NCBI GenBank assembly: GCA_963804955.1
Contig: CAWDSQ010000024.1
Span: 96,001-160,000 of the forward strand
Source of the DNA: an uncultured delta proteobacterium
GTDB lineage: Bacteria; Desulfobacterota; WTBG01; CAIYCZ01; CAIRTM01
DNA length: 64,000 nucleotides
Direction: 5' to 3'
The notes under the pieces are model-generated. The model was not told the DNA's origin, ran no database searches, and worked only from the letters and a program-made list of their open reading frames with translations. Both the position numbers and the translations under genes were made by a program. Shown in pieces: positions 1 through 64,000 of this stretch; position 1 is the stretch's first letter, and every line of letters starts with the position of its first letter.

Positions 1-714
1 AGAAAGCATATTGAACAGTCTCTTCAGCATTCAGAGCAGGAACTCAAAAACCTTTCATCCCGGCTTTTACACGCACATGAACAGGAGCGCAAACGCATAG
101 CATATGAATTGCATGACGGACTCGGGCAAATTCTGAGCGCTGCAAAAATTGGTGTCAAAACAATTCTTGATGCCGGTGTTCAAAGGCTTGCCGCCGGCAC
201 ACACAGTTCCGCGAATAGCCTTCCGGACATCATTCAGTCTGCCATTGATGAGGTTCGGAGAATTTCACGAGATTTGCGTCCATCGATTCTTGATGATCTT
301 GGTATAATCGCCGCGATCAATTCATTTTGTTTTGATTTTGAAAAGGTCAACGGGACTATCACCGTGGTCAGGGAAATAAGCGCCCGCGACGAGGATATTC
401 CCGAAAAAATAAAAATTGTGATATACCGTGTGACACAGGAGGCCTGCACCAACATTGTGCGCCACAGTCATGCCGACAAAGTTACGGTGGCTCTTTCATC
501 TGTATCCGGAAATGTACGGCTCAGCATACACGATAACGGCAACGGCTTTGTTCAGCAAAAGCTGCATGAAGGCAGAGAATCAAACCGCGGCTTGGGATTA
601 TCAAGCATGAAAGAGAGGGTTGAGCTTTCCGGCGGAGACTTCACCCTGACATCTTCACCTGATCAGGGAACAATTGTGCAGGCACTCTGGCAACCGGTGC
701 TAACAGAAGCATAG
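1..714 (+). CDS. Sensor histidine kinase, HisKA_3/HATPase C-terminal part (5' end outside window)
   Basis: ERKRIAYELHDGLGQ H-box, LRPSILDDLG, QEACTNIVRHS N-box, DNGNG and GLGLSSMKERV G-boxes. Confidence 0.9.
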   Translation, partial: RKHIEQSLQHSEQELKNLSSRLLHAHEQERKRIAYELHDGLGQILSAAKIGVKTILDAGVQRLAAGTHSSANSLPDIIQSAIDEVRRISRDLRPSILDDLGIIAAINSFCFDFEKVNGTITVVREISARDEDIPEKIKIVIYRVTQEACTNIVRHSHADKVTVALSSVSGNVRLSIHDNGNGFVQQKLHEGRESNRGLGLSSMKERVELSGGDFTLTSSPDQGTIVQALWQPVLTEA

Positions 715-886
715 TGCCTGTTTAACGTTTTAATGATATTCTCTCAGAATCAACTGCGTGCCGTGGTTACAGTTACATTCAAACTGTGTTAAACTACAGC
801 ACTAAAAATTCCTGAAAAAGAAATTCCGGGGCTAAAGCCCTGAAGTACATCAAAACCCGTGCAATGCATAATTCCATAACCCTTGC

Positions 887-2523
887 ATGCAGAATATGAA
901 CGCCAGAAGAAACAGCCTGTTGCTTGCAGCACTTATTTTCTACGTCAGCATCTATGCCTGCGCCACTGCGTCCCGGGCAGCTGATACTGCAGCTGCGGAC
1001 AACGCGACTCCATCGCTCCCGGCAATTCCGCCGACTGCTGGGCCTGTCTCGAAAGCCAGCTATATTGTACAGCCGGGAGACTGCCTTGGAAAAATTCTGC
1101 GTGAAGTATTCAAGCTGCCTGAAGCAGTCATTTTCAGCCCGCAGACAAAACTCTCCATTCAAAAGGCTAACCCGCACATACATGACCTCAATGCTTTGCA
1201 GGCCGGCGAAAAACTGTGTGTGCCGCCGGAGATTCAGCACCAACTGCCCCCCCACAGCATTGGCTCTGATGCGGGCAAACAACCAGTGTCCTCTGTCACT
1301 GAACGGTCCGGCGAACCTGCCTCAATGCCCCAAAAAAAACAAAGCCGCAGGCTGCAGACCTGGCGCCGTCTATCCCGTCAGCCCACTGAATGATGAGCAG
1401 TCCGCACAGGCGATTCACGTTGCAACCGATGAAGACCTATCAAAGAAGATTCACTCGCGGGAACAGACTGCGCTCCAGCATGAAAAAAAAGTCCGGCAGA
1501 TGCTGATTGATTTCGTGAAGGCCTTTGACGGCATTGACAACACGAGCTGCATAAAGACTCTGCCGATTGACAACGGCGGAACCATTGTCATGGATTGCAG
1601 CAAATTTCCCATATATGAATTCCCCTGGGGAGCACGGATTGTCATGGATTACGGCGACCATCTGCCTGAGCACGTGCGAAAAATCATCACCGCGCAATGG
1701 GCTCATACGCAGATCATCGCCGCAGGATCACATGAAACTGCTGAAACAATCTTGTCAAGGGTGATCGACGGTTGCGGTCTGCTTAAAAACGAATCAGGCA
1801 ATCGATACACAGTCAGCCGCGACAATATACAAATCAGTGTAAGCGGCAACTGGATTGTTTATAAAGACCATGCGCAGAAAAATATTTTTGTTATAACGAT
1901 TACAAACGACGCAGGCCTCCGGATTCCCGAAAGCCTGCACGCATACCTTACCGGGCTTGGTATCAATCTGCTGCAGTTAAGCCCGTTTGAAAAACCGCCC
2001 TCCTTAAAAACAGAACATTTCAGCCCTGAACCCGAGGTTATATCTGTACAGGCTGATCCTGTGCATTTGACTGACATGATTCTGGAACTTATTGGAATAA
2101 CCCCGCAAAAAAATGTAAAAACCAAAATCACGCCACAAAATGCTCGAGGCATTACATTTGAAGTAACAATCGATCGAAAATTTGAATTGGCCGGTAAAAC
2201 CTGTTTTATTGACTTTAAAAATCTGTCCTCCAACATAGCTTCTATGCTCAACAATAAAGGCAATAAAATTCTTCAAATTGATTTAAAAACAGATAATTAT
2301 TTAAATTTAATCCATGAATTACTCGATTTTCTGCGCAATTCAAAACAGCTCTTCACCTGCACATTTCCAATACGACCAGTCTGAAAAAGCATCGCTGGAG
2401 ATCAGCATTCCGGGGTTTTTACTTCATACTAAATAAGGTGATTTTTTATTAACAAATATTGAAATTGATAAAAATATATTAATATTATTGTCGGAAATAG
2501 ATGTAAAAACTATTAAATTTTAA
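887..2523 (+). CDS. Secreted LysM-domain protein (frameshifted near 1335 and 2340; 3' end approximate)
   Basis: Signal peptide, LysM motif YIVQPGDCLGKI...NPHIHDLNALQAGEKL; reading continues in the 924..2384 frame and a third frame to about 2523. Confidence 0.7.
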
Positions 2524-2796
2524 ATTTCAGCTCTAATTAAATAATAATATAAAATATATTTTTTATTAAAATTTATACCTTTATTTTTAAATTTAATCTC
2601 CTGTGTTGTATCAAAAAAGGTGTAAAGTTTGTTTAGGGCATAACCGATACATTCATTGTCAAGTACAAAACCTGTCGAACGTACAGAAACAGATCAGTAA
2701 AGGGTGTACGTCTCTCAATCAGGATTAAACTCTGTCGGCAGCACAAAATATAAAAGTACGCGCAGACGGATAATGAATGTTTCAAGGAGATTCGGG

Positions 2797-2997
2797 ATGC
2801 CCGACGAAATAATGGACATCAGAAGTGCAGCCAAGTACCTTCAAATTAAAGAACGTACACTGTACCGGCTTGTTGGTGAAGGTGAAATTCCCGGAATAAA
2901 AGTCGGTGGCCAATGGCGCTTCAGCAGAAAATGTCTTGAAGGCATGTTTGCAAACGAAACAAAAAAGATTTTTCATGTTGAGCGTGGTACGCAATAA
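2797..2997 (+). CDS. Excisionase-family (HTH_17) DNA-binding protein
   Basis: AGGAG RBS; MPDEIMDIRSAAKYLQIKERTLYRLVGEGEIPGIKVGGQWRF matches the family pattern. Confidence 0.88.
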   Translation: MPDEIMDIRSAAKYLQIKERTLYRLVGEGEIPGIKVGGQWRFSRKCLEGMFANETKKIFHVERGTQ

Positions 2998-3148
2998 AAT
3001 CCCTGATTTTTTTAAAACACTAAACCAGTCAAAGCCACCATCCTTTCCAAGTCCTCAGTTTTAAATATAACTACTAGCCCCACCTTTTGAATTTTTTCAG
3101 CCGTAGATCTAGTATTTCATAAACTACTTAGCAGGCTAAAGATTCTCC

Positions 3149-3177
3149 TTGACATTGATTTAAAGTTTGGGTAGTCT
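3149..3177 (+). promoter_or_regulatory. Candidate sigma70 promoter for the FAD-oxidoreductase cluster
   Basis: TTGACA-N17-TAGTCT in an AT-rich intergenic region. Confidence 0.5.
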
Positions 3178-3479
3178 TTTTATGACAAAGATATACCTAA
3201 TTTATTGTGAACTAATGGATTTAGTATTAAGGTGCCGGCTTTCAAAAACAATACGGTATAGTTGATTAACACTGACAGCCTCCATCATCAAATAAGTATC
3301 CTTAACAACCCCTAATAAAGGATATCTGTAAGCAGCATTTTTCGCCACATGCAAACAAAAAAAACACATCAACCGCAAAAAAGAAGTATTGATTTACCCC
3401 TGTTTACTAGTGTGAAAATAAAGACATATTACGTATCGGCAAAAACCAACAGTTATTTAAATTACACGTGGAGAAGCAT

Positions 3480-4965
3480 ATGAGCACAGCAGCAACATCG
3501 TTAAAGAGCATCATCGATGCCGTGGCAGGCGTTGTTGGGGCGCAGAATGTCAGCACCGACATCGACACCTTGAAGCAGTACTCAAAAGATACGAGCCTTA
3601 TGCCTGCACGCATGCCTGACATGGTCGTCAGAGTTCTGAACCGTGAGCAGCTCATGGGCGTCTTGAAGATCGCCAATGAAAACAGCATCCCCGTTGTGCC
3701 GCGCAGCTCCGGAACCGGCACCTACGGCACCGCTATTCCTCTTGAAGGCGGCATCATTGTTGATCTGTCGAGCATGAAGCGCATCCCGCGCATCGATACC
3801 CGCAATCGCTGGGCACTGATCGAGGCTGGTGTCACGTTCGGTGAACTGCGCGATGAGCTTGCAAAACAGGGCATGCAGCCCCTGAATACGCTGCTGCCGC
3901 GCAAGGACAAGTCTGTCATATCCAGCGTGCTTGAACGTGAGCCGGTGCTGGCTTGCAAGACTGAATGTGATGAGCCCCTGAGAACCATGGAATTCGTATG
4001 GGGTACCGGCGAGCTGATGAGAACCGGCGCAATGTCTGTTGACTCAATGCCGCCGGAGGAAATTCCCAACAAAACCTCCTCCGATCTCTGCTCGATCGGC
4101 GGCCCCGGCATTGACTGGTGGCGGCTCATGACAGGAACGCAGGGAACCTTCGGCGTCATAACGGTCATGAATGTAAAAATCTTTCCACAAGGCGCTCCAG
4201 CAGAAGGTTGTTATTCTAACCTTCAATAACCTTGAAGATCTGGTAAAGCCTCTGTATGCTATTCAGCACCGTGAAATCGGTCACGAGTGTTATGTTCTGA
4301 ACAATTACGACGTGGCGGCAATCCTTGCCGACGATGACAAGGAAATTGCAAATCTTGCCAGAAAAATCCCCCCTTACTGCATCGTGCTGAATCTCTGGGG
4401 CGGTCAGTTTTTTCCCGAGGAAAGAATCGCCTATGAAGAAAAAGCTGTCAATGAAATAGCCGACCAGTTTCAATTTTCAGTTGCCAATGGGCTTTCCGCC
4501 ATACCCGATGCAAACAAGCGCCTTGAAAGCATGCTGGCCAGCCCCTGGGAAGGCGATATATACTGGAAAGACCGCTATGCAGGCGCATGCCTTGAGCTTG
4601 TATTCGAGTCCGGCCTCGACAAGATCCCCGAATACTGGAAAATATTCACCCAGCTTGCCGGCGAATACGGCATCGACACCAAGACCCTTGGCCTCTATAT
4701 TCAGCCCCGCCAGCGCGCACGCGTCTGCCATGTTGAATTCCACATCCCCTGTGATCCAAATGGCGCAGACCTTGCAAATATCAAAGCATTCCAGCGCAAA
4801 GCAGCCGAAGCAGTCATGAATGCAGGCGCATTCTTCTATCGCCCCTACTATGACTGGTCGGATATGATCTTCGCCCGCTCCGGCTATACATTTGAAGCGA
4901 TCAAAAAAATTAAAAAGATTCTTGACCCGAACCATACGCTCAACCCGGGCAAAATGGGTCTGTAA
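3480..4965 (+). CDS. FAD-binding oxidoreductase, VAO/PCMH family, type A1 (frameshift near 4190)
   Basis: PVVPRSSGTG FAD loop, IEAGVT, GTQGTFG, C-terminal LDPNHTLNPGK. Confidence 0.88.
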
Positions 4966-5017
4966 AATAACGCACCGAACAACCAAGGCTTGCAACCATT
5001 TACTATAGGAGACAACA

Positions 5018-6717
5018 ATGGCTTTCAATGAAATAGCTCTCAAAGCATTACAGGACGTGGTTGGCGAAGAAAACGCCTCGACAGACAGGGTACTGTGTCA
5101 GGCATATTCCCGCGTGCAATGGACTGCTGACGGCTGTATTCAGCGCAATGAAATGAAGACGTCAATGCGGCCTGACTGTATCGTGCTGCCTTCCTCCACA
5201 GAGGAAGTGCAGTCTATCTACAAACTTGCCAACCGCTATGACTTCATCGTCATACCCCGCGGCTCCGGCATGATCAATGCGGCTTTTGCAAACCCGACGC
5301 AGCGCATGATCGGAAAACCGATCTGCATTATTGACCCCAAGCGCATGGATAAAATTATTAAGGTCGATGCCAACAATATGTATGCGGTCATCGAGCCCTA
5401 TGTCTGCTTTGCTGCTCTGCAGGCAGAAGCGATGAAGGTCGGCTGCATGGCACCCTCACCCCCGGCAGGCTCGCAGATATCGGCCCTTGCAAATATTCAG
5501 TGGCATGGCGCATACGGCAACTCCTGGCTTTCAGGCCTTGGCGCCAACCAGCTTCTGTCCTTTGAGCTCGTTCTTCCCAATGGCGAGTTGCTCAAGAGCG
5601 GCTCCATCGCCCAGCAGGGCCCTGAAGAAGACTGGATATGGAATGACGGCCCTGGCCCCGACCTTCGCGGCTTTTACCGCGGCGCACAGTTCGGCCACGC
5701 CGGCGGCATGGGCATGGTGACAAAAATTTCCACCCGCCTGTTCCCCTGGCCCGGACCCTACCGTTTTCCCGACAAACGGCAATGCCGTTGAAAAAGAATC
5801 CCATTTCACCAAGGATAAGGTTCGCTGGTACATGATCGATGTGCCCGAAAAAATCAAGGAGTACCCCAAATTCGAGGCAGAACAGCTCCGCTGGTCCTGC
5901 GACCTTCATTACGAAATCGCCCGGGCCGAGCTTGCTATTGTTGTGCAGCATAATGCCAAGCAGTTCATGATGACCTGGGCGGCGCGCAGCAAGGAAGAAT
6001 TCCATAAGGGCGCCAATGAAGAATTCTTTCCCCGCGGCTACAATGTCGTCGCTCTTTCTTCGCTGACCTCTCTTGAGCAGCTCGAATATGAAGAAAAGGT
6101 TCTCAAGTCGATCGTAGCCAAGATGGGCGGTTCCTTCCTGTCAGAAGAGTCCAAGGATCCCATGGATCGCGAGCGCATACAGGTCCTGGATGCGCATTAC
6201 CAATGACTGGATCCGCACCGGCCATTCAATGAGGCTTTCCCGGCCCAGCGACTGCTTCCATCAGGGCACGGCATGCCTCGACTCCATCGACGCTGTGACT
6301 GATGAGATCCTGCGGGCAAACACACAGCAGCGCAAAGAGCTTGCGGAACAGGGCAAAGGCAAAGACCTGCTTCCGATCAGCTTCTACGGCGGCTGGATCA
6401 GCCCGATTGAAAAAGGCTATGGCGCTCTGATGACAACCGACCTCTGGCCCGAGCAGGAGCCAGAGAAAGCCGCTCAGGCAATTCAGCTGCTGTTCGGCTC
6501 GCTGATGGGCATGCTTGCAACCAAAAGCGCAGGCGCTACGGTATGCCTGCTGGGACCGGCATATGACCTTCTTGGACCGCAGTTCTATAATGTTCATCTT
6601 ATGGTCAAGGCGATGAAGCGTGAGTTCGATCCGAACAATATTTCCAATCCGCCGTATGCTACCACGCCTGATGTGGTTAATCCGAAGCAGCTTGCTGAGC
6701 TTACAAAAGTTCTGTAA
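5018..6717 (+). CDS. FAD-binding oxidoreductase, VAO/PCMH family, type B1 (frameshifts near 5775 and 6190)
   Basis: IVLPSSTEEVQ, IPRGSG, ELVLPNGE, GPGPDLRG, FDPNNISNP; joins ORFs 5018, 5832 and 6190. Confidence 0.87.
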
Positions 6718-6764
6718 GAGCAAAAAAAACTGCAACCAACTTTCTTGCATGAAAGGAGATTACA

Positions 6765-7766
6765 ATGTCTGATGAACTGGGAACAATTGAAAAAATCATG
6801 ATGACCAAACCCTTCAAGGTTTTCGACAGCCACGGGCATCCGGGGCTGGAGAAAATCGGCATTGCCGACCGGCCCGGCTGCATCGATTTCTGGTGCGGCA
6901 ATACGGTCGTGTCACGCTCCATGATGGGCGCCCGCGCATTCCTTGGCGACCCCAATCCCTTCAGCTTTATCACCAAGGCTGAAGAATGCCCCAACATGAC
7001 CCCCGAGGTCTTTATCCAGTACATGGATATGGCCGGTGTCGAGGCCATGTGCCTGCAGTGCATCCACGGCATTACCGATCCGGCCCCGGGCTATCCCAAT
7101 GGCTGGAAGTGGTATGTGCCCAATGAATATGTAAAAAAGACCTTTATCGATGCCTTCCCCGGCCGGTTCACCGCAGTGGGCGGCGTGCATGCCCGCTACG
7201 GCAAAGAGGCAGCAGTTGAAATGGTCATTTCGGCCAAGGAAAACGGCTTCCCGGGCATTAAAATTCATCCGCCCACGATCGGCTACCCGAACAATCCCGA
7301 TCTGTATCCCGCGTACGCAAAATGCGAAGAGCTGGGCCTGCATGTGCAGATTCACACCGGCGTTGAAGAGCTGCCCGGAACGCGCGCCAAGTATCAGCAC
7401 CCGGTGTATGTCGATGATGTTGCCATGGACTTCCCGAAGCTGAAAATACTGCAGCTGCACTGCGGCGTGTTCAACAACCCCATGATGGGCCTGTGGAACG
7501 TGATGAAGCATGACAATCTCTACACCGACATCACGATCCCCCACCCGACGCTCATGCAGTTCAAGTATTACTGGGATATGGATCATATGCGGTTCCTTGA
7601 ATTCTTCATGCCCGACAAGGTGTTCTACGGCACGGACTTCCCGCTCACGCTGCCGGCCTACAGCGCCATGGTCAGCAATATCATGACCATGCCGCTCTCC
7701 ATGGAGTTCAAGCACAAGATCATGGGCGACAACTTCCGTAAGTTCATCAACTGGGAAAGCAAGTAA
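6765..7766 (+). CDS. Amidohydrolase_2 family metallohydrolase/decarboxylase
   Basis: DSHGH, GIKIHP, IHTG, LHCG and YGTDFP motifs; AAGGAG RBS. Confidence 0.9.
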   Translation: MSDELGTIEKIMMTKPFKVFDSHGHPGLEKIGIADRPGCIDFWCGNTVVSRSMMGARAFLGDPNPFSFITKAEECPNMTPEVFIQYMDMAGVEAMCLQCIHGITDPAPGYPNGWKWYVPNEYVKKTFIDAFPGRFTAVGGVHARYGKEAAVEMVISAKENGFPGIKIHPPTIGYPNNPDLYPAYAKCEELGLHVQIHTGVEELPGTRAKYQHPVYVDDVAMDFPKLKILQLHCGVFNNPMMGLWNVMKHDNLYTDITIPHPTLMQFKYYWDMDHMRFLEFFMPDKVFYGTDFPLTLPAYSAMVSNIMTMPLSMEFKHKIMGDNFRKFINWESK

Positions 7767-7861
7767 GCCGGCAGGGAGCTGAATCTGATGCGGAATCTGA
7801 AACGACATTTTCTCACGCTGCACTCGAAGCTGAATACGTCCGATAGAACCGGCTGATTGTT

Positions 7862-7900
7862 AAAGGGTGTTCGCCGTCTCGTACAGCGAACACCTTTTTT
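7862..7900 (+). terminator. Intrinsic terminator after the amidohydrolase
   Basis: GGTGTTCGC...GCGAACACC followed by a T run. Confidence 0.7.
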
Positions 7901-7976
7901 CTGTGACTAGCAACGGAGCATCTGCTCCACAAAAAGAATCAAGAGACTCAACTACACTAAACTAAGGGAGTTAGCT

Positions 7977-8367
7977 ATGGAACTGAATCTCAAAAAATGG
8001 GAAGCCTACATGCAGCAGGATCCGGCGCTTCAGGATCGCCTGCAACGGCTCAATCCCGAAGGCTATCCAGCCACCAGAAAGGGCGATCTGCTGTGCCTGA
8101 AAGCTGGCAAGCGTTCCATCGATCGTGAACTGGAACGGCAAACAGCTCCATGTCGAGACGCGGGAACCAAAGAAAGCGTTTCTGACCTGGAATATCGGCG
8201 AGAAAAAATTCAACGAGGTGTTTCTTTCCGGCAAAACCCCTCCGGTCCTTGTTGCAATGAACAATGACCAGAAAAACATCAAGGCCGAAGCAGACCACCA
8301 CAACGGTTCACTGGTTATAAGCTTCATGGTGATGCTGCAGGAATGCAATGAAGGAGGTGCCCGCATC
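7977..8367 (+). CDS. Small SCP2 sterol-carrier-like protein or domain (frameshifted; as read, in frame with the next gene)
   Basis: GGGAG RBS; segment KFNEVFLSGKTPPVLVAMNNDQKNIKAEAD resembles the SCP2 C-terminal pattern. Confidence 0.4.
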
Positions 8368-9650
8368 ATGAAAAGTTTCTTTACTGATTTTGAACCGGTA
8401 AAAACACTGAGGCCCAAAAGCGCTGCTGAGGTGCAGGAAATCATCAAAAAGGCCAATAAGGACAAGACGCCTCTGGTGCCGGTCAGCTCCGCCAGCAACC
8501 TGCAGGACACGCACCTGCCCACGGTTAAAGGCGCTGTTGCCGTTGATTTGTCCGGCCTGAAGGGCATGTATTTTGATGCCGCCAACCGCAATGTCACGGT
8601 AGAGCCCGGCGTCACATTCGCCGATATCGAAAAGCAGTGCGCAAAAGCGGGACTTCGCACCCTGACATGCCATCGATGTTCCCAAAGGATGCATCAATTC
8701 TGACAACCTATCTGGAAATGATGCCCCTGTATCAGTGGCCCAAATATCATCCCTGGGAAATGCTGACCATGGAAGGCTACCGCGGCGATGGCGAGCGCTT
8801 TGCAACCGGCCAGATGGCCATGGTGCAGGACCGTCCTGACAAGTACTCCTGGGGCGTATCATTTGCCATGGTAGCACGGCTGTACTGCATGGCGCAGGGC
8901 ACGCTCGGCATTATCACCAAAGCTGCCGTGACGCTGAAAACCGCCATGAAAGAGGCAGAGGTTCTGTATTATCCCTGCACCACCATCGCAAAGGCGACAC
9001 AGGCACTCAAGGCATTTCTTTTCACCGAAGAGCCGCATGAAATTTTCGCCGTCAACAAAACCTATTTTGCAGAACTGATCGGCGAAAAAGCATCAAAAGA
9101 CATGCCTGCCTGGACCGTGGTTATCGTCAACCGCGGCGCTGACAAGGCTGAGATCGCCTATAAGAAGCAGGATGCCGCTGAAATCGCAAAACGTCTGGGC
9201 GGCTCGCTGATGACCGGCTATAAAGGGCGCAAAGAATGCTTCAAAAACAATTCTTTCTGAAATCGCCGCCCCCACCGGCTCCGCGCTTCATACAAGCGCC
9301 AAATCCTGGGCGCCCATTGTCAGCATTGCAACGGCTGAGCAGATTGCTGCCATAGCAGGCTCTATTCCCAAAGCATCCGGCTCGATTCTCATGCCGCTGC
9401 AGGCAGGCGGCTGTTTCTATTATCAGCCCGATTTGCGCTACACAGAAGGCGACCTCGTCAGCACTCGCAAAGAGTATGTCGTCAATTTGCGAAAAGATGC
9501 TTAAGTCCGGCGTTCTCTTTCCCCAGACCCTCGGCGCTTATCGCCAAACAGGTTGCCAAACAGTACCCTGACAGTTTCAACGTGCTCAAAGCTATAAAAA
9601 AAGCCGTTGATCCCAAGAATATCATGAACCCCGGTAAACTGGGACTTTAA
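8368..9650 (+). CDS. FAD-binding oxidoreductase, type A2 (several frameshifts)
   Basis: GGAGG RBS, RPKSAAEVQEII, VEPGVT, AQGTLGIITK, C-terminal VDPKNIMNPGKLGL. Confidence 0.85.
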
Positions 9651-9663
9651 GGAGGTAACAGCC

Positions 9664-10811
9664 GTGACGAGAGAAGAACTGCTCGACAAAGCATTACACT
9701 GCAACAGATGCGGCACCTGCCGCGGCGTTACCCAGGATGTGATCCCCGATGTGGCATTCGCCCTGCAATGCCCCTGCGGCTCGGAATTTTTTGGCTGCTA
9801 TGAGCCGTCAGGCCTTATGTATATGGCACGGGGATTGCCATGGGTAATTTGAAATGGAATGAAGATCTGGCAAAAGTGCTGTATGCCTGCACCATGTGCG
9901 GCTACTGCGATGATTTCTGCCAGCGCGGATATCGCCATACCCCTGCCATTGCGATTCTTGAAGAACTGCGCAGGGATATTCCGCAGAAACTGAAACCCAA
10001 AGCCCTGCAGAAAGCGACCGAAAGCATCAATATCCCCAAGGCACAGAAGCTTTCTGTTCTTGCAGGCTATGGTATCACGGATATCGCTCCGGGCAAAAAA
10101 GCCGACACAATTTTCTTTCCCGACAATACGCTCATGCTCAATGCCGCAAAGCTCAGGGAAATCGGCTATATTTTCCAGAAAAGCGGCAAGAAAATCAGCT
10201 GCTTCATAAGCGATCCGCTGCCTCCGGTAAATGCCTCTCTGGTGTTCGGCGGCTGCGATGATGCACTGGCTGCCTGCATGGCGGAAATCGATGACCGGCT
10301 GGAAGATGCAGCGGTGAAAAAAGTCATCGTGTACAATCCCGAAAGCCTGTCGGTCCTCAAGCGCAACAGCAAAGCTGATGTTGAATTCATTTCCATCACG
10401 AGTTTTTATGCCGGGCTGCTCAAAAGCAAAAAGGCCAAAAAACTGAAAATGCCCGCTGTCACGTATCAGGACCCCTGCCATCTTGGCCGTTATGCCAAAG
10501 ACTATGCAGCACCCCGGGAAGTCATTGCAGCACTGGGTTTGGAACTGAAGGATATGTGGCGCTCAGGCAATAACTCCCTGTGCTGCGGCGCAGGCGGTGG
10601 CGTTCTGGCAACAAATCCGGCCCTTGCCAAGCGATATGCTGAAAAGCGTATGCATGAAGCAAGCGCAACCGGCGCAAAAGTAATGATTACGGCCTGCCCG
10701 TACTGCCTTGCCAATCTCTCCGGCGCAAAGCCACGGGATTTCAAGATAGTAGATATCACCTCACTGGTGGCGCAGGCTTATGGCTTTTCCGGAAAGGAGG
10801 GCGGTAAGTAA
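9664..10811 (+). CDS. (Fe-S)-binding protein with CCG domain, GlcF/HdrD-like (frameshift near 9835)
   Basis: CNRCGTC and CTMCGYCDDFC ferredoxin motifs; YQDPCHLGR, CCGAGGG and TACPYC. Confidence 0.9.
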
Positions 10812-12335
10812 TGAAATCACAAGAGATCATTAAAGGTCTTAAAAAAATAGTGGGTGCTGATTGGGTGCGCTCCGACGAACTCAGCCGCTTCCACAACGGC
10901 GCCGACGTGCTCACGCATTTCGGGCAGGGAGCGCTGTATCCGGAGAATCATCCTGTGGCGGTCGTCCTGCCCGGCTCAACAAAAGACGTGCAGGCCGTAG
11001 TGAGATTCGCCGGTAAAAACAATGTGCCACTCTACTGCGTGGGCGGCGGTACCGTGCTTCTGATCGGTTCCATACCGGGCAAGCCTGATATGGGCATCGT
11101 GTTTGATTTTCACCGAATGCAGAAGGTTACCCTTGATAAAGACCGTCTGGTCGTCCGGGCACAGCCCGGCGCCACGGGTCTGCAGGTCAGTCAGCTCGTG
11201 CGCGGAGAAAATATCGGCTATCGCCCTTATTTCGGCGGCAGCCCGGGAACGTCGCTGTTTGTCCCTTATCAGGTTTTCACCGGCCAGAATAAAATGGCAG
11301 GCTACCTTGACGGCATGGGCATCAACTGCGTTGCCGGCATGGAAATGGTGCTCCCGAGCGGCGAGATTATCAAAGCCGGTTCCATGATGAACAGTGCTGC
11401 ACCCGGCTGGCCGCATGGCCCCGGACCGGCCCTTACCTATCTGCCGTTTTTCTCAAATGCCGGCTATGGCGTCGTGACGGCAATGGAATTCCGCTGCTTT
11501 TCAACGCCTCAGGAAAATGCCTCACTCTGGGTTACCTTCAAGACCCTGCGGGAAGCCTGCGAGGCCATGAACGCGGTTATTAGAAGTGAATATGCCTGCG
11601 GTGCAACCGTTATGGGCCCCGGCTGCTGGACGCACTGCCTCTATTCCTCCCAGCACTGGCAGGAGGGTGCGCATTTCGTGAAAGGAACCCAGGACATCAA
11701 CCTTGTCGGCATGTCCTTCCGCGGCTCGAAGAAAAAAGTTACCTATGAGCGCAATGCCTGCATTAAGATGCTGGAAAAGTATGGCGGCACTGTTATGCCG
11801 GCCTGGATGGTCGCAATTCTTGATGGTCATGAAGCAAATGCAGCCGGCTGGCAGCAGTGCAACAGCCCCAAAATTTGCGGCACATTCAACGGCAAGTCGG
11901 ATTCAGGCGGCATTTTCGTTTCCGGCGGCGTGTTTGATCAGATGAAGCAGCTTGAGGATTATATGCGCCTTGGCATGGCTGAGTATCAGGATGTCTGCCG
12001 CAAAAACCCCGAGTTCCTGAATCATCCGCATCCGATCATCCGCTTGTATGCAAGTTGCGGCCAGACCTATCTGTCGATGGGCGGCCATGCAAATGCAGCC
12101 GGTGAAGTTATCTTCGTGCTTGATTTTGCAAACCGCAAGTTCCTGCCCGATGATTGGCGAGATCAAGGGCAGGTTTGACAAACTCATGAAGGAAATCGGC
12201 ATGGCGCCACTGGGCGTTGGCCGTGACGGAAGAACCTGGACTGAATGCCATGATCACTTTGAAGTGGCAAAAATGATCAAAAAGACGGTGGATCCCAAGG
12301 GCTTCATGGCCCCTGGCGTTGCTTTTCCGATGTAA
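10811..12335 (+). CDS. FAD-binding oxidoreductase, type B2 (frameshift near 12150)
   Basis: VVLPGSTKDVQ, EMVLPSGE, HGPGPAL, C-terminal VDPKGFMAPG; start overlaps the upstream stop. Confidence 0.87.
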
Positions 12336-12354
12336 AAAAGCAGTCAACACACAT

Positions 12355-12388
12355 AAAAAAGCCGGTGAGATTATCACCGGCTTTTTTT
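12355..12388 (+). terminator. Intrinsic terminator
   Basis: AAAAAAGCCGGTGA-loop-TCACCGGCTTTTTTT. Confidence 0.85.
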
Positions 12389-12499
12389 ATTGATGACTAA
12401 AAATTATATTTTGAAACACTCTTTTAAATAATTTTTTTGACTTAAATTAATAAATAGATTAAATATTTATTAAAAAAATGCCCCTGGTATTTCATATTC

Positions 12500-15400
12500 A
12501 TGAAGCTGCTAACGCCAATAGAATGGTTTAAAAACTGCGCACCACAATCAGGTATCGCGCAAAGACTTGTTTGGTCCGTACTCATTTTCAGTTTTTTTAT
12601 TTCGATAATCACCGGGGCTATACAAAGCTATTTTGAGTACCAGAAGGAACTGGCGGTACTTGAACAGAATTTGTCCGATATTGAGCATACACACTTTCCA
12701 GCAATTATTGAAAATGTCTGCTCGAAAAATACTGCTGTGCTTATTAAAGAAGCATGCGCCATCAAAAATACGCCCCATATTGTTCATGTGACTATACATA
12801 TCAGCCAAAATGAGTTGGCCAGTGCCGGGGAAATTGCAGGCAGGCAGCTCATCAGCCGCAACTATCCAATAACCTGTTTTTACGACAAGGCTACACGGCA
12901 GACGGGCCTGCTGACAGTAACAGCCAGCGCCGATGGCATTGCCTCCGCTGTCATGAAATCTTTCTTGAGAACACTTCTCCGCGATACACTCAGCAGCCTG
13001 CTGCTGGCTCTGGCTCTTATCCTGTTAGTGCAGCATCTATTCAAGCGGCATATAAACGCAATGATCAGCTACATTCGGAGCCTGACTCCACAGCACATGG
13101 ATGCTCCTTGTGTGCTGTATCGCAGGCATGGCAGAACACCGGATGAGCTTGATACACTGGCTGCTTCAATAAATGACCTGCGCTGCAGGCTGCTTGGATG
13201 CTCTACGCAGCTGCACGAAAAAGAGCTTGAGTTGAGCGGCACTGAATCTGTTCTGATGCATGTACTTAACGCGATACCCCTCTCTATCTTCTGGAAGGAT
13301 ATCAACGGCAGCTATTTAGGCTGCAATCAAAACTTTGCGTCATTGACTGGCCTGGATGCACCGGAAAAAATTGTCGGAAAAACCGATTTCGATCTGCCGT
13401 TCACAGCTGCTGAGACTGCAGCATTTCAATCTATAGATCGCGCAGTTCTTGAAGACAATCGTCCGCATCAGATGGTCGCCCTGCTCCAGGTCTCCGGCGG
13501 AAAAAGCCTGTGGGTAGACATAACAAAAGCACCCCTTATCCAATGCATCCGGCATTGTCTATGGCATTTTGGGCGTTGGAGTTGATATCACCGAACGCAA
13601 ACAGGCTGAAAAATGTCTGCTTGAAAGCGAACAGCGTTTTCGGAGCTATTTCGAACTGCCACTTGTCGGCATTGTCATTACATCCACTGAAAAAAGCTGG
13701 CTTAATGTCAACGACAGAGCCTGTGAAATACTCGGGTATACCAAAGATGACCTTCTGCAGCAAACATGGTCATCGATGACTCATCCGGACGACCTTGGCG
13801 CCGATGTAGAAAAATTCAACCTCATGCTTGCCGGGGCAATCGATCAATATACTATGGAGAAGCGTTTCATACGCAAGGACGGCAGGATTGTATATGTTGA
13901 CTTGTCTGTCGGCTGCGTGCGCACAGCCGACGACTCAGTTGACTATGTTGTTGCCCTTTTTAACGATATCACCGAGCGCGTAAAATCACAGGAGGAGCTC
14001 CGCAGATTGTCCGCCGTTGTTGAACAGGTTAATGAAATTATCGTCATTACAGACATGCAGGGAGTAATCCAGTATGTCAATCCGGCGTTCACGCTTGCTA
14101 CGGGCTATAGCAGCGAAGAGGCCATCGGAAACACACCCGCGCTGGTGCGCAGCGGAAAACATGATGAGATTTTCTACAAAACGCTCTGGTCAACGATTTT
14201 GCAGGGCGAAACATGGCGCGGCAGATTTGTGAATCGAAAAAAAAATGGCGAGCTCTATGATGAGGAAGCCGCCATTTATCCCATACGCAGCGCCGCAGGC
14301 AGCATCACAAACTATGTTGCCGTCAAACGTGATATAACCCATGATCTCAAAATTGAGCAGCAGTTGCGGCAGGTCCAGAAAATGGAGGCAATCGGAACGC
14401 TTGCCGGAGGTATCGCCCATGATTTCAATAATATTCTTGGCGTCATATACGGATATGCCGAAATGTCAATGGACCCTTCTGAAACCATGCCGCAAATCAC
14501 CAGCAATCTCCATCAGCTCATCAGCGCGGCCAACCGCGCAAAAGATCTGATCCGCCAGATTCTCACCATCAGCAGGCAGACTGAAAAGGAAGCTCTGCCG
14601 GTAACAATTTCTCCCATCATCAAGGAAGTCATCAGATTTATACGGGCTTCGCTGCCCTCAACAATCCAGATAAAACAGTCATTGACGGCAAAAAACGACC
14701 TGATCCTTGCCGATCCGATACAGATACACCAGCTGCTTATGAATTTGTGCACAAATGCCGGCCATGCAATGAAGGATGTCGGGCGGCGTGCTTGAAATCA
14801 ACCTCAGAAATATTTACTTCAGCGATACGGATGTGCTGGAATTTCCCTTATTGAAAAGCGGCGATTATATTTGCCTGTCGGTTCACGATACGGGATGCGG
14901 CATATCAAGCACCAATATGGAGCATATTTTCGAGCCCTATTTTACGACAAAAGAACCCAGCGAAGGAACCGGGCTTGGCCTTGCGGTGGTGCATGGCATT
15001 GTTCGCAAATGCGGCGGCGACATCAGGGTCTACGAGCGAGGTCGGCAAAGGGTCACAGTTCAATATCTATCTGCCGGTGCTTGCAAAAGAATCCGAGAGT
15101 AAAACAGAAACAACCTCGGTCATTCCGAGGGGCACAGAGCATATTTTATTTGTCGATGATGAAATTGCGCTGGTAAAAACAAGCAAAATAATTCTTGAGC
15201 GTCTCGGCTACACGGTGACGGGCATGACTAGTTCAGAGCAGGCGCTGGATATTTTTAACAAGACGCCGGATGCATTTGACCTGTTAATAACGGATAAAAC
15301 AATGCCTGAGCTGTCGGGGTTTGAACTCGTGCAGGCGATGAGGTCTCAGCGGCCGGATATGCCGATGATTCTCTGCACGGGCGTGAGTGTCAAGTCGGAT

Positions 15401-15529
15401 ATTGAGAAAGTACAGGAATTCGGCATTAATGCTTTTATTTTGAAGCCCTTCAACAAGCAGGAGCTTGCCTGCACCATCAGGGATGTTTTAGATCACAGGC
15501 ATGTACCGGAATGGGCTCAGAAATCCTGA
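12500..15529 (+). CDS. Membrane PAS-domain hybrid sensor histidine kinase/response regulator (frameshifted)
   Basis: Two TM segments, three PAS domains, GTLAGGIAHDFNN H-box, FTTK and GTGLGL, C-terminal receiver ILFVDDE. Confidence 0.92.
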
Positions 15530-15555
15530 GAGCAGTCAACTCCACGACCCTCTAG

Positions 15556-15706
15556 CAGGCCATTAAAAAAGTCAATGCATACAGGCTGTTCAAAAATGCC
15601 TGGATGCAAGGCTTGCGAAATGAGGCGTACTTTTCGTACGCCGCAGTGAAGCATGATGAGCGCAATCCCGCTTCAGCGGGACAGATGGGCGTTTTTCAAC
15701 AGCCTG
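15556..15706. mobile_element. MITE-like palindromic element, family 1 copy 1
   Basis: Ends CAGGCTGTTCAAAAA / TTTTTCAACAGCCTG; flanked by CTAG at 15552-15555 and 15707-15710; internal GGCGTAC...GTACGCC hairpin. Confidence 0.7.
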
Positions 15707-16717
15707 CTAGACAAGAAACTGCTGCAGCCTGTCCCCCATCTCTTCATAGTGAAACAGCCTTCCGAAATCAATCAGGCCTGAAAGGGCTCGGGAATGCACC
15801 CTGAAGCCGCTCTCCTCAAGAATTGAAACCGGATTTAAGCCGCCGATCACAATGGCGCCAACGCGCCCCTCGCTCACGGGAATATCAATAAGCGGCTGCC
15901 CCGGACGTCCGATGCACATAAAAGCGCCAAGCCCTGCTTTTTCGAGCTTTTCTGCAAGTGACTCCACCATCTCCCTGCTTTCTGCGGGAAACTCCCTGAA
16001 ACCAACGCCGATGCGGCCATTGCCGGTTTTGATGGCGCCGATATAATTGGTCATGCCGCTGCGAATGAATACCTCAAGAGGGTCAATGCTCGTGCCGTCA
16101 TACATAATGATCTCGACAAAGCGAACGGGTTTCTTATCACGCAGTTCCAGCACCCCGCCAAAACGCGAATTTGTCGGAATGCCGTGCTGCAGCAGTACGC
16201 CGTTGAGAGTAATTGAGCAGACCGTGCCGATGCCGATCATGCCCTCAGGAACGGTCAGCTGACCTATGCGCTCACCTGGAGCAAGAAAAGTAATAAGATT
16301 GCCCATGGCATAGCCATCGGCATACACCTTCTGCATCATGGGAAGACACTGGGCAACCTGACGCGGATCCGCAAGCGTCGTGTTCACAACAAGATTTCCG
16401 GTACGGCTGGCAAGGTTGAAATTCATACGATAGGTCATCTGGTCTATCTTTGCAGACAGGAAGCCAACCCGCTCAATGGTCTTGCTTGCCTCGAATTCAC
16501 ACAATCCGCGCTCGGTAATGCGATGGCAGCACTTATCTGTCTTTTCGATCAGTCCCGCATCAAACATTTCCTGCAGATAGAGCCTTACGGTGCGCTCACT
16601 AATTTCATGACCCTGCGACAAAAGCTCCTGGGCAATTTTCGAACTGCGCATAGGTTTTTCAATATCTTTGATAATGCTTAAAATAGCATTTTTTTTCTTT
16701 GCGGCTTTTTCATGCAT
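15707..16717 (-). CDS. nrpR: NrpR-family nitrogen regulator (wHTH + DUF128/NRD domain)
   Basis: N-terminal HTH (ISERTVRLYL), GTVCSITLNGVLL, YDGTSIDPLEVF, GGLNP; GGAGG RBS. Confidence 0.88.
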   Translation of the reverse strand: MHEKAAKKKNAILSIIKDIEKPMRSSKIAQELLSQGHEISERTVRLYLQEMFDAGLIEKTDKCCHRITERGLCEFEASKTIERVGFLSAKIDQMTYRMNFNLASRTGNLVVNTTLADPRQVAQCLPMMQKVYADGYAMGNLITFLAPGERIGQLTVPEGMIGIGTVCSITLNGVLLQHGIPTNSRFGGVLELRDKKPVRFVEIIMYDGTSIDPLEVFIRSGMTNYIGAIKTGNGRIGVGFREFPAESREMVESLAEKLEKAGLGAFMCIGRPGQPLIDIPVSEGRVGAIVIGGLNPVSILEESGFRVHSRALSGLIDFGRLFHYEEMGDRLQQFLV

Positions 16718-16967
16718 TCCGGCAAAACCTCCCAGTCCCAATTGCAGCAAAAATAACTATACTCCTGCCGATTTTCACTATCTCACGATAATGGTTTTAG
16801 AAGGTTAACAAATAAAATAGTGCTAATCAAACATTTTTTAGAAGAAAGTCTTACTCTAAAATCTTAATAAATGGCAAAAATTCCGATTAACACTATAGCA
16901 ATTAGGCAAAAATGCCAAATTGTTACTATAAAATTTAAAACATTACATGCTAAGAGTTCAATAAATA

Positions 16968-16998
16968 TTGACTATTTTCTAGATAGCTGTTAAATAAT
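16968..16998 (+). promoter_or_regulatory. Candidate gdhA promoter
   Basis: TTGACT followed 17 nt later by AT-rich TAAATAAT. Confidence 0.45.
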
Positions 16999-17010
16999 GA
17001 AAACATTACA

Positions 17011-17046
17011 GGCAATGAATTGCCGAATCAATGGCACATGCTTGCC
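17011..17046. promoter_or_regulatory. Tandem palindromic operators GGCA-N6-TGCC (candidate NrpR sites)
   Basis: GGCAATGAATTGCC at 17011-17024 and GGCACATGCTTGCC at 17033-17046, 22 bp apart. Confidence 0.6.
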
Positions 17047-17193
17047 TGTTTTCAACTATGAAGTGCTCGACAGTTTCACAACGGCACAGGTGTACAAGAT
17101 CAGACAAAGGCAGTCAACAATCCGGAAAAGTTCTTATTCAGGACTTTTTACGGAGGCAAACCACTAACTATCCAGAGAACGGGAGGTTGTACC

Positions 17194-18552
17194 ATGTCGG
17201 TAATCAGTGAAGTACTTGAAAAAATCAAAAAGCAGGACCCCAATCAACTTGAGTTCCACCAGGCTGCGCAGGAGGTTCTTGAATCACTTGAGCCTACAGT
17301 AAAAAAGCATCCTGAATTTGTAAAGGCAAAGATATATGAGCGCATAGTTGAGCCTGAACGGGTAATCATCTTTCGCGTTCCCTGGGTCGATGACAAGGGC
17401 GAGGTACAGGTTAACCGCGGATACCGCGTTCAGTTCAATAATGCTATCGGTCCTTTTAAGGGCGGCCTTCGCTTCCATCCATCGGTAAATCTGGGCATTC
17501 TCAAATTCCTCGGCTTTGAGCAGATATTCAAGAACTCGCTTACCACACTTCCCATGGGCGGCGGCAAGGGCGGCTGCGATTTTGACCCCAAAGGCAAATC
17601 AGATATGGAAGTCATGCGTTTCTGCCAGACGTTTATGCGCGAGCTGTACCGCCATATCGGTCCGGATACGGATGTGCCTGCCGGCGATATCGGTGTTGGC
17701 GGTCGCGAAATAGGCTACATGAACGGCTATTATAAAAAGATTCGAAATGAGCATACCTGCGTGCTGACCGGCAAGGGTCTTGAGTACGGCGGAAGCCTTA
17801 TCCGGCCTGAAGCAACCGGCTATGGCTGCGTATACTTCGCGGCAGAAATGCTTGCGACCCGCAGCCTTGATTTTAAGGGTAAAACAGTAGCCGTCAGCGG
17901 CGCAGGCAATGTTGCCCAGTATACGATTGAAAAGGTAAATCAGCTCGGCGGCAAGTGTATTTCAGTGTGCGACTCCAATGCCACCATTATTGATGAGTCA
18001 GGCATAGATGCTGAAAAATTAAATTTTATTATGGACCTGAAAAATGTCCGCCGCGGCAGGATCAGTGAATATGCAGAGAAATATCCCAAGGCCAAATGCT
18101 TTAGCGGGCAAAGCATTTGGGATGTTATCGCATCCCAGGGCATTAAGGTTGACGTTGCTCTTCCTTCGGCTACCCAGAATGAAATCGACGGCAATCATGC
18201 AGCAGCTCTTGTTAAAAACGGCTGCTTCTGCATCGCGGAAGGCGCAAATATGCCTTCTACCCCGGAAGCCGTTAAAATCTATAAAGATGCCAAAGTTCTT
18301 TTTGGACCCGGCAAGGCGGCAAATGCGGGCGGTGTTGCAACCTCCGGTCTTGAAATGTCACAAAACAGCCTGCGCCTCTCCTGGACCCGCGAAGAGGTTG
18401 ACAGCAGACTGCACGGCATCATGAAGAGCATCCACAAATCATGCATCGATGCTTCTGAAGCGTATGCCACAAAGGGTGATTATGTGGCTGGCGCCAATAT
18501 CGCAGGCTTCCTCAAAGTCGCAAAAGCAATGCTTGCTAACGGTATTGTTTAA
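17194..18552 (+). CDS. gdhA: NADP-specific glutamate dehydrogenase
   Basis: GPFKGGLRFHPSV, GGGKGG, DVPAGDIGVG, RPEATGYG, GKAANAGGVATS. Confidence 0.97.
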   Translation: MSVISEVLEKIKKQDPNQLEFHQAAQEVLESLEPTVKKHPEFVKAKIYERIVEPERVIIFRVPWVDDKGEVQVNRGYRVQFNNAIGPFKGGLRFHPSVNLGILKFLGFEQIFKNSLTTLPMGGGKGGCDFDPKGKSDMEVMRFCQTFMRELYRHIGPDTDVPAGDIGVGGREIGYMNGYYKKIRNEHTCVLTGKGLEYGGSLIRPEATGYGCVYFAAEMLATRSLDFKGKTVAVSGAGNVAQYTIEKVNQLGGKCISVCDSNATIIDESGIDAEKLNFIMDLKNVRRGRISEYAEKYPKAKCFSGQSIWDVIASQGIKVDVALPSATQNEIDGNHAAALVKNGCFCIAEGANMPSTPEAVKIYKDAKVLFGPGKAANAGGVATSGLEMSQNSLRLSWTREEVDSRLHGIMKSIHKSCIDASEAYATKGDYVAGANIAGFLKVAKAMLANGIV

Positions 18553-18565
18553 TCACAAGAAACAC

Positions 18566-18600
18566 GGAAAGCCCCTTTGTTGCGAAGGGGCTTTCTTTTT
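18566..18600 (+). terminator. gdhA terminator
   Basis: GAAAGCCCCTT...AAGGGGCTTTC followed by a T run. Confidence 0.8.
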
Positions 18601-18700
18601 ATTCTATAAAAACGATACAGCCCCCCTTTTTTAACAATGAACACCTACTGCGAACATACCGGCAAAAAAACTCATCGGGGTCAGAAACCCGTATGTACCG

Positions 18701-19426
18701 ATGCCCGCTAGTTCCGCAATGCAGAGCTGCGGACACTTCTCCCCGGAGGTTGATTTTAATCCCGGTACCGCACAAGGCTCCATCATTCTCACTATCACCT
18801 GTGTTGCCGGCGAAGCTGCAGATGAGGCTTTGCGCATCGTAAAATCGGTGCTGGCATCTCCATATGCATTCAGCAGCAGATATGCCGTCGCCCGGGGCGG
18901 AGCCCGTATCGGTGATTTTGAAGTGCCTGTAAATAAAACAGCGATCTGCACGGTTTGCAGCATGACGCTCAACGCTCTTTTGCATAATCACGGCATTCAT
19001 GCAACACCAAAATTCGGCGGCGTTGTTGAGGTTGAGCATCATCAGCCCAAAAAATTTTCTGCCTTCCTCAGCTCTGGTCTTGCACCGATGGCGCCGCTTG
19101 ACATTTTTATTTCATGCGCCATGACCTCAATTTGTAAAACAATTCAGAGCGGAAGCGGAGACGTTCTGGGAAGCTTTCTGGAAATCCCGGAATCATTTCT
19201 GCCGGATGCAATAAAAATTTATGGCCGTATAAAAAAAACCGGCATGGGTGGTAAAATAATGTTCGGCATGCCCAGCCAGCCTCTCCTGGGTATGCCCGTC
19301 TCTATCGGCTGCGCTGGTATCGTGGTTTTTCGAGCCCTCAATACAGCTGCGGCACTGACTGAAAAAGGAATTACATCCGAAGTCCGCACTGAAAAAATGC
19401 TCTATGACTATGCCGCACTCGTATAG
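18701..19426 (+). CDS. NrpR regulatory-domain (DUF128) protein lacking the HTH, NrpRII-like
   Basis: CTVCSMTLNALL, PKFGGVVEV and PLDIFI parallel the NRD of 15707..16717; true start may be near 18637. Confidence 0.8.
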   Translation: MPASSAMQSCGHFSPEVDFNPGTAQGSIILTITCVAGEAADEALRIVKSVLASPYAFSSRYAVARGGARIGDFEVPVNKTAICTVCSMTLNALLHNHGIHATPKFGGVVEVEHHQPKKFSAFLSSGLAPMAPLDIFISCAMTSICKTIQSGSGDVLGSFLEIPESFLPDAIKIYGRIKKTGMGGKIMFGMPSQPLLGMPVSIGCAGIVVFRALNTAAALTEKGITSEVRTEKMLYDYAALV

Positions 19427-19628
19427 CTTCGCCCCCTTCCCTTTCCGATTTAAATGTTGTATAAAATTAACTGCCTTAACATTTATTACTAAAACCCATA
19501 CAAGAATTCCCGCCCGGCCGCAAACTTATCATTTATACCTCTATATCTGGTATGCGTTTGTCCTTGACACACCATATGTTTTTTAATTATACTTCCATAA
19601 AAAAACTAGCACTATAAGGAACACTCTT

Positions 19629-20846
19629 ATGAAAAATAAAAAAACAGTCCTTTTTATAGCTTTGTTTTCTTTTTTTGTTTTTTACTTATACGGCGCCGAA
19701 CCAGCCTTTGCAGTTAAAAAAAAGGGACAAAAACAGCCGCCTGCTGCTGCAGTAAAAAAACAAAGCACGTCTCAGGAGGAGACTTCTGATGAGCCTGCAG
19801 ATGCTAAAAAAGTATCCAAACAGAGCGTTATTTCAAAAAACCCCTATCTTGGCGCTATCCTTATTGATGCGGCAAGCGGCAAAGTTCTGTTGGAAGATAA
19901 TCCCGATGCAAAAGGATATCCGGCAAGCATCATCAAGCTCATGAATCTGCTCATCGTTCTCGAGCATGTAAAAAATCGATCCATCACTCTTTCGGACAAT
20001 ATCACCATAACGTCTGAGGCCTCAAAAACAGGGGGGTCTCAGGTGTACCTGAAAGAAAATGAGGTGTTCACGGTAGAGGAACTGCTGTATGCGCTCATGG
20101 TGCAGTCGGCTAATGATGCCGCCGTGGCCCTTGCCATACATGTCGGCGGCACGAAAGATGCTTTTGTCGAACTCATGAATGCAAAAGCGCAGCAGCTCGG
20201 CATGACCAGCACAAAATTCCATTCCGTACATGGCCTGCCGCCGGGCAAAGATCAGCTGCCCGATGTCTCAACGCCGAGGGATATTGCGAAGCTGTGTCAG
20301 GAACTGCTGAAATGGGATGATGTCCTGCGCTATACGGCGGTGAAAGAAAGGCCTTTTCGAGCTGATACTGCCCAGCCCTTTATCATGCGCAACCATAATA
20401 AACTGCTCGGCGCTTTTGAAGGCTGCGATGGATTTAAAACCGGTTATTACCGGGTGGCAGGGTTCTCCATTGCGGCAACAGCCGCAAAACGGGGCGCCCG
20501 GGCGATAGCAGTTGTTTTCGGCAGCGAGAACCGCCATGTGCGCGATGCCAAAACAAAAGAGCTGCTTGCCCGCGGCCTTGCTGAACTTGTAAAAAACGCC
20601 CCGCCCGCTCCCGCAGTTGCAGCAGCAGCAGCTGCCGGAGCACAGCCTGTTGCTGCTCAACAGCCTGCTGTTGCTGAAAAACCAGCGGCTCCAGTAGCTG
20701 CTGCAGCCGCTGACAAAGACGTTGTGCAGATATCAATGCGCACGCTTAAAATTATCGGCATTTCGGCTGCGGCTTTTATTGTTATTCTTGCGTTCTTTTT
20801 TATGTTTAAGGGCAAAAAAACCAAAAAAGACTTTTTGAACGACTAA
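19629..20846 (+). CDS. D-alanyl-D-alanine carboxypeptidase (peptidase S11)
   Basis: PASIIK (SxxK), SAN (SxN) and KTG motifs; Pro/Ala linker and C-terminal TM. Confidence 0.92.
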   Translation: MKNKKTVLFIALFSFFVFYLYGAEPAFAVKKKGQKQPPAAAVKKQSTSQEETSDEPADAKKVSKQSVISKNPYLGAILIDAASGKVLLEDNPDAKGYPASIIKLMNLLIVLEHVKNRSITLSDNITITSEASKTGGSQVYLKENEVFTVEELLYALMVQSANDAAVALAIHVGGTKDAFVELMNAKAQQLGMTSTKFHSVHGLPPGKDQLPDVSTPRDIAKLCQELLKWDDVLRYTAVKERPFRADTAQPFIMRNHNKLLGAFEGCDGFKTGYYRVAGFSIAATAAKRGARAIAVVFGSENRHVRDAKTKELLARGLAELVKNAPPAPAVAAAAAAGAQPVAAQQPAVAEKPAAPVAAAAADKDVVQISMRTLKIIGISAAAFIVILAFFFMFKGKKTKKDFLND

Positions 20847-21002
20847 AAACAACTCCATGGCGATATGATTACATGCGCGATAGAAGGAAAGCCCGTCATG
20901 ACAACATGGCGGGCTTTTTATCAACTATACTTCCGGCTCGTGCCGAAGCATGAGAATAGTTGGATATAAATCCAGTAATTATCTTTTTGAAAGGATCACC
21001 CT

Positions 21003-21329
21003 ATGCCCTACCACGGCAGGCATAAAACACGCTGGCCAAAAGTTACAGCCGAACCAAAAAGCGTGGAAGAACTTCTTAAGGAAATGAAAAAAAACCCCAC
21101 GGCCGACGCGAACTACCGGGAGCGGTCTCTGAAGATACATGGCCTTATTTGCGCCAAGTGCGGCAGGGAATTTGAACTTGCCGATAAGCACCTTCTGACC
21201 GTACACCACAAAGACGGCAATCATAAAAACAACCCTCCCGACGGGTCCAACTGGGAAAATCTCTGCATCTACTGCCATGACGATGAGCACAGCCGGGGTA
21301 TCCTGGGCGATTATCTGACTAAAGGGTAA
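21003..21329 (+). CDS. yajD: YajD-family HNH nuclease
   Basis: YRERSLKI...CAKCGREF...LTVHHKDGNHKNNPPDGSNWENLCIYCHDDEH. Confidence 0.9.
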   Translation: MPYHGRHKTRWPKVTAEPKSVEELLKEMKKNPTADANYRERSLKIHGLICAKCGREFELADKHLLTVHHKDGNHKNNPPDGSNWENLCIYCHDDEHSRGILGDYLTKG

Positions 21330-21493
21330 GCTGTAAAACGCTGCACGTAGTCCTGCACTCGCAGAATTTATGCTTATCTTATTTTGACAGAAAAAAATTA
21401 CGTGCTTGTTCAGAGCCTCCATTAAGAGAGCCGTGTTGTACTTTTTTAAGCGATCACGTACTGTCACAGGATGTTAATGCCAATACGCACTAA

Positions 21494-21623
21494 AAGCCTG
21501 TACGAAAAGCCAAAGAACCTTCGTTTTGTCATTCTGGCGCAGCGAAGAATCTCGTAGTTTTAATGAATTCAGGGATCCTTCACTTCGTTCAGGATGGCAT
21601 TATATGACTTTTCATACACGCTC
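21494..21623. mobile_element. MITE-like element, family 2, enclosing a REP-like hairpin
   Basis: Imperfect 18-bp terminal IRs (AAGCCTGTACGAAAAGCC / GACTTTTCATACACGCTC), TAA on both sides, internal GTCATTCTG..GAAGAATCT / GGATCCTTCACTTCGTTCAGGATGGCA. Confidence 0.6.
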
Positions 21624-21962
21624 TAAGAGTTAAAATAGCACCTCACCTCCGGCCCCGGCTGTCTGTCTGCTTTTCACGTCCGCTCTTTGGTTTTTTTGTA
21701 AAAATTTCCTCGCAGTAAAAAAAATCGTGATAATTTTTTTTCGTATGCTATATGAAACAGTATTAAATGCCATTTTCAATGATAAGGGGTAATACTGATT
21801 CGTAATTTTAACCTGTACCATCTTGATTCTCCTCTTTTCCAGTTCCCCTGAAAAGGGATTAGCATCCTTACCAGCAGCATCTCCTGGAGTGGAGTGTGCT
21901 GTTTGTCCGTGAGAAAATACTTGCAGGTCAGCATTTCATTAATTTCTCGAAAGGGGGAACCC

Positions 21963-22493
21963 ATGTACATGAAAAACAAAATATTCATCCGAACGGTATG
22001 CCCGACCATTGCACTGCTGTTTTTCTTTGCTGCGCTCAATCCTGCCGTGGTCCAGGCGCAGGCAGATGAAAAGAGTGAAATTGCAAACTCCCTGTATATG
22101 CTCAAATTGGCAATTGCTGTTAAAAATGCACATCTGACTGTGTCGGAGGAAGAGCGCCTTGCGGTTAAAGAAGAAGTTTTGATTCTTATGGAAAATGTAT
22201 TCAAGAAAATTGAACTTTCCACCATACCTGAAGAAACTATGAAAAAATACGACTCTATTCTGCCGCAGCATTTTAAGGGAAAACTTCTGTTGGTGTCAGA
22301 TATTGCAAAAGCGGATATACCCACAGAGGAAAAAGTTAATGCCCTTGCAGTCGCTTTTGATATCGGTTGCGATAGTCTTACCTATGGGGCGGCACTTATT
22401 TTTATGTTGAGCATTTTGCTGGGTATCAACTTCGGATATTTTGGTTCTCTCATGTATTTGGCTGCTGTTTTGTGCTATTTAGGGGTGTTTTGA
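21963..22493 (+). CDS. Hypothetical exported protein with a hydrophobic, Cys-flanked C-terminus
   Basis: Signal peptide ending AQA, charged helical middle, two hydrophobic C-terminal segments. Confidence 0.65.
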   Translation: MYMKNKIFIRTVCPTIALLFFFAALNPAVVQAQADEKSEIANSLYMLKLAIAVKNAHLTVSEEERLAVKEEVLILMENVFKKIELSTIPEETMKKYDSILPQHFKGKLLLVSDIAKADIPTEEKVNALAVAFDIGCDSLTYGAALIFMLSILLGINFGYFGSLMYLAAVLCYLGVF

Positions 22494-22897
22494 TTCGCCC
22501 ACACAATATTTACGGGATAAAAAGTCCAGCAGAGGCTCAGGATCGCAACAAGGCGGGTCCCTGAAGTACAACGCCCCCTCTTCTATTATAATTCTTAGAA
22601 TCCCAGCTGCAAGGGGACTAAAAAGAACAATGCTGATTTTTAACGCCAGCAGTGCCTGCAAAATCAACCGGGCAGACGGTGCAGACATCATTTTAGAAAT
22701 AATTTTATGTGGCTAGTCGAATTGTTTTGAGATTAACGCGAAGTCCGTTAATGAAAAAAAAATGGAGCTGTTGTAAAAATATGAGTAAACCATGGATATA
22801 TTTATTCCATAATACTCCTTGTAATCATAAATTTTAGGAGTTAGTATTTATCCAACATGAGAGCCGTAATGTAAATCTTTATGCAAAGGGAGGCTGC

Positions 22898-23470
22898 ATG
22901 AAAAAAAATTATTGGATTTTATGGTTTTTTTTTCTGACTTTGTCCGGGGCACCTTCACTTTCTGAAGCGCAAAGCATTACGGCCCCCGTAACCCAAGGTT
23001 ATAATGCTCCAATATCTGAAGATCAAAATTTTTCGAATCCTGCGTCTATAAAAATAGAACAAGAGTATCAAAATTCATTTATAAATTATACTTGTCCAGC
23101 GGAATATCCCGTGGATTGCTTCGATGGCAATTGCTGTCCAGAGAATACTGTGTGCGTTGGAAACAACCTGTGCTGTCAGTCAAGCACGCCGTACTATTGC
23201 GGGAACAACACATGCGCCACGTCGGCTTCAGCTTGTCCTTCGACGGGTTGCCCCGCTGGAAAGATTTTAGGGCAGGATAATCCGAAGCTTGAAAATCTAC
23301 GTAACTTCCGTGACAGCAGGCTTGCACAATGCGCCATTGGCCGCAAGGTCATACAAATCTATTACAACAATGCTGATAGCATCAATGAAGCCCTTGATAG
23401 TAGCCCGGCGCTGAAAGCTTTTACCAGCAGGGTGCTTGAAGTAATTGCGCCAATGGTGGGGAAAAAATAA
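22898..23470 (+). CDS. Secreted Cys-rich protein with CFI-box-CTERM-like domain
   Basis: GGAGG RBS, signal peptide, Cys-rich segment, LENLRNFRDSRL...GRKVIQIYY. Confidence 0.75.
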   Translation: MKKNYWILWFFFLTLSGAPSLSEAQSITAPVTQGYNAPISEDQNFSNPASIKIEQEYQNSFINYTCPAEYPVDCFDGNCCPENTVCVGNNLCCQSSTPYYCGNNTCATSASACPSTGCPAGKILGQDNPKLENLRNFRDSRLAQCAIGRKVIQIYYNNADSINEALDSSPALKAFTSRVLEVIAPMVGKK

Positions 23471-23544
23471 AACTACGACTTAATCATCAAAAAGGCCTAA
23501 CTACTTACATATAGTGGCTGGGCCTTTTTCATTAAAAGTCCACA

Positions 23545-23728
23545 CTGGAGCATTTAACAAAATAGTATAGCCGAAAAAACAGTGGGGAGCTTTTGGTGAG
23601 AGCAGCCCGTGCGGTTCGAGCGATTGACCTGCCACCATTGCAGGGCTCTGTTGCGAGAATTCAGCACGGGCAAACGAATCAAAAGTTCACCGCTGCGCAT
23701 GGTTACGGCAAAAAGTTAAATGCTCTAG
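23545..23728. mobile_element. MITE-like long palindromic element, family 3
   Basis: Terminal IRs CTGGAGCATTTAAC / GTTAAATGCTCTAG with nested stems CAGTGGGGAGCTTTTG / CAAAAGTTCACCGCTG and GCCCGTGC / GCACGGGC. Confidence 0.65.
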
Positions 23729-23930
23729 CGTGTTAAAATGCAGGATACGAAGTCTGTACAATTTTATTGCATATTTGCTTTGGTACTATTGTTATTGCCC
23801 GATAAAAAACAAAAAAATCTCATAAAACCTGTTAGTCAAAATCCAGGTTTTTACAGATAAACACTGTTATTGCACAGCGTACTCTGCTCACCAGCCGCTC
23901 CAGAATATTCAACGTATCACCTTGTGGGGT

Positions 23931-24707
23931 TTATTCATCAACCAGATCAGCCGGTTTTTCCAGCATCGATTCCAAATCCTGCTTCAGCAGTAAACGCCCG
24001 GTAAAAGAGGATGGGTCAAGAGCTGCCACAAGGGCAGCGTAGCGGCCCCAGGCTGCAGGCAGGTCCCAGCCGGAGCGGTCGATGTCGGGGTTGAGATATG
24101 CCCAGCCATCGCTGTCCGTATTATCGGGCATGAGGGCATTCACGGCTATGCCGAAGTGCTTCAGCTCTTCAGCGAGACCCAGAGTAAGGCGGTTCATGGC
24201 TGCTTTGCTGACATCATATGCAATGCCAGTAAAAGGCTCGTGGTGCAATTCCCGTGTCACCACGGACGAAATATTGATGATATGCCCAGTGCCCTGCCGC
24301 ATCATGGCGGGCAGCACCGCCTTTGTGCACAGCACCGTGCCGCGCAGATTGACCTCCAGGATTTTATCCCAGTTTTTTTGCTCCATCTCATGAAACAGGG
24401 CCGGAAAATTTGTTGCGGCATTGTTGACAAGTATATCGATGCGGCCCCATTCCTTTAAAGTTGTTTCAACCATTTGAGCGACGGACTGTTCATTGGAAAC
24501 GTCGGTTTTGACGGCAAGGGCCCTGCCCCCCTGACTGTTTATTTCATCGGCCGTGGCTGCAATGGTGCCTGCTATGGTGGGCAGGTTCAGGCGCGTTCGT
24601 GCGGCAACTACCACCCTGGCTCCTTCGCAGGCAAGGGCAATGGCGATTGCTTTTCCAATACCCCGGCTTGCGCCGGTCACTATTGCAACGCGGTCTTGTA
24701 AGGTCAT
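23931..24707 (-). CDS. Short-chain dehydrogenase/reductase
   Basis: TGASRGIG, NNA, YDVSK (YxxxK). Confidence 0.93.
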   Translation of the reverse strand: MTLQDRVAIVTGASRGIGKAIAIALACEGARVVVAARTRLNLPTIAGTIAATADEINSQGGRALAVKTDVSNEQSVAQMVETTLKEWGRIDILVNNAATNFPALFHEMEQKNWDKILEVNLRGTVLCTKAVLPAMMRQGTGHIINISSVVTRELHHEPFTGIAYDVSKAAMNRLTLGLAEELKHFGIAVNALMPDNTDSDGWAYLNPDIDRSGWDLPAAWGRYAALVAALDPSSFTGRLLLKQDLESMLEKPADLVDE

Positions 24708-24821
24708 GATGAATATATCCTTTCAGCTTGACTGTTAGTGCAGGCCACGATTAAGTCAACGGCCATAAACAGCAAAGCCCGTCATTCTGCCATGACGGGC
24801 TTTGCTGTTCTATTCGTATGT

Positions 24822-26147
24822 TCAGTCAAAATAATTATAATACTCTATGCCCAGATGCGTAATCAGCTCCTCGCCGATTATGTAGCGAAGGGTGTTTTTC
24901 AGCTTGGTAAGCTGAATAAAAAGATCATGCTCGGGGTAGACCGATTCAGCGGTCATGGGCGACTTGAAATAAAACGACAGCCATTCCTGAATGCCCGGCA
25001 TGCCGGCCCGGGCGGCAAGGTCTGCAAACAGCACAAGGTCGAGCACCACGGGGGCCGCGAGGATTGAATCGCGGCAGAGGAAATTGATTTTTATCTGCAT
25101 TTTGCGGCCCATCCAGCCGAAAATGTCGATATTGTCCCAGCCTTCCTTGTCATCGCCGCGGGGCGGATAGTAGTTGATGCGGACCATATGATGGATCTTG
25201 GCGTAGAGATCCGGATACAGGTCCGGCTGCAGTATCGTATCCAGCACGGAGAGCTTTGACACCTCTTTGCTTTTAAAAGAACCCGGGTCGGCAAGAACTT
25301 CACCATCGCGATTGCCGAGAAGATTGGTTGAGAACCAGCCGTCGATGCCCAGCATGCGGGCTTTGAGGCCGGGGGCTATCATGGTCTTCATGAGCGTCTG
25401 GCCTGTTTTGTAATCTTTTCCGGCTATGGGCGCGCCCGTCTTCCGGGCAAGCTCGGTGAGGGCCGGCATATCGGCGCACAGATGCGGCGAGCCGTTGATA
25501 TACGGGATGCCCCTTTTTATGGCCGTATAGGCATAGACCATGCTGGGTGCTATATGCTCATCATTGTCCTTGAGGCCCTTTTCAAATGCTTCAATGGACT
25601 GATGCACTGCCGAAGGCTCCATATACACTTCTGTTGAGCCGCACCAGATCATGACCATGCGGTCAACGCCATTGTCGGCGGCGAACTTTTGTATGTCTTC
25701 ATCAAGCTGGAGGTGCTTGTCCCACCAGGTTGTGCCGGACTTGACATGCGGTCCGTCGAGCTTTCTCACATAGCGGCGATCAAAAACCGCCTTCATGGGT
25801 TGTATGCCTGCGAGAAAATCCTTGACCGGGTCAAGCTGCTCCGGGGTAAGAACACCGGCATGCTTTGCAGCCTCATAACAGTTTTCGGGAAATATGTCCC
25901 AGCCTGCGCAGACAATATCCGGCAAGGCTGCAAGCGGTACAACATCTTTAATGAGGGGCTGACGGTTTTCATCGCGCCGGCCAAGCCGGATATGCCCCAT
26001 CTGCGTCAGCGACCCATAGGCCGGATACAGCCCCCGGCGAATTGATTCAAGGCCGGCAAGAAATGTCGTGGTTACCGCGCCCATTCCCGGTATGAGAACG
26101 CCGAGCTTTCCCTTTGGTTCCGCAATCACAATCTTCTTTCTGTCCAT
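24822..26147 (-). CDS. ino1: Myo-inositol-1-phosphate synthase
   Basis: GMGAVTTT, WCGSTE, GKDYKTGQT, LGNRDG, RDSILAAP, SFYFKSP. Confidence 0.93.
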   Translation of the reverse strand: MDRKKIVIAEPKGKLGVLIPGMGAVTTTFLAGLESIRRGLYPAYGSLTQMGHIRLGRRDENRQPLIKDVVPLAALPDIVCAGWDIFPENCYEAAKHAGVLTPEQLDPVKDFLAGIQPMKAVFDRRYVRKLDGPHVKSGTTWWDKHLQLDEDIQKFAADNGVDRMVMIWCGSTEVYMEPSAVHQSIEAFEKGLKDNDEHIAPSMVYAYTAIKRGIPYINGSPHLCADMPALTELARKTGAPIAGKDYKTGQTLMKTMIAPGLKARMLGIDGWFSTNLLGNRDGEVLADPGSFKSKEVSKLSVLDTILQPDLYPDLYAKIHHMVRINYYPPRGDDKEGWDNIDIFGWMGRKMQIKINFLCRDSILAAPVVLDLVLFADLAARAGMPGIQEWLSFYFKSPMTAESVYPEHDLFIQLTKLKNTLRYIIGEELITHLGIEYYNYFD

Positions 26148-26196
26148 CATCATCTCCTGAAAAATCAAGTGTTCGCACGTATGCTCGCAGAAAAAG

Positions 26197-27195
26197 CTAC
26201 AAGCGATCTATATAATCCTCGCCGATCCTGACAAAGTCAACCCAGTGCCGCATGGGATAAGCCTGATACAGCGTCTGATTTTTTATGCTCTTCCACAGGC
26301 ATGCCGCAAGCCAGCGCCTGCAGTCTGTCGGGCTGCCCAGCAGAGCGGCTAGCCGGTCTGCGAGGTCCTGATCGTCATAATCGACGGGGGTTCCCCGCCA
26401 GTACTGTTCCAGAGCGGCGAGATATGATGCGGTTATTCTGCGCCGGCCGCTCACAGCTCCATCCTTCGGGGGCAGATTCCCGCGCCACTTCATGCAGCCG
26501 ATACTGCTGACCAGTATATCAATGCGGCGAACAAATTTAAAATGGCAGGCAGGCTCTGCCGATCCGCCCACATCGCAGAGAAAATCACGTGCCGCCCTTC
26601 CCATCTGCCGCTGAATTTCATTTTCCAGATATGCCATGCGTTCATGCCATACAGGAGGAAGCTGCTGGGGCGTATACGGGGCAAGGCAGGTCTGCGGCTC
26701 CTTTTCATTGCTGCCCCAGAAGGAGCAATTGAGAGAGCGGCTCGAAAGCCCATAATAGGTCCTCTCGGCAAGCAGGGCTTTGAGCGGGGTTTTTTCACCG
26801 AGAAATCCGTAGACTTTATCGATGGTGTGTTTGCCGCCCTGGCCGTAGCCGGGAACATCCTGAGGCGCTGCATCATGAACCCAGCCCTTGAGCGCCTCGG
26901 CATAGTCTATCAGCTCCTGCCTGCGGCCGGGGCTTATCTGATAGTGCAGGCGCAAAGCAGTATGGGAACTGCCGCCGATGATGGAGCATATCTCATGAAC
27001 GCGCCCGGGATAGTCGTAGCGCCATATGCAGCAAAAATCAGCTGCAATGCGGCGCTCTTCGTCCTCGTGGCTGAGCTTGCCCAGGGATGCTTCAAGCTCA
27101 TGAATTGAGGCTAAATCCGGATCTGAACCATAGCCCTGCCGGAGATTGACATCATGGAATTGACCGCTTTTTACAAGATGGCTGATAAGGCTCAA
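26197..27195 (-). CDS. Hypothetical protein (start uncertain)
   Basis: 332-aa ORF co-oriented with and directly upstream of ino1; no recognised motif. Confidence 0.6.
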   Translation of the reverse strand: MSLISHLVKSGQFHDVNLRQGYGSDPDLASIHELEASLGKLSHEDEERRIAADFCCIWRYDYPGRVHEICSIIGGSSHTALRLHYQISPGRRQELIDYAEALKGWVHDAAPQDVPGYGQGGKHTIDKVYGFLGEKTPLKALLAERTYYGLSSRSLNCSFWGSNEKEPQTCLAPYTPQQLPPVWHERMAYLENEIQRQMGRAARDFLCDVGGSAEPACHFKFVRRIDILVSSIGCMKWRGNLPPKDGAVSGRRRITASYLAALEQYWRGTPVDYDDQDLADRLAALLGSPTDCRRWLAACLWKSIKNQTLYQAYPMRHWVDFVRIGEDYIDRL

Positions 27196-27353
27196 GGGAA
27201 TGCCCTGTCTGCCCAGCGTTCATCCCATGCGGTGAAAGAAGCATCTCTTCCATAAGCAACCCTACGTTCCCGTAAAATCTTTTATTAAAAAAAATAATAT
27301 GTTATATTTTTGCAGGCTTTGGAGTCTCTTTATAAAAACAGGTTTATTCCAAA

Positions 27354-30300
27354 ATGACAAGAAAATTTTTCTCAACAGGCCTTTCTATTCTGTGCTTTGT
27401 GTTGATCCTCTGTGCTCTTGCTGCCACGCTGGGGATGCAGCTGCTGGGAGATTTGAAGACCTATGTTCAAATTTCCCTGAAGAATGCAGAGCAGACTACC
27501 GGATACCGCATAACCTTGGATGATATCGGGTGGGATATTTTTGAAGGAACGGGTATAAGGATAGATAATCTCGTACTCTATGACGCTGCGGGCACTACCC
27601 CCCTGCTCGAATGCCGCAAAGTCCATGTTAAATTCGATCTGCTGCCTCTTTTCAATGCCAAACTAATCGTCTCGCGTGTCATGCTTGATGACCCGCATTT
27701 CACCTTTTATCGCAGCAGCAGCGGAAACTGGAAGCTCCCACCTCTTGCGGTTCCTGTAGATACCGGCAGCATCAGCAGCCTTGACGCATTCTCCGACTTC
27801 TCAATCGCCCTCAAGCGATTTACTCTCAACGGTGGCAGCCTTCACTTTAGCGACAGGCTCCGCAATGTAAAATTTGATCTCCACAACTTGAGGCTGCACT
27901 TGCTGCATGATAAAAAATCCGGCACATTCGGACTTACGGTACATGCAGAGCAGCCGCCTGAAGAAGGAGGTCTGCTGGCATTCAAGGGCGTATTTAAGGG
28001 GATAGACTCCCGGGGCAGGCCGGAGCGGCTCAGCGGCACAGGAGAGCTCCAGCTCAAGTCGGCGCAACTCATGCGCCTTGCGCCCTATATCTTTGACAAT
28101 GCGACCGCGCAAGCAGCGCACACACGGGTCAATGCCGACCTAACGGTACAGCTTGAGCCGGAGTGGCAATTTTCACTGAGCGGCACAATCGATTCCGACA
28201 ATATGTCTGCGCCATTGCCCGGCGGCAAACTGCTGTCTCTGGGTAAAAGCAGTTTAGCCTTTTCTGCCCAGGCAGGCACGACAATGCTGCTGCTGAACAG
28301 CTACAGGCTTACCTGTGCCGACAATGCCACTCTTGCGGGGAAATGCTCCCTTACGGGAATGAATGAATCCTCAATGCGCCTTGAGCTGATAGGCTCTTCA
28401 AACAGGATCAATCTTAAAGATATAGCAAAGCTTGCCGGTTCATTTGAAGCAGTGCCCCTGAAAGTAAAGGACCTTCTTGCAAGCACCCGCCGGGGAAGCA
28501 TCCAGCTGACTGACGCTCATGTGCTTGCCGATTTTGGCAACGGCGCTGAGCAGACGCTGGCAAAGCTTACCGGCACGGTACAGCTCTATGATGTTCTGAC
28601 GCAGTTCTCACCACGGCTGCCTCCGCTGCGCATCTCCCATGCGATGTTTCATCTGCAGGAAAATAAATCCCTTGATGCTGCAATTTTTGCGCGCTGGCCA
28701 GGCACTGACAATCACACGCTGAACGGGACTATTGAATCGATTTTCCATGAGCCGAAAATCACCCTGCATGCCGAGTCCGAACTGAATGCCGAAGGGATGG
28801 AAGCCATCCTGAAAGCAGCCGCACCTGCCCTGGCTGAAAAAATCAGCATACCGGCGGGCAGAATATCTGCAAAAACGCAGCTTGACTACTCGCAGCAATG
28901 GCATATTTCAACGGCCCTTGATTTTAAGCAGGCAGTGGTAAGCGCAGCCGGCTGGCTATCAAAACCCGCGGGCATTCCGCTGAGCCTTGATGTCAAAACA
29001 GTTCTGGGCAAAGACATGCCCGCGCCCCTGCCCCTGTCCTTCACTGTCTTCAATGGTGAGGCTGTACAAGCAGACGGAACGGTTACAAGCTGGGAACCGT
29101 TCTCCTGCAGCGGCGCCTATCATGCTGAAAATCTTGACCTGTCCGCTTTCGAAATGCCGTACAGCAAAGGTCTGATTACTGTTTCAGGCACTGTGAGCGG
29201 CGCTGGTACGTGGCAGATACCTCCGGGCAAAGGAAATACTTTTCCCGTTACGGGGACCTGTATGCTCCAGGATTTTTCAATGGTTGCTACAGGCAGCGGC
29301 AAGCTTCTCGTAGGCGGCAATCTGAATGGAACCTTTGAAAGCAGCCATTTTAAAATTTTCTCATGCCGGGCAGCCATGGGCGATACCTATGGCGAGCTTT
29401 CAGGCAGCCTTACTTCTCTGCTGCCGCCTCGCGGCAGGCTCGATATCATGGCTGAACTCTTTGACATAGATGACTTTGTTATCGTGATGGACCATTTTAT
29501 TGCTGTTAAAGATCAGATGAAGCTCGAAACAACCGTTGCTGAGCCGCCGATTCAAAATAACAGCATACTCATGGGTACAGATCTTCACATGCCGCTGAAG
29601 CTCAAGCGGCTCAACCTCTGGAACTGGGACCTGGACAACGGAACCTCCCTGTGGACCTTTAAAAACGGTGTCATGGACTGGGACAACATTACCCTCATCG
29701 GCGGAGGCGGTCCCATCTGCGGCACGGTGCAGTTGGATTTTTCAAAGATGCCGGTGCGGACACTGACGCTGTCGCCGTCACGGTCACAGTCGGATTTCCT
29801 GTTTGTCGTGCCTGCCCTTCGTAAAAACCGCACCATTTCCGGAACCATGGATATGTCCGGCTGGTTCTCCTCGACATTTTCGCGCAAGGAGGACCTCGGC
29901 AGGAATATGACCGGAAAATTTCATATCGATGTAGTCGATGGAAAAATACAGAAGCTCACGATTCTCTCGAAAATACTTGAACTTATGAACCTGGGCCATT
30001 GGTTCAGCTTCATCTCACATGATATTCTTTCAACAGGCATGCCCTATGACACTATCAAGGCTGATTTTACTGTCGACCACGCTGTTATGAAAACTGAAAA
30101 CCTTCAGCTCACAGGACCAGCCATGAACCTGTCTGCTGTCGGAACCATCGATATGCGCAGCGAAGAAATGAATTTGATAATCGGAGCCCAGATTCTTGAA
30201 ACATTCGGGAAAATTGTCGGGGCTATTCCCCTTGCTGGCAGTATTGTTACGGGCAAGGACAAAACAATTACCCTGGCATATTTTAAAGCTTCAGGGACCT

Positions 30301-30449
30301 ATCAGGATGCCTCTGTTATGCCCATGCCTGTTAAGTCGTTAAGCGCTCCTGTTATTAAACTGATTGATTCATTGCTGTATTTTCCCAAAAAGCTCCTTCA
30401 TCAATCTTCAGAGTCCGGCATTATAAAAACTGACAATACGACCCAATAA
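27354..30449 (+). CDS. AsmA/YhdP-like lipid-bridge protein
   Basis: N-terminal TM, beta-rich repeats, AsmA_2-like C-terminus (YDTIKADFTVDHAVMKTENLQLTGPAMNLSAVGTIDM). Confidence 0.82.
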   Translation: MTRKFFSTGLSILCFVLILCALAATLGMQLLGDLKTYVQISLKNAEQTTGYRITLDDIGWDIFEGTGIRIDNLVLYDAAGTTPLLECRKVHVKFDLLPLFNAKLIVSRVMLDDPHFTFYRSSSGNWKLPPLAVPVDTGSISSLDAFSDFSIALKRFTLNGGSLHFSDRLRNVKFDLHNLRLHLLHDKKSGTFGLTVHAEQPPEEGGLLAFKGVFKGIDSRGRPERLSGTGELQLKSAQLMRLAPYIFDNATAQAAHTRVNADLTVQLEPEWQFSLSGTIDSDNMSAPLPGGKLLSLGKSSLAFSAQAGTTMLLLNSYRLTCADNATLAGKCSLTGMNESSMRLELIGSSNRINLKDIAKLAGSFEAVPLKVKDLLASTRRGSIQLTDAHVLADFGNGAEQTLAKLTGTVQLYDVLTQFSPRLPPLRISHAMFHLQENKSLDAAIFARWPGTDNHTLNGTIESIFHEPKITLHAESELNAEGMEAILKAAAPALAEKISIPAGRISAKTQLDYSQQWHISTALDFKQAVVSAAGWLSKPAGIPLSLDVKTVLGKDMPAPLPLSFTVFNGEAVQADGTVTSWEPFSCSGAYHAENLDLSAFEMPYSKGLITVSGTVSGAGTWQIPPGKGNTFPVTGTCMLQDFSMVATGSGKLLVGGNLNGTFESSHFKIFSCRAAMGDTYGELSGSLTSLLPPRGRLDIMAELFDIDDFVIVMDHFIAVKDQMKLETTVAEPPIQNNSILMGTDLHMPLKLKRLNLWNWDLDNGTSLWTFKNGVMDWDNITLIGGGGPICGTVQLDFSKMPVRTLTLSPSRSQSDFLFVVPALRKNRTISGTMDMSGWFSSTFSRKEDLGRNMTGKFHIDVVDGKIQKLTILSKILELMNLGHWFSFISHDILSTGMPYDTIKADFTVDHAVMKTENLQLTGPAMNLSAVGTIDMRSEEMNLIIGAQILETFGKIVGAIPLAGSIVTGKDKTITLAYFKASGTYQDASVMPMPVKSLSAPVIKLIDSLLYFPKKLLHQSSESGIIKTDNTTQ

Positions 30450-30866
30450 TACCTTTCATCTACCTCAGCAGGCATAGAATACTGGCTGTATGGATCATTT
30501 TCCCGATTATATGGCTGCATGAACTGCACTGCCCGCACATAATTAGTACGTTAATAAAACTTGCTTTTTTGGTTTTATCATGTTAATTAGCATGCTAACT
30601 AAAAAAGAATGCCTGCTGTGTTACCGCAGTCTATTTGACAAAGTGTTCATGATTAATGACAGACATTGACATTATGTCAGTTGCCAGTAAAAAAACCTTC
30701 TCTGGAATACTTGCAGGCAAACAATTTCTAAATAAAAACTATATCTAATGTATTTTTCCATATAAAGGCATCTCACCCGCGAATCCGAACAGTTTTGGCC
30801 TTAATCTTGCCTTTATTTCTTTGGGAATAAACGTCTCTACTATAAATTTTTTGGGAGGAGAGTTTT

Positions 30867-31679
30867 ATGCATATTGTCGTCTGTGTAAAGATGGTGCCTG
30901 ACACGACTCAGGTAAAAATCGATCCTGTAACCAACACGCTGGTGCGTGAGGGTGTGCCTTTCATCACCAATCCCTACGACACCAATGCAGTGGAAGAGGC
31001 AATTCGCTTCAAGGACAGGTATGGCGCGCATATAACAGCGGTCTCAATGGGCCCGCCGGCTGCAGAAAGTGTGCTCCGCAAGGCAATCTCGCAAGGTGTC
31101 GATGAGGGCATACTGCTCAGCGACCGGGTGTTCGGCGGAGCCGACACACTGGCAACTTCAACGGTGCTTGGCCTTGCGATTAAAAAAATCGCTGAAAAAC
31201 GGCCCGTTGATATCGTCCTGTGCGGCAAACAGACGATCGACGGCGATACGGCCCAGGTCGGCCCGGGCATCGCCCGCCGCATGGACATACCGCAGCTCAC
31301 GCTCGTTGATGAAGTCGTTTCGGTGAATCAGGAAAAGAAGACCATGAAGGTCCGCCGAAAGCTTGAAGCCTATCATGAAATTATCGAAACAAAAATGCCC
31401 TGCCTGCTCACCGTCGAACGGGAAATCAACACGCCCCGCTATCCTACCGTGCCCGGCCGGCTTGATGCCGAAGAGGCCCCCATCCAGGTGTGGAGCAATG
31501 CCATGCTGAAACTCGACCCGAAGACCATCGGCCTTTCCGGCTCCCCGACACAGGTGCGCAGAATATTCGCACCCGAGCGGACAAAGGGCGAAGTCATCAT
31601 GGGCGAGGGAGATCAGAAGGACACTGCCGTGGGCGCCATGTTCACGAAGCTGAAAGAGTGGGATTTTATCACAGCGTAA
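30867..31679 (+). CDS. etfB: Electron transfer flavoprotein beta subunit
   Basis: VCVKMVPDT, NPYD, GADTLATS, GKQTIDGDTAQVGP. Confidence 0.96.
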   Translation: MHIVVCVKMVPDTTQVKIDPVTNTLVREGVPFITNPYDTNAVEEAIRFKDRYGAHITAVSMGPPAAESVLRKAISQGVDEGILLSDRVFGGADTLATSTVLGLAIKKIAEKRPVDIVLCGKQTIDGDTAQVGPGIARRMDIPQLTLVDEVVSVNQEKKTMKVRRKLEAYHEIIETKMPCLLTVEREINTPRYPTVPGRLDAEEAPIQVWSNAMLKLDPKTIGLSGSPTQVRRIFAPERTKGEVIMGEGDQKDTAVGAMFTKLKEWDFITA

Positions 31680-31709
31680 ATAACTAATTCATGAGTTGTG
31701 GGAGGATAC

Positions 31710-33045
31710 ATGGATCAACAGCCAAAAAAAATAAAAAAACCCCGCGGCAAAGCCCGCCTGCTTGAAGGCAAATGCATCGCCTGCGGCGCCCGCTGCCAGG
31801 CATCATGCCCTGCCGATGCCATAGAAATGAATGCAAAGGAAGAGCCGATCATCAGCGCTGAAAAGTGCATCGGCTGCCAGAAATGCGTTAAAATCTGCCC
31901 CGGCAGCGCCATTGAAATGTATTTCACGCCGGAGGAGCTGAAAATTCTCGAAGAGCTTGCAGCCCAGGGCGGTGCAGCAGCCCCTGCCGAGGAAGAAGAG
32001 AAAAAAGAGGAGCAGGCACCCAAGTCAAACATCGCCGCGTGGAAGGGCGTCTGGGTTTTTGTCGAGCAGTTCGAAGGCCATGCACATGAAGTCTCCTGGG
32101 AGCTTTTGGGCAAGGGGCGCGTACTTGCAAATGACCTTGGGGTAGAGCTTGCCGCATTCGTTCTCGGCGACAATGTCAGGCATCTGGCTGACGAGGCCTT
32201 CTGCTGGGGCGCGGATAAAGTATATCTTATGGACAGCCCGCTTTTAAAGCATTACCGCACGACATCGTATCTTAAGGGCTGCGTTGACATCGTCAATAAA
32301 TACAAGCCGGAAATAGTGCTCATGGGCGCAACGGGCCTCGGCCGCGACCTTGCCGGAGCTGTGGCGACCGACCTCAAGACCGGCCTCACGGCCGACTGCA
32401 CCAGCCTGACCATCGACACCAAAATGCGCCTGCTCGAGCAGACCCGCCCGGCATTCGGCGGCAATATCATGGCAACCATTCTCACCGAAACACACAGGCC
32501 GCAGATGGCCTCTGTGCGGCCCCATGTGATGCCCAAGCCGGAATACAAGGCGGGCGCCAAAGGCCAGCTCATTGAAGAGCCCTTCACCATGAAGGAAGAG
32601 GATATTCCGACCAAAGTGATCGAAATCATCAAAACTGCATCCGAAGGCTCCGTCAATATCACCGGCGCCAAGATTCTTGTCTGCCGGCGGCCGCGGCATG
32701 CTCAGCTCTGAAAACTTTAAAATGCTCGAGGGCTTTGCGGAAATGATCGGTGGCGTTGTGGCCGGTTCGCGCTGCGCAGTTGATGAAGGCTGGATCAAGC
32801 ATGACCGCCAGGTCGGACAGACCGGCAAAACCGTGCATTCCAAGCTCTACATCGCCTGCGGCATTTCCGGCGCAATTCAGCATCTGGTCGGCATGCAGGA
32901 CAGCGAATTCATCATCGCCATCAACAAGGACAAGACAGCCCCGATTTTCGATGTGGCCCATCTTGGCATCGTCGGCGATGCGATGGAAATCATACCTTCG
33001 CTGATTGAACAATTCAAACAGAGCAATGCCCGACCGAACGAATAA
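31710..33045 (+). CDS. etfA: ETF alpha subunit with N-terminal 2x[4Fe-4S] ferredoxin (frameshift near 32685)
   Basis: [13 protein letters not shown] and [43 protein letters not shown]. Confidence 0.94.
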
Positions 33046-33079
33046 TGCGGGATTTTAACCTCTTTACATAAGAAAGGAG

Positions 33080-35093
33080 TTGCCCTTGAGCCCTTTAGAA
33101 AATATCATTTTTGCCATCCTCTGTGTTGGTGGCGTACTTTTTTTCCTGAAAAACGTCTTTCGGCTCCTTGCAATGATCTGCCTGGGACGCACTGAAAACA
33201 GATTCGACAACCTCATTGCCCGTTTCACCGGCATGCTGACCTATGGTTTCGGCCAGCTGCGCGTAGTCAGCGAAAAATTCGGGTTCAACCACTTCCTGCT
33301 CTTCTGGGGATTTCTCGTGCTGGTGTGCGTGAACTCGGAATTCTTTATCGCCGGCGTATTCCCCAAATTCAGCTGGGATTTCATCGGCCATACGCCCTGG
33401 GCCCTGGTTCTGGGCCTTGCCGATGTGATGAGCTTTGTTGTGCTGGCATGTGTTTTTGTGGCCCTGTTCCGGCGTTTGATTGTAAAACCCTTTTATATAG
33501 ATTCCACCTATGACGCCTATCTGATCCTGTCGCTGGTCGGCTCGCTCATGATAGCCTACTTCGGCTTGAACGCAGCCGAGGCTTCCATGAAGACCCTTAG
33601 AAACGGTGAATTCATGTTCATCTCTCCCGGGCTGTCAAATATATATGCCGGCATGCCGGTCGAAACCGTGCATGTCTGGGCCCGCGTATTCTGGTGGGCA
33701 CATGCCCTCATACTGCTGTTCTTCCTGAACTATCTGCCCTACAGCAAGCATCTGCATATCCTGACGTCGCTGCCGAACTGCTTTTTCCGCAGTTTCAAGC
33801 CCGTTACAACCGTGCCGCGGCTGACTTTCAAGAGGGGCTTCAAGTTCGGCGTTTCAAAGATAACGCAGTTCCGCTGGAAAGACCTGATGGACTTCACGGC
33901 CTGCACCGAGTGCGGCCGCTGCCAGGCGAACTGCCCGGCCTATCTTACTCAAAAGCCGCTCAATCCGAAAGAAGTCGTGCATAAGGGCAAGCTGAATCTG
34001 TTCGCCAACGGCAATGAGATCATGGCGCATCGCCCTGCAGATATGCTGGCCCCTGCCCCTGAGGACGCAGCAATGTGCGTACCGCTGATTAACGGCCGGG
34101 AAGAAAGCATATCACGGGATGCCATCTGGGCATGCACGACCTGCGGCGCCTGCATGCAGAAATGCCCGGTATTCATCGAGCATGTGCCAAAAATGGTTGA
34201 AATGCGGCGCCACCTGGTGATGGAAAAGTCGGAATTTCCCGAAGAGCTCACCACCTTCTTTGAAAACTCCGAGCAGCGCTCAAACCCCTGGGGCATTGCG
34301 CCTTCCGACCGCGCCAAGTGGACTGTTGATCTCAACGTGCCCGTGCTGGGAGACGGCGTCAAGGCCGAGTATCTGTTCTATGTCGGCTGCGCAGGTGCTT
34401 TTGATTCCCGCGCCCGCCAGGTGACCCATGCAATGACCAAAATCCTCAATGCCGCAGCAGTGAACTGGGCAATACTCGGGAATGAAGAAAAATGCTGCGG
34501 TGATTCGCTGCGCCGCCTGGGCAATGAATTCGTTTTTGAGAAAATGGCCAAAGAAAACATTGCGGTTCTTGAAAAATACGGCATCAAAAAAATCATCACC
34601 TACTGCCCGCACTGCTTCACAACTCTCAAGAACGACTATAAGCAGTTCGGGTTCGACGTTGAAGTCATTCATCACACAACATTTATCAATGACCTCATCA
34701 AGGCAGGCCGAATCAAGGTCGACGCAGGCGCTCTTGCCGGCAAAACCGTGGTGCATGATTCCTGCTATCTTGGCCGCTACAATGATATCTATGAGGCTCC
34801 CCGCTCAATCGTCAAGGCTTGCTCGGGCAAGGCCCCTGCCGAGATGGAGCGCCAGTGGAGAGACAAGCTTCTGCTGCGGCGCAGGCGGCGGCAGAATGTG
34901 GATGGAGGAGCTTATCGGCAAGCGCATTTATATCGAGCGCACGCAGGAAGCCCTCAAGGCAGCCCCTCAAACTATTGCTGTTGCATGCCCCTACTGCATG
35001 ACCATGTTTGAAGACGGCGTCAAGGATGAAAAAGCCTCAGACCGCACGAAGGTCAAAGATGTGGCTGAAATCGTTGCTGCCGCAATGAAGTAA
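33080..35093 (+). CDS. Membrane-bound Fe-S oxidoreductase, ETF:menaquinone oxidoreductase/DUF224-like (frameshift near 34855)
   Basis: NarI-like TM region with His residues, YLPYSKHLH, CTECGRC, CTTCGAC, two CCG domains. Confidence 0.9.
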
Positions 35094-35112
35094 ATAACGC
35101 TGGGAACACTGC

Positions 35113-35144
35113 AAAGGCGGAAGCATAGTGCTTCCGCCTTTTTT
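35113..35144 (+). terminator. etf operon terminator
   Basis: AAAGGCGGAAGC-loop-GCTTCCGCCTTTTTT. Confidence 0.85.
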
Positions 35145-35340
35145 ATTTATTATCTGCTTTATTTTATTCGGAAATTTGTCTATAAAAGGCAGCAAGCCAC
35201 CATCAGAGCGAATGGCTTGCTGCAACCCTGAAAGGGCGCAATCAAAAACACGCAGTGTTTGAGCCGCCTTTCTTCAGAAAACCATAGCCAAAGGCGATAG
35301 TTTTCTGAAAACAATCATGCAAATTCTTTAAGTCATTGCA

Positions 35341-35536
35341 ATGAGTACTGCCATACTAAAAAAACAGCCTGTCATCGACTGCAGAACCGGCTTCCGCTAC
35401 TGTGAAAAGCAGGAGCAGTACATTGCTGCCGAGGTTTGCAAAAAACGCAGCGAAGAAAAAACCTAAATGCTACCGCTGCTATGAAAAATGGCGCCGCACA
35501 AAGAACCAGCCCGGCCTGCCCTTTCTAAAAAAATAG
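35341..35536 (+). CDS. Small Cys-containing protein of about 64 aa (needs -1 correction in the A run at about 35460)
   Basis: MSTAILKKQPVIDCRTGFRYCEKQEQYIAAEVCKKRSEEK / PKCYRCYEKWRRTKNQPGLPFLKK. Confidence 0.45.
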
Positions 35537-35688
35537 CCCCACGCCTGTTAAAAAATTCCGGCTTAATGAATTTTGATACAATCGCGGCCCTGTATCCTCA
35601 GAGAAAGATGGAGAAGGGCATTGCTGATTTATAAATATGCCGGCACGCGCTGTGGAATCTAACAGTTTTTTAAAAAAAACAATAGGGG

Positions 35689-35835
35689 CAGGGTATTAAA
35701 AAATTATCTGATGCAAGGCGTGCGCTGTCTGTTACACCTGCTTGCAGGGAATTATGCAAAATGCGGCGTACTTTCTGTACGCCGCAGTGAAGAACGATGA
35801 CCGGACGCAGCAGATGGGCGTTTTTAAACAGCCTG
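35689..35835. mobile_element. MITE-like element, family 1 copy 2
   Basis: Shares GATGCAAGGC, GGCGTAC...GTACGCCGCAGTGAAG and CAGATGGGCGTTTTT.AACAGCCTG with 15556..15706. Confidence 0.7.
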
Positions 35836-35974
35836 CTCAAGAAAAAAGCCCGGCCACTCTAGGCAGTAGTCAGGCTTATGAGCACCACATCAACAACAGC
35901 AATACAGGAATAACTGCTAACGGGTAATGCGCAGTATGATGGAACAATCGTATGTTTCAAAAATTGAGCAGGTA

Positions 35975-36658
35975 TTATTTGCCAAACACTGATTTCAGAA
36001 CATCGGTTGTTCGTGCCGCAGGATCGGTTCTGATTTTCTTTTCCTCCTGGCCGACCATGACAAATAGCCCGTCCATGGCTTTATTGGTCACGTAATCCTC
36101 AATGTCTATGGATGTTTTAGGAACAAATGGCATAGCATTATATTTTGACATCATACCGTTAAACAGGGCTGTCGTTCCAACCTCTCCCATGCTTGAAGAA
36201 ATAATCGGCTTAAAGGCGCTGAAAATCTTATTGGACGTTTTCCCTTTAAAAAATTCAGTCGCAGCCGTATCACCGCCGCTGTAAATTTTATTTGCATCCT
36301 CAATGCCCATGTCTTTAATGGCGCCGCCGAAAATAGAGGCTGCCTGCGGAGCTGCCTTTTCTGCGGCCCTGTTCATGCTGAGCGTGAAATCATCAACCTG
36401 TTTTTGCATACCGGCTTTTGCCAGAGTATCTGCTACCATTTTCATTTTATCCGGCATCAGAATTTTAATTGCCTGATTGCCCAAATAGCCGTCCGGTTTT
36501 GAAACCATTTGCACTGCTTTTTCCGTACCGATTGACAGAGCCTGCTTGAACCCTGAAACCAGCATGCTTTCTGAAGGTGCTCCATTTTGCGCCTGTGCAT
36601 ACACGAACCATGTCAGACAGCAGAGAGCCAGGGCAGCAACAACAAAAAAATTTTTCAT
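35975..36658 (-). CDS. DUF4197 family exported protein
   Basis: GFKQALSIG, IKILMP, MNRAAEKA, EEKKIRTDPAARTTDVLKSVFG. Confidence 0.9.
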   Translation of the reverse strand: MKNFFVVAALALCCLTWFVYAQAQNGAPSESMLVSGFKQALSIGTEKAVQMVSKPDGYLGNQAIKILMPDKMKMVADTLAKAGMQKQVDDFTLSMNRAAEKAAPQAASIFGGAIKDMGIEDANKIYSGGDTAATEFFKGKTSNKIFSAFKPIISSSMGEVGTTALFNGMMSKYNAMPFVPKTSIDIEDYVTNKAMDGLFVMVGQEEKKIRTDPAARTTDVLKSVFGK

Positions 36659-37028
36659 GGCAATCCTCCTTTCGCTGGAACAATACACTATTTTGATTCT
36701 TTTATTGACTATCGGGACCTGTTGTTTTTTAGCCTGCAGGAGTAGTAAATAAATTGCTTATAAAAGCAGCATTGGTTTTACAGACATCAACTGAAACCCT
36801 CTACCTGCTGTAGGATTTTTATTCATGCTGGAGGGAGAAATCACACTGTATCTTGTACGCCCAGCAGGTTTTTCTCAGCCATTCTGCAAAATTTCATGCT
36901 ATAAAAAAAAGTATAGCATGTTAATATGAATTACGAACAATTAAGTGATAATTTATTTTATACGCTTTTTTGAAAGAAACGCATAGGCTTGGGTTCAGAT
37001 TATAACAACAATACGGGGGAAAGCTATC

Positions 37029-37433
37029 ATGAGCATTATGAAAGAATTTAAGGAATTTGCGGTAAAAGGGAATGTTGTCGATATGGCCGTTGGTATCATT
37101 CTTGGTGCTGCATTTGGTAAAATCGTATCTTCATTTGTAGGGGATGTGATCATGCCTCCAATAGGAGTTCTTTTGGGCGGGGTCGATTTCTCCAATCTGG
37201 CATTTACTGTTAAAGAAGCTGTGGGGGCAGCTCCGGCTGTCGTCATCAGCTATGGAAAATTCATTCAGACGGTTATCGATTTCACGATCATTGCATTCTC
37301 TATTTTCATAGCGGTCAAGGCAATGAACTCACTCAAGCGAAAAGAGGAAGAAACGCCGCAAGCTCCACCGGAGCCATCACCACAAGAAGTATTGCTGGCG
37401 GAAATACGTGATTTACTGAAAGAGAGAAAGTAA
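37029..37433 (+). CDS. mscL: Large-conductance mechanosensitive channel
   Basis: [26 protein letters not shown]. Confidence 0.97.
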
Positions 37434-37480
37434 TTCATACAGCAGTGTCAGCCTGCTGCTTTGTGCGGGAGGGATCTGTC

Positions 37481-38483
37481 TTACTGCCTGAATCCCTGCG
37501 GATGGCCTTCATACCATTTCTGAAGGCTTCTGATGCTTGCCTCAAGGGTTTTTTCGGTCTTCCAGTGAAGGGTTATAGTGGCTTTTTCAGGCTGGGCGTA
37601 GATGCTCGAGTATTCTCCCTTACGGGCTTCCTTCTTGATGAGGGGTATGGAAACGCCGCACACCTCCTGAACTTTCGAGACTATCTGCTTGACGCTGTAG
37701 CCTGTGCCATTGCCGAGATTAAAAATGTCGCTTGCGCCGCCGGCATCGAGATACTCCAGGGCCGCCGCATGAGCCGCTGCAAGGTCCTCGACATCAATAT
37801 AGTCGCGAATCGGCGTGCCGTCAGGCGTATTCACCTTCGGGGCAGGTCAGATAAAAAGGCTCGATATTCATGGCGCCGCGCACCGCGTTCTGCATAAGAA
37901 GCTGCGACGGCCGCTTGCTGTCGCCGATGCGGCCGTCCGAGCTTGCGCCGCAGACATTAAAATAGCGGAGAATGGCATAGGAAATTCCGTGAATATCGCC
38001 ATACCAGCGAATCATCTTTTCTGACAAAAGCTTGCTTTCGCCATAGGGATTCATGGGCTGCAGAGGATGTTTCTCGTCAACAGGCAAATACCGGGACTCG
38101 CCATACACCGCACAGGTTGATGAAAATATAAGTTTTTTCAAACTTTTTTTCCGCATAGCTTCAAGCAGATTATATGTTCCAACCGTATTATTGTAAAAAT
38201 ACAGCTCCGGCTGTTCCATGGATTCGTTGACCAGACACAGAGCGGCAAAATGCATAACAGCGTCGATATCAGTATCTTTCAATACAGCATCTATATCATC
38301 GGGATTTCGCAAATCACCCTGAACAAAGCCGAGCTTCCCATAGGTCTTTAAAACATCAACGGCTTCACTGTAGCCGCGCGAGAGGTTGTCAAAAACAATG
38401 ACCTCGAAACCTTTTTCAAGCAGCAGTTTAACCGCATGACTGCCTATATAGCCGGCGCCGCCGGTAACCACTATTTTTTTCAT
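37481..38483 (-). CDS. galE: UDP-glucose 4-epimerase (frameshift near 37840)
   Basis: [40 protein letters not shown]. Confidence 0.92.
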
Positions 38484-39092
38484 TACACACCCTTCTGCGC
38501 GCCATGTTTTTTTACTTTTGAACCGCTCTGAATGAGCAAGAAAATTGCGCAGCAGCTCTTTCCCGCAGCTTGTCAGCACTGACTCAGGATGAAACTGAAT
38601 TCCTTCAACCGGATACTCGCGATGGCGTATGCCCATGATTTCATCATGATCTGTCCAGGCGCTCACCGTGAAACAGTCCGGCAGGGTTTCTTTTTTAACG
38701 ATGAGCGAATGATAGCGCGTGGCGTTAAAAGGGTTCGGGAGGCCTTTGAACAGATTTTTGCCGTCATGGAAAACAGCAGATGTTTTTCCATGCATGATGC
38801 GCTGTGCCCGCACCACTGCCGCGCCGAAAACCTCACCTATGCACTGATGCCCGAGGCAAACGCCCAGTATGGGATACACGCCCTTGAAGCGGTCAATCAG
38901 CTCTTTGGATATACCGGCATCAATGGGCCTGCCGGGGCCGGGTGAAATGACGATCATCGCAGGCTTGAGCGCGTCAACCTCAGCAAGCGTTATGGCGTCA
39001 TTGCGATACACGCGCACGTTCTGCCCGAGCTCGCCGAAATACTGAACGAGATTATAGGTAAACGAATCATAATTATCTATCATCAAAAGCAT
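38483..39092 (-). CDS. trpG: Anthranilate synthase component II / PabA glutamine amidotransferase
   Basis: [30 protein letters not shown]. Confidence 0.92.
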
Positions 39093-40580
39093 TTACAGTC
39101 CCTCATGAGCCATGGCAATGGCCCGAACCATGGCTTTGGCCTTGTTGACTGTTTCGACATACTCCCGCTCGGGCTTTGAATCCATAACAATGCCGGCGCC
39201 CGCCTGAAAGTATATCTTCCCGTTTTTTATAAACATGGTTCGAATGGTAATGCACAGGTCCATATTGCCTGAAAAGCTGAAATAACCGACAGCGCCCGCA
39301 TACGGGCCCCGCTTCTGCTGTTCAAGCTCTTCAATAATCTCCATGGCTCTTATTTTGGGCGCCCCCGAAACCGTGCCGGCCGGAAAGGTCGCGGCAAACA
39401 GATCAAAGGCATCGCTGCCTTTCATAAGCTGTCCCCTGACGCTTGAAACAAGATGCATAACATGGGAATAACGCTCAACGACCATGAAATCCTCGACACA
39501 CACCGAGCCCAGTGCAGCCACCCGGCCCACATCATTGCGGCCAAGGTCAACCAGCATGATATGCTCTGCTATTTCTTTGGGGTCTCGGCGAAGGTCATCT
39601 TCAAGCTGCCTGTCCTCTTTATCGTCTTTTCCACGAGGGCGGGTTCCGGCGATAGGGCGAACGACAATATCATTTTTCTCCAGCCGCACAAGAACTTCCG
39701 GAGAGGATCCGATAATATAATCCTTGTCCATCCGGATGAAATACATATAGGGTGATGGGTTGACAATACGCAGAGCCCGGTAGAGATTTAACGGGTCTGT
39801 AGCCATATCGGTTTCAAAACGCTGCGAGAGCACAACCTGTATAATATCGCCTGAGCGGATATAGGATTTGGCCCTTTCTACAATCCGTTTAAAATCATCT
39901 TTATGAATATTGGAACTGACCGTGCCGGGCAGGGCCGCCGCGGGTGTTTTATTTTTTCTGACCGGTTTCTGCAGCAGCGCGATAACCTGTTCTATGGTTG
40001 CTACAGCGGATAGATACGCCGCCTGGATATCCCGGTTTTCCTCAACATGCACATTGCAGACTACTTTCATGGTATGCTGAAGATTATCGAAAATCAGCAG
40101 CGTATCGGTGATCATCATGCAGGCATCGTTCCAGACGAGATCATCCCGGGTGGCATCAGGCAGCTGCTCGAAAAACCTGACCATATCATAGCCGATATAG
40201 CCCACCGCCCCCCCGTAAAAACGGGGCAATCCCTTGATTTCAACAGGATGGTAGCAGCGCATAAGCCTGCGCAATTCATCCAGAGGCCGGTCGCAGTCTT
40301 TGTGTTCAACCGAGGCCCCTCTGCGAATAGTGACCCGGCGGCCCTTGCTTTGAAAAATAATTGACGGGTTGATGCCGATGAAGCTGTAGCGGGCCCATTT
40401 TTCACCGCCTTCAATACTTTCCAGAAGAAAGCAATACCTGGATGAGCTCAGCTTCATAAATGCAGAAACAGGAGTTTCCGTATCGGCAATAATTTCCCGG
40501 TACACAGGGATCAGATTGCCCCGATTCGTTTTCCTTGAAAATTCTGCAAAATCAGGAAAATATCGCTGTTTTGGTGCCAT
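39093..40580 (-). CDS. trpE: Anthranilate synthase component I
   Basis: LLES Trp-feedback motif, NPSPYM, EHIMLVDLGRND, GTVSGAPK. Confidence 0.93.
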   Translation of the reverse strand: MAPKQRYFPDFAEFSRKTNRGNLIPVYREIIADTETPVSAFMKLSSSRYCFLLESIEGGEKWARYSFIGINPSIIFQSKGRRVTIRRGASVEHKDCDRPLDELRRLMRCYHPVEIKGLPRFYGGAVGYIGYDMVRFFEQLPDATRDDLVWNDACMMITDTLLIFDNLQHTMKVVCNVHVEENRDIQAAYLSAVATIEQVIALLQKPVRKNKTPAAALPGTVSSNIHKDDFKRIVERAKSYIRSGDIIQVVLSQRFETDMATDPLNLYRALRIVNPSPYMYFIRMDKDYIIGSSPEVLVRLEKNDIVVRPIAGTRPRGKDDKEDRQLEDDLRRDPKEIAEHIMLVDLGRNDVGRVAALGSVCVEDFMVVERYSHVMHLVSSVRGQLMKGSDAFDLFAATFPAGTVSGAPKIRAMEIIEELEQQKRGPYAGAVGYFSFSGNMDLCITIRTMFIKNGKIYFQAGAGIVMDSKPEREYVETVNKAKAMVRAIAMAHEGL

Positions 40581-40919
40581 AGTTCGTCAGGAATAATATG
40601 TACGTTATTTTCAGTTCTGTCCCCATCCGGCAGTCTGCCGCAAGGCATAGACCAGGGGTTTATGTATGTACGCGCTTGATACGCTGATGCTTTTTTTGAA
40701 GGCGCAGTCTGTGGGACGGTAAAAAAACGCCAAAAAAACAAACCGTGCACAATGCTCATGGCAAGCGTTTTTGATTATGTATCATTAATACAATGATCTG
40801 TAAAGATTGATAGTTTTGTAATTCCGCCCGCAGATTTTTTTATTTTAATTTCGGGAAAATATGATACTGTACACAAATTATATTGACATACTATCAACAT
40901 TTAAAAAGGAGCATTACTC

Positions 40920-41549
40920 ATGCGCGTACTTGGATTCCTGGGCAGTCCCCATGTTAACGGAAGATCCGCAAAGCTTCTGAAAAAAGCTCTTGAAGGCGCT
41001 GCAAGCGCGGGCGCAGAAATCAAAGAATTCGATCTTATTAAAATGAACATCAAATACTGCACGGGCTGCGGCGCCTGCTATCTGACAAAGCCCGAATTAA
41101 AAATCGGCAAATGCTCCCTCAAGGATGACGCACCGGCACTTTTCGAGGAGTATGTTGAGGCCGACGGCTATATCTACGCTTCTCCGGTCTACGATATGTT
41201 TATAACCGCTCTCATGAAAACATTTCTTGAGCGCAAAATCATGCTTACCTATCGCCCTAAGGAGGCAGCGGACAAACTTCCCGAATTCACGGTGCTGTGC
41301 CTATTTCAAAAAAAAAGCTTCCCTTATTGTCACGGGAAACTGCGCTGATGAATACCAGGAAGTTATGGGAGACCCCTGCTTTGAAGCCTATCAGGGACAC
41401 TTTATGATCGAGCAGATAGAAACCGTCGACCAGATGTACTGCGGCAGGTGTTGAGACATTGACGGAAGAAGATTTCAATAAAAAGCTTGATGAGGCATTT
41501 CAAATGGGCGTTAGACATTGTGCGGGAAATTGAAAAGTCCCGCCAATAA
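40920..41549 (+). CDS. Iron-sulfur flavoprotein / NADPH-dependent FMN reductase family (frameshifted)
   Basis: GFLGSP, CTGCGAC..C, ASPVY. Confidence 0.85.
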
Positions 41550-41570
41550 AAGATTGCTTGTAAGAAACAG

Positions 41571-41619
41571 AACCAGAACAGGGTGTTGGGCTCGCAGAAC
41601 CCAACACCCTGTTCTGGTT
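41571..41619. repeat. Perfect 20-bp inverted repeat (REP-like or bidirectional terminator)
   Basis: AACCAGAACAGGGTGTTGGG-9 nt-CCCAACACCCTGTTCTGGTT between convergent genes. Confidence 0.8.
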
Positions 41620-41688
41620 TAACGCGTCAATCGATTTTAGAAAAAAAAGCACCCCTTGCAAGGAGTGCTTTTCATAGGCTGGTTGAGC

Positions 41689-41895
41689 TCAGCTGGACTT
41701 GCTTTTTACCTTTACAGCCTGAAGGCCTTTGTTGCCCTGTTCGACATCAAAAGTTACCTCGTCTCCTTCGCTGAGCGAACGGAAGCCACTGCCGTCAATG
41801 GCCGTGAAGTGAACAAAAACGTCACCATGCTCCTGCGACTCGATAAAACCAAACCCCTTTTTGTCATTGAACCATTTTACTCGACCTTCAGACAT
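41689..41895 (-). CDS. Cold-shock protein
   Basis: [15 protein letters not shown] (RNP1), DVFVHF (RNP2). Confidence 0.97.
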
Positions 41896-42154
41896 GTGTA
41901 AAACCTCCTAAAAAAAATTATAAACTCAGCAGAACATATAGCAGTGATTTTCAGGGCGCATAAAGCTGAACGCACTGTAAAAAAACCAGCATGCCACTCC
42001 TGCTTTCCACAAGACATACCTGAAATGTGCATGTCTTAACTAACTCATAATTCTTCTTGCATCTTTTGTCAAATAATTTTGAAACTGAACATTTTAAAAA
42101 TTTGTTTTACCGTGATCTGCTCAAAAAAAGCGCCGGACCACTCGTGATAAGCGA

Positions 42155-42703
42155 TCAGCCGGGAAACTGTTCGGCATAGCGCTCTCGCCTGAAATGCCTG
42201 CCATGGGCTTCAATTATGGTTGCCAGAGCATGGCACCCCACATACATGCTGAAAGCCTGGCTATTGAGCATGTCCAGAGCAGGAAGACCATGAAAAAGGG
42301 TTTTGCGCATCCTGTGGAGAATGATCAGTAGAGCTAAAACCGTTGATTCAAAATCGGATTTTTTTCCGCACACAACAGCTTCAACAAACTCTTTCTGGCT
42401 TTTCGAATGGAAGCGCAGGATTTTAAAATGCGGGGTAAAGCCCGTTGTTTCGTAATAGCGTTTTTGATAGTACGTGAAGATGCGCTCCAGCTCGGCCCGG
42501 CATCTGCGCCTCTTGACTATTTCAACTGCCAGCTCTTCGAAAATGTTCATATCGGCATGAGAGCTGCACAGCAAACCCTCAAAGACATGCCACATGACTG
42601 TGAAATTTTCTACGGCGTTGAGTGTATCCGGAGTGAAATATGTTGCTGAAGGCACATTTGCAGTAATCCATTCTTTTGCCGAAAAAGTAGAAAAATCAGG
42701 CAC
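42155..42703 (-). CDS. Hypothetical protein with a HEPN-like Rx4H motif
   Basis: AAGGAG RBS and GTG start; FTVMWHVFE and RMRKTLFHG. Confidence 0.55.
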   Translation of the reverse strand: MPDFSTFSAKEWITANVPSATYFTPDTLNAVENFTVMWHVFEGLLCSSHADMNIFEELAVEIVKRRRCRAELERIFTYYQKRYYETTGFTPHFKILRFHSKSQKEFVEAVVCGKKSDFESTVLALLIILHRMRKTLFHGLPALDMLNSQAFSMYVGCHALATIIEAHGRHFRRERYAEQFPG

Positions 42704-42882
42704 GAAGCTCTCCTTTATTAAAAACTTCTATTGCAGCATAAAAAAAACAGTTTTCCACAGCTGCGGATCTGCACGTTCGATCAAAACAACCGTAATAAAC
42801 TAACAGCCCCTTCTTTTCTCTGAAGCTCTACCTTGTGCGTCTTGCAGGCAAAAAACACCTGCATGCGGAGAGCACCATTCCT

Positions 42883-43317
42883 CTACACAATTACCACAGA
42901 ATTTTCGCTGTCGCCATAGGGATTGGTGATATAGGAATCGGCCTCCCAGTCATTCTCCCAGCGGAAGTCATCAATAAGGTAGCGGTACTGGTAGTGCCTG
43001 CCCGGCTCAAGCTCCAGGCAAATGGTAAAATCACCGCTTTTGAGCCGCTTCATGGGATGCGAGTTGATGCTCCAGTTGTTGAAGTCGCCAACAATGCAGA
43101 CCAGTGAAGCACCCGGAGCCGCAAGGCCGGGCAGCACAAATGTGACGCTGCAGGCCTTCTTTGTCTTAAAATACTTTTTCTTGATGCCCGATGCAGGCCC
43201 GGTACTTTTACGGGGCTTCTGGCCGTGCTTAAGCTTACTTTCAACGAAGGTTTTTTGTTTTGAAGCTTTTTTTTGTCTGGATGCGGGTGCTTGTTTTGAT
43301 GGAGTCTTTGTTGTCAT
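42883..43317 (-). CDS. Isoamylase early-set / CBM48 glycogen-binding protein
   Basis: VCIVGDFNNW, YQYRYLID, WENDWEAD, NSVV; basic N-terminal tail. Confidence 0.88.
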   Translation of the reverse strand: MTTKTPSKQAPASRQKKASKQKTFVESKLKHGQKPRKSTGPASGIKKKYFKTKKACSVTFVLPGLAAPGASLVCIVGDFNNWSINSHPMKRLKSGDFTICLELEPGRHYQYRYLIDDFRWENDWEADSYITNPYGDSENSVVIV

Positions 43318-43558
43318 AACGGCCCTCCCCGGCTTGTTATAAACTTTACCTATACGATACTTATAGTATGTGAACAAAAATATCAAATACTTATTACATG
43401 CTAATTGATAGTAAAAAGTGTTTGAAAACTTGATTCAGAATGACACCCAGGCTTTTTTCTACGGCTTGTACCGGGTGCTGTATGCAGGATGATTCATCTT
43501 GAGTTAAAAAGCAGGCCGCGGTATCATCGTGAGAAGATTGACCTGATGCTTGCTGAAT

Positions 43559-45915
43559 ATGCCGCCAAGAAAAAAATCCGTTCAGAAAAAAAGGCCTCGA
43601 AAGAGATCGCGCCGGGCGCTGCTCATCGCACTGGCCCGTATTGTACTGACCGGCAGCTTTACTGCCGCCTTTCTGCTGGCCCCGTACTGCCTGTACCTGT
43701 CCAAAAAAATCGATAACCGGTTCTCTGGCAGGCGCTGGGATATACCTTCACGCGTATTTTCCGATACCGTCCTCATCATGCCGGGCCAGGGCATACGCAT
43801 AGATTCGTTCAAGGAAAAGCTCAAAGCCCTCGGCTACCGCGAGGCCCCGTCAAAACCTCGCCAGAAGGGTGAAATGAAGGTGTCGGGGCAGGAAATTGAA
43901 ATTTTCCTGCACGACATTAAAATCCCCGGCCTTGACCGGCCCGGCTTCCCGGTGCGCATAACAGCCGGCGGCGGCACGATCCAGGCGATACGTTCCCTGC
44001 CCGGCGGCAAAAATCTTCCGATGATAGAGCTTGAGCCGGAAGAGGTCATGCTCTTTTATGGCGACGAGCATGAGCGCAGAAGGCTCATCACCCTCGACCA
44101 GGCCCCCCGGCATTTTATACAGGCCGTTCTTGCCGCCGAAGACCGGCACTTTTACAGCCATTACGGCCTCGATCCCATAGGCATCGTGCGGGCGCTGTTT
44201 GTAAACCTTCTGCATGGCGGCATACTCCAGGGCGGATCGACCATCACCCAGCAGCTGGCAAAAAATTATTTCCTGACCAGCGAGCGCACGATTATCCGCA
44301 AGCTCAACGAAGTGATCATAGCCCTGATTATTGATGCCAAATACGAAAAAAACCAGATTCTTGAAATGTATCTGAATGAAATTTATCTCGGCCAGAAAGG
44401 TTCGGCATCCATAAACGGCTTCGGTGAGGCAGCCTTTTTTTACTTCGGCAAGCAGGTAAGCGACCTGACGCTCAGCGAAAGCGCCGTGCTGGCAGGGCTT
44501 ATCAAATCGCCCGGCCAGTTCGGGCCCTTTGCCGACAAAAAAGCCTGTGCCGGGCGCCGGGACCAGGTGCTGGCCGCCATGCGCGAAAACGATATGATTA
44601 CGGACATGGAGCTGAAGACTGCTCAGCAGGCTGCCCTGCGCACATCCGCCTATAGCCCCACCAACAAAAAGGCTCCGTATTTCATGGATTACCTCGCGCT
44701 GCAGCTGCGCGACATGTATCCGCCCGAGGTGCTCAACGGCATGGGCCTGTCCATCTATACAACTATCGATATGCAGGTGCAGACGGCTGCCGAGCATGCC
44801 CTTGCCAGGGGCCTTGAGCGGCTTGAAAAGGCGCAGCCGGCGCTGCGCCGCGAGGAGCCCCGGCAAACAGCTTCAGGGGGCCGTGATAGTCATGAACCCG
44901 AAAAACGGCGCCATAAAAGCCATGGCCGGCGGCAGGGACTATGGCGCAAGCCAGTTCAACCGCATTACCCAGGCCCGCCGCCAGCCCGGCAGTGCGTTTA
45001 AGCCCTTTGTGTATTTGAGCGGGCTCGACGTATGCACTCCCGCGACAATTCTGTCAAATGAGCCGCGCACCATGAAAATAGGGCGCACGCAGTGGGAGCC
45101 GAAAAACTACGACGACATACCCGAGACGCAGCTCACCATGCGCGAGTCACTTGCCCGGTCGGTAAATCTGACAACCATCGACCTTGCCATGCGCACGGGC
45201 CTTTCCCGCATTCTTTTCACCGCGCGGCAGTTTGACTTTTCCACACCCCTTTCGACCTCGCCATCGATGGTGCTGGGCGCATCTGAGGTCATCCCCCTCG
45301 AGCTTGCCCGGGCCTACTGCGCATTTGCCTCCGGAGGCGTGCTGCCGGCGCCCTTCTCACTGAAAAAAGTTGTCGATGAAAACGGCGCCGTTCTGGCGCT
45401 GCGGCATATGAGCGCCAAACGGGTCATGCCGCAGGACAAGGCTTATATCATGAATTCATTGCTGCGAAGCGTGGTAACGGAGGGCACTGCACGGGGTCTT
45501 GCCGGTCGAGGAATCACCATCCCGGCTGCCGGCAAGACCGGCACAACCAATGATTCACGCGACGCGTGGTTTGTGGGATATACGCCCGATTTGCTGGCGC
45601 TGGTTTGGGTGGGCTTTGACGATGGCGATTCCATACGAAATACCGGCGCGACGGCAGCCCTGCCCATCTGGGCCGAGCTCGTGAAGGCTGTTCCGCAGTG
45701 CACGGCCGGCGTCATGGTTTGCTCAGCCAGAAGGTGTTATCACAAAAACAGTCTGCAAAGAAAGCGGGCAGCTGGCCCGTGAAGGCTGCTGCCCGCTGCA
45801 ACTGGATGAAGTGTTTCTTGCTGCCCGTATGCCCTCTGAAGTCTGCACCCTGCATCCGGAAGGGCCCGTTTCAAGGGTTATCGAAAAGATCAAAAATTTT
45901 CTAAGCCCGTTCTAA
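43559..45915 (+). CDS. mrcB: Class A penicillin-binding protein, PBP1B-like (frameshifts near 44860 and 45710)
   Basis: UB2H-like region, AAEDRHF, QGGSTITQQLAKN, RQPGSAFKP, GKTGTT. Confidence 0.9.
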
Positions 45916-45917
45916 CA

Positions 45918-46400
45918 TCAGGTCGTCGGTTCTTCCGTACCTGCGGTGCAGGTCGTGATATCCGTGACCAGTAAAAAAATCTGCTTGAACAGGCACACCG
46001 GGTCAGCCTGGCAGGTTTGCATCCCCGTTAAAAAATCAATGACGGCATCTAAAATGCATATCGCCACGCCGATATCCCCGTCTGCCTGAACGATCTGCAT
46101 TTTGCCGGCGCCGTCGCCCTGTAAAATAATGTCAGCGCCGTCGACCTGCACAAGCAGCATGCGGCCAAAGCCGGGCGCAAGGGTGATCGTCGGAATCTTG
46201 CTGCCCTTGAAAGTAATGCCGAACATAAAACCATCGGTGCGGTCAAGACGTTCAATCTTCAAGGTTATGCCGCTGCTTTTCATCATAGTGTTCAGGCTGA
46301 TTTTTTTTACTGCAGCCTGGGCCGTTGTGCTGAAAGCAAAAAGAAAAACCATGGCTGCTATAACATATCCCGCTCCCCGTTTTGATGCACATGTATTCAT
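45918..46400 (-). CDS. Secreted protein with a 4-Cys helical C-terminus, paralogue 1
   Basis: Signal peptide ending AQA; LDRTDGF, APGF.RM and IVQAD are shared with 47013..47490. Confidence 0.75.
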   Translation of the reverse strand: MNTCASKRGAGYVIAAMVFLFAFSTTAQAAVKKISLNTMMKSSGITLKIERLDRTDGFMFGITFKGSKIPTITLAPGFGRMLLVQVDGADIILQGDGAGKMQIVQADGDIGVAICILDAVIDFLTGMQTCQADPVCLFKQIFLLVTDITTCTAGTEEPTT

Positions 46401-47012
46401 ACTGTCTCCCTTCATAATCGTTTCTTTATCGGTTGCCGGTCGCACTGTTGCTCTATTATGAAAGCATTGCTCTGAGAATAACCGTGATAAGCAATAGCCG
46501 TTAAGAAAATGTAGTATGTGCAGTATTTTTTATTACTGCAGCGCTGATAATCACTCAGGCACATGTCTTCCACCCATATCAGCGATTGCTGCGTTTATCA
46601 GAATCTATTCGGAATTTAGTCCTGGTTACTCTTTAAAACAGTTTGACTATGAAGTTGTTTCACAATAATTATATTTTCATTAAAAAACCTCATGCACCTG
46701 CCGGTAGGGATTTGAGGGAGGTGTGTTTAAAAAATGCAACATTTTAGCAGCCTTTACTAGAAATTATCGGCAAATGTGCTGTTTTTCTGAAGACAATAAT
46801 TGTTAGGTGTTAAGGATACTGGTCTTTCAACCCTGGATATGACTTCGGGAATCCTTTTCGTCCGGCAAGTTCTGCCTCCACGATGCAGTGAGGAAACAAT
46901 CACGAAAACCGGCATAAAAAAAGGGCAGCCAGCCTTTCAAGGCTGCTGCCCGAAGTATATCAAATACCGCAATTTTAAGCCGCACCCGGCTCGCTTTCAG
47001 TGCCGGCGCCGG

Positions 47013-47490
47013 CTAGGGGGTAACCCCGGTATTGCAGGAAGCCACGTCCGTAAACAGCGAAAAAATCGAAGTAATATAGCAGATATTATCGCCCTGTACG
47101 CAGGTGATCCAATTTTGAAACAGGCCGAGTACAGCCTGCGCAATGCAGAGCACATAGCTGACATCCGGGTTATCTGCCTGAATAATCTGCATGCTGCCTG
47201 ATCCGTCAGCCTGCAAAATAACTTCATGGCCGTCTGTCTGTACTAAAAACATGCGGTCAAAGCCCGGAGCTATGAACGATGGTTCTCCTGGGCCCCTTAA
47301 AGGAAAGCCCGTAGCTAAAACCATCCGTTCGGTCAAGCTTTACTATCTTCATGCTGATGCCGTTTTTGCTCAGCAGGCTCTTAAGGCTTGCATCCCTGGC
47401 CGAAGCCTGACCGACCGTCGTAAGTGTAAAAAGAAAAATCATGGTCGTGATGAGAAGCCCTGTTTTTTGCGTAGCTGTAACGTGTCTCAT
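47013..47490 (-). CDS. Secreted protein with a 4-Cys helical C-terminus, paralogue 2 (frameshift near 47290)
   Basis: AGGAG RBS; joins ORFs 47257..47505 and 47013..47336; collinear with paralogue 1. Confidence 0.72.
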
Positions 47491-47544
47491 ACCCACTCCT
47501 TTCATAATGTTACGTAACTCATCTAGTATTTAATATAAATCCGA

Positions 47545-48966
47545 TTACGGTACAAGCCATTTCTTTTTAACGAAAAACACTATCGCAAAAATCGAAAGCA
47601 GCAGGGAAAAGCTGATAATCATGAGAAACGCATAGGGATTATTCTGTATCGGCAATATCACGTTCATACTAAAGTAGCTTGTTACGGAAATAGGTATCGT
47701 CATGATAATAGTTATCGATGTCAAAACCTTCATGACGATGTTCAGGTTATTGGAAATAATAGAGGCAAAAGCATCCATCATGCCGCTCAAAATATCGCTG
47801 TAGATATTGGCCATTTCGATTGCCTGCCGGCTTTCGGTAACTATATCCTCGCAGAGGTTCTCGTTTTCGTCATCCATGTTCAGCACATGCAGCCGAAGAA
47901 TGCGCTCCATCATCAGCGCATTGGTTTTCAGCGATGTTGTGAAATAGACCAGGCTCTTTTCTATATTAAACAGCTTAATGAGCTGTTTGTTGCGCGACTC
48001 CTGCTCAAGCTTTTTCTGAATGATATTGGCGGCATTATTGAGCTGTTTCAAATGCGTGAGATACTGCATGGTGGCACGCAGAATGATCTGCAGCACCAGC
48101 CGGTCGCGATTTGCCGTTGTGACATGGCGGACCTTGTTGTCGATAAAGTCACGAATCACCGTGTCGGGTTTTTCACATACCGTGATAATATAGCCATTGA
48201 CCAGTATAATGCCTATGGGCAGCGTGAAATACAGCACATCCGTGTTCTTCTCGTCATAATACGGCACCTTGGCGATAATAAGCGTGCTGCCGTTATCCTC
48301 GATTTCAATGCGGGCCGTTTCATCGATATCCAGCGAGGCGGTAAGAAAATCAACAGGAATTTTAAAGTGTTGGGCGATAAGAGGGATATTTTCCTTAGAA
48401 GGATTCACAATATTGATCAGGCAGCCCTTTTCAGTGCGATTCACCCTCTCCATCCGGTTGTTCACGGTCTTGTAAATTTCAATTTCCTCACTGATTTCAG
48501 AGGCGATTTCCTCATCAGTCAGTTCCTCTTCACCGGCCTGCATTTCAGCGATGATCTGGTCGAAATCGAAAATGATGCGCGCGAAATCCGCGAGCTGTTC
48601 GCCTGCGGCATCGTCGCTTCTCTGCTTGAAAATATCCCGCAGTTCTCTCTGCTTGTCCTGAGTCAGGCAGCGGAAAAAATTTTCACGGTCTTCGTCATCC
48701 ATACGGGAAACAAGATCCCTGACTTCAGCGGGGCTGATTTTTTCTATGAGCCTGATTTTTACATCATCATCGAAATTGGCAAAGATCAGCGCGCGCATTT
48801 CAGGCGAAAGATTTTCCAGAATCTCCCACTCTTCATCCGAGGTGAGCGATCCGAGAAATTCGGCAGCAATGGCAGGGGGTGTTGTATCGCAAAAATCCTG
48901 AAGTTCTTCAATGTTGTGGGTCGCGAGCATTTCCCGCAGTTCCGGAACCAGTAGTGGATTTTTCAT
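47545..48966 (-). CDS. CorA-family Mg2+ transporter with a fused N-terminal MgtE_N-like domain
   Basis: MKNPLLVPELREML... helical MgtE_N-like region; SLDIDETARIE, KSLVYF, SIISNNLN, YFSMNV, two TMs, KKKW; AGGAGG RBS. Confidence 0.88.
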   Translation of the reverse strand: MKNPLLVPELREMLATHNIEELQDFCDTTPPAIAAEFLGSLTSDEEWEILENLSPEMRALIFANFDDDVKIRLIEKISPAEVRDLVSRMDDEDRENFFRCLTQDKQRELRDIFKQRSDDAAGEQLADFARIIFDFDQIIAEMQAGEEELTDEEIASEISEEIEIYKTVNNRMERVNRTEKGCLINIVNPSKENIPLIAQHFKIPVDFLTASLDIDETARIEIEDNGSTLIIAKVPYYDEKNTDVLYFTLPIGIILVNGYIITVCEKPDTVIRDFIDNKVRHVTTANRDRLVLQIILRATMQYLTHLKQLNNAANIIQKKLEQESRNKQLIKLFNIEKSLVYFTTSLKTNALMMERILRLHVLNMDDENENLCEDIVTESRQAIEMANIYSDILSGMMDAFASIISNNLNIVMKVLTSITIIMTIPISVTSYFSMNVILPIQNNPYAFLMIISFSLLLSIFAIVFFVKKKWLVP

Positions 48967-49044
48967 AGTGGGTGCCTCCTTTAAACAGTAGAGAAGGCAG
49001 CGCCTGGTTCCCATGCTCGCAGCAGGTGGGTGAAACCGCCTTCT

Positions 49045-49080
49045 TTAACAGTAGCTACAACCTAATGGGTCTAGGTCCAT
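49045..49080 (-). CDS. Candidate 11-aa leader peptide MDLDPLGCSYC (MgtL-like)
   Basis: GGAG-6 nt-ATG; ends 78 nt upstream of the transporter start and is followed by a GAAGGCGG/CTGCCTTC stem. Confidence 0.6.
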   Translation of the reverse strand: MDLDPLGCSYC

Positions 49081-49246
49081 GGATTACTCCATAAGGGTTT
49101 CTCTTATGCGAAAGGCCGTATTGCCTGTACGCGCATTTTTAATAGCCCGAATAAAACAAAAAGTAAATGTTTTTTTGCCGTCAGATCGAAAAAACACTGG
49201 ATTTTTAAAGAGGTTGCTATCTTTGGGTAAGTGTTTATGCCACCGC

Positions 49247-49549
49247 TCAACAAGGGCCGCGGGTAATGCGAGACAGGTCGATATTGACGTCAAAAATTTT
49301 TGCGCTAATCCCTGTTATGCCTGAATCCTTCAACCGTGCCGCATGCTTCTCAAAATAGGCTTGTGCGCTTTTTTCATCCTCAAACAGATAAATTCCACCG
49401 GCCTCCCGGGCCGCTTCATTTTCAGTCCATATCTTCCAGACGAGACCGGGCTCCTGGCTGATTGAATGCGCCAGTCCCGACATTGTTTCAGCCAACTGCC
49501 TGCCGAATGGCCCTTGAAACACAAAGGTGATCTGTAGCAGCTTTGCCAT
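49247..49549 (-). CDS. ydhR: YdhR-family putative monooxygenase
   Basis: [30 protein letters not shown]. Confidence 0.9.
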
Positions 49550-49708
49550 TATCCTTCATCTACTGTTTTGAGCAGGCCGCCCTGCCCGCCCTGTGAAAAA
49601 AATTGGTTCTGAGCCTTATCCGCAATAAAGCAGAACCACGATACTGTGTTGAGCCAGGACTGCTGTCGCCGATCAGCCCGTCACCGATGAACCTGCGAAC
49701 TCAAACAG

Positions 49709-50057
49709 TTATTGATCTGCCAGCCAGTCCATGGCCTGGCGCAGCACAATCTGCCGGCCTGTGAGGGCAATAAGCGTTTGAACCACGATTTTTTTCAGTC
49801 CCTCAACGCCGACCACAAGGCTTGCTTTCATATGAGGGGTTACCGTAGCTGAAAATTTTTTCATATGCTCGGCCCCCTCCCGGTCATAAGGCATCAGTCA
49901 CATTGGTCAAAAGGCGAACCGATTTCAGCGGCTCTTTCAGCATCAGGCTCTGCGCCCGGTCAAAAATATTCATGCATGCCTTCACATCCCCAAGTCCGGT
50001 CATATCCTGCGCCAGTATCATTTTGCCCTTATGCTCATTAAAATATACTCTTTCCAT
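49709..50057 (-). CDS. Small STAS/SEC14 (SpoIIAA-like) protein (frameshift near 49890)
   Basis: MERVYFNEHKGKMIL...VRLLTNVTDA / ...ASLVVGVEGLKKI...AMDWL. Confidence 0.6.
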
Positions 50058-50348
50058 GGCGCCACCATAAAGAGTTAATCCTGTCTTTTAACGGAACAAA
50101 AACTTCAGCGGTAATAAGGCCTTTGCTACTGCAACCGCTTTCCATACTGGATATAGAATGCCGAGGCGCCTTGTCAAGAACAAACAGTGTCACGGGGAGG
50201 CCGTGCAACAGACTTTCATACCGCCTGGCAATGTAATCGGTTGCTGGTGTCAACTCATGCATATGCCAGCAGGCCATCAGCAGTCAAACGCAGTGGGCCC
50301 GTCTGTCCCCTTTCTTTCCTCCGCACATACGAAATCCGTATTGGGAAA

Positions 50349-51350
50349 TCAGTCTGAGCCTGGATAGCCAGCAGGCGCATGCGGGCTGTCTGTAAGAAAA
50401 TGATAGAGAATCCGTACAAACTCATCCGGCTTTTCCACCTGGGGCATATGGCCGCACTGCGGAATGACGAACAGTGCTGATCGTTGTATATCCTGATTAA
50501 ACCGGCAGCCATATTTCAGCGGAATCCAGCTGTCATTTCTTCCCCATATAATTACGGTTTCCTGTTTAATGTCCTGTATGCGGCCCGAATATGTCAGGCT
50601 CAGTTCCTGATCAGTCGACAGTGCCTGCGCAATGGTGGATTCAATGCCGCCTTTGGTTCGCAGCCTGTCGAAATACGCATCGATTCTGGCATCGGTTATT
50701 TTTTCAGGATCGTAGAAAGCCTTCTGAAGGCCCCATTTTACCATCCAGCGGTTAAAGGCAAGGTTCACCCAGAAACCTGGAAATGGCAGGTATGCAAATG
50801 AGGCCGAAATAAAATTTTTTTTATCAGGCGGATAACCGCCCGCGTCAACCAGAACCAGCCTCCTGACTTTTTCAGGATAATCAAGAGCCAGGATCAAAGC
50901 TATTGCCCCGCCAAGTGAATTGCCTACTACGGTAGCATTATCAAGCCCGGCTTTTTCCATCCAGTCCGAAACTTCATCCGTTAAAGTAAAAAGGTCGTAC
51001 TGTGCATTACGGGGCTTGTCGGACCAGCCGCTCCCTTTTATATCAACAGCCCACACATGCGGAGCAGGTTTTTTTTCGTCTCTGAATTTTTTCTGCAGCT
51101 TCGGGACCATATCTTCCCAGGTTAATGTGGATGATGCGAATCCGTGGATGAGAACAATATTCCGGCCATCCCCGGGATACTCAAGATAATGGAGATAGAC
51201 GTCCTGTACACCGGAATCAATTTTTATAAATTTGTCGTGCACAGTGGGATTCAGAACAATTCCGGGGGCCAGTCGCTTTAAGCAGGCACTGAGTGCTAAA
51301 ACGGCACAAACACACAAAATCAGCTGCAGCCTCCTCTGCATGCTGCGCAT
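50349..51350 (-). CDS. Alpha/beta hydrolase lipoprotein
   Basis: Lipobox LSAC, IHGF, GNSLGG, WGRND, CGHMP. Confidence 0.9.
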   Translation of the reverse strand: MRSMQRRLQLILCVCAVLALSACLKRLAPGIVLNPTVHDKFIKIDSGVQDVYLHYLEYPGDGRNIVLIHGFASSTLTWEDMVPKLQKKFRDEKKPAPHVWAVDIKGSGWSDKPRNAQYDLFTLTDEVSDWMEKAGLDNATVVGNSLGGAIALILALDYPEKVRRLVLVDAGGYPPDKKNFISASFAYLPFPGFWVNLAFNRWMVKWGLQKAFYDPEKITDARIDAYFDRLRTKGGIESTIAQALSTDQELSLTYSGRIQDIKQETVIIWGRNDSWIPLKYGCRFNQDIQRSALFVIPQCGHMPQVEKPDEFVRILYHFLTDSPHAPAGYPGSD

Positions 51351-51695
51351 GGTGTTCTCCCGTTGTTTTGCGTTGAAAAGATACAGCGGCCTTAAGAGAT
51401 ACAGACAAAGCATTCTTTTCATGGTAAAAGGCCTCACTGAAATTTATGAATAGTGCTTCGGACCGCAGGATCACGGTACCGGCAACACATACTTCACATG
51501 TGTATGCCGTCAGGTTTTCTCTAGTATAGCACAAGCATTGGGCTTACATGGCGCTGTTGCCCCCGATTTTAACTATCCCCTGTATTAAGCCATTGACCCT
51601 CAAGCACCCAATGCCTAAATTTATAAATATATCATCTTGCAGCCGTGTTTCTTCTATCCGCATCAGCACATAACAAACACATAAAAGAGAAAATC

Positions 51696-52175
51696 ATGAA
51701 AAAACATTCATCAGCCTTTGTTCTTGTTGTCGCTCTTGCTGCAATGATTGCGGCATGCAAGCCCGCAGGCGATCCGCTGGTGACCATTACCGGGTCAATC
51801 AATGTATGCAGTGCAAAAGATGGCTATGTCCTTGATCAGGCTGCATTTGACAGGTGGTCGGTCGAGCAAACCTATAATGATCCGTGGGACGGCGTGGCGC
51901 TCTATAAAGGCCTCCTGCTTTCAAAGATTCTTCAGCTGGTCAAAGCTTCTGACGAAGCAACAACCATCACCCTGACCGCAAAGGATTCACTGAGGGTTAC
52001 GATTCAAATTACCGATATACTGCAGCACGATATCTTGTTTGCCCGCTGGAAAAACGGCCAGCTCCTGACCGAAGAAACGCACGGCCCGGTGAAGGTTGAA
52101 TTTCCAGATGGCCTGGAAGACTCCTATACGCAGGATGACTGGGCATGGTGGGTCATTAAGGCTGAAATAAAATAA
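51696..52175 (+). CDS. Lipoprotein with Oxidored_molyb-like domain
   Basis: Lipobox IAAC, YKGLLLSKIL, AKD, HGPVKVEFP, WAWWV. Confidence 0.65.
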   Translation: MKKHSSAFVLVVALAAMIAACKPAGDPLVTITGSINVCSAKDGYVLDQAAFDRWSVEQTYNDPWDGVALYKGLLLSKILQLVKASDEATTITLTAKDSLRVTIQITDILQHDILFARWKNGQLLTEETHGPVKVEFPDGLEDSYTQDDWAWWVIKAEIK

Positions 52176-52231
52176 GGCCGGGAGTAAAAACGGGGTCAAA
52201 TTGAACTCTTGTTTCAATTTTCCATTAATAA

Positions 52232-52492
52232 TTATCCATGTTTTATTTTTAAAACCAGGACGCTTACCGTCAGCAGCAAGGAAGTTCCGTTTGCAATGAT
52301 TATTGGAAATTCCTTGAGCATACACCCGTATATAACCCACAAGAATACTCCGATTGTTAAAAACACATACATCAGTAAAGAAATGTCTTTGGTATTCCGT
52401 GTTCGTATAGTCTTGATAACCTGCGGCAATAAAGAGCCTGTTGTAAAAATGCCGGCAAGTAAACCGATAGTATTTGTTATGCCTGTATCCAC
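52232..52492 (-). CDS. SemiSWEET sugar transporter
   Basis: TTGSLLPQVIKT..T..TKDIS, LWVIYG, PIIIAN. Confidence 0.92.
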   Translation of the reverse strand: MDTGITNTIGLLAGIFTTGSLLPQVIKTIRTRNTKDISLLMYVFLTIGVFLWVIYGCMLKEFPIIIANGTSLLLTVSVLVLKIKHG

Positions 52493-52707
52493 AATACGCT
52501 GTTCCTTTTTTTATTACTGCTCTGCATTTTTTCAGGTTAAAATGAAAACCAACTGCCCCTTCTTCTTAGTAAAATGGTGCAGGTGTTCGTCAAGGCAAAT
52601 GAAAGCGACGGATATTGTCTGGGACAGCGGAGATTATCCGACCGGTGAAGGTGCGACACCTTGTTTCACCCTGTCTGCCATCCCGGCATAACCCCGCTGG
52701 CCCGCAA

Positions 52708-53502
52708 TTACCGGGGGGGCACAGTGCCGCCACCTGTTCTGGTCTTCGGAGCGGGGCGCTGATCGCCATGTGCACGAGCATGCCTGTTTTTAGCCGGTTT
52801 TTTTGATTCTCTTTGGCTGTTATCAGTTTTCACACTGCCATCCGTTCCCCTGTCTGGAAACAGCTTGTCAGCCTTGAGCAGGCCACTCTGATCTGCAAGG
52901 TGGAGCCTTGTCTCTTCCTCTTTATTTTTTGCATTCACCTCAACACCCTGAGCTTCAGCGCCGGAGCGCATGGCAGCATCAAGAACAGGTTTCAGTAATG
53001 CAGCATAGCCGGTGTTGTGGAACTCCTCCATATATATTCGTATTGCATCTTCATTGGTTTCCCATTTAATAATCTGGTATCGCCGTTCCGCAGTGCGAAG
53101 CTCTGACAGCCTTTTTGCTGCTTCCTGTGCAAAAAGGCTTCCGGGATATTTGTTCTGAAAGCTCCTGTATTCTTCGGAAATGTCTTTTTGCCGCGCAGCA
53201 TCAAAATCGTTTATTTCCTGAATACGGGCTTCAGCCCTGCTTCGGTACAAGCCATCGGGGAAATCCTTCAGGTACATTTCATATGGCGGTATTGTCTGGC
53301 TTGACAGTATTTTGCCCCAGGCGTCAATATCCGCTATTCTCTGCCGTGCTTTTTCTGCAAGACCGGATTCGGGGTAATCGGTTATAAATTTCTGATAGGT
53401 CGGCATTGACGGCGCTTTTTCGGCTGTTTGAAATACGGATTCCGGACTTGAACAGCCTGCACTGCAGAGCAACAGAATAGGCAGCCAATAAACCTTAGTC
53501 AT
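52708..53502 (-). CDS. Lipoprotein with YxxFxxxYP helical repeats and a degenerate ankyrin-like segment
   Basis: Lipobox SAGC; repeats YQKFITDYPES, YEMYLKDFPDG, YRSFQNKYPGS; VNAKNKEEETRLHLA; 3' end possibly frameshifted. Confidence 0.7.
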   Translation of the reverse strand: MTKVYWLPILLLCSAGCSSPESVFQTAEKAPSMPTYQKFITDYPESGLAEKARQRIADIDAWGKILSSQTIPPYEMYLKDFPDGLYRSRAEARIQEINDFDAARQKDISEEYRSFQNKYPGSLFAQEAAKRLSELRTAERRYQIIKWETNEDAIRIYMEEFHNTGYAALLKPVLDAAMRSGAEAQGVEVNAKNKEEETRLHLADQSGLLKADKLFPDRGTDGSVKTDNSQRESKKPAKNRHARAHGDQRPAPKTRTGGGTVPPR

Positions 53503-53719
53503 ACACATTTCCCTGTACAAACGAATTATCGTGAAAGAAAGGCAAAAAATGATGCGCATCGAGACGTGAATCACTGTTAAGCTTTTGCATTTATCATCTA
53601 TTGTGGTGTACTATAACAAAGACCGGTTTTCCCGGCAGCAGCCTTGTTCGGGTTTCGTTGCACATTTTTAATAGTACCAGTATCCGCTGAAATAGTCATG
53701 AAATATCCGCATAGTTCAT

Positions 53720-54220
53720 ATGGCAACATTTAAAAAATTACAAGAGCAGACAGTTTCATTATTTCCCATGATTAACATCCTGATCTGCACATTAGGGGTC
53801 ATGATTTTTATTTTGACGACCATTACAACAATTTCCCTCGGCATCGATAAGACGGTAATAATTGTTCCGGAAGTACATGATTTGAATAAAACCCATGCTA
53901 AACTGCCGACCTATTTTGAATGGAACGGCTATGAACTGACAGCATACCCGTCAAAACAGACACTGGGATTCGGCATCGATATCCATAAATTAAAAACATT
54001 TAAAAAAACCTATGACTACATTGATACGAAAATAAAGGCCCATCCTATTGGCTATATACTGAATGAAATACAATCAAACAGTACTGCGAGATACATGGTT
54101 TTTTTAATCCGTCCTTCCGGATTTCATAATTTCAAGGATATTAAGGGCTATTTTGAAGGCAAAGGCATCGATATCGGTTATGAACCCATTGATCAGCAGC
54201 TGAATATCAGAAGGAAATGA
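53720..54220 (+). CDS. ExbD-like single-TM protein with Asn at the conserved Asp position
   Basis: SLFPMINILICTLGVMIF TM; C-terminal FLIRPSG...IGYEP. Confidence 0.65.
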   Translation: MATFKKLQEQTVSLFPMINILICTLGVMIFILTTITTISLGIDKTVIIVPEVHDLNKTHAKLPTYFEWNGYELTAYPSKQTLGFGIDIHKLKTFKKTYDYIDTKIKAHPIGYILNEIQSNSTARYMVFLIRPSGFHNFKDIKGYFEGKGIDIGYEPIDQQLNIRRK

Positions 54221-54223
54221 GCA

Positions 54224-54925
54224 GTGGCCTCCAAAAAAAGCAAATCACTGATTGCCGGGATCAATATTGACTCGCTGATGGATATTATGACGTGCCTGTT
54301 CGGCATAATCCTTTTTGCCATTGTTATTGCCGTTATTAATGCGCGCGGCGTGAATGTTAAAATGTACATGCCCATGGCTGCCAGCCCTCCGGAAAAAAGC
54401 ATCCGAAAAATCTGCATCTGCGCCAATGGAACGGTTCGGGTTTTAGATGTATCTGCCGCCCTGCTTAAACTTGGCGTCAATCAGGCAGAAACAACGTATG
54501 AAAGTCTTCCCTGGTATGTTGCGTACGCCAACAGTAAAAATATTTCTGATGATTATTTTCGCTATAAACTGGATTATGTTGAATCCGCAGACAGTGCGGG
54601 GCGCGTTCGAGGCTTGTCTTTTATCGTTGAAGAGCGACCGGGCTTGAAGGGTGATACCGTTAACGATCTAGAGCAGCCACACTCAAAATTTGACAGTGCA
54701 CTAAAGACCTTTGACAATAAAAAACACTGGGTCGCTTTCGCTGTGGATAAAGCGAGCGTCGCGGTATTCAAAAAAGCACGGGAGCTTTGTATGCAAAAGG
54801 GTTTTATGACAGGCTGGGACCCGGCAATCATACAATTTCCCTATAGAGAACCGCTGTTTGATGCTGATACTGCATCCGGCGATGTTTTACCAAGTCCTGA
54901 TTTAAGTAAAATCAATACAAATTAA
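54224..54925 (+). CDS. ExbD-like single-TM protein with intact TM Asp
   Basis: NIDSLMDIMTCLFGIILF TM; C-terminal F.KAR...GWDP. Confidence 0.7.
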   Translation: MASKKSKSLIAGINIDSLMDIMTCLFGIILFAIVIAVINARGVNVKMYMPMAASPPEKSIRKICICANGTVRVLDVSAALLKLGVNQAETTYESLPWYVAYANSKNISDDYFRYKLDYVESADSAGRVRGLSFIVEERPGLKGDTVNDLEQPHSKFDSALKTFDNKKHWVAFAVDKASVAVFKKARELCMQKGFMTGWDPAIIQFPYREPLFDADTASGDVLPSPDLSKINTN

Positions 54926-54936
54926 GGAGGATACTC

Positions 54937-56751
54937 GTGGCGCTGATATGCCCAAAGTGCAATACCCTGAACGACAAGACGGCCGGGTTCTGTATGAACT
55001 GCGGATCGGCGGTTGCTGCGAACAGCAGCGGTGCCTCGGCAAGCTTTACCGCTGAAAAAACAGCAGCACTGGATCACATAAAGGACTATTCCGAGCGTAC
55101 TGTTGCCGCTGTTCTCATACCCATGTTTTTAAGCATGTTTATCACCTTTGTTTTTCAAAAATACATTGTTGCGTATTTTGGCCATGCCAATTTTTTATAC
55201 CGTCTTCTGATACCAACCGGTGAATGGTTGCAACTCCTGGTGCCGACATTGACGTTTTATATCTTTGTGTGGTCATGCATTGATCTGCTCTGGAAGGCCC
55301 TGAGGAACATAAGGATTTCACGATGCCTGGGCAATGCTGTTGTGTCACAGCTGCCGATATCTGTCAGGAGTAAATCGATTGATGCCATTCTTCAGGAACT
55401 TGCACAGGTGCCTGACGCCATCAGGCACAATATTGTTTTCATGCGCATTCTGTCACTCCTGCAGCATATACAGTCAACACGCGACTTGCAAAGAAGCCAT
55501 GAATTTTTCAAACATCAGACATCCATAGATTCTGATACTGCGCAATCCGGCTATACCCTTATTAAAATTTTCATCTGGGCAATGCCCATTTTAGGATTTC
55601 TTGGAACCGTTATCGGCATCAGTGATGCAGTAGGGAATTTTTCAGGATTTCTGAGCGGTGATATCGAAAAAGTAGATATTATTAAGAGGGAGCTTGCAAA
55701 AATTACCACAGGCCTTTCCTATGCCTTTGATACGACGCTGCTCGGTTTGGCCGGCAGTCTTGGCGCCATGCTGTTTTCCACCTTTGTGCAGACAAGAGAA
55801 GAAACCTCACTGACGGATTTGGAAGAATTAGGGTTGAGAATTGTTGCCAATGCCAGCACGGGAACGGCAGATACAAAAGCCGATGAACTAGCTGCCAATC
55901 GGGCTGAGCTGAGCGATCAAATAGCGGGATTTTCACAGGCGATCAATCACCTCACTGTACAGCTGCATGCCAATGCTGAGAGGTTACGTGACGCGCCTGC
56001 ATTGATCGAAAACTTTTGCAGAAGTTTTTCCAAAGAAGCGGGTCTTTTGACAGACTGTCTGGGTACGTCAACATCGCGATTACACGACATCACGAAGAGC
56101 CTCTCTGACAAAGAATCAGAGGACTCGATTATGCAGTCATTAAGCCGGTTCAAGATGATGATGCATGATCAGACACAGACCGTTTCAGAAAACATACGAA
56201 GCTTCATAAAGAGCATGCAGGAAAGCGCCATTGCACTATCCGGTGAATTTTCCCGGCTGCCTGATGAAATAAAATCGTATCGGGCTGGCTTGAAAGAGGA
56301 ATCAGAGCATTTATCGCGCAGCATGACGCTTGCAGCAACTCATTTTGAAACCCTCACTGAAAAAACTCAGCAGTTTCATGAATCAACGCAGCTATTAGTG
56401 AATGAATTTTCGCAGTTGTTCCCCATAGTGCACGAAAATGAACAGGTGATCAAAAACAAAATTCATGAATTTGAAGAATTAAGCAGCCAGTTCAAGGCGG
56501 CCTTTACCGCCAATACGGAAAGATTCGTCACGTCTCTAGGCCGCTTCTCCGGCAAGGTTGAGGACCTGAACGCTACACAAAAGACCACGGCGCAGGCTGT
56601 GCAGGCATTGGATGAACTGAACCTTTTAATAAGCGCCATGCAAAAATCGCAGGAGGACATCACGCGATTTTTAAGCGAGCTGACGGGCCCGCTTGAATTC
56701 AGGTTATTTCCTGCCGCAAAGGCCTCGTCGGAAAAGCCCTCAAAAAAATAA
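54937..56751 (+). CDS. MotA/TolQ/ExbB proton-channel protein with N-terminal Zn ribbon and long helical tail
   Basis: CPKC..CMNC, PILGFLGTVIGI, GLSYAFDTTLLGL, about 300-aa helical C-terminus; AGGAGG RBS. Confidence 0.85.
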   Translation: MALICPKCNTLNDKTAGFCMNCGSAVAANSSGASASFTAEKTAALDHIKDYSERTVAAVLIPMFLSMFITFVFQKYIVAYFGHANFLYRLLIPTGEWLQLLVPTLTFYIFVWSCIDLLWKALRNIRISRCLGNAVVSQLPISVRSKSIDAILQELAQVPDAIRHNIVFMRILSLLQHIQSTRDLQRSHEFFKHQTSIDSDTAQSGYTLIKIFIWAMPILGFLGTVIGISDAVGNFSGFLSGDIEKVDIIKRELAKITTGLSYAFDTTLLGLAGSLGAMLFSTFVQTREETSLTDLEELGLRIVANASTGTADTKADELAANRAELSDQIAGFSQAINHLTVQLHANAERLRDAPALIENFCRSFSKEAGLLTDCLGTSTSRLHDITKSLSDKESEDSIMQSLSRFKMMMHDQTQTVSENIRSFIKSMQESAIALSGEFSRLPDEIKSYRAGLKEESEHLSRSMTLAATHFETLTEKTQQFHESTQLLVNEFSQLFPIVHENEQVIKNKIHEFEELSSQFKAAFTANTERFVTSLGRFSGKVEDLNATQKTTAQAVQALDELNLLISAMQKSQEDITRFLSELTGPLEFRLFPAAKASSEKPSKK

Positions 56752-57111
56752 ATCGCAGAAAACCAGTGGTTCTTCACATTTGTTTTTGTACGCACCCGAC
56801 CCGCCCCCCCCTGTCCAGGGGATGCGCTTTTCGGGTCAAACTTCATTTCAAAGCCGGTATTTTTGCCCAACCTGGTCAGAGGGGTTAGGGGGGGTGCTAA
56901 ACCGTAAATTTCAAATGTGACGGTCCACTAGCCTTTTTTTATATGCCCATAATTCCGGTACGTCCCCTGGTCCTGTTATTTTTTTTTAAAGTTAATTTAA
57001 AAACAACCGATTATTAAATTAAAATCAAATACTTCGACAGTGTTTGATTTTTACTCTCCGTCAATGAGGCGGAATATTATCGAAACCCAATATACAGGAA
57101 AGGGAAAAATT

Positions 57112-57192
57112 ATGGCAACAGCAAAAAAAGCTCCTGCGAAAAAAGCTCCTGCGAAAAAAGCACCTGCGAAAAAAGCGGCTAAGAAGAAGTAG
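57112..57192 (+). CDS. 26-aa histone-H1-like basic peptide MATAKKAPAKKAPAKKAPAKKAAKKK
   Basis: Purine-rich RBS, 15-nt repeat encoding KKAPA, terminator directly downstream. Confidence 0.75.
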   Translation: MATAKKAPAKKAPAKKAPAKKAAKKK

Positions 57193-57210
57193 TTGCACCG
57201 GATTCCCCCA

Positions 57211-57243
57211 AAAAGGCAGAGCATTCGCAGCTCTGCCTTTTTA
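57211..57243 (+). terminator. Terminator after the basic peptide
   Basis: AAAAGGCAGAGC-loop-GCTCTGCCTTTTT. Confidence 0.8.
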
Positions 57244-57525
57244 TTTTGCAGGTGCAGGGATCAAAGACAGGAAAAGGGAATGGTTCTCATTATAAAATAG
57301 AACCATTCCCTTTTTTTTCGCCCCTGCTGGTTCCCGGTTCAGGGGTGCTTTAAAACAGACCATTTATGTGCTATCAGATTACATGACCGCTTTACCTAAG
57401 ACTTTTTTTGCCTTGTTGCGTCACGTTATGGTATTACATACGTACCAGGGCAGCAGTATCTGAACGGCTAAGGACTGAATTTTTTTGCAGCGCCACTAAA
57501 ATTTCAAAGCAGAAGGGTTCCATCC

Positions 57526-58053
57526 ATGAAGCATCACATAACAAAAACCATAACGTATTTTTTGGGAGCTGCGGTACTTCTGTGTGCAGCCGGGGAAGGA
57601 GCATTTTCCATGGAAAAGGGAAAAATAGAGCTATTCGATGCCCGGACGGGCAAGACAACACTTGTCGATAAAATAATAAAAACAAATGCTGAATGGAAAC
57701 AGCTTCTCACGGCCGAGCAATATGAAGTCACGGCCAATGCGGGGACGGAAAGGGCGTTTACCTGCGGCTTTCTCAATCAGAAGGAAAAGGGCCTGTACAA
57801 ATGCGTCAGATGCGGAACAGATCTTTTTCAGTCGAGCACAAAATTCGACTCGGGCACAGGCTGGCCAAGCTATACAGAGCCCGTATCAAAGCTCAATATT
57901 GTGGAGCAGCAGGACCGGTCAGCCGGCATGGTGCGGACAGCTGTTGACTGCGCACGGTGCGGCGCCCATCTCGGCCATGTTTTTGACGACGGGCCGCCTC
58001 CCACGGGAAAAAGATATTGCATAAACGGAATAGCCCTGCAGTTTGTAAAGTGA
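57526..58053 (+). CDS. msrB: Peptide-methionine (R)-S-oxide reductase with signal peptide
   Basis: [31 protein letters not shown]. Confidence 0.95.
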
Positions 58054-58291
58054 TGCCCCCTGCCCCACAGGCAGACATGCTGCATCTTTGAATGTGCAGC
58101 TTTCCCTCAAGCCGGGGCAGGTTCACAACGCCTTCCGGTTGGCGCCCTGTGAGATCAGAAGTAAAATTAATGACTGTTGTTCATGCCCGGTAATCAGGCA
58201 ACTCTTTTGGGGCGCCAGGTTGAGTTATTCATTTATTCATGACTGTCACCTGGTTGGCCCCGCGCGGTTTTTGTTTGCGCCTTAGTTCTTT

Positions 58292-58663
58292 TCAGTGGAG
58301 TATGCTTTGCACGATGCTGACAAGCCGCGCGGGCTCGATGGGCTTTTGAATAAAGCCGATAAAGCCGAATTCGCGTATTTGCGTTGTAGCGGCAATTTGA
58401 TCCGCCAGGTTGCTTATAAGGTATATGGGTATGTCGCTGTTGTACCGCTTGATCTTTTGAGCGGCCTGAGCCCCCGAGTCCATTTCCTCCATCATCATAT
58501 CGCACAGTATCAGGTCCGGATTGGTCCTTTGCGCAACATCGAAGCCCTGCCTGCCGCTGGTGGCCGACACAACCACATATCCGTTGCGGGTCAGAACCGT
58601 ATTGACGGTTTCGATGATGTCGGGGTCGTCATCAATCACAAGCACTATTTTTGTTTCTGCCAT
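58292..58663 (-). CDS. Single-domain response regulator
   Basis: VLVIDDD, DLILCDMMM, KP. Confidence 0.9.
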   Translation of the reverse strand: MAETKIVLVIDDDPDIIETVNTVLTRNGYVVVSATSGRQGFDVAQRTNPDLILCDMMMEEMDSGAQAAQKIKRYNSDIPIYLISNLADQIAATTQIREFGFIGFIQKPIEPARLVSIVQSILH

Positions 58664-59073
58664 GACGTTCTCCTTTGCTGCCGGTTTATCTCGTGCAAGG
58701 CCTCATGGAACGCAGATGATTGTCTGCCGGGAACCCACTGTACTTTTAAAACTATAAAATGCAGGCCCTTGTGTGTCAAGGCAAATGAGAGGGATAGTGC
58801 CCTGGACAGCGGACCTGATCCGACACATGAAGATGCGCCCTGTCAACTCAATAAACTTCTCCCTTTCTGATCAGGGCAATTTGCCAACTGCCCTGATCCC
58901 GCCTTTATTGATGTATGTATGGACGCCCCCCACGTTCAACTCTTTGTGTATTGCGCGGCATTCAGAATATATGCTATTGTTTGCTGAATTATTACTGCAT
59001 GCACGGATGGCCCGTATGGGCCTCCACACAGGCAGTGCCATGCGCACCTGATCCGTGTCAGGAAAAAATCGAT

Positions 59074-61290
59074 ATGTCAATTTCTATTAAAGAAAAGGAA
59101 CTCTCCATGCTTTATTCGAAAAACAATCTTGAACATGGCTATGCCAATAAGATCCTCAGTATCGATCTGGGGAAGGATGATATCCGCGTAAAAGATCTCG
59201 ATCCGGTTGTCAGGGATTATTTTCTTGGCGGCCGCGGTCTGGGGCTGTACCTGCTCTATCGCCATATCAGTCCCACGACCAGGGCCGCTGATCCTGAAAA
59301 CCCCCTGATCCTCTCGCCCGGTCCACTGGGAGGCGTCCCGCAGTTCCCGGGCACGGCCAAATGCATGGCCATTTCTCTTTCTCCCCTGACCGGGATACCC
59401 GGTGCTTCCAATTTCGGCGGGCATTTCGGGGCGTACCTGAAATATGCAGGCTTTGATGCCATGGAAATCACCGGCAAGGCCGGCCGTGATGTCATGATTG
59501 TCATTAACGCCTTCAAGGGTGAAATCACCATCGAGCCGGCCCCGGCTGTTGATCAGGTATTTGCCCTGGAGCAGGAGCTGGTTGCAAGGTTTACCGGGCA
59601 GGGCTACGACCGCAAAGACATGGTTTTTCTCACCACCGGCATTGGCGCGGCGCGCACGAAGTATGGCTGCATCAACAGCCATTATTATGACCCGACCAAG
59701 CCGGTGAATGGCTCCAAAGGGCTTTTCCGCGTCAAGCAGGCGGGCCGCACCGGCCTGGGAACCGTGATGATCGACAAGTCTGTCCGCACCATTGTAATCC
59801 TGTCGCACTATCCCAAGGGCGATAACCCCTACGGCGCAGCGGACTGGGACAAAGTCAAACAGGCCGGTCAAAAGCTCAACCAAGTCGTCCATGAGGTCGA
59901 TCCGAACTATCTCCAAATGAACCGCAAGGGCAGCGCCGGCCTGATAAGCTTCATGAACAAGGAGGATTATCAGTCGCTTCCGGTGCGCAACTACCAGGCC
60001 GGTTCCGACCCCGAGGCCGGAAAGATTTGCGGGAGCCACTATGCCGAGCACCTGTTCGAGCATGGCGGCAACGACGGCTGTTTCCCGGGCTGCAGCCTCA
60101 GGTGCACCAAGGGCGGCTGGACCACCCTGCAATCCGGTGCGGGAAAAGGGCGCAAGGTCTGGGTCGACGGCCCGGAATATGAAACCGCCGCGGGATTCGG
60201 CTCAAACCTCGGCATCTTCAGTCCGCAGTTCATCATGGAGGCCAACTGGCAATGCGATGACTACGGTTTCGACACCATCACCCTGGCGGTGATCATGGCC
60301 TTTATCATGGAGTGTTTCCAGCGCGGCTACCTGACCCGGGATGACGGGCAGGGTCTGGAGCTGACCTTTGGCGACGAAGCCGCGGCGCTCGCGTTCATCC
60401 ATCAGGTTGCCCGGCATGAGACCGAGCTGGCCCGCCAGGCAGGACTGGGCATGACCAGCCTGATCGAGTGGGTAGCCCGGCGCTGGACCGAGCGTACCGG
60501 CGGCCCGGACCCCCGCCCTGATCTGGCACGCTTTGCCATGCAGACCAAGGGCCTGCCGTTCTCGCTCTATCGCACGCACCGGTCGCTTTCCATGCAGGGC
60601 TCCTATGCCGCTGCCAGCGATATCGGCGCGCACCATGCCGCGGCCTGGCTCATCAAGGTCGATCTGCTGGGGGCTTTCCCGGATTTTCAGTCCAAAGCCA
60701 GGGCGCTGATCACCTATCCGCGGGTGCGGCTGGGCAATGACAATCTGGGGCTCTGCAAATTGCCCTGGGTGGATGTCTTTAATCCGGAGAGCCAGCACAC
60801 GAAAGCTGCGGATAAGCATATCAATCCGGCTTCACAGGAAATCTATGCCGATTTTTTCAACGCCATGCTGGGCACCAGCCTGACCTGGGAGCAGATTTTT
60901 GAGCGCACCGACCGCGACATTAACCTGCAGCGCGTCATGAATGCCGTGATCTTCGGCGAGCAAACGGGCGTGTATGACTGGATTCCGGACCGGGCCATCG
61001 GGCCCACCGATGATGCGCTCTACCAGTCCGAAGCTGCATATAGCGATGCCGACCTGGGCCGTCTGGCCGGGCTGTCTCCTGAGGAGATCAGGCGCATGCC
61101 GGTCACCGAGCGGCGCGTGCGGCTGATGAGCAGCCGCAAGGCCGCGCTAACCGAGCTGATCCAGGCCTACTATGCCGAGCGGGGATGGACTGAAAGCGGC
61201 ATTCCCCGGCCTGCCGTTCTCAAGGAACTTGGCCTCTGGGAATTTCTCAGAGAAGACACCAGGACAAAGATCTCCGCTTTGGCATGCTGA
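59074..61290 (+). CDS. Aldehyde:ferredoxin oxidoreductase (W/Mo-pterin AOR family)
   Basis: FLGGRGLG, SPLTG, LKYAGFD, AGRTGLG, CFPGCSLRC, GPEYET, CDDYGFDTI, YYAERGW. Confidence 0.93.
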   Translation: MSISIKEKELSMLYSKNNLEHGYANKILSIDLGKDDIRVKDLDPVVRDYFLGGRGLGLYLLYRHISPTTRAADPENPLILSPGPLGGVPQFPGTAKCMAISLSPLTGIPGASNFGGHFGAYLKYAGFDAMEITGKAGRDVMIVINAFKGEITIEPAPAVDQVFALEQELVARFTGQGYDRKDMVFLTTGIGAARTKYGCINSHYYDPTKPVNGSKGLFRVKQAGRTGLGTVMIDKSVRTIVILSHYPKGDNPYGAADWDKVKQAGQKLNQVVHEVDPNYLQMNRKGSAGLISFMNKEDYQSLPVRNYQAGSDPEAGKICGSHYAEHLFEHGGNDGCFPGCSLRCTKGGWTTLQSGAGKGRKVWVDGPEYETAAGFGSNLGIFSPQFIMEANWQCDDYGFDTITLAVIMAFIMECFQRGYLTRDDGQGLELTFGDEAAALAFIHQVARHETELARQAGLGMTSLIEWVARRWTERTGGPDPRPDLARFAMQTKGLPFSLYRTHRSLSMQGSYAAASDIGAHHAAAWLIKVDLLGAFPDFQSKARALITYPRVRLGNDNLGLCKLPWVDVFNPESQHTKAADKHINPASQEIYADFFNAMLGTSLTWEQIFERTDRDINLQRVMNAVIFGEQTGVYDWIPDRAIGPTDDALYQSEAAYSDADLGRLAGLSPEEIRRMPVTERRVRLMSSRKAALTELIQAYYAERGWTESGIPRPAVLKELGLWEFLREDTRTKISALAC

Positions 61291-61340
61291 TGTGCAAGAT
61301 CTGCGAAAGATAAAAAGAAGATAAAAAGGGGGCGGTTGTA
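60984..61340 (+). repeat. Direct repeat copy 1 (AOR 3' end and start of its terminator)
   Basis: Near-identical to 63648..64000 (offset 2664). Confidence 0.95.
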
Positions 61341-61513
61341 GTATGAAATTACAACAGCCCCCTTTTATTGTCTGCATAAAACCACCGCCTTTGGCGGTTG
61401 ATGCAGAAGCAACTCGGCACTGCGTGACTCTTGTTTTCCCCTTTCAGGGGAATCCCAAGCCGCCCGCTATGCGGGTGGTAATTGACTTCCGCAACACCAT
61501 CAAGGATCAGATT

Positions 61514-61882
61514 ATGATTGTCGGAATGATAATAATAACTTCAGCTTTGGTGTTTTATTCGATCGGTGTGTGGTCTGAGCGGTTTGCAGGCAGATTGAAG
61601 CCCTGGCATCTCGCTTTTTTCTGGCTGGGCCTGGTGTTCGATACCTGGGGTACGGGACTGATGTTTGAAAGAGCCGGTGGAATGGTATTTGATGTGCATG
61701 GAATTTCAGGCCTGCTTGCTATCGTTCTGATGCTCATACACGCTGTTTGGGCTACGATCGTGCTGCTGCGCAAAGACGAGCGCTGGATCACGAGCTTCCA
61801 TGCATTCAGCGTGGCCGTCTGGACCATCTGGCTTATACCATATTTCAGCCCGATGTTTTTTCAATTGGGAGTAAGAGCCTGA
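61514..61882 (+). CDS. HsmA / TIGR03987-like membrane protein
   Basis: ALVFYSIGVWSE, LKPWH, FDTWGT, HG, HAVWA, WLIPY. Confidence 0.8.
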   Translation: MIVGMIIITSALVFYSIGVWSERFAGRLKPWHLAFFWLGLVFDTWGTGLMFERAGGMVFDVHGISGLLAIVLMLIHAVWATIVLLRKDERWITSFHAFSVAVWTIWLIPYFSPMFFQLGVRA

Positions 61883-61975
61883 CGTGAAGTTCGGGAATCG
61901 TCTATAACGCTTTAGATACTTACAACCGCCCCCTTTTTACGAGCCAGGGCAGCATGAATCAGGGTTCATAAATCC

Positions 61976-63292
61976 ATGCATATGTTTTCAGTTTCCAATA
62001 CGTTCCGGGCCCTGCGGTACAGGAACTACCGCCTGTTCTTCATCGGGCAGAGCATATCCCTTACGGGCACCTGGATGCAGCAGGTCGCGATAAGCTGGCT
62101 AACGTACCGGCTCACCGGCTCTGCTTTGTTGCTCGGGATCATCAGCTTTGCAGGTCAGCTTCCCGCATTTCTGCTGCTGCCCTTTGCCGGGGTCATAGCA
62201 GACCGCTTCGACAAGCGGCGCGTGCTTATCATGACGCAGGTGCTGTCCATGCTGCAGGCGCTTATACTGGCATTTCTGGTTATAACCCAGCTTGTGGCCA
62301 TATGGCAGATCATCCTGCTGAGCGTGTTTCTCGGGATTGTAAATTCTTTTGATATGCCCGCGCGGCAGGCCTTCGTCATACACATGGTGGACCGCAAGGA
62401 AGATGTCTCGAATGCGATCGCCCTTAATTCCACCATGTTCAACGGCGCCAGGCTGATCGGCCCCACCATAGCCGGCATGCTCATTGCGATGCTGGGCGAG
62501 GGCATGTGTTTCCTTCTGAATGGCCTCAGCTATGCCGCTGTCATAATTTCCCTGTACATGCTGTCAGTAAACGGTTTCGTTCCGAAAAAAAAGGACATCC
62601 GTAAGCCGCTTGCAGATCTTCTTGCCGGCACGCGCTATACCTTCGGGTTTGTGCCCATACGGGTGCTGATCCTGCTGCTGGGACTGGTAAGCCTTGCCGG
62701 TATGCCGGCATTCGTGCTCATGCCCGTATTTGCCAAAACCATTCTCCACGGCGGCCCTCATACGCTTGGGATGCTCACCGGCGCATCGGGGCTGGGGGCT
62801 CTTGCGGGGGCGCTCTATCTTGCATCGCGAACGAGCATACTTGGGCTTGGGCGCGTCATAGCCGTAGCATCCGCCGTGTTCGGAGTGGCGATCTGCCTGT
62901 TTTCCCTTTCCGGCAATCTGTATATCTCGCTGTCAGTTCTGGTGTTTGTCGGCTTCAGCATGATCGTGCAGCTTGCCGCAAGCAACACCATTCTTCAGAC
63001 CATTGCCGATGACGCCATGCGCGGCCGCGTCATGGCCTTCTACGCCATGGCCTTTGCGGGCATGGCCCCCATCGGAAGCCTGATAGCCGGAAGCGCGGCA
63101 GACCGCTTCGGCACGCCTGCCGTTGTTTTTACCGGAGGCTTGCTCTGCCTTGCCGGAGCAGCTGTATTTTGCGCGTACCTTCCTTCGCTCAGGGCCCTGC
63201 TGCGGCCCGTGTACATACAAAAAGGAATACTTCCAGAGATTGCCCTGGGCATTCAAACTGCCGATACACTGACTTCGATTCAGAAGGAATAA
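61976..63292 (+). CDS. MFS transporter (MFS_3 type)
   Basis: RNYRLFFIGQSIS, GVIADRFDKRR, FDMPARQ, MRGRVM; about 12 TMs. Confidence 0.93.
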   Translation: MHMFSVSNTFRALRYRNYRLFFIGQSISLTGTWMQQVAISWLTYRLTGSALLLGIISFAGQLPAFLLLPFAGVIADRFDKRRVLIMTQVLSMLQALILAFLVITQLVAIWQIILLSVFLGIVNSFDMPARQAFVIHMVDRKEDVSNAIALNSTMFNGARLIGPTIAGMLIAMLGEGMCFLLNGLSYAAVIISLYMLSVNGFVPKKKDIRKPLADLLAGTRYTFGFVPIRVLILLLGLVSLAGMPAFVLMPVFAKTILHGGPHTLGMLTGASGLGALAGALYLASRTSILGLGRVIAVASAVFGVAICLFSLSGNLYISLSVLVFVGFSMIVQLAASNTILQTIADDAMRGRVMAFYAMAFAGMAPIGSLIAGSAADRFGTPAVVFTGGLLCLAGAAVFCAYLPSLRALLRPVYIQKGILPEIALGIQTADTLTSIQKE

Positions 63293-63443
63293 GGGCTACG
63301 CAGTATAGTGAATCGTTGAATCGAACGACGGTTTGAACCTGCGGAAAAAAGATATATAACATCTAAAAAAGGGGGCGTCACCTGGTTTGCGCCGGAAAGA
63401 TAAAAACGCGGTTATATCATTTTTCAACAGAAGGGAGTTTTTT

Positions 63444-63639
63444 ATGAAAGTAACTATAGATTAGGATCGTTGCATGGGAGACAGGCAGTGCAGTGAGATG
63501 TGTCCTGAAGTATTTGAATATGATGAGGGAAAGACTGAAAGCGCTCGTGCGTGTTGAGTTTGTTCCGCCTGAACTGGAAGAGCGTGTCAGGCAGACTGCT
63601 GCGAAATGTGATACGGAGGCTATTACCATCGAGGAGTAA
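63444..63639 (+). pseudogene. Single-cluster ferredoxin (CxxDxxC) with an in-frame TAG and a frameshift
   Basis: GGGAG RBS; MKVTID*DRCMGDRQCSEMCPEVFE / ...AAKCDTEAITIEE; TAG at 63462-63464. Confidence 0.75.
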
Positions 63640-63647
63640 CATAGTAC

Positions 63648-64000
63648 TCCGGACCGGGCCATCGGGCCCACCGATGATGCGCTCTACCAGTCCGAAGCTG
63701 CATATAGCGATGCCGACCTGGGCCGTCTGGCCGGGCTGTCTCCTGAGGAGATCAGGGGCATGCCGGTCACCGAGCGGCGCGTGCGGCTGATGAGCAGCCG
63801 CAAGGCCGCGCTAACCGAGCTGATACAGGCCTATTATGCCGAGCGGGGATGGACTGAAAGCGGCATTCCCCGGCCTGCTGTTCTCAAGGAACTTGGCCTC
63901 TGGGAATTTCTCAGAGAAGACACCCGGATACATATCTCCGCTTTGGCAGGCTGATGTGTACCCTGCGCAGGATAAAAAGAAGATAAAAAGGGAGAGGCTG
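63648..64000 (+). repeat. Direct repeat copy 2 (orphan AOR 3' fragment)
   Basis: 9 substitutions counted over the 307 coding nt against copy 1; similarity runs to the window edge. Confidence 0.95.

Follow-up and report, generated by a model that had tools for sequence, protein, structure and literature searches.

The window, a stretch of 64,000 nucleotides, carries three adjacent genes on the forward strand, designated A, B, and C (Table 1). All three reading frames are intact; A and B are separated by 3 nt and B and C by 11 nt, and the sequence AAGGAGG at 54924 to 54930 immediately precedes the GTG start of C. A lipoprotein gene lies on the opposite strand, and a promoter is presumed in the intergenic region, where a consensus scan detected no sigma-70-like site, the site counts of the region being equal to those of shuffled sequences. 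Pfam analysis of 19 surrounding window ORFs revealed no TonB, TolA, OmpA-like, TonB-dependent receptor, or Zor effector domains, and the neighbors scanned are metabolic or transport genes. A preliminary description of this DNA had reported three close-packed genes, a lipoprotein encoded on the opposite strand, and no adjacent TonB/TolA, receptor, OmpA-like, or zor gene, and the present results agree with it on these points. They support a stand-alone MotA/ExbB-type module with two unlike ExbD/TolR-like partners.

Table 1. Positions of the three genes, the subregions of C, and the divergent flank in the window
Feature	Position	Strand	Description or basis
Divergent lipoprotein ORF	52708-53574	-	ORF with lipobox; probable start at 53502, giving 264 aa
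Divergent intergenic region (lipoprotein gene/gene A)	53575-53719	.	145 nt; promoter presumed
Gene A	53720-54220	+	ORF; 166 aa; single-pass ExbD/TolR-like subunit
Gene B	54224-54925	+	ORF; 233 aa; single-pass ExbD/TolR-like subunit
Gene C	54937-56751	+	ORF; 604 aa; MotA/ExbB/TolQ-family ring subunit
N-terminal zinc ribbon of C	54949-55011	+	Residues 5-25, CPKC...CMNC; Zn_Ribbon_1 match just below cut-off
Channel core of C	55459-55824	+	Residues 175-296; PF01618 and invariant columns
Cytoplasmic tail of C	55834-56748	+	Residues ~300-604; composition
Conserved tail tip of C	56680-56712	+	Residues 582-592, L..LTGPLEFRLFP

The ExbB/TolQ channel motifs noticed earlier in C were confirmed by a match to Pfam MotA_ExbB (PF01618) of 40.3 bits over the core (cut-off, 22.9 bits). 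Four membrane helices were predicted at residues 55 to 73, 100 to 118, 208 to 226, and about 258 to 285, the last of which is below the hydropathy threshold and was placed using the alignment together with the Pfam hit. Both the N- and the C-terminus would be cytoplasmic. The channel core contains the motif QRSHEFFKHQ, TM3 (IFIWAMPILGFLGTVIG), TM4 (GLSYAFDTTLLGL), and conserved Thr and Asp residues. A total of 65 homologs of C were found at E ≤ 1e-3, and in an alignment of 25 sequences, residues H188, E189, H193, W214 to P217, G223, T224, T266, and T267 are invariant, with D265 conserved in most and replaced by Asn in some. The N-terminal CxxC..CxxC element of the preliminary description is also present, scoring 24.7 bits against the Zn_Ribbon_1 cut-off of 25 bits, and is shared by 14 of the 25 family members in the alignment; the remainder lack the extension.

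The 305-residue tail of C is rich in Ser, Leu, Ala, and Glu, includes 6 Pro and 9 Gly residues, and gave only weak matches to helical and coiled-coil families. It had been described as a ZorA-like tail of about 300 residues; the length holds, and the similarity to ZorA2 is weak (30.5 bits over residues 198 to 560 of C). Such weak ZorA2 matches were obtained at E ≤ 1e-3 for 20 of the 25 family members. The tail varies in length, with C proteins of the family spanning about 360 to 860 aa. At its tip, L582 and P585 are invariant in the 25 sequences and E587 is almost so. Of 76 locus ORFs, many of them truncated, 21 have the pattern P-[LMFIV]-[EDQ]-x-[RKQ]-x close to the C-terminus, and variant tips occur in cyanobacteria (C ending in KPRRITLVE) and Pirellulaceae (QVVVQQVE..RRGWF).

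The product of gene A has one transmembrane helix at about residues 14 to 42 and a periplasmic alpha/beta domain at residues ~60 to 164. Its Asn19 (LFPMINIL; codon aac in ccc atg att aac atc ctg) occupies the position of the proton-binding Asp of ExbD, TolR, and MotB. The B protein retains Asp16 and Asp20 in the motif IDSLMDIM and has a larger periplasmic domain with insertions. No curated family was matched by either protein: A had no match in Pfam, NCBIfam, or PADLOC, and B scored 14.1 bits to ExbD (PF02472), below the cut-off of 25.4 bits. AF2 models were obtained with pLDDT of 85.5 for A and 84.9 for B. In a VIA search of 48,161 chains, E. coli TolR (5by4_A) topped the list for both, with Z 6.3, rmsd 4.4, and 85 aligned residues for A, for which the next rows tie, and Z 7.0, rmsd 3.5, and 88 aligned residues for B (next row, 5.8); the tool calls Z values of 6 to 7 common. 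Foldseek gave no match at E ≤ 1e-3 for either protein and placed TolR and ExbD at an E of about 0.015 for A. The transmembrane motifs of A and B align with those of ExbD/TolR proteins of the same genome (EINVTPLVDVM and EINMVPFIDVA), to which the B profile also matched weakly (E of 0.0014, small set). Overall, both proteins resemble ExbD/TolR only weakly. By sequence comparison A and B are paralogs, hhalign giving 94.6% over 46 C-terminal columns.

The Asp in B (SLMDIM) and Asn in A (PMINIL) reported previously proved to be a family trait. The column of Asn19 holds Asn in 18, Ala in 2, and Thr in 1 of 21 aligned A proteins, and Asp16 and Asp20 are invariant in all 26 aligned B proteins. A read error at the Asn codon of A was ruled out by this non-Asp column in 21/21 proteins. 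In the genome loci, 52 of 66 A-type proteins could be aligned and carry Asn (24), Ser (25), Ala (2), or Thr (1); inspection of the other 14 by eye gave 10 with Ala and 1 with Asp (locus L040). The A family comprises 1,892 representatives at E ≤ 1e-3, with 214 at E ≤ 1e-10. Among the best 150 of the 1,892, the residue is Asn in 40, Ser in 34, Ala in 30, Gly in 8, Thr in 4, and Asp in 14, with no residue in 20, so that Asp is present in 14 of the 130 readable representatives, in addition to L040. In the metagenome loci, the B-type Asp was recognized by motif in 48 of 54 cases, the other six being four unreadable sequences and two false hits, including an A-type ORF that had been assigned to B. 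The split holds despite a C-A-B gene order in Planctomycetota and cyanobacteria, and these alignments support retention of the transmembrane Asp by only one partner across phyla.

The trio is a conserved module. Of 75 genome loci harboring a relative of C, 63 contain both an A- and a B-type gene; among the remaining 12, 10 are truncated at a contig end, L068 has A only, and L007 has C alone despite ample flanks. Both small genes were found at 46 of 68 metagenome loci, which partly represent the same contigs as the genome set. A near copy of the trio occurs elsewhere, with 88% identity in C and 96% in B. Distribution is patchy: C was found in 0 of 60 relatives, the cassette had no DNA match in four genomes of the same genus, and of 151 genomes in the class to which one Gemmatimonadota carrier belongs, the centre genome alone matched. 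In the source genome, the cassette sits in a variable region with dispersed repeats at its bounds, and four canonical MotA/ExbB genes are encoded besides C (89 to 126 bits versus 44 for C).

Two plasmid-borne homologous trios, both cyanobacterial, lie inside defence islands. On Anabaena cylindrica pANACY.03, cmr4, cmr6, and a Csx1-type CARF-HEPN gene are directly followed by the trio, and on Microcystis NIES-2481 p1 one flank of the trio contains methylase, SMODS, SLATT, and HKD+Snf2 helicase genes and the opposite flank contains REase-like, NUDIX, HNH, GIY-YIG, and integrase genes. The Thiocapsa marina trio (L019) has NUDIX, RelA/SpoT-SLOG, and TIR-like genes in its flanks. A defence setting was seen in these three cases only; Gemmatimonadota neighbors are mostly housekeeping-like, and the 103 neighbor ORFs scanned of 162 hit mainly generic kinases, with no defence hit at most loci. 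No homologs were found among 50,697 phage records, a neutral result. In other lineages (L091, L009/L098, L038, and L067), the trio adjoins a protein of ~1,100 to 1,200 aa with an N-terminal signal-like sequence, usually accompanied by a TPR protein, and in L023 an RHS-repeat protein is encoded immediately downstream. Planctomycetota A- and B-type proteins, which are 270 to 730 aa in length, contain long periplasmic coiled-coil-like stretches. The patchy distribution and some defence-island settings would favor an accessory envelope-sensing or conflict role, and the recurrence of a large exported protein next to other trios would be compatible with an envelope or surface role.

Comparison with known systems supports the view that the trio belongs to none of Ton, Tol, Mot, or Zorya. 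With ZorA-ZorB, described in E. coli as ZorA5B2 (PMC11946911), it shares a MotA/ExbB-superfamily ring protein with a long cytoplasmic C-terminal tail, tail length varying between members, weak ZorA1/2/3 profile matches across the C family, patchy distribution, and some defence-island settings. However, the 30-bit ZorA matches of C are far below the level of a true family member, ZorA is described with three TM helices (PMC11946911) compared to four predicted plus a zinc ribbon in C, and no ZorC/D/E/F/G was found in the window ORFs scanned. In the same account, a single protein, ZorB, homodimerizes, with each chain carrying Asp26 and fused to an OmpA-type peptidoglycan-binding domain, whereas the trio has two different TolR-like partners, of which only one retains the Asp, and lacks an OmpA domain. 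The resemblance to ExbB-ExbD(-TonB) and TolQ-TolR(-TolA) lies in the MotA_ExbB core with its GT..G and acid/Thr helices and in partners that are small, cross the membrane once, and combine an ExbD-like TM motif with a periplasmic fold resembling that of TolR. In contrast to these systems, no TonB/TolA, receptor, TolB, or Pal was found in the window ORFs scanned, the partners are unlike each other, fail the ExbD Pfam cut-off, and include one without Asp, the ring protein has 604 aa with ribbon and tail, and the canonical copies are encoded separately in the genome.

Among systems with two unlike partners, the Myxococcus gliding motor AglR-AglQ-AglS combines one TolQ/MotA-like and two different TolR-like genes, whose products may pair as hetero- or homodimers (PMC9389320). 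In that account, unlike A and B, both AglQ and AglS have a mid-membrane Asp, and the description of AglR gives no tail or zinc ribbon (PMC9389320). In PVC bacteria and Proteobacteria, TolQ-like genes accompanied by heterologous TolR-like or transpore-helix vWA gene pairs are described as 5:2-type orphan modules that offer two dissimilar axle candidates, co-occur with a TPR gene, and lack TonB/TolA (PMC12204202). The vWA pairs are described with Asp in both partners and periplasmic vWA output (PMC12204202), whereas the trio has one non-Asp partner, no vWA domain, and a cytoplasmic ring tail. Synechocystis sll0477-sll0478-sll0479, named exbB, exbD3, and exbD4, is reported as iron-stress induced with a Fur box (PMC8634477, PMC4195498); compared by description only, it likewise has one ExbB-like and two small hypothetical-annotated genes in the C-A-B order of cyanobacterial trios.

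On balance, we consider the trio to be probably a member of a new, widespread family of 5:2-type motors: tailed, self-contained, and horizontally acquired, with a heteromeric single-Asp axle and a cytoplasmic output. C would be the ring subunit, contributing ExbB/TolQ-type channel helices with conserved Thr and acidic residues and adding, on the cytoplasmic side, the zinc ribbon and a long tail with its conserved short end motif. The helices of A and B would most likely pair as a heterodimeric axle inside a ring of five C subunits, the 5:1:1 arrangement put forward earlier, with B being the sole source of the proton-binding Asp and A contributing a residue that is always uncharged (Asn in the window, and Ser, Ala, or Thr in other members). 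As the A-type axle protein lacks the Asp in nearly all carriers, the motor may use a single proton site. Proton flow through it would make the ring turn or ratchet against the axle, which the TolR-like periplasmic domains would hold, and the tail would carry the motion into the cytoplasm, as in Zorya, with no TonB/TolA-type arm to the outer membrane. The trio, carried by many bacteria, encodes an unstudied relative of the proton-driven Ton, Tol, flagellar stator, and Zorya motors.

Within the same family, a less probable though tenable architecture has a B homodimer as the axle (5:2), with A in a peripheral or regulatory position, for instance as a plug, in assembly, or bound to the side as TonB is. 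The solved 5:2 motors named in PMC11946911 and PMC9389320 have one-protein axle dimers, with an Asp shown in each chain (ZorB Asp26, C. jejuni MotB Asp22), and TonB and TolA are described as binding the ring at its side (PMC12204202). A half-neutral axle might not rotate at all, because the D-to-N change at the axle Asp in ZorB D26N abolishes Zorya function (PMC11946911). The smaller periplasmic domain of A and the free drift of its TM residue (N/S/A/G/T) fit this arrangement as well. However, the A helix follows the pattern of ExbD (hydrophobic-Pro-x-x-[polar]-I-L...G) rather than the TonB/TolA SHLS/His motif as given in PMC12204202, A and B have homologous C-terminal domains of the type through which TolR/ExbD dimerise, and A-B co-occurrence is about as strict as for C. 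A decaying or silent ExbBD-type operon without present function would agree with an orphan cassette lacking partners in a variable region, but it is very improbable given the intact frames, tight coupling, strong ribosome-binding site before C, copy present elsewhere, and functional columns invariant across phyla.

Concerning output, for which defence, envelope work, and secretion had been proposed earlier, a Zorya-like anti-phage or conflict system appears rather unlikely. In it, the motor would sense envelope damage and its rotating tail, with the conserved tip, would trigger a response in the cytoplasm, either through effectors from other loci or, with no effector, through membrane depolarisation. 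The long tail with its ZorA matches, the failure to find C in 60 relatives together with the repeat-bounded variable region, and the flanks of L019 and both plasmid-borne trios point toward it; the lack of any PADLOC match for A and B, of a ZorB-type OmpA domain, and of ZorC/D/E/F/G, the metabolic or transport neighbors in the window, and the scarcity of defence hits at other loci point away. Slightly less likely still is an envelope energiser of the Ton/Tol kind that would power uptake, surface-protein handling, or envelope maintenance, with A as the force arm replacing TonB/TolA. TolR-like periplasmic domains, the Planctomycetota coiled-coil-like stretches, the adjoining exported and RHS-repeat proteins, and, if the Synechocystis genes belong to the family, their reported iron-stress induction would suit it. 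On the other hand, no TonB, TolA, Pal, TolB, or TonB-dependent receptor was found near the window trio or in the Pfam-scanned neighbors, and a search of the source genome (87% complete) did not recover the large exported protein. Moreover, the 166-aa A of the window is too short for spanning the periplasm, Ton/Tol offers no role for a cytoplasmic tail with a conserved tip, and canonical MotA/ExbB genes are already present in the genome.

The lipoprotein carries the lipobox LLCSAGC and four Y..F....P.S...A..R repeats of the BamD/YfiO type (Pfam YfiO, 31.9 bits). As it was not found in 20 relatives, it may have come with the cassette, and it had no DNA match in four genomes of the same genus. 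Its proposed link to the motor is weak, with no match in 80 related genome loci, and its membership in the system is doubtful. The one positive sign is a partial look-alike at L091, the fetched contig with the C closest to that of the window, where a similar lipoprotein (33% identity over 58 aa), represented by its 62 N-terminal residues, lies last in the operon.

The three genes of the trio are closely spaced, with 3 nt between A and B and 11 nt between B and C, and the sequence AAGGAGG lies immediately 5' of the GTG of C. A and B encode small ExbD/TolR-like partners and C a MotA/ExbB-type ring subunit, and a BamD/YfiO-type repeat lipoprotein is encoded divergently beside A. All four ORFs were found as the preliminary description had given them. 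The gene A protein includes VSLFPMINILICTLGV, its Asn codon being aac, the gene B protein includes INIDSLMDIMTCLFG, and the N-terminus of the C protein is MALICPKCNTLNDKTAGFCMNCG. An Rfam search of positions 49000-59000 gave no match, and the promoter and terminator scan performed no better than on shuffled sequences. The best-supported account is that the trio would form a new family inside the superfamily of 5:2 motors, in which five ring subunits surround two axle helices.

Features of the window and of homologous loci (L numbers) from the genome and metagenome scans
Feature	Location	Coordinates	Strand	Remark
Gene A	window	53720-54220	+	166-aa ORF
Gene B	window	54224-54925	+	233-aa ORF
Gene C	window	54937-56751	+	604-aa ORF, GTG start
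Divergent lipoprotein ORF	window	52708-53574	-	
Dispersed repeats	window	~56762-56934, ~57048-57219, ~61363-61489		60-170 nt, 70-85% identity
Repeat-peptide ORF	window	57112-57192	+	26 codons, inside repeat ~57048-57219
Class A penicillin-binding protein	window	43550-45001, 44796-45782	+	two overlapping frames
Two-domain ORF	window	37821-39092	-	single ORF
Large-protein locus	L091	4389-10348		
Large-protein locus	L009	3348-8586		
Large-protein locus	L038	7038-11980		
Large-protein locus	L067	535-3804		
C homologue	L007, Nitrospira MAG	5938-7518		
Double-Asp locus	L040	6724-8444		
Plasmid trio	L088, Anabaena cylindrica pANACY.03	1-7172		
Plasmid trio	L089, Microcystis aeruginosa NIES-2481 p1	1-12539		

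C scored above the Pfam MotA_ExbB cut-off (PF01618; 40.3 bits against 22.9, residues 175-296; 43.8 bits in the whole-genome scan) and reached 24.7 bits for Zn_Ribbon_1, with a cut-off of 25. The four MotA/ExbB genes elsewhere in the genome scored 89-126 bits versus 44 for C, which marks C as an additional, divergent copy. Hydropathy placed membrane helices at residues 55-73, 100-118 and 208-226 and a less hydrophobic channel helix at about 258-285; the last membrane helix is followed by a tail of 305 residues in which Pro and Gly are scarce. From these helix positions, the ribbon and the tail are both predicted to be cytoplasmic. A set of 5.8 billion proteins held 65 homologues of C at E ≤ 1e-3, one of them 88% identical and the others at most 37% (BLASTP). 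The alignment of 25 homologues showed a conserved QRSHExFRHQ motif, FIWAMPILGF.GT..GI in TM3, GLS.AFDTTLLGL in TM4, and a tail of very variable length with the conserved end L..L.GPLEFRL.P. T224 (TM3) and T266/T267 (TM4) were invariant in all 25 proteins and, by motif alignment, would be the counterparts of the pore-lining Thr residues in ExbB, TolQ and ZorA, a correspondence that we presume for ExbB and TolQ. For ZorA, the corresponding residues are described as Thr147/Ser184 (PMC11946911).

B weakly matched Pfam ExbD (PF02472; 14.1 bits, below the cut-off of 25.4), and A matched nothing in Pfam, NCBIfam or PADLOC, with no hit to Pfam ExbD at E ≤ 1. PDB sequence searches with the C and B proteins and with both small-partner profiles returned chance-level rows only, and the B profile weakly retrieved the genome's own ExbD/TolR genes. 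Their TM motifs, EINVTPLVDVM and EINMVPFIDVA, line up with INIDSLMDIM of B and VSLFPMINIL of A. A and B aligned to each other across the C-terminal beta-alpha-beta region (hhalign 94.6%; RY.V.L.RPSGF...GID.GYEP against W..F.VD..S...FR.AR....GF.TGW.P), and are paralogues. AlphaFold2 models of both were confident (pLDDT 85.5 for A and 84.9 for B), with a single long helix followed by an alpha/beta domain. Foldseek found nothing in the PDB at E ≤ 1e-3 for either model, and for A listed TolR (5by4) and ExbD (8pek) at E of about 0.015 amid ribosomal uS11 chains. In VIA, a structure aligner independent of Foldseek, E. coli TolR 5by4_A ranked first among 48,161 chains for both models (B, Z 7.0, rmsd 3.5 over 88 residues, runner-up 5.8; A, Z 6.3, rmsd 4.4 over 85 residues, following rows 6.1 and 6.0), with H. 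influenzae TolR further down the list. Since these Z values lie in the range that the tool calls common, a TolR-type fold of the models is probable but not firmly established. The ESM Atlas clusters resembling A were nameless and came from Gemmatimonadota, Pseudomonadota and Cyanobacteriota; ExbD was the first cluster to bear a name, with a score at the level of a lead only.

The TM Asp near the cytoplasmic end of the helix, a trait of ExbD/TolR, is present in B (D20) and absent in A (Asn19). This split, noted earlier in the window, recurs in the homologues. The Asn19 column in 21 aligned A proteins held N in 18, A in 2 and T in 1, and Asp in none, and D16 and D20 were invariant in 26/26 B proteins. 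Among 66 A-type ORFs from the genome loci, the 52 that aligned carried S (25), N (24), A (2) or T (1); the remaining 14 comprised 10 of Gemmataceae type with Ala (..FPFLAVLL..), the Asp-bearing ORF of L040, one fragment and two unresolved. An exhaustive search with the A-alignment profile retrieved 1892 representatives at E ≤ 1e-3 (214 at E ≤ 1e-10), and the best 150 of these 1892 had N 40, S 34, A 30, G 8, T 4, D 14 and no residue in 20. B-type proteins of the metagenome set had Asp in 48/54; four others could not be read, and in two the motif search had mis-hit, including an A-type ORF filed as B. Taken together, the counts argue that one partner lost its Asp long ago and that the loss has been maintained, with the substitute residue free to vary, as would be expected if the position need only be uncharged. 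L040 is the single locus with a TM Asp in both partners (LFSFMDIM, FDSLFDVV; the A-type ORF reads ..FSFMDIM..), and this may be an ancestral or a reverted state.

A C relative scoring ≥79 bits was present at 75 of the 80 loci from a scan of one genome per species. At 63 of these 75, the two small genes, A-type and B-type, both lay within 3.6 kb, and at 10 of the 12 incomplete loci the contig ended less than 1.5 kb away on the side of the small genes. L068 had A only, with no B seen. The metagenome scan returned 69 loci with an alignment as query and none with a single protein; both small genes were present at 46 of 68 loci, one at 11 and none at 11, the incomplete loci being mostly short contigs. 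Since the metagenome loci are partly the same contigs as the genome loci, and MAG and metagenome loci overlap and are interrelated, these counts do not represent independent events. The order was A-B-C in Gemmatimonadota, Calditrichia, Thiocapsa, Arenicellales and the window, and C-A-B in Planctomycetota and cyanobacteria; in one Bacteroidales MAG, A-B was divergent from C. At L007, a close homologue of C retained the zinc ribbon and the tail tip; neither an A-type nor a B-type gene was found within 6 kb on either side, and E1-like and JAB genes lay upstream.

C was found in none of 60 relatives, including 0/4 genomes of the same genus and 0/12 others of the same family, and the four same-genus genomes had no DNA match to 52708-56751, the left and right flanks of which matched different contigs of one same-genus genome. 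In the class of one Gemmatimonadota carrier, 1 of 151 genomes matched, namely the centre genome (10 candidates scored per genome). The cassette is therefore accessory and was probably acquired by transfer.

Neighboring genes vary between loci. The closest C among the fetched contigs, at L091 (34% identity to window C over residues 4-603), belongs to an operon in which A, B and C are followed by a membrane protein of 182 aa with a zinc ribbon, a TPR protein of 513 aa, an 1189-aa protein whose N-terminus is signal-like, and the first part of a lipoprotein. Relatives of the 1189-aa protein adjoin the trio at L009/L098 (49% identity) and L038, both with a TPR gene, and another lies upstream of the trio at L067. 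These large proteins of distant lineages, of about 1100-1200 aa, begin with a signal-like stretch, match DUF1598 faintly and are usually accompanied by a TPR protein of about 500 aa; at L023, an RHS-repeat protein takes the position. No relative of the 1189-aa protein was found by sequence in the PDB, and the large protein was not found in the window's genome (87% complete). The proposed link between the motor and the lipoprotein is weak: the lipoprotein had no match at any of 80 loci, with one partial look-alike at L091. The 62 visible residues of the latter were 33% identical over 58 aa to the window lipoprotein (pairwise E 3e-10), across its N-terminus and first repeat, and this resemblance is the only one that would tie the lipoprotein to the motor. 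The window lipoprotein itself scored below threshold against CpoB/YbgF and BamD profiles. The conserved 359-aa and 534-aa upstream genes in Gemmatimonadota were rejected as module parts; they are of formate-dehydrogenase/NuoG type and common through kinship.

In comparison to the known motors, the Ton system differs by TonB and its receptor, which were absent from 19 ORFs of the window (37.8-63.3 kb) and 28 neighbors from nine related loci. The Pfam search of both sets gave no TonB, TolA, TolB, Pal, OmpA-type, TonB-dependent receptor or Zor effector domain, which upholds the absence claimed for the window and sets the trio apart from Tol-Pal. The flagellar stators MotAB/PomAB have an OmpA-type peptidoglycan-binding domain in the B subunit, and neither A nor B had an OmpA-family match. 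As to Zorya, C weakly matched ZorA2 (PDLC00635; 30.5 bits, E 4.7e-8), a superfamily-level similarity, and 20/25 members of the C family matched ZorA at E ≤ 1e-3 (best 2.5e-9); A and B lacked any PADLOC match. C has in common with ZorA a long tail, which in C is predicted to be cytoplasmic; ZorA is described with three TM helices, and its tail as pentameric and about 70 nm long (PMC11946911). ZorB forms a homodimer and has a peptidoglycan-binding domain fused to it, and its D26N change at Asp26 abolishes defense (PMC11946911). The trio shares with Zorya the idea of the tail, but instead of a homodimer with Asp in both chains it has two proteins, one without Asp, and ZorC/ZorD, ZorE and ZorF/ZorG are absent from the window. 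AglRQS agrees in gene count, with one ring subunit and two TolR-like proteins, but A lacks the TM Asp, which AglQ and AglS are both described as retaining (PMC9389320), as are both members of the heterologous transpore-helix vWA pairs (PMC12204202). No paper describing the trio, or an ExbD/TolR/MotB-like partner that lacks the Asp, was found in the literature search.

The axle would consist of two unlike TolR-like proteins that jointly provide one proton site. An A/B heterodimer in the axle is slightly favored overall, because of the strict co-occurrence of A and B, the shared dimerization-type domain and the ExbD-type helix of A; an axle of two B chains with A outside is a good deal less probable, and other arrangements take a small remainder. 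Tentatively, and with somewhat less than even confidence, the trio can be read as a natural single-site ion motor, a pentamer on an obligate heterodimeric axle with one proton-binding chain, performing work into the cytoplasm through the tail and its conserved tip, and serving as a signaling or defense device distinct from Zorya that reached at least eight phyla by gene transfer. As only one axle chain would bind a proton, the cycle would be intrinsically asymmetric, with steps of 72 degrees, a limping gait or a ratchet that acts once. The output of C would be directed into the cell by the tail, its conserved tip and, in the window's branch, also the zinc ribbon.

What the motor serves is a separate matter. 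A role in conflict or defense-type sensing draws on the setting of both plasmid-borne trios, of which the counterparts A' and B' have Ser and Asp, respectively (hhalign 99.8% and 99.6%). On the Anabaena plasmid, genes of a type III-B CRISPR module, namely cmr4, cmr6 and a CARF-HEPN gene of Csx1 type, immediately precede C-A-B on the same strand. The Microcystis trio is flanked on one side by genes for a methylase, a SMODS-SLATT pair and an HKD+Snf2 helicase, and on the other by those for REase-like, NUDIX, HNH and GIY-YIG proteins and an integrase; the upstream helicase partially matched ZorD1 (50 bits) among stronger DrmD matches. NUDIX, RelA/SpoT-SLOG and TIR-like genes adjoin the Thiocapsa marina locus. 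However, PADLOC on 103 of 162 listed neighbor ORFs found mostly generic kinases or nothing, none of 50,697 phage records carried a homologue, and the cyanobacterial branch alone numbers at least 636 proteins (E ≤ 1e-20), many of them chromosomal. An apparent defense enrichment around Gemmatimonadota loci was dismissed, its matches being mainly generic Ser/Thr kinases. Defense is doubtful as the role, a Ton/Tol-like envelope or uptake task is slightly more doubtful still, and some other envelope-to-cytoplasm function takes the rest of the probability.

To our knowledge, mechanistic models of 5:2 motors all assume two equivalent, alternating Asp residues, and the change of Asp to Asn abolishes function in the systems studied. 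A large natural family with one Asp kept and the other replaced would offer a ready test of these models, and could reveal if a single site is enough and what broken symmetry does to stepping. It also extends the tailed, inward-pointing motors past Zorya. Over 1,800 A-type representatives lack a functional name, as do over 600 C-type proteins of cyanobacteria, and two of the trio's three genes are overlooked by present annotation pipelines.

Two of the dispersed repeats lie immediately downstream of gene C; such repeats recur in dozens of places on many contigs of the genome and in the four same-genus genomes. The Lys/Ala/Pro-repeat ORF inside one of them encodes MATAKKAPAKKAPAKKAPAKKAAKKK in three 15-nt tandem units, with a purine-rich site before it and a hairpin and T run after it. 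Elsewhere in the window, a class A penicillin-binding protein is encoded in two overlapping frames, one for its transglycosylase half and one for its transpeptidase half; a frameshift or an assembly error may be the cause, or the split may be genuine. Next to an anthranilate synthase component I gene, a single ORF combines class-I glutamine amidotransferase and NAD-dependent epimerase/dehydratase domains.
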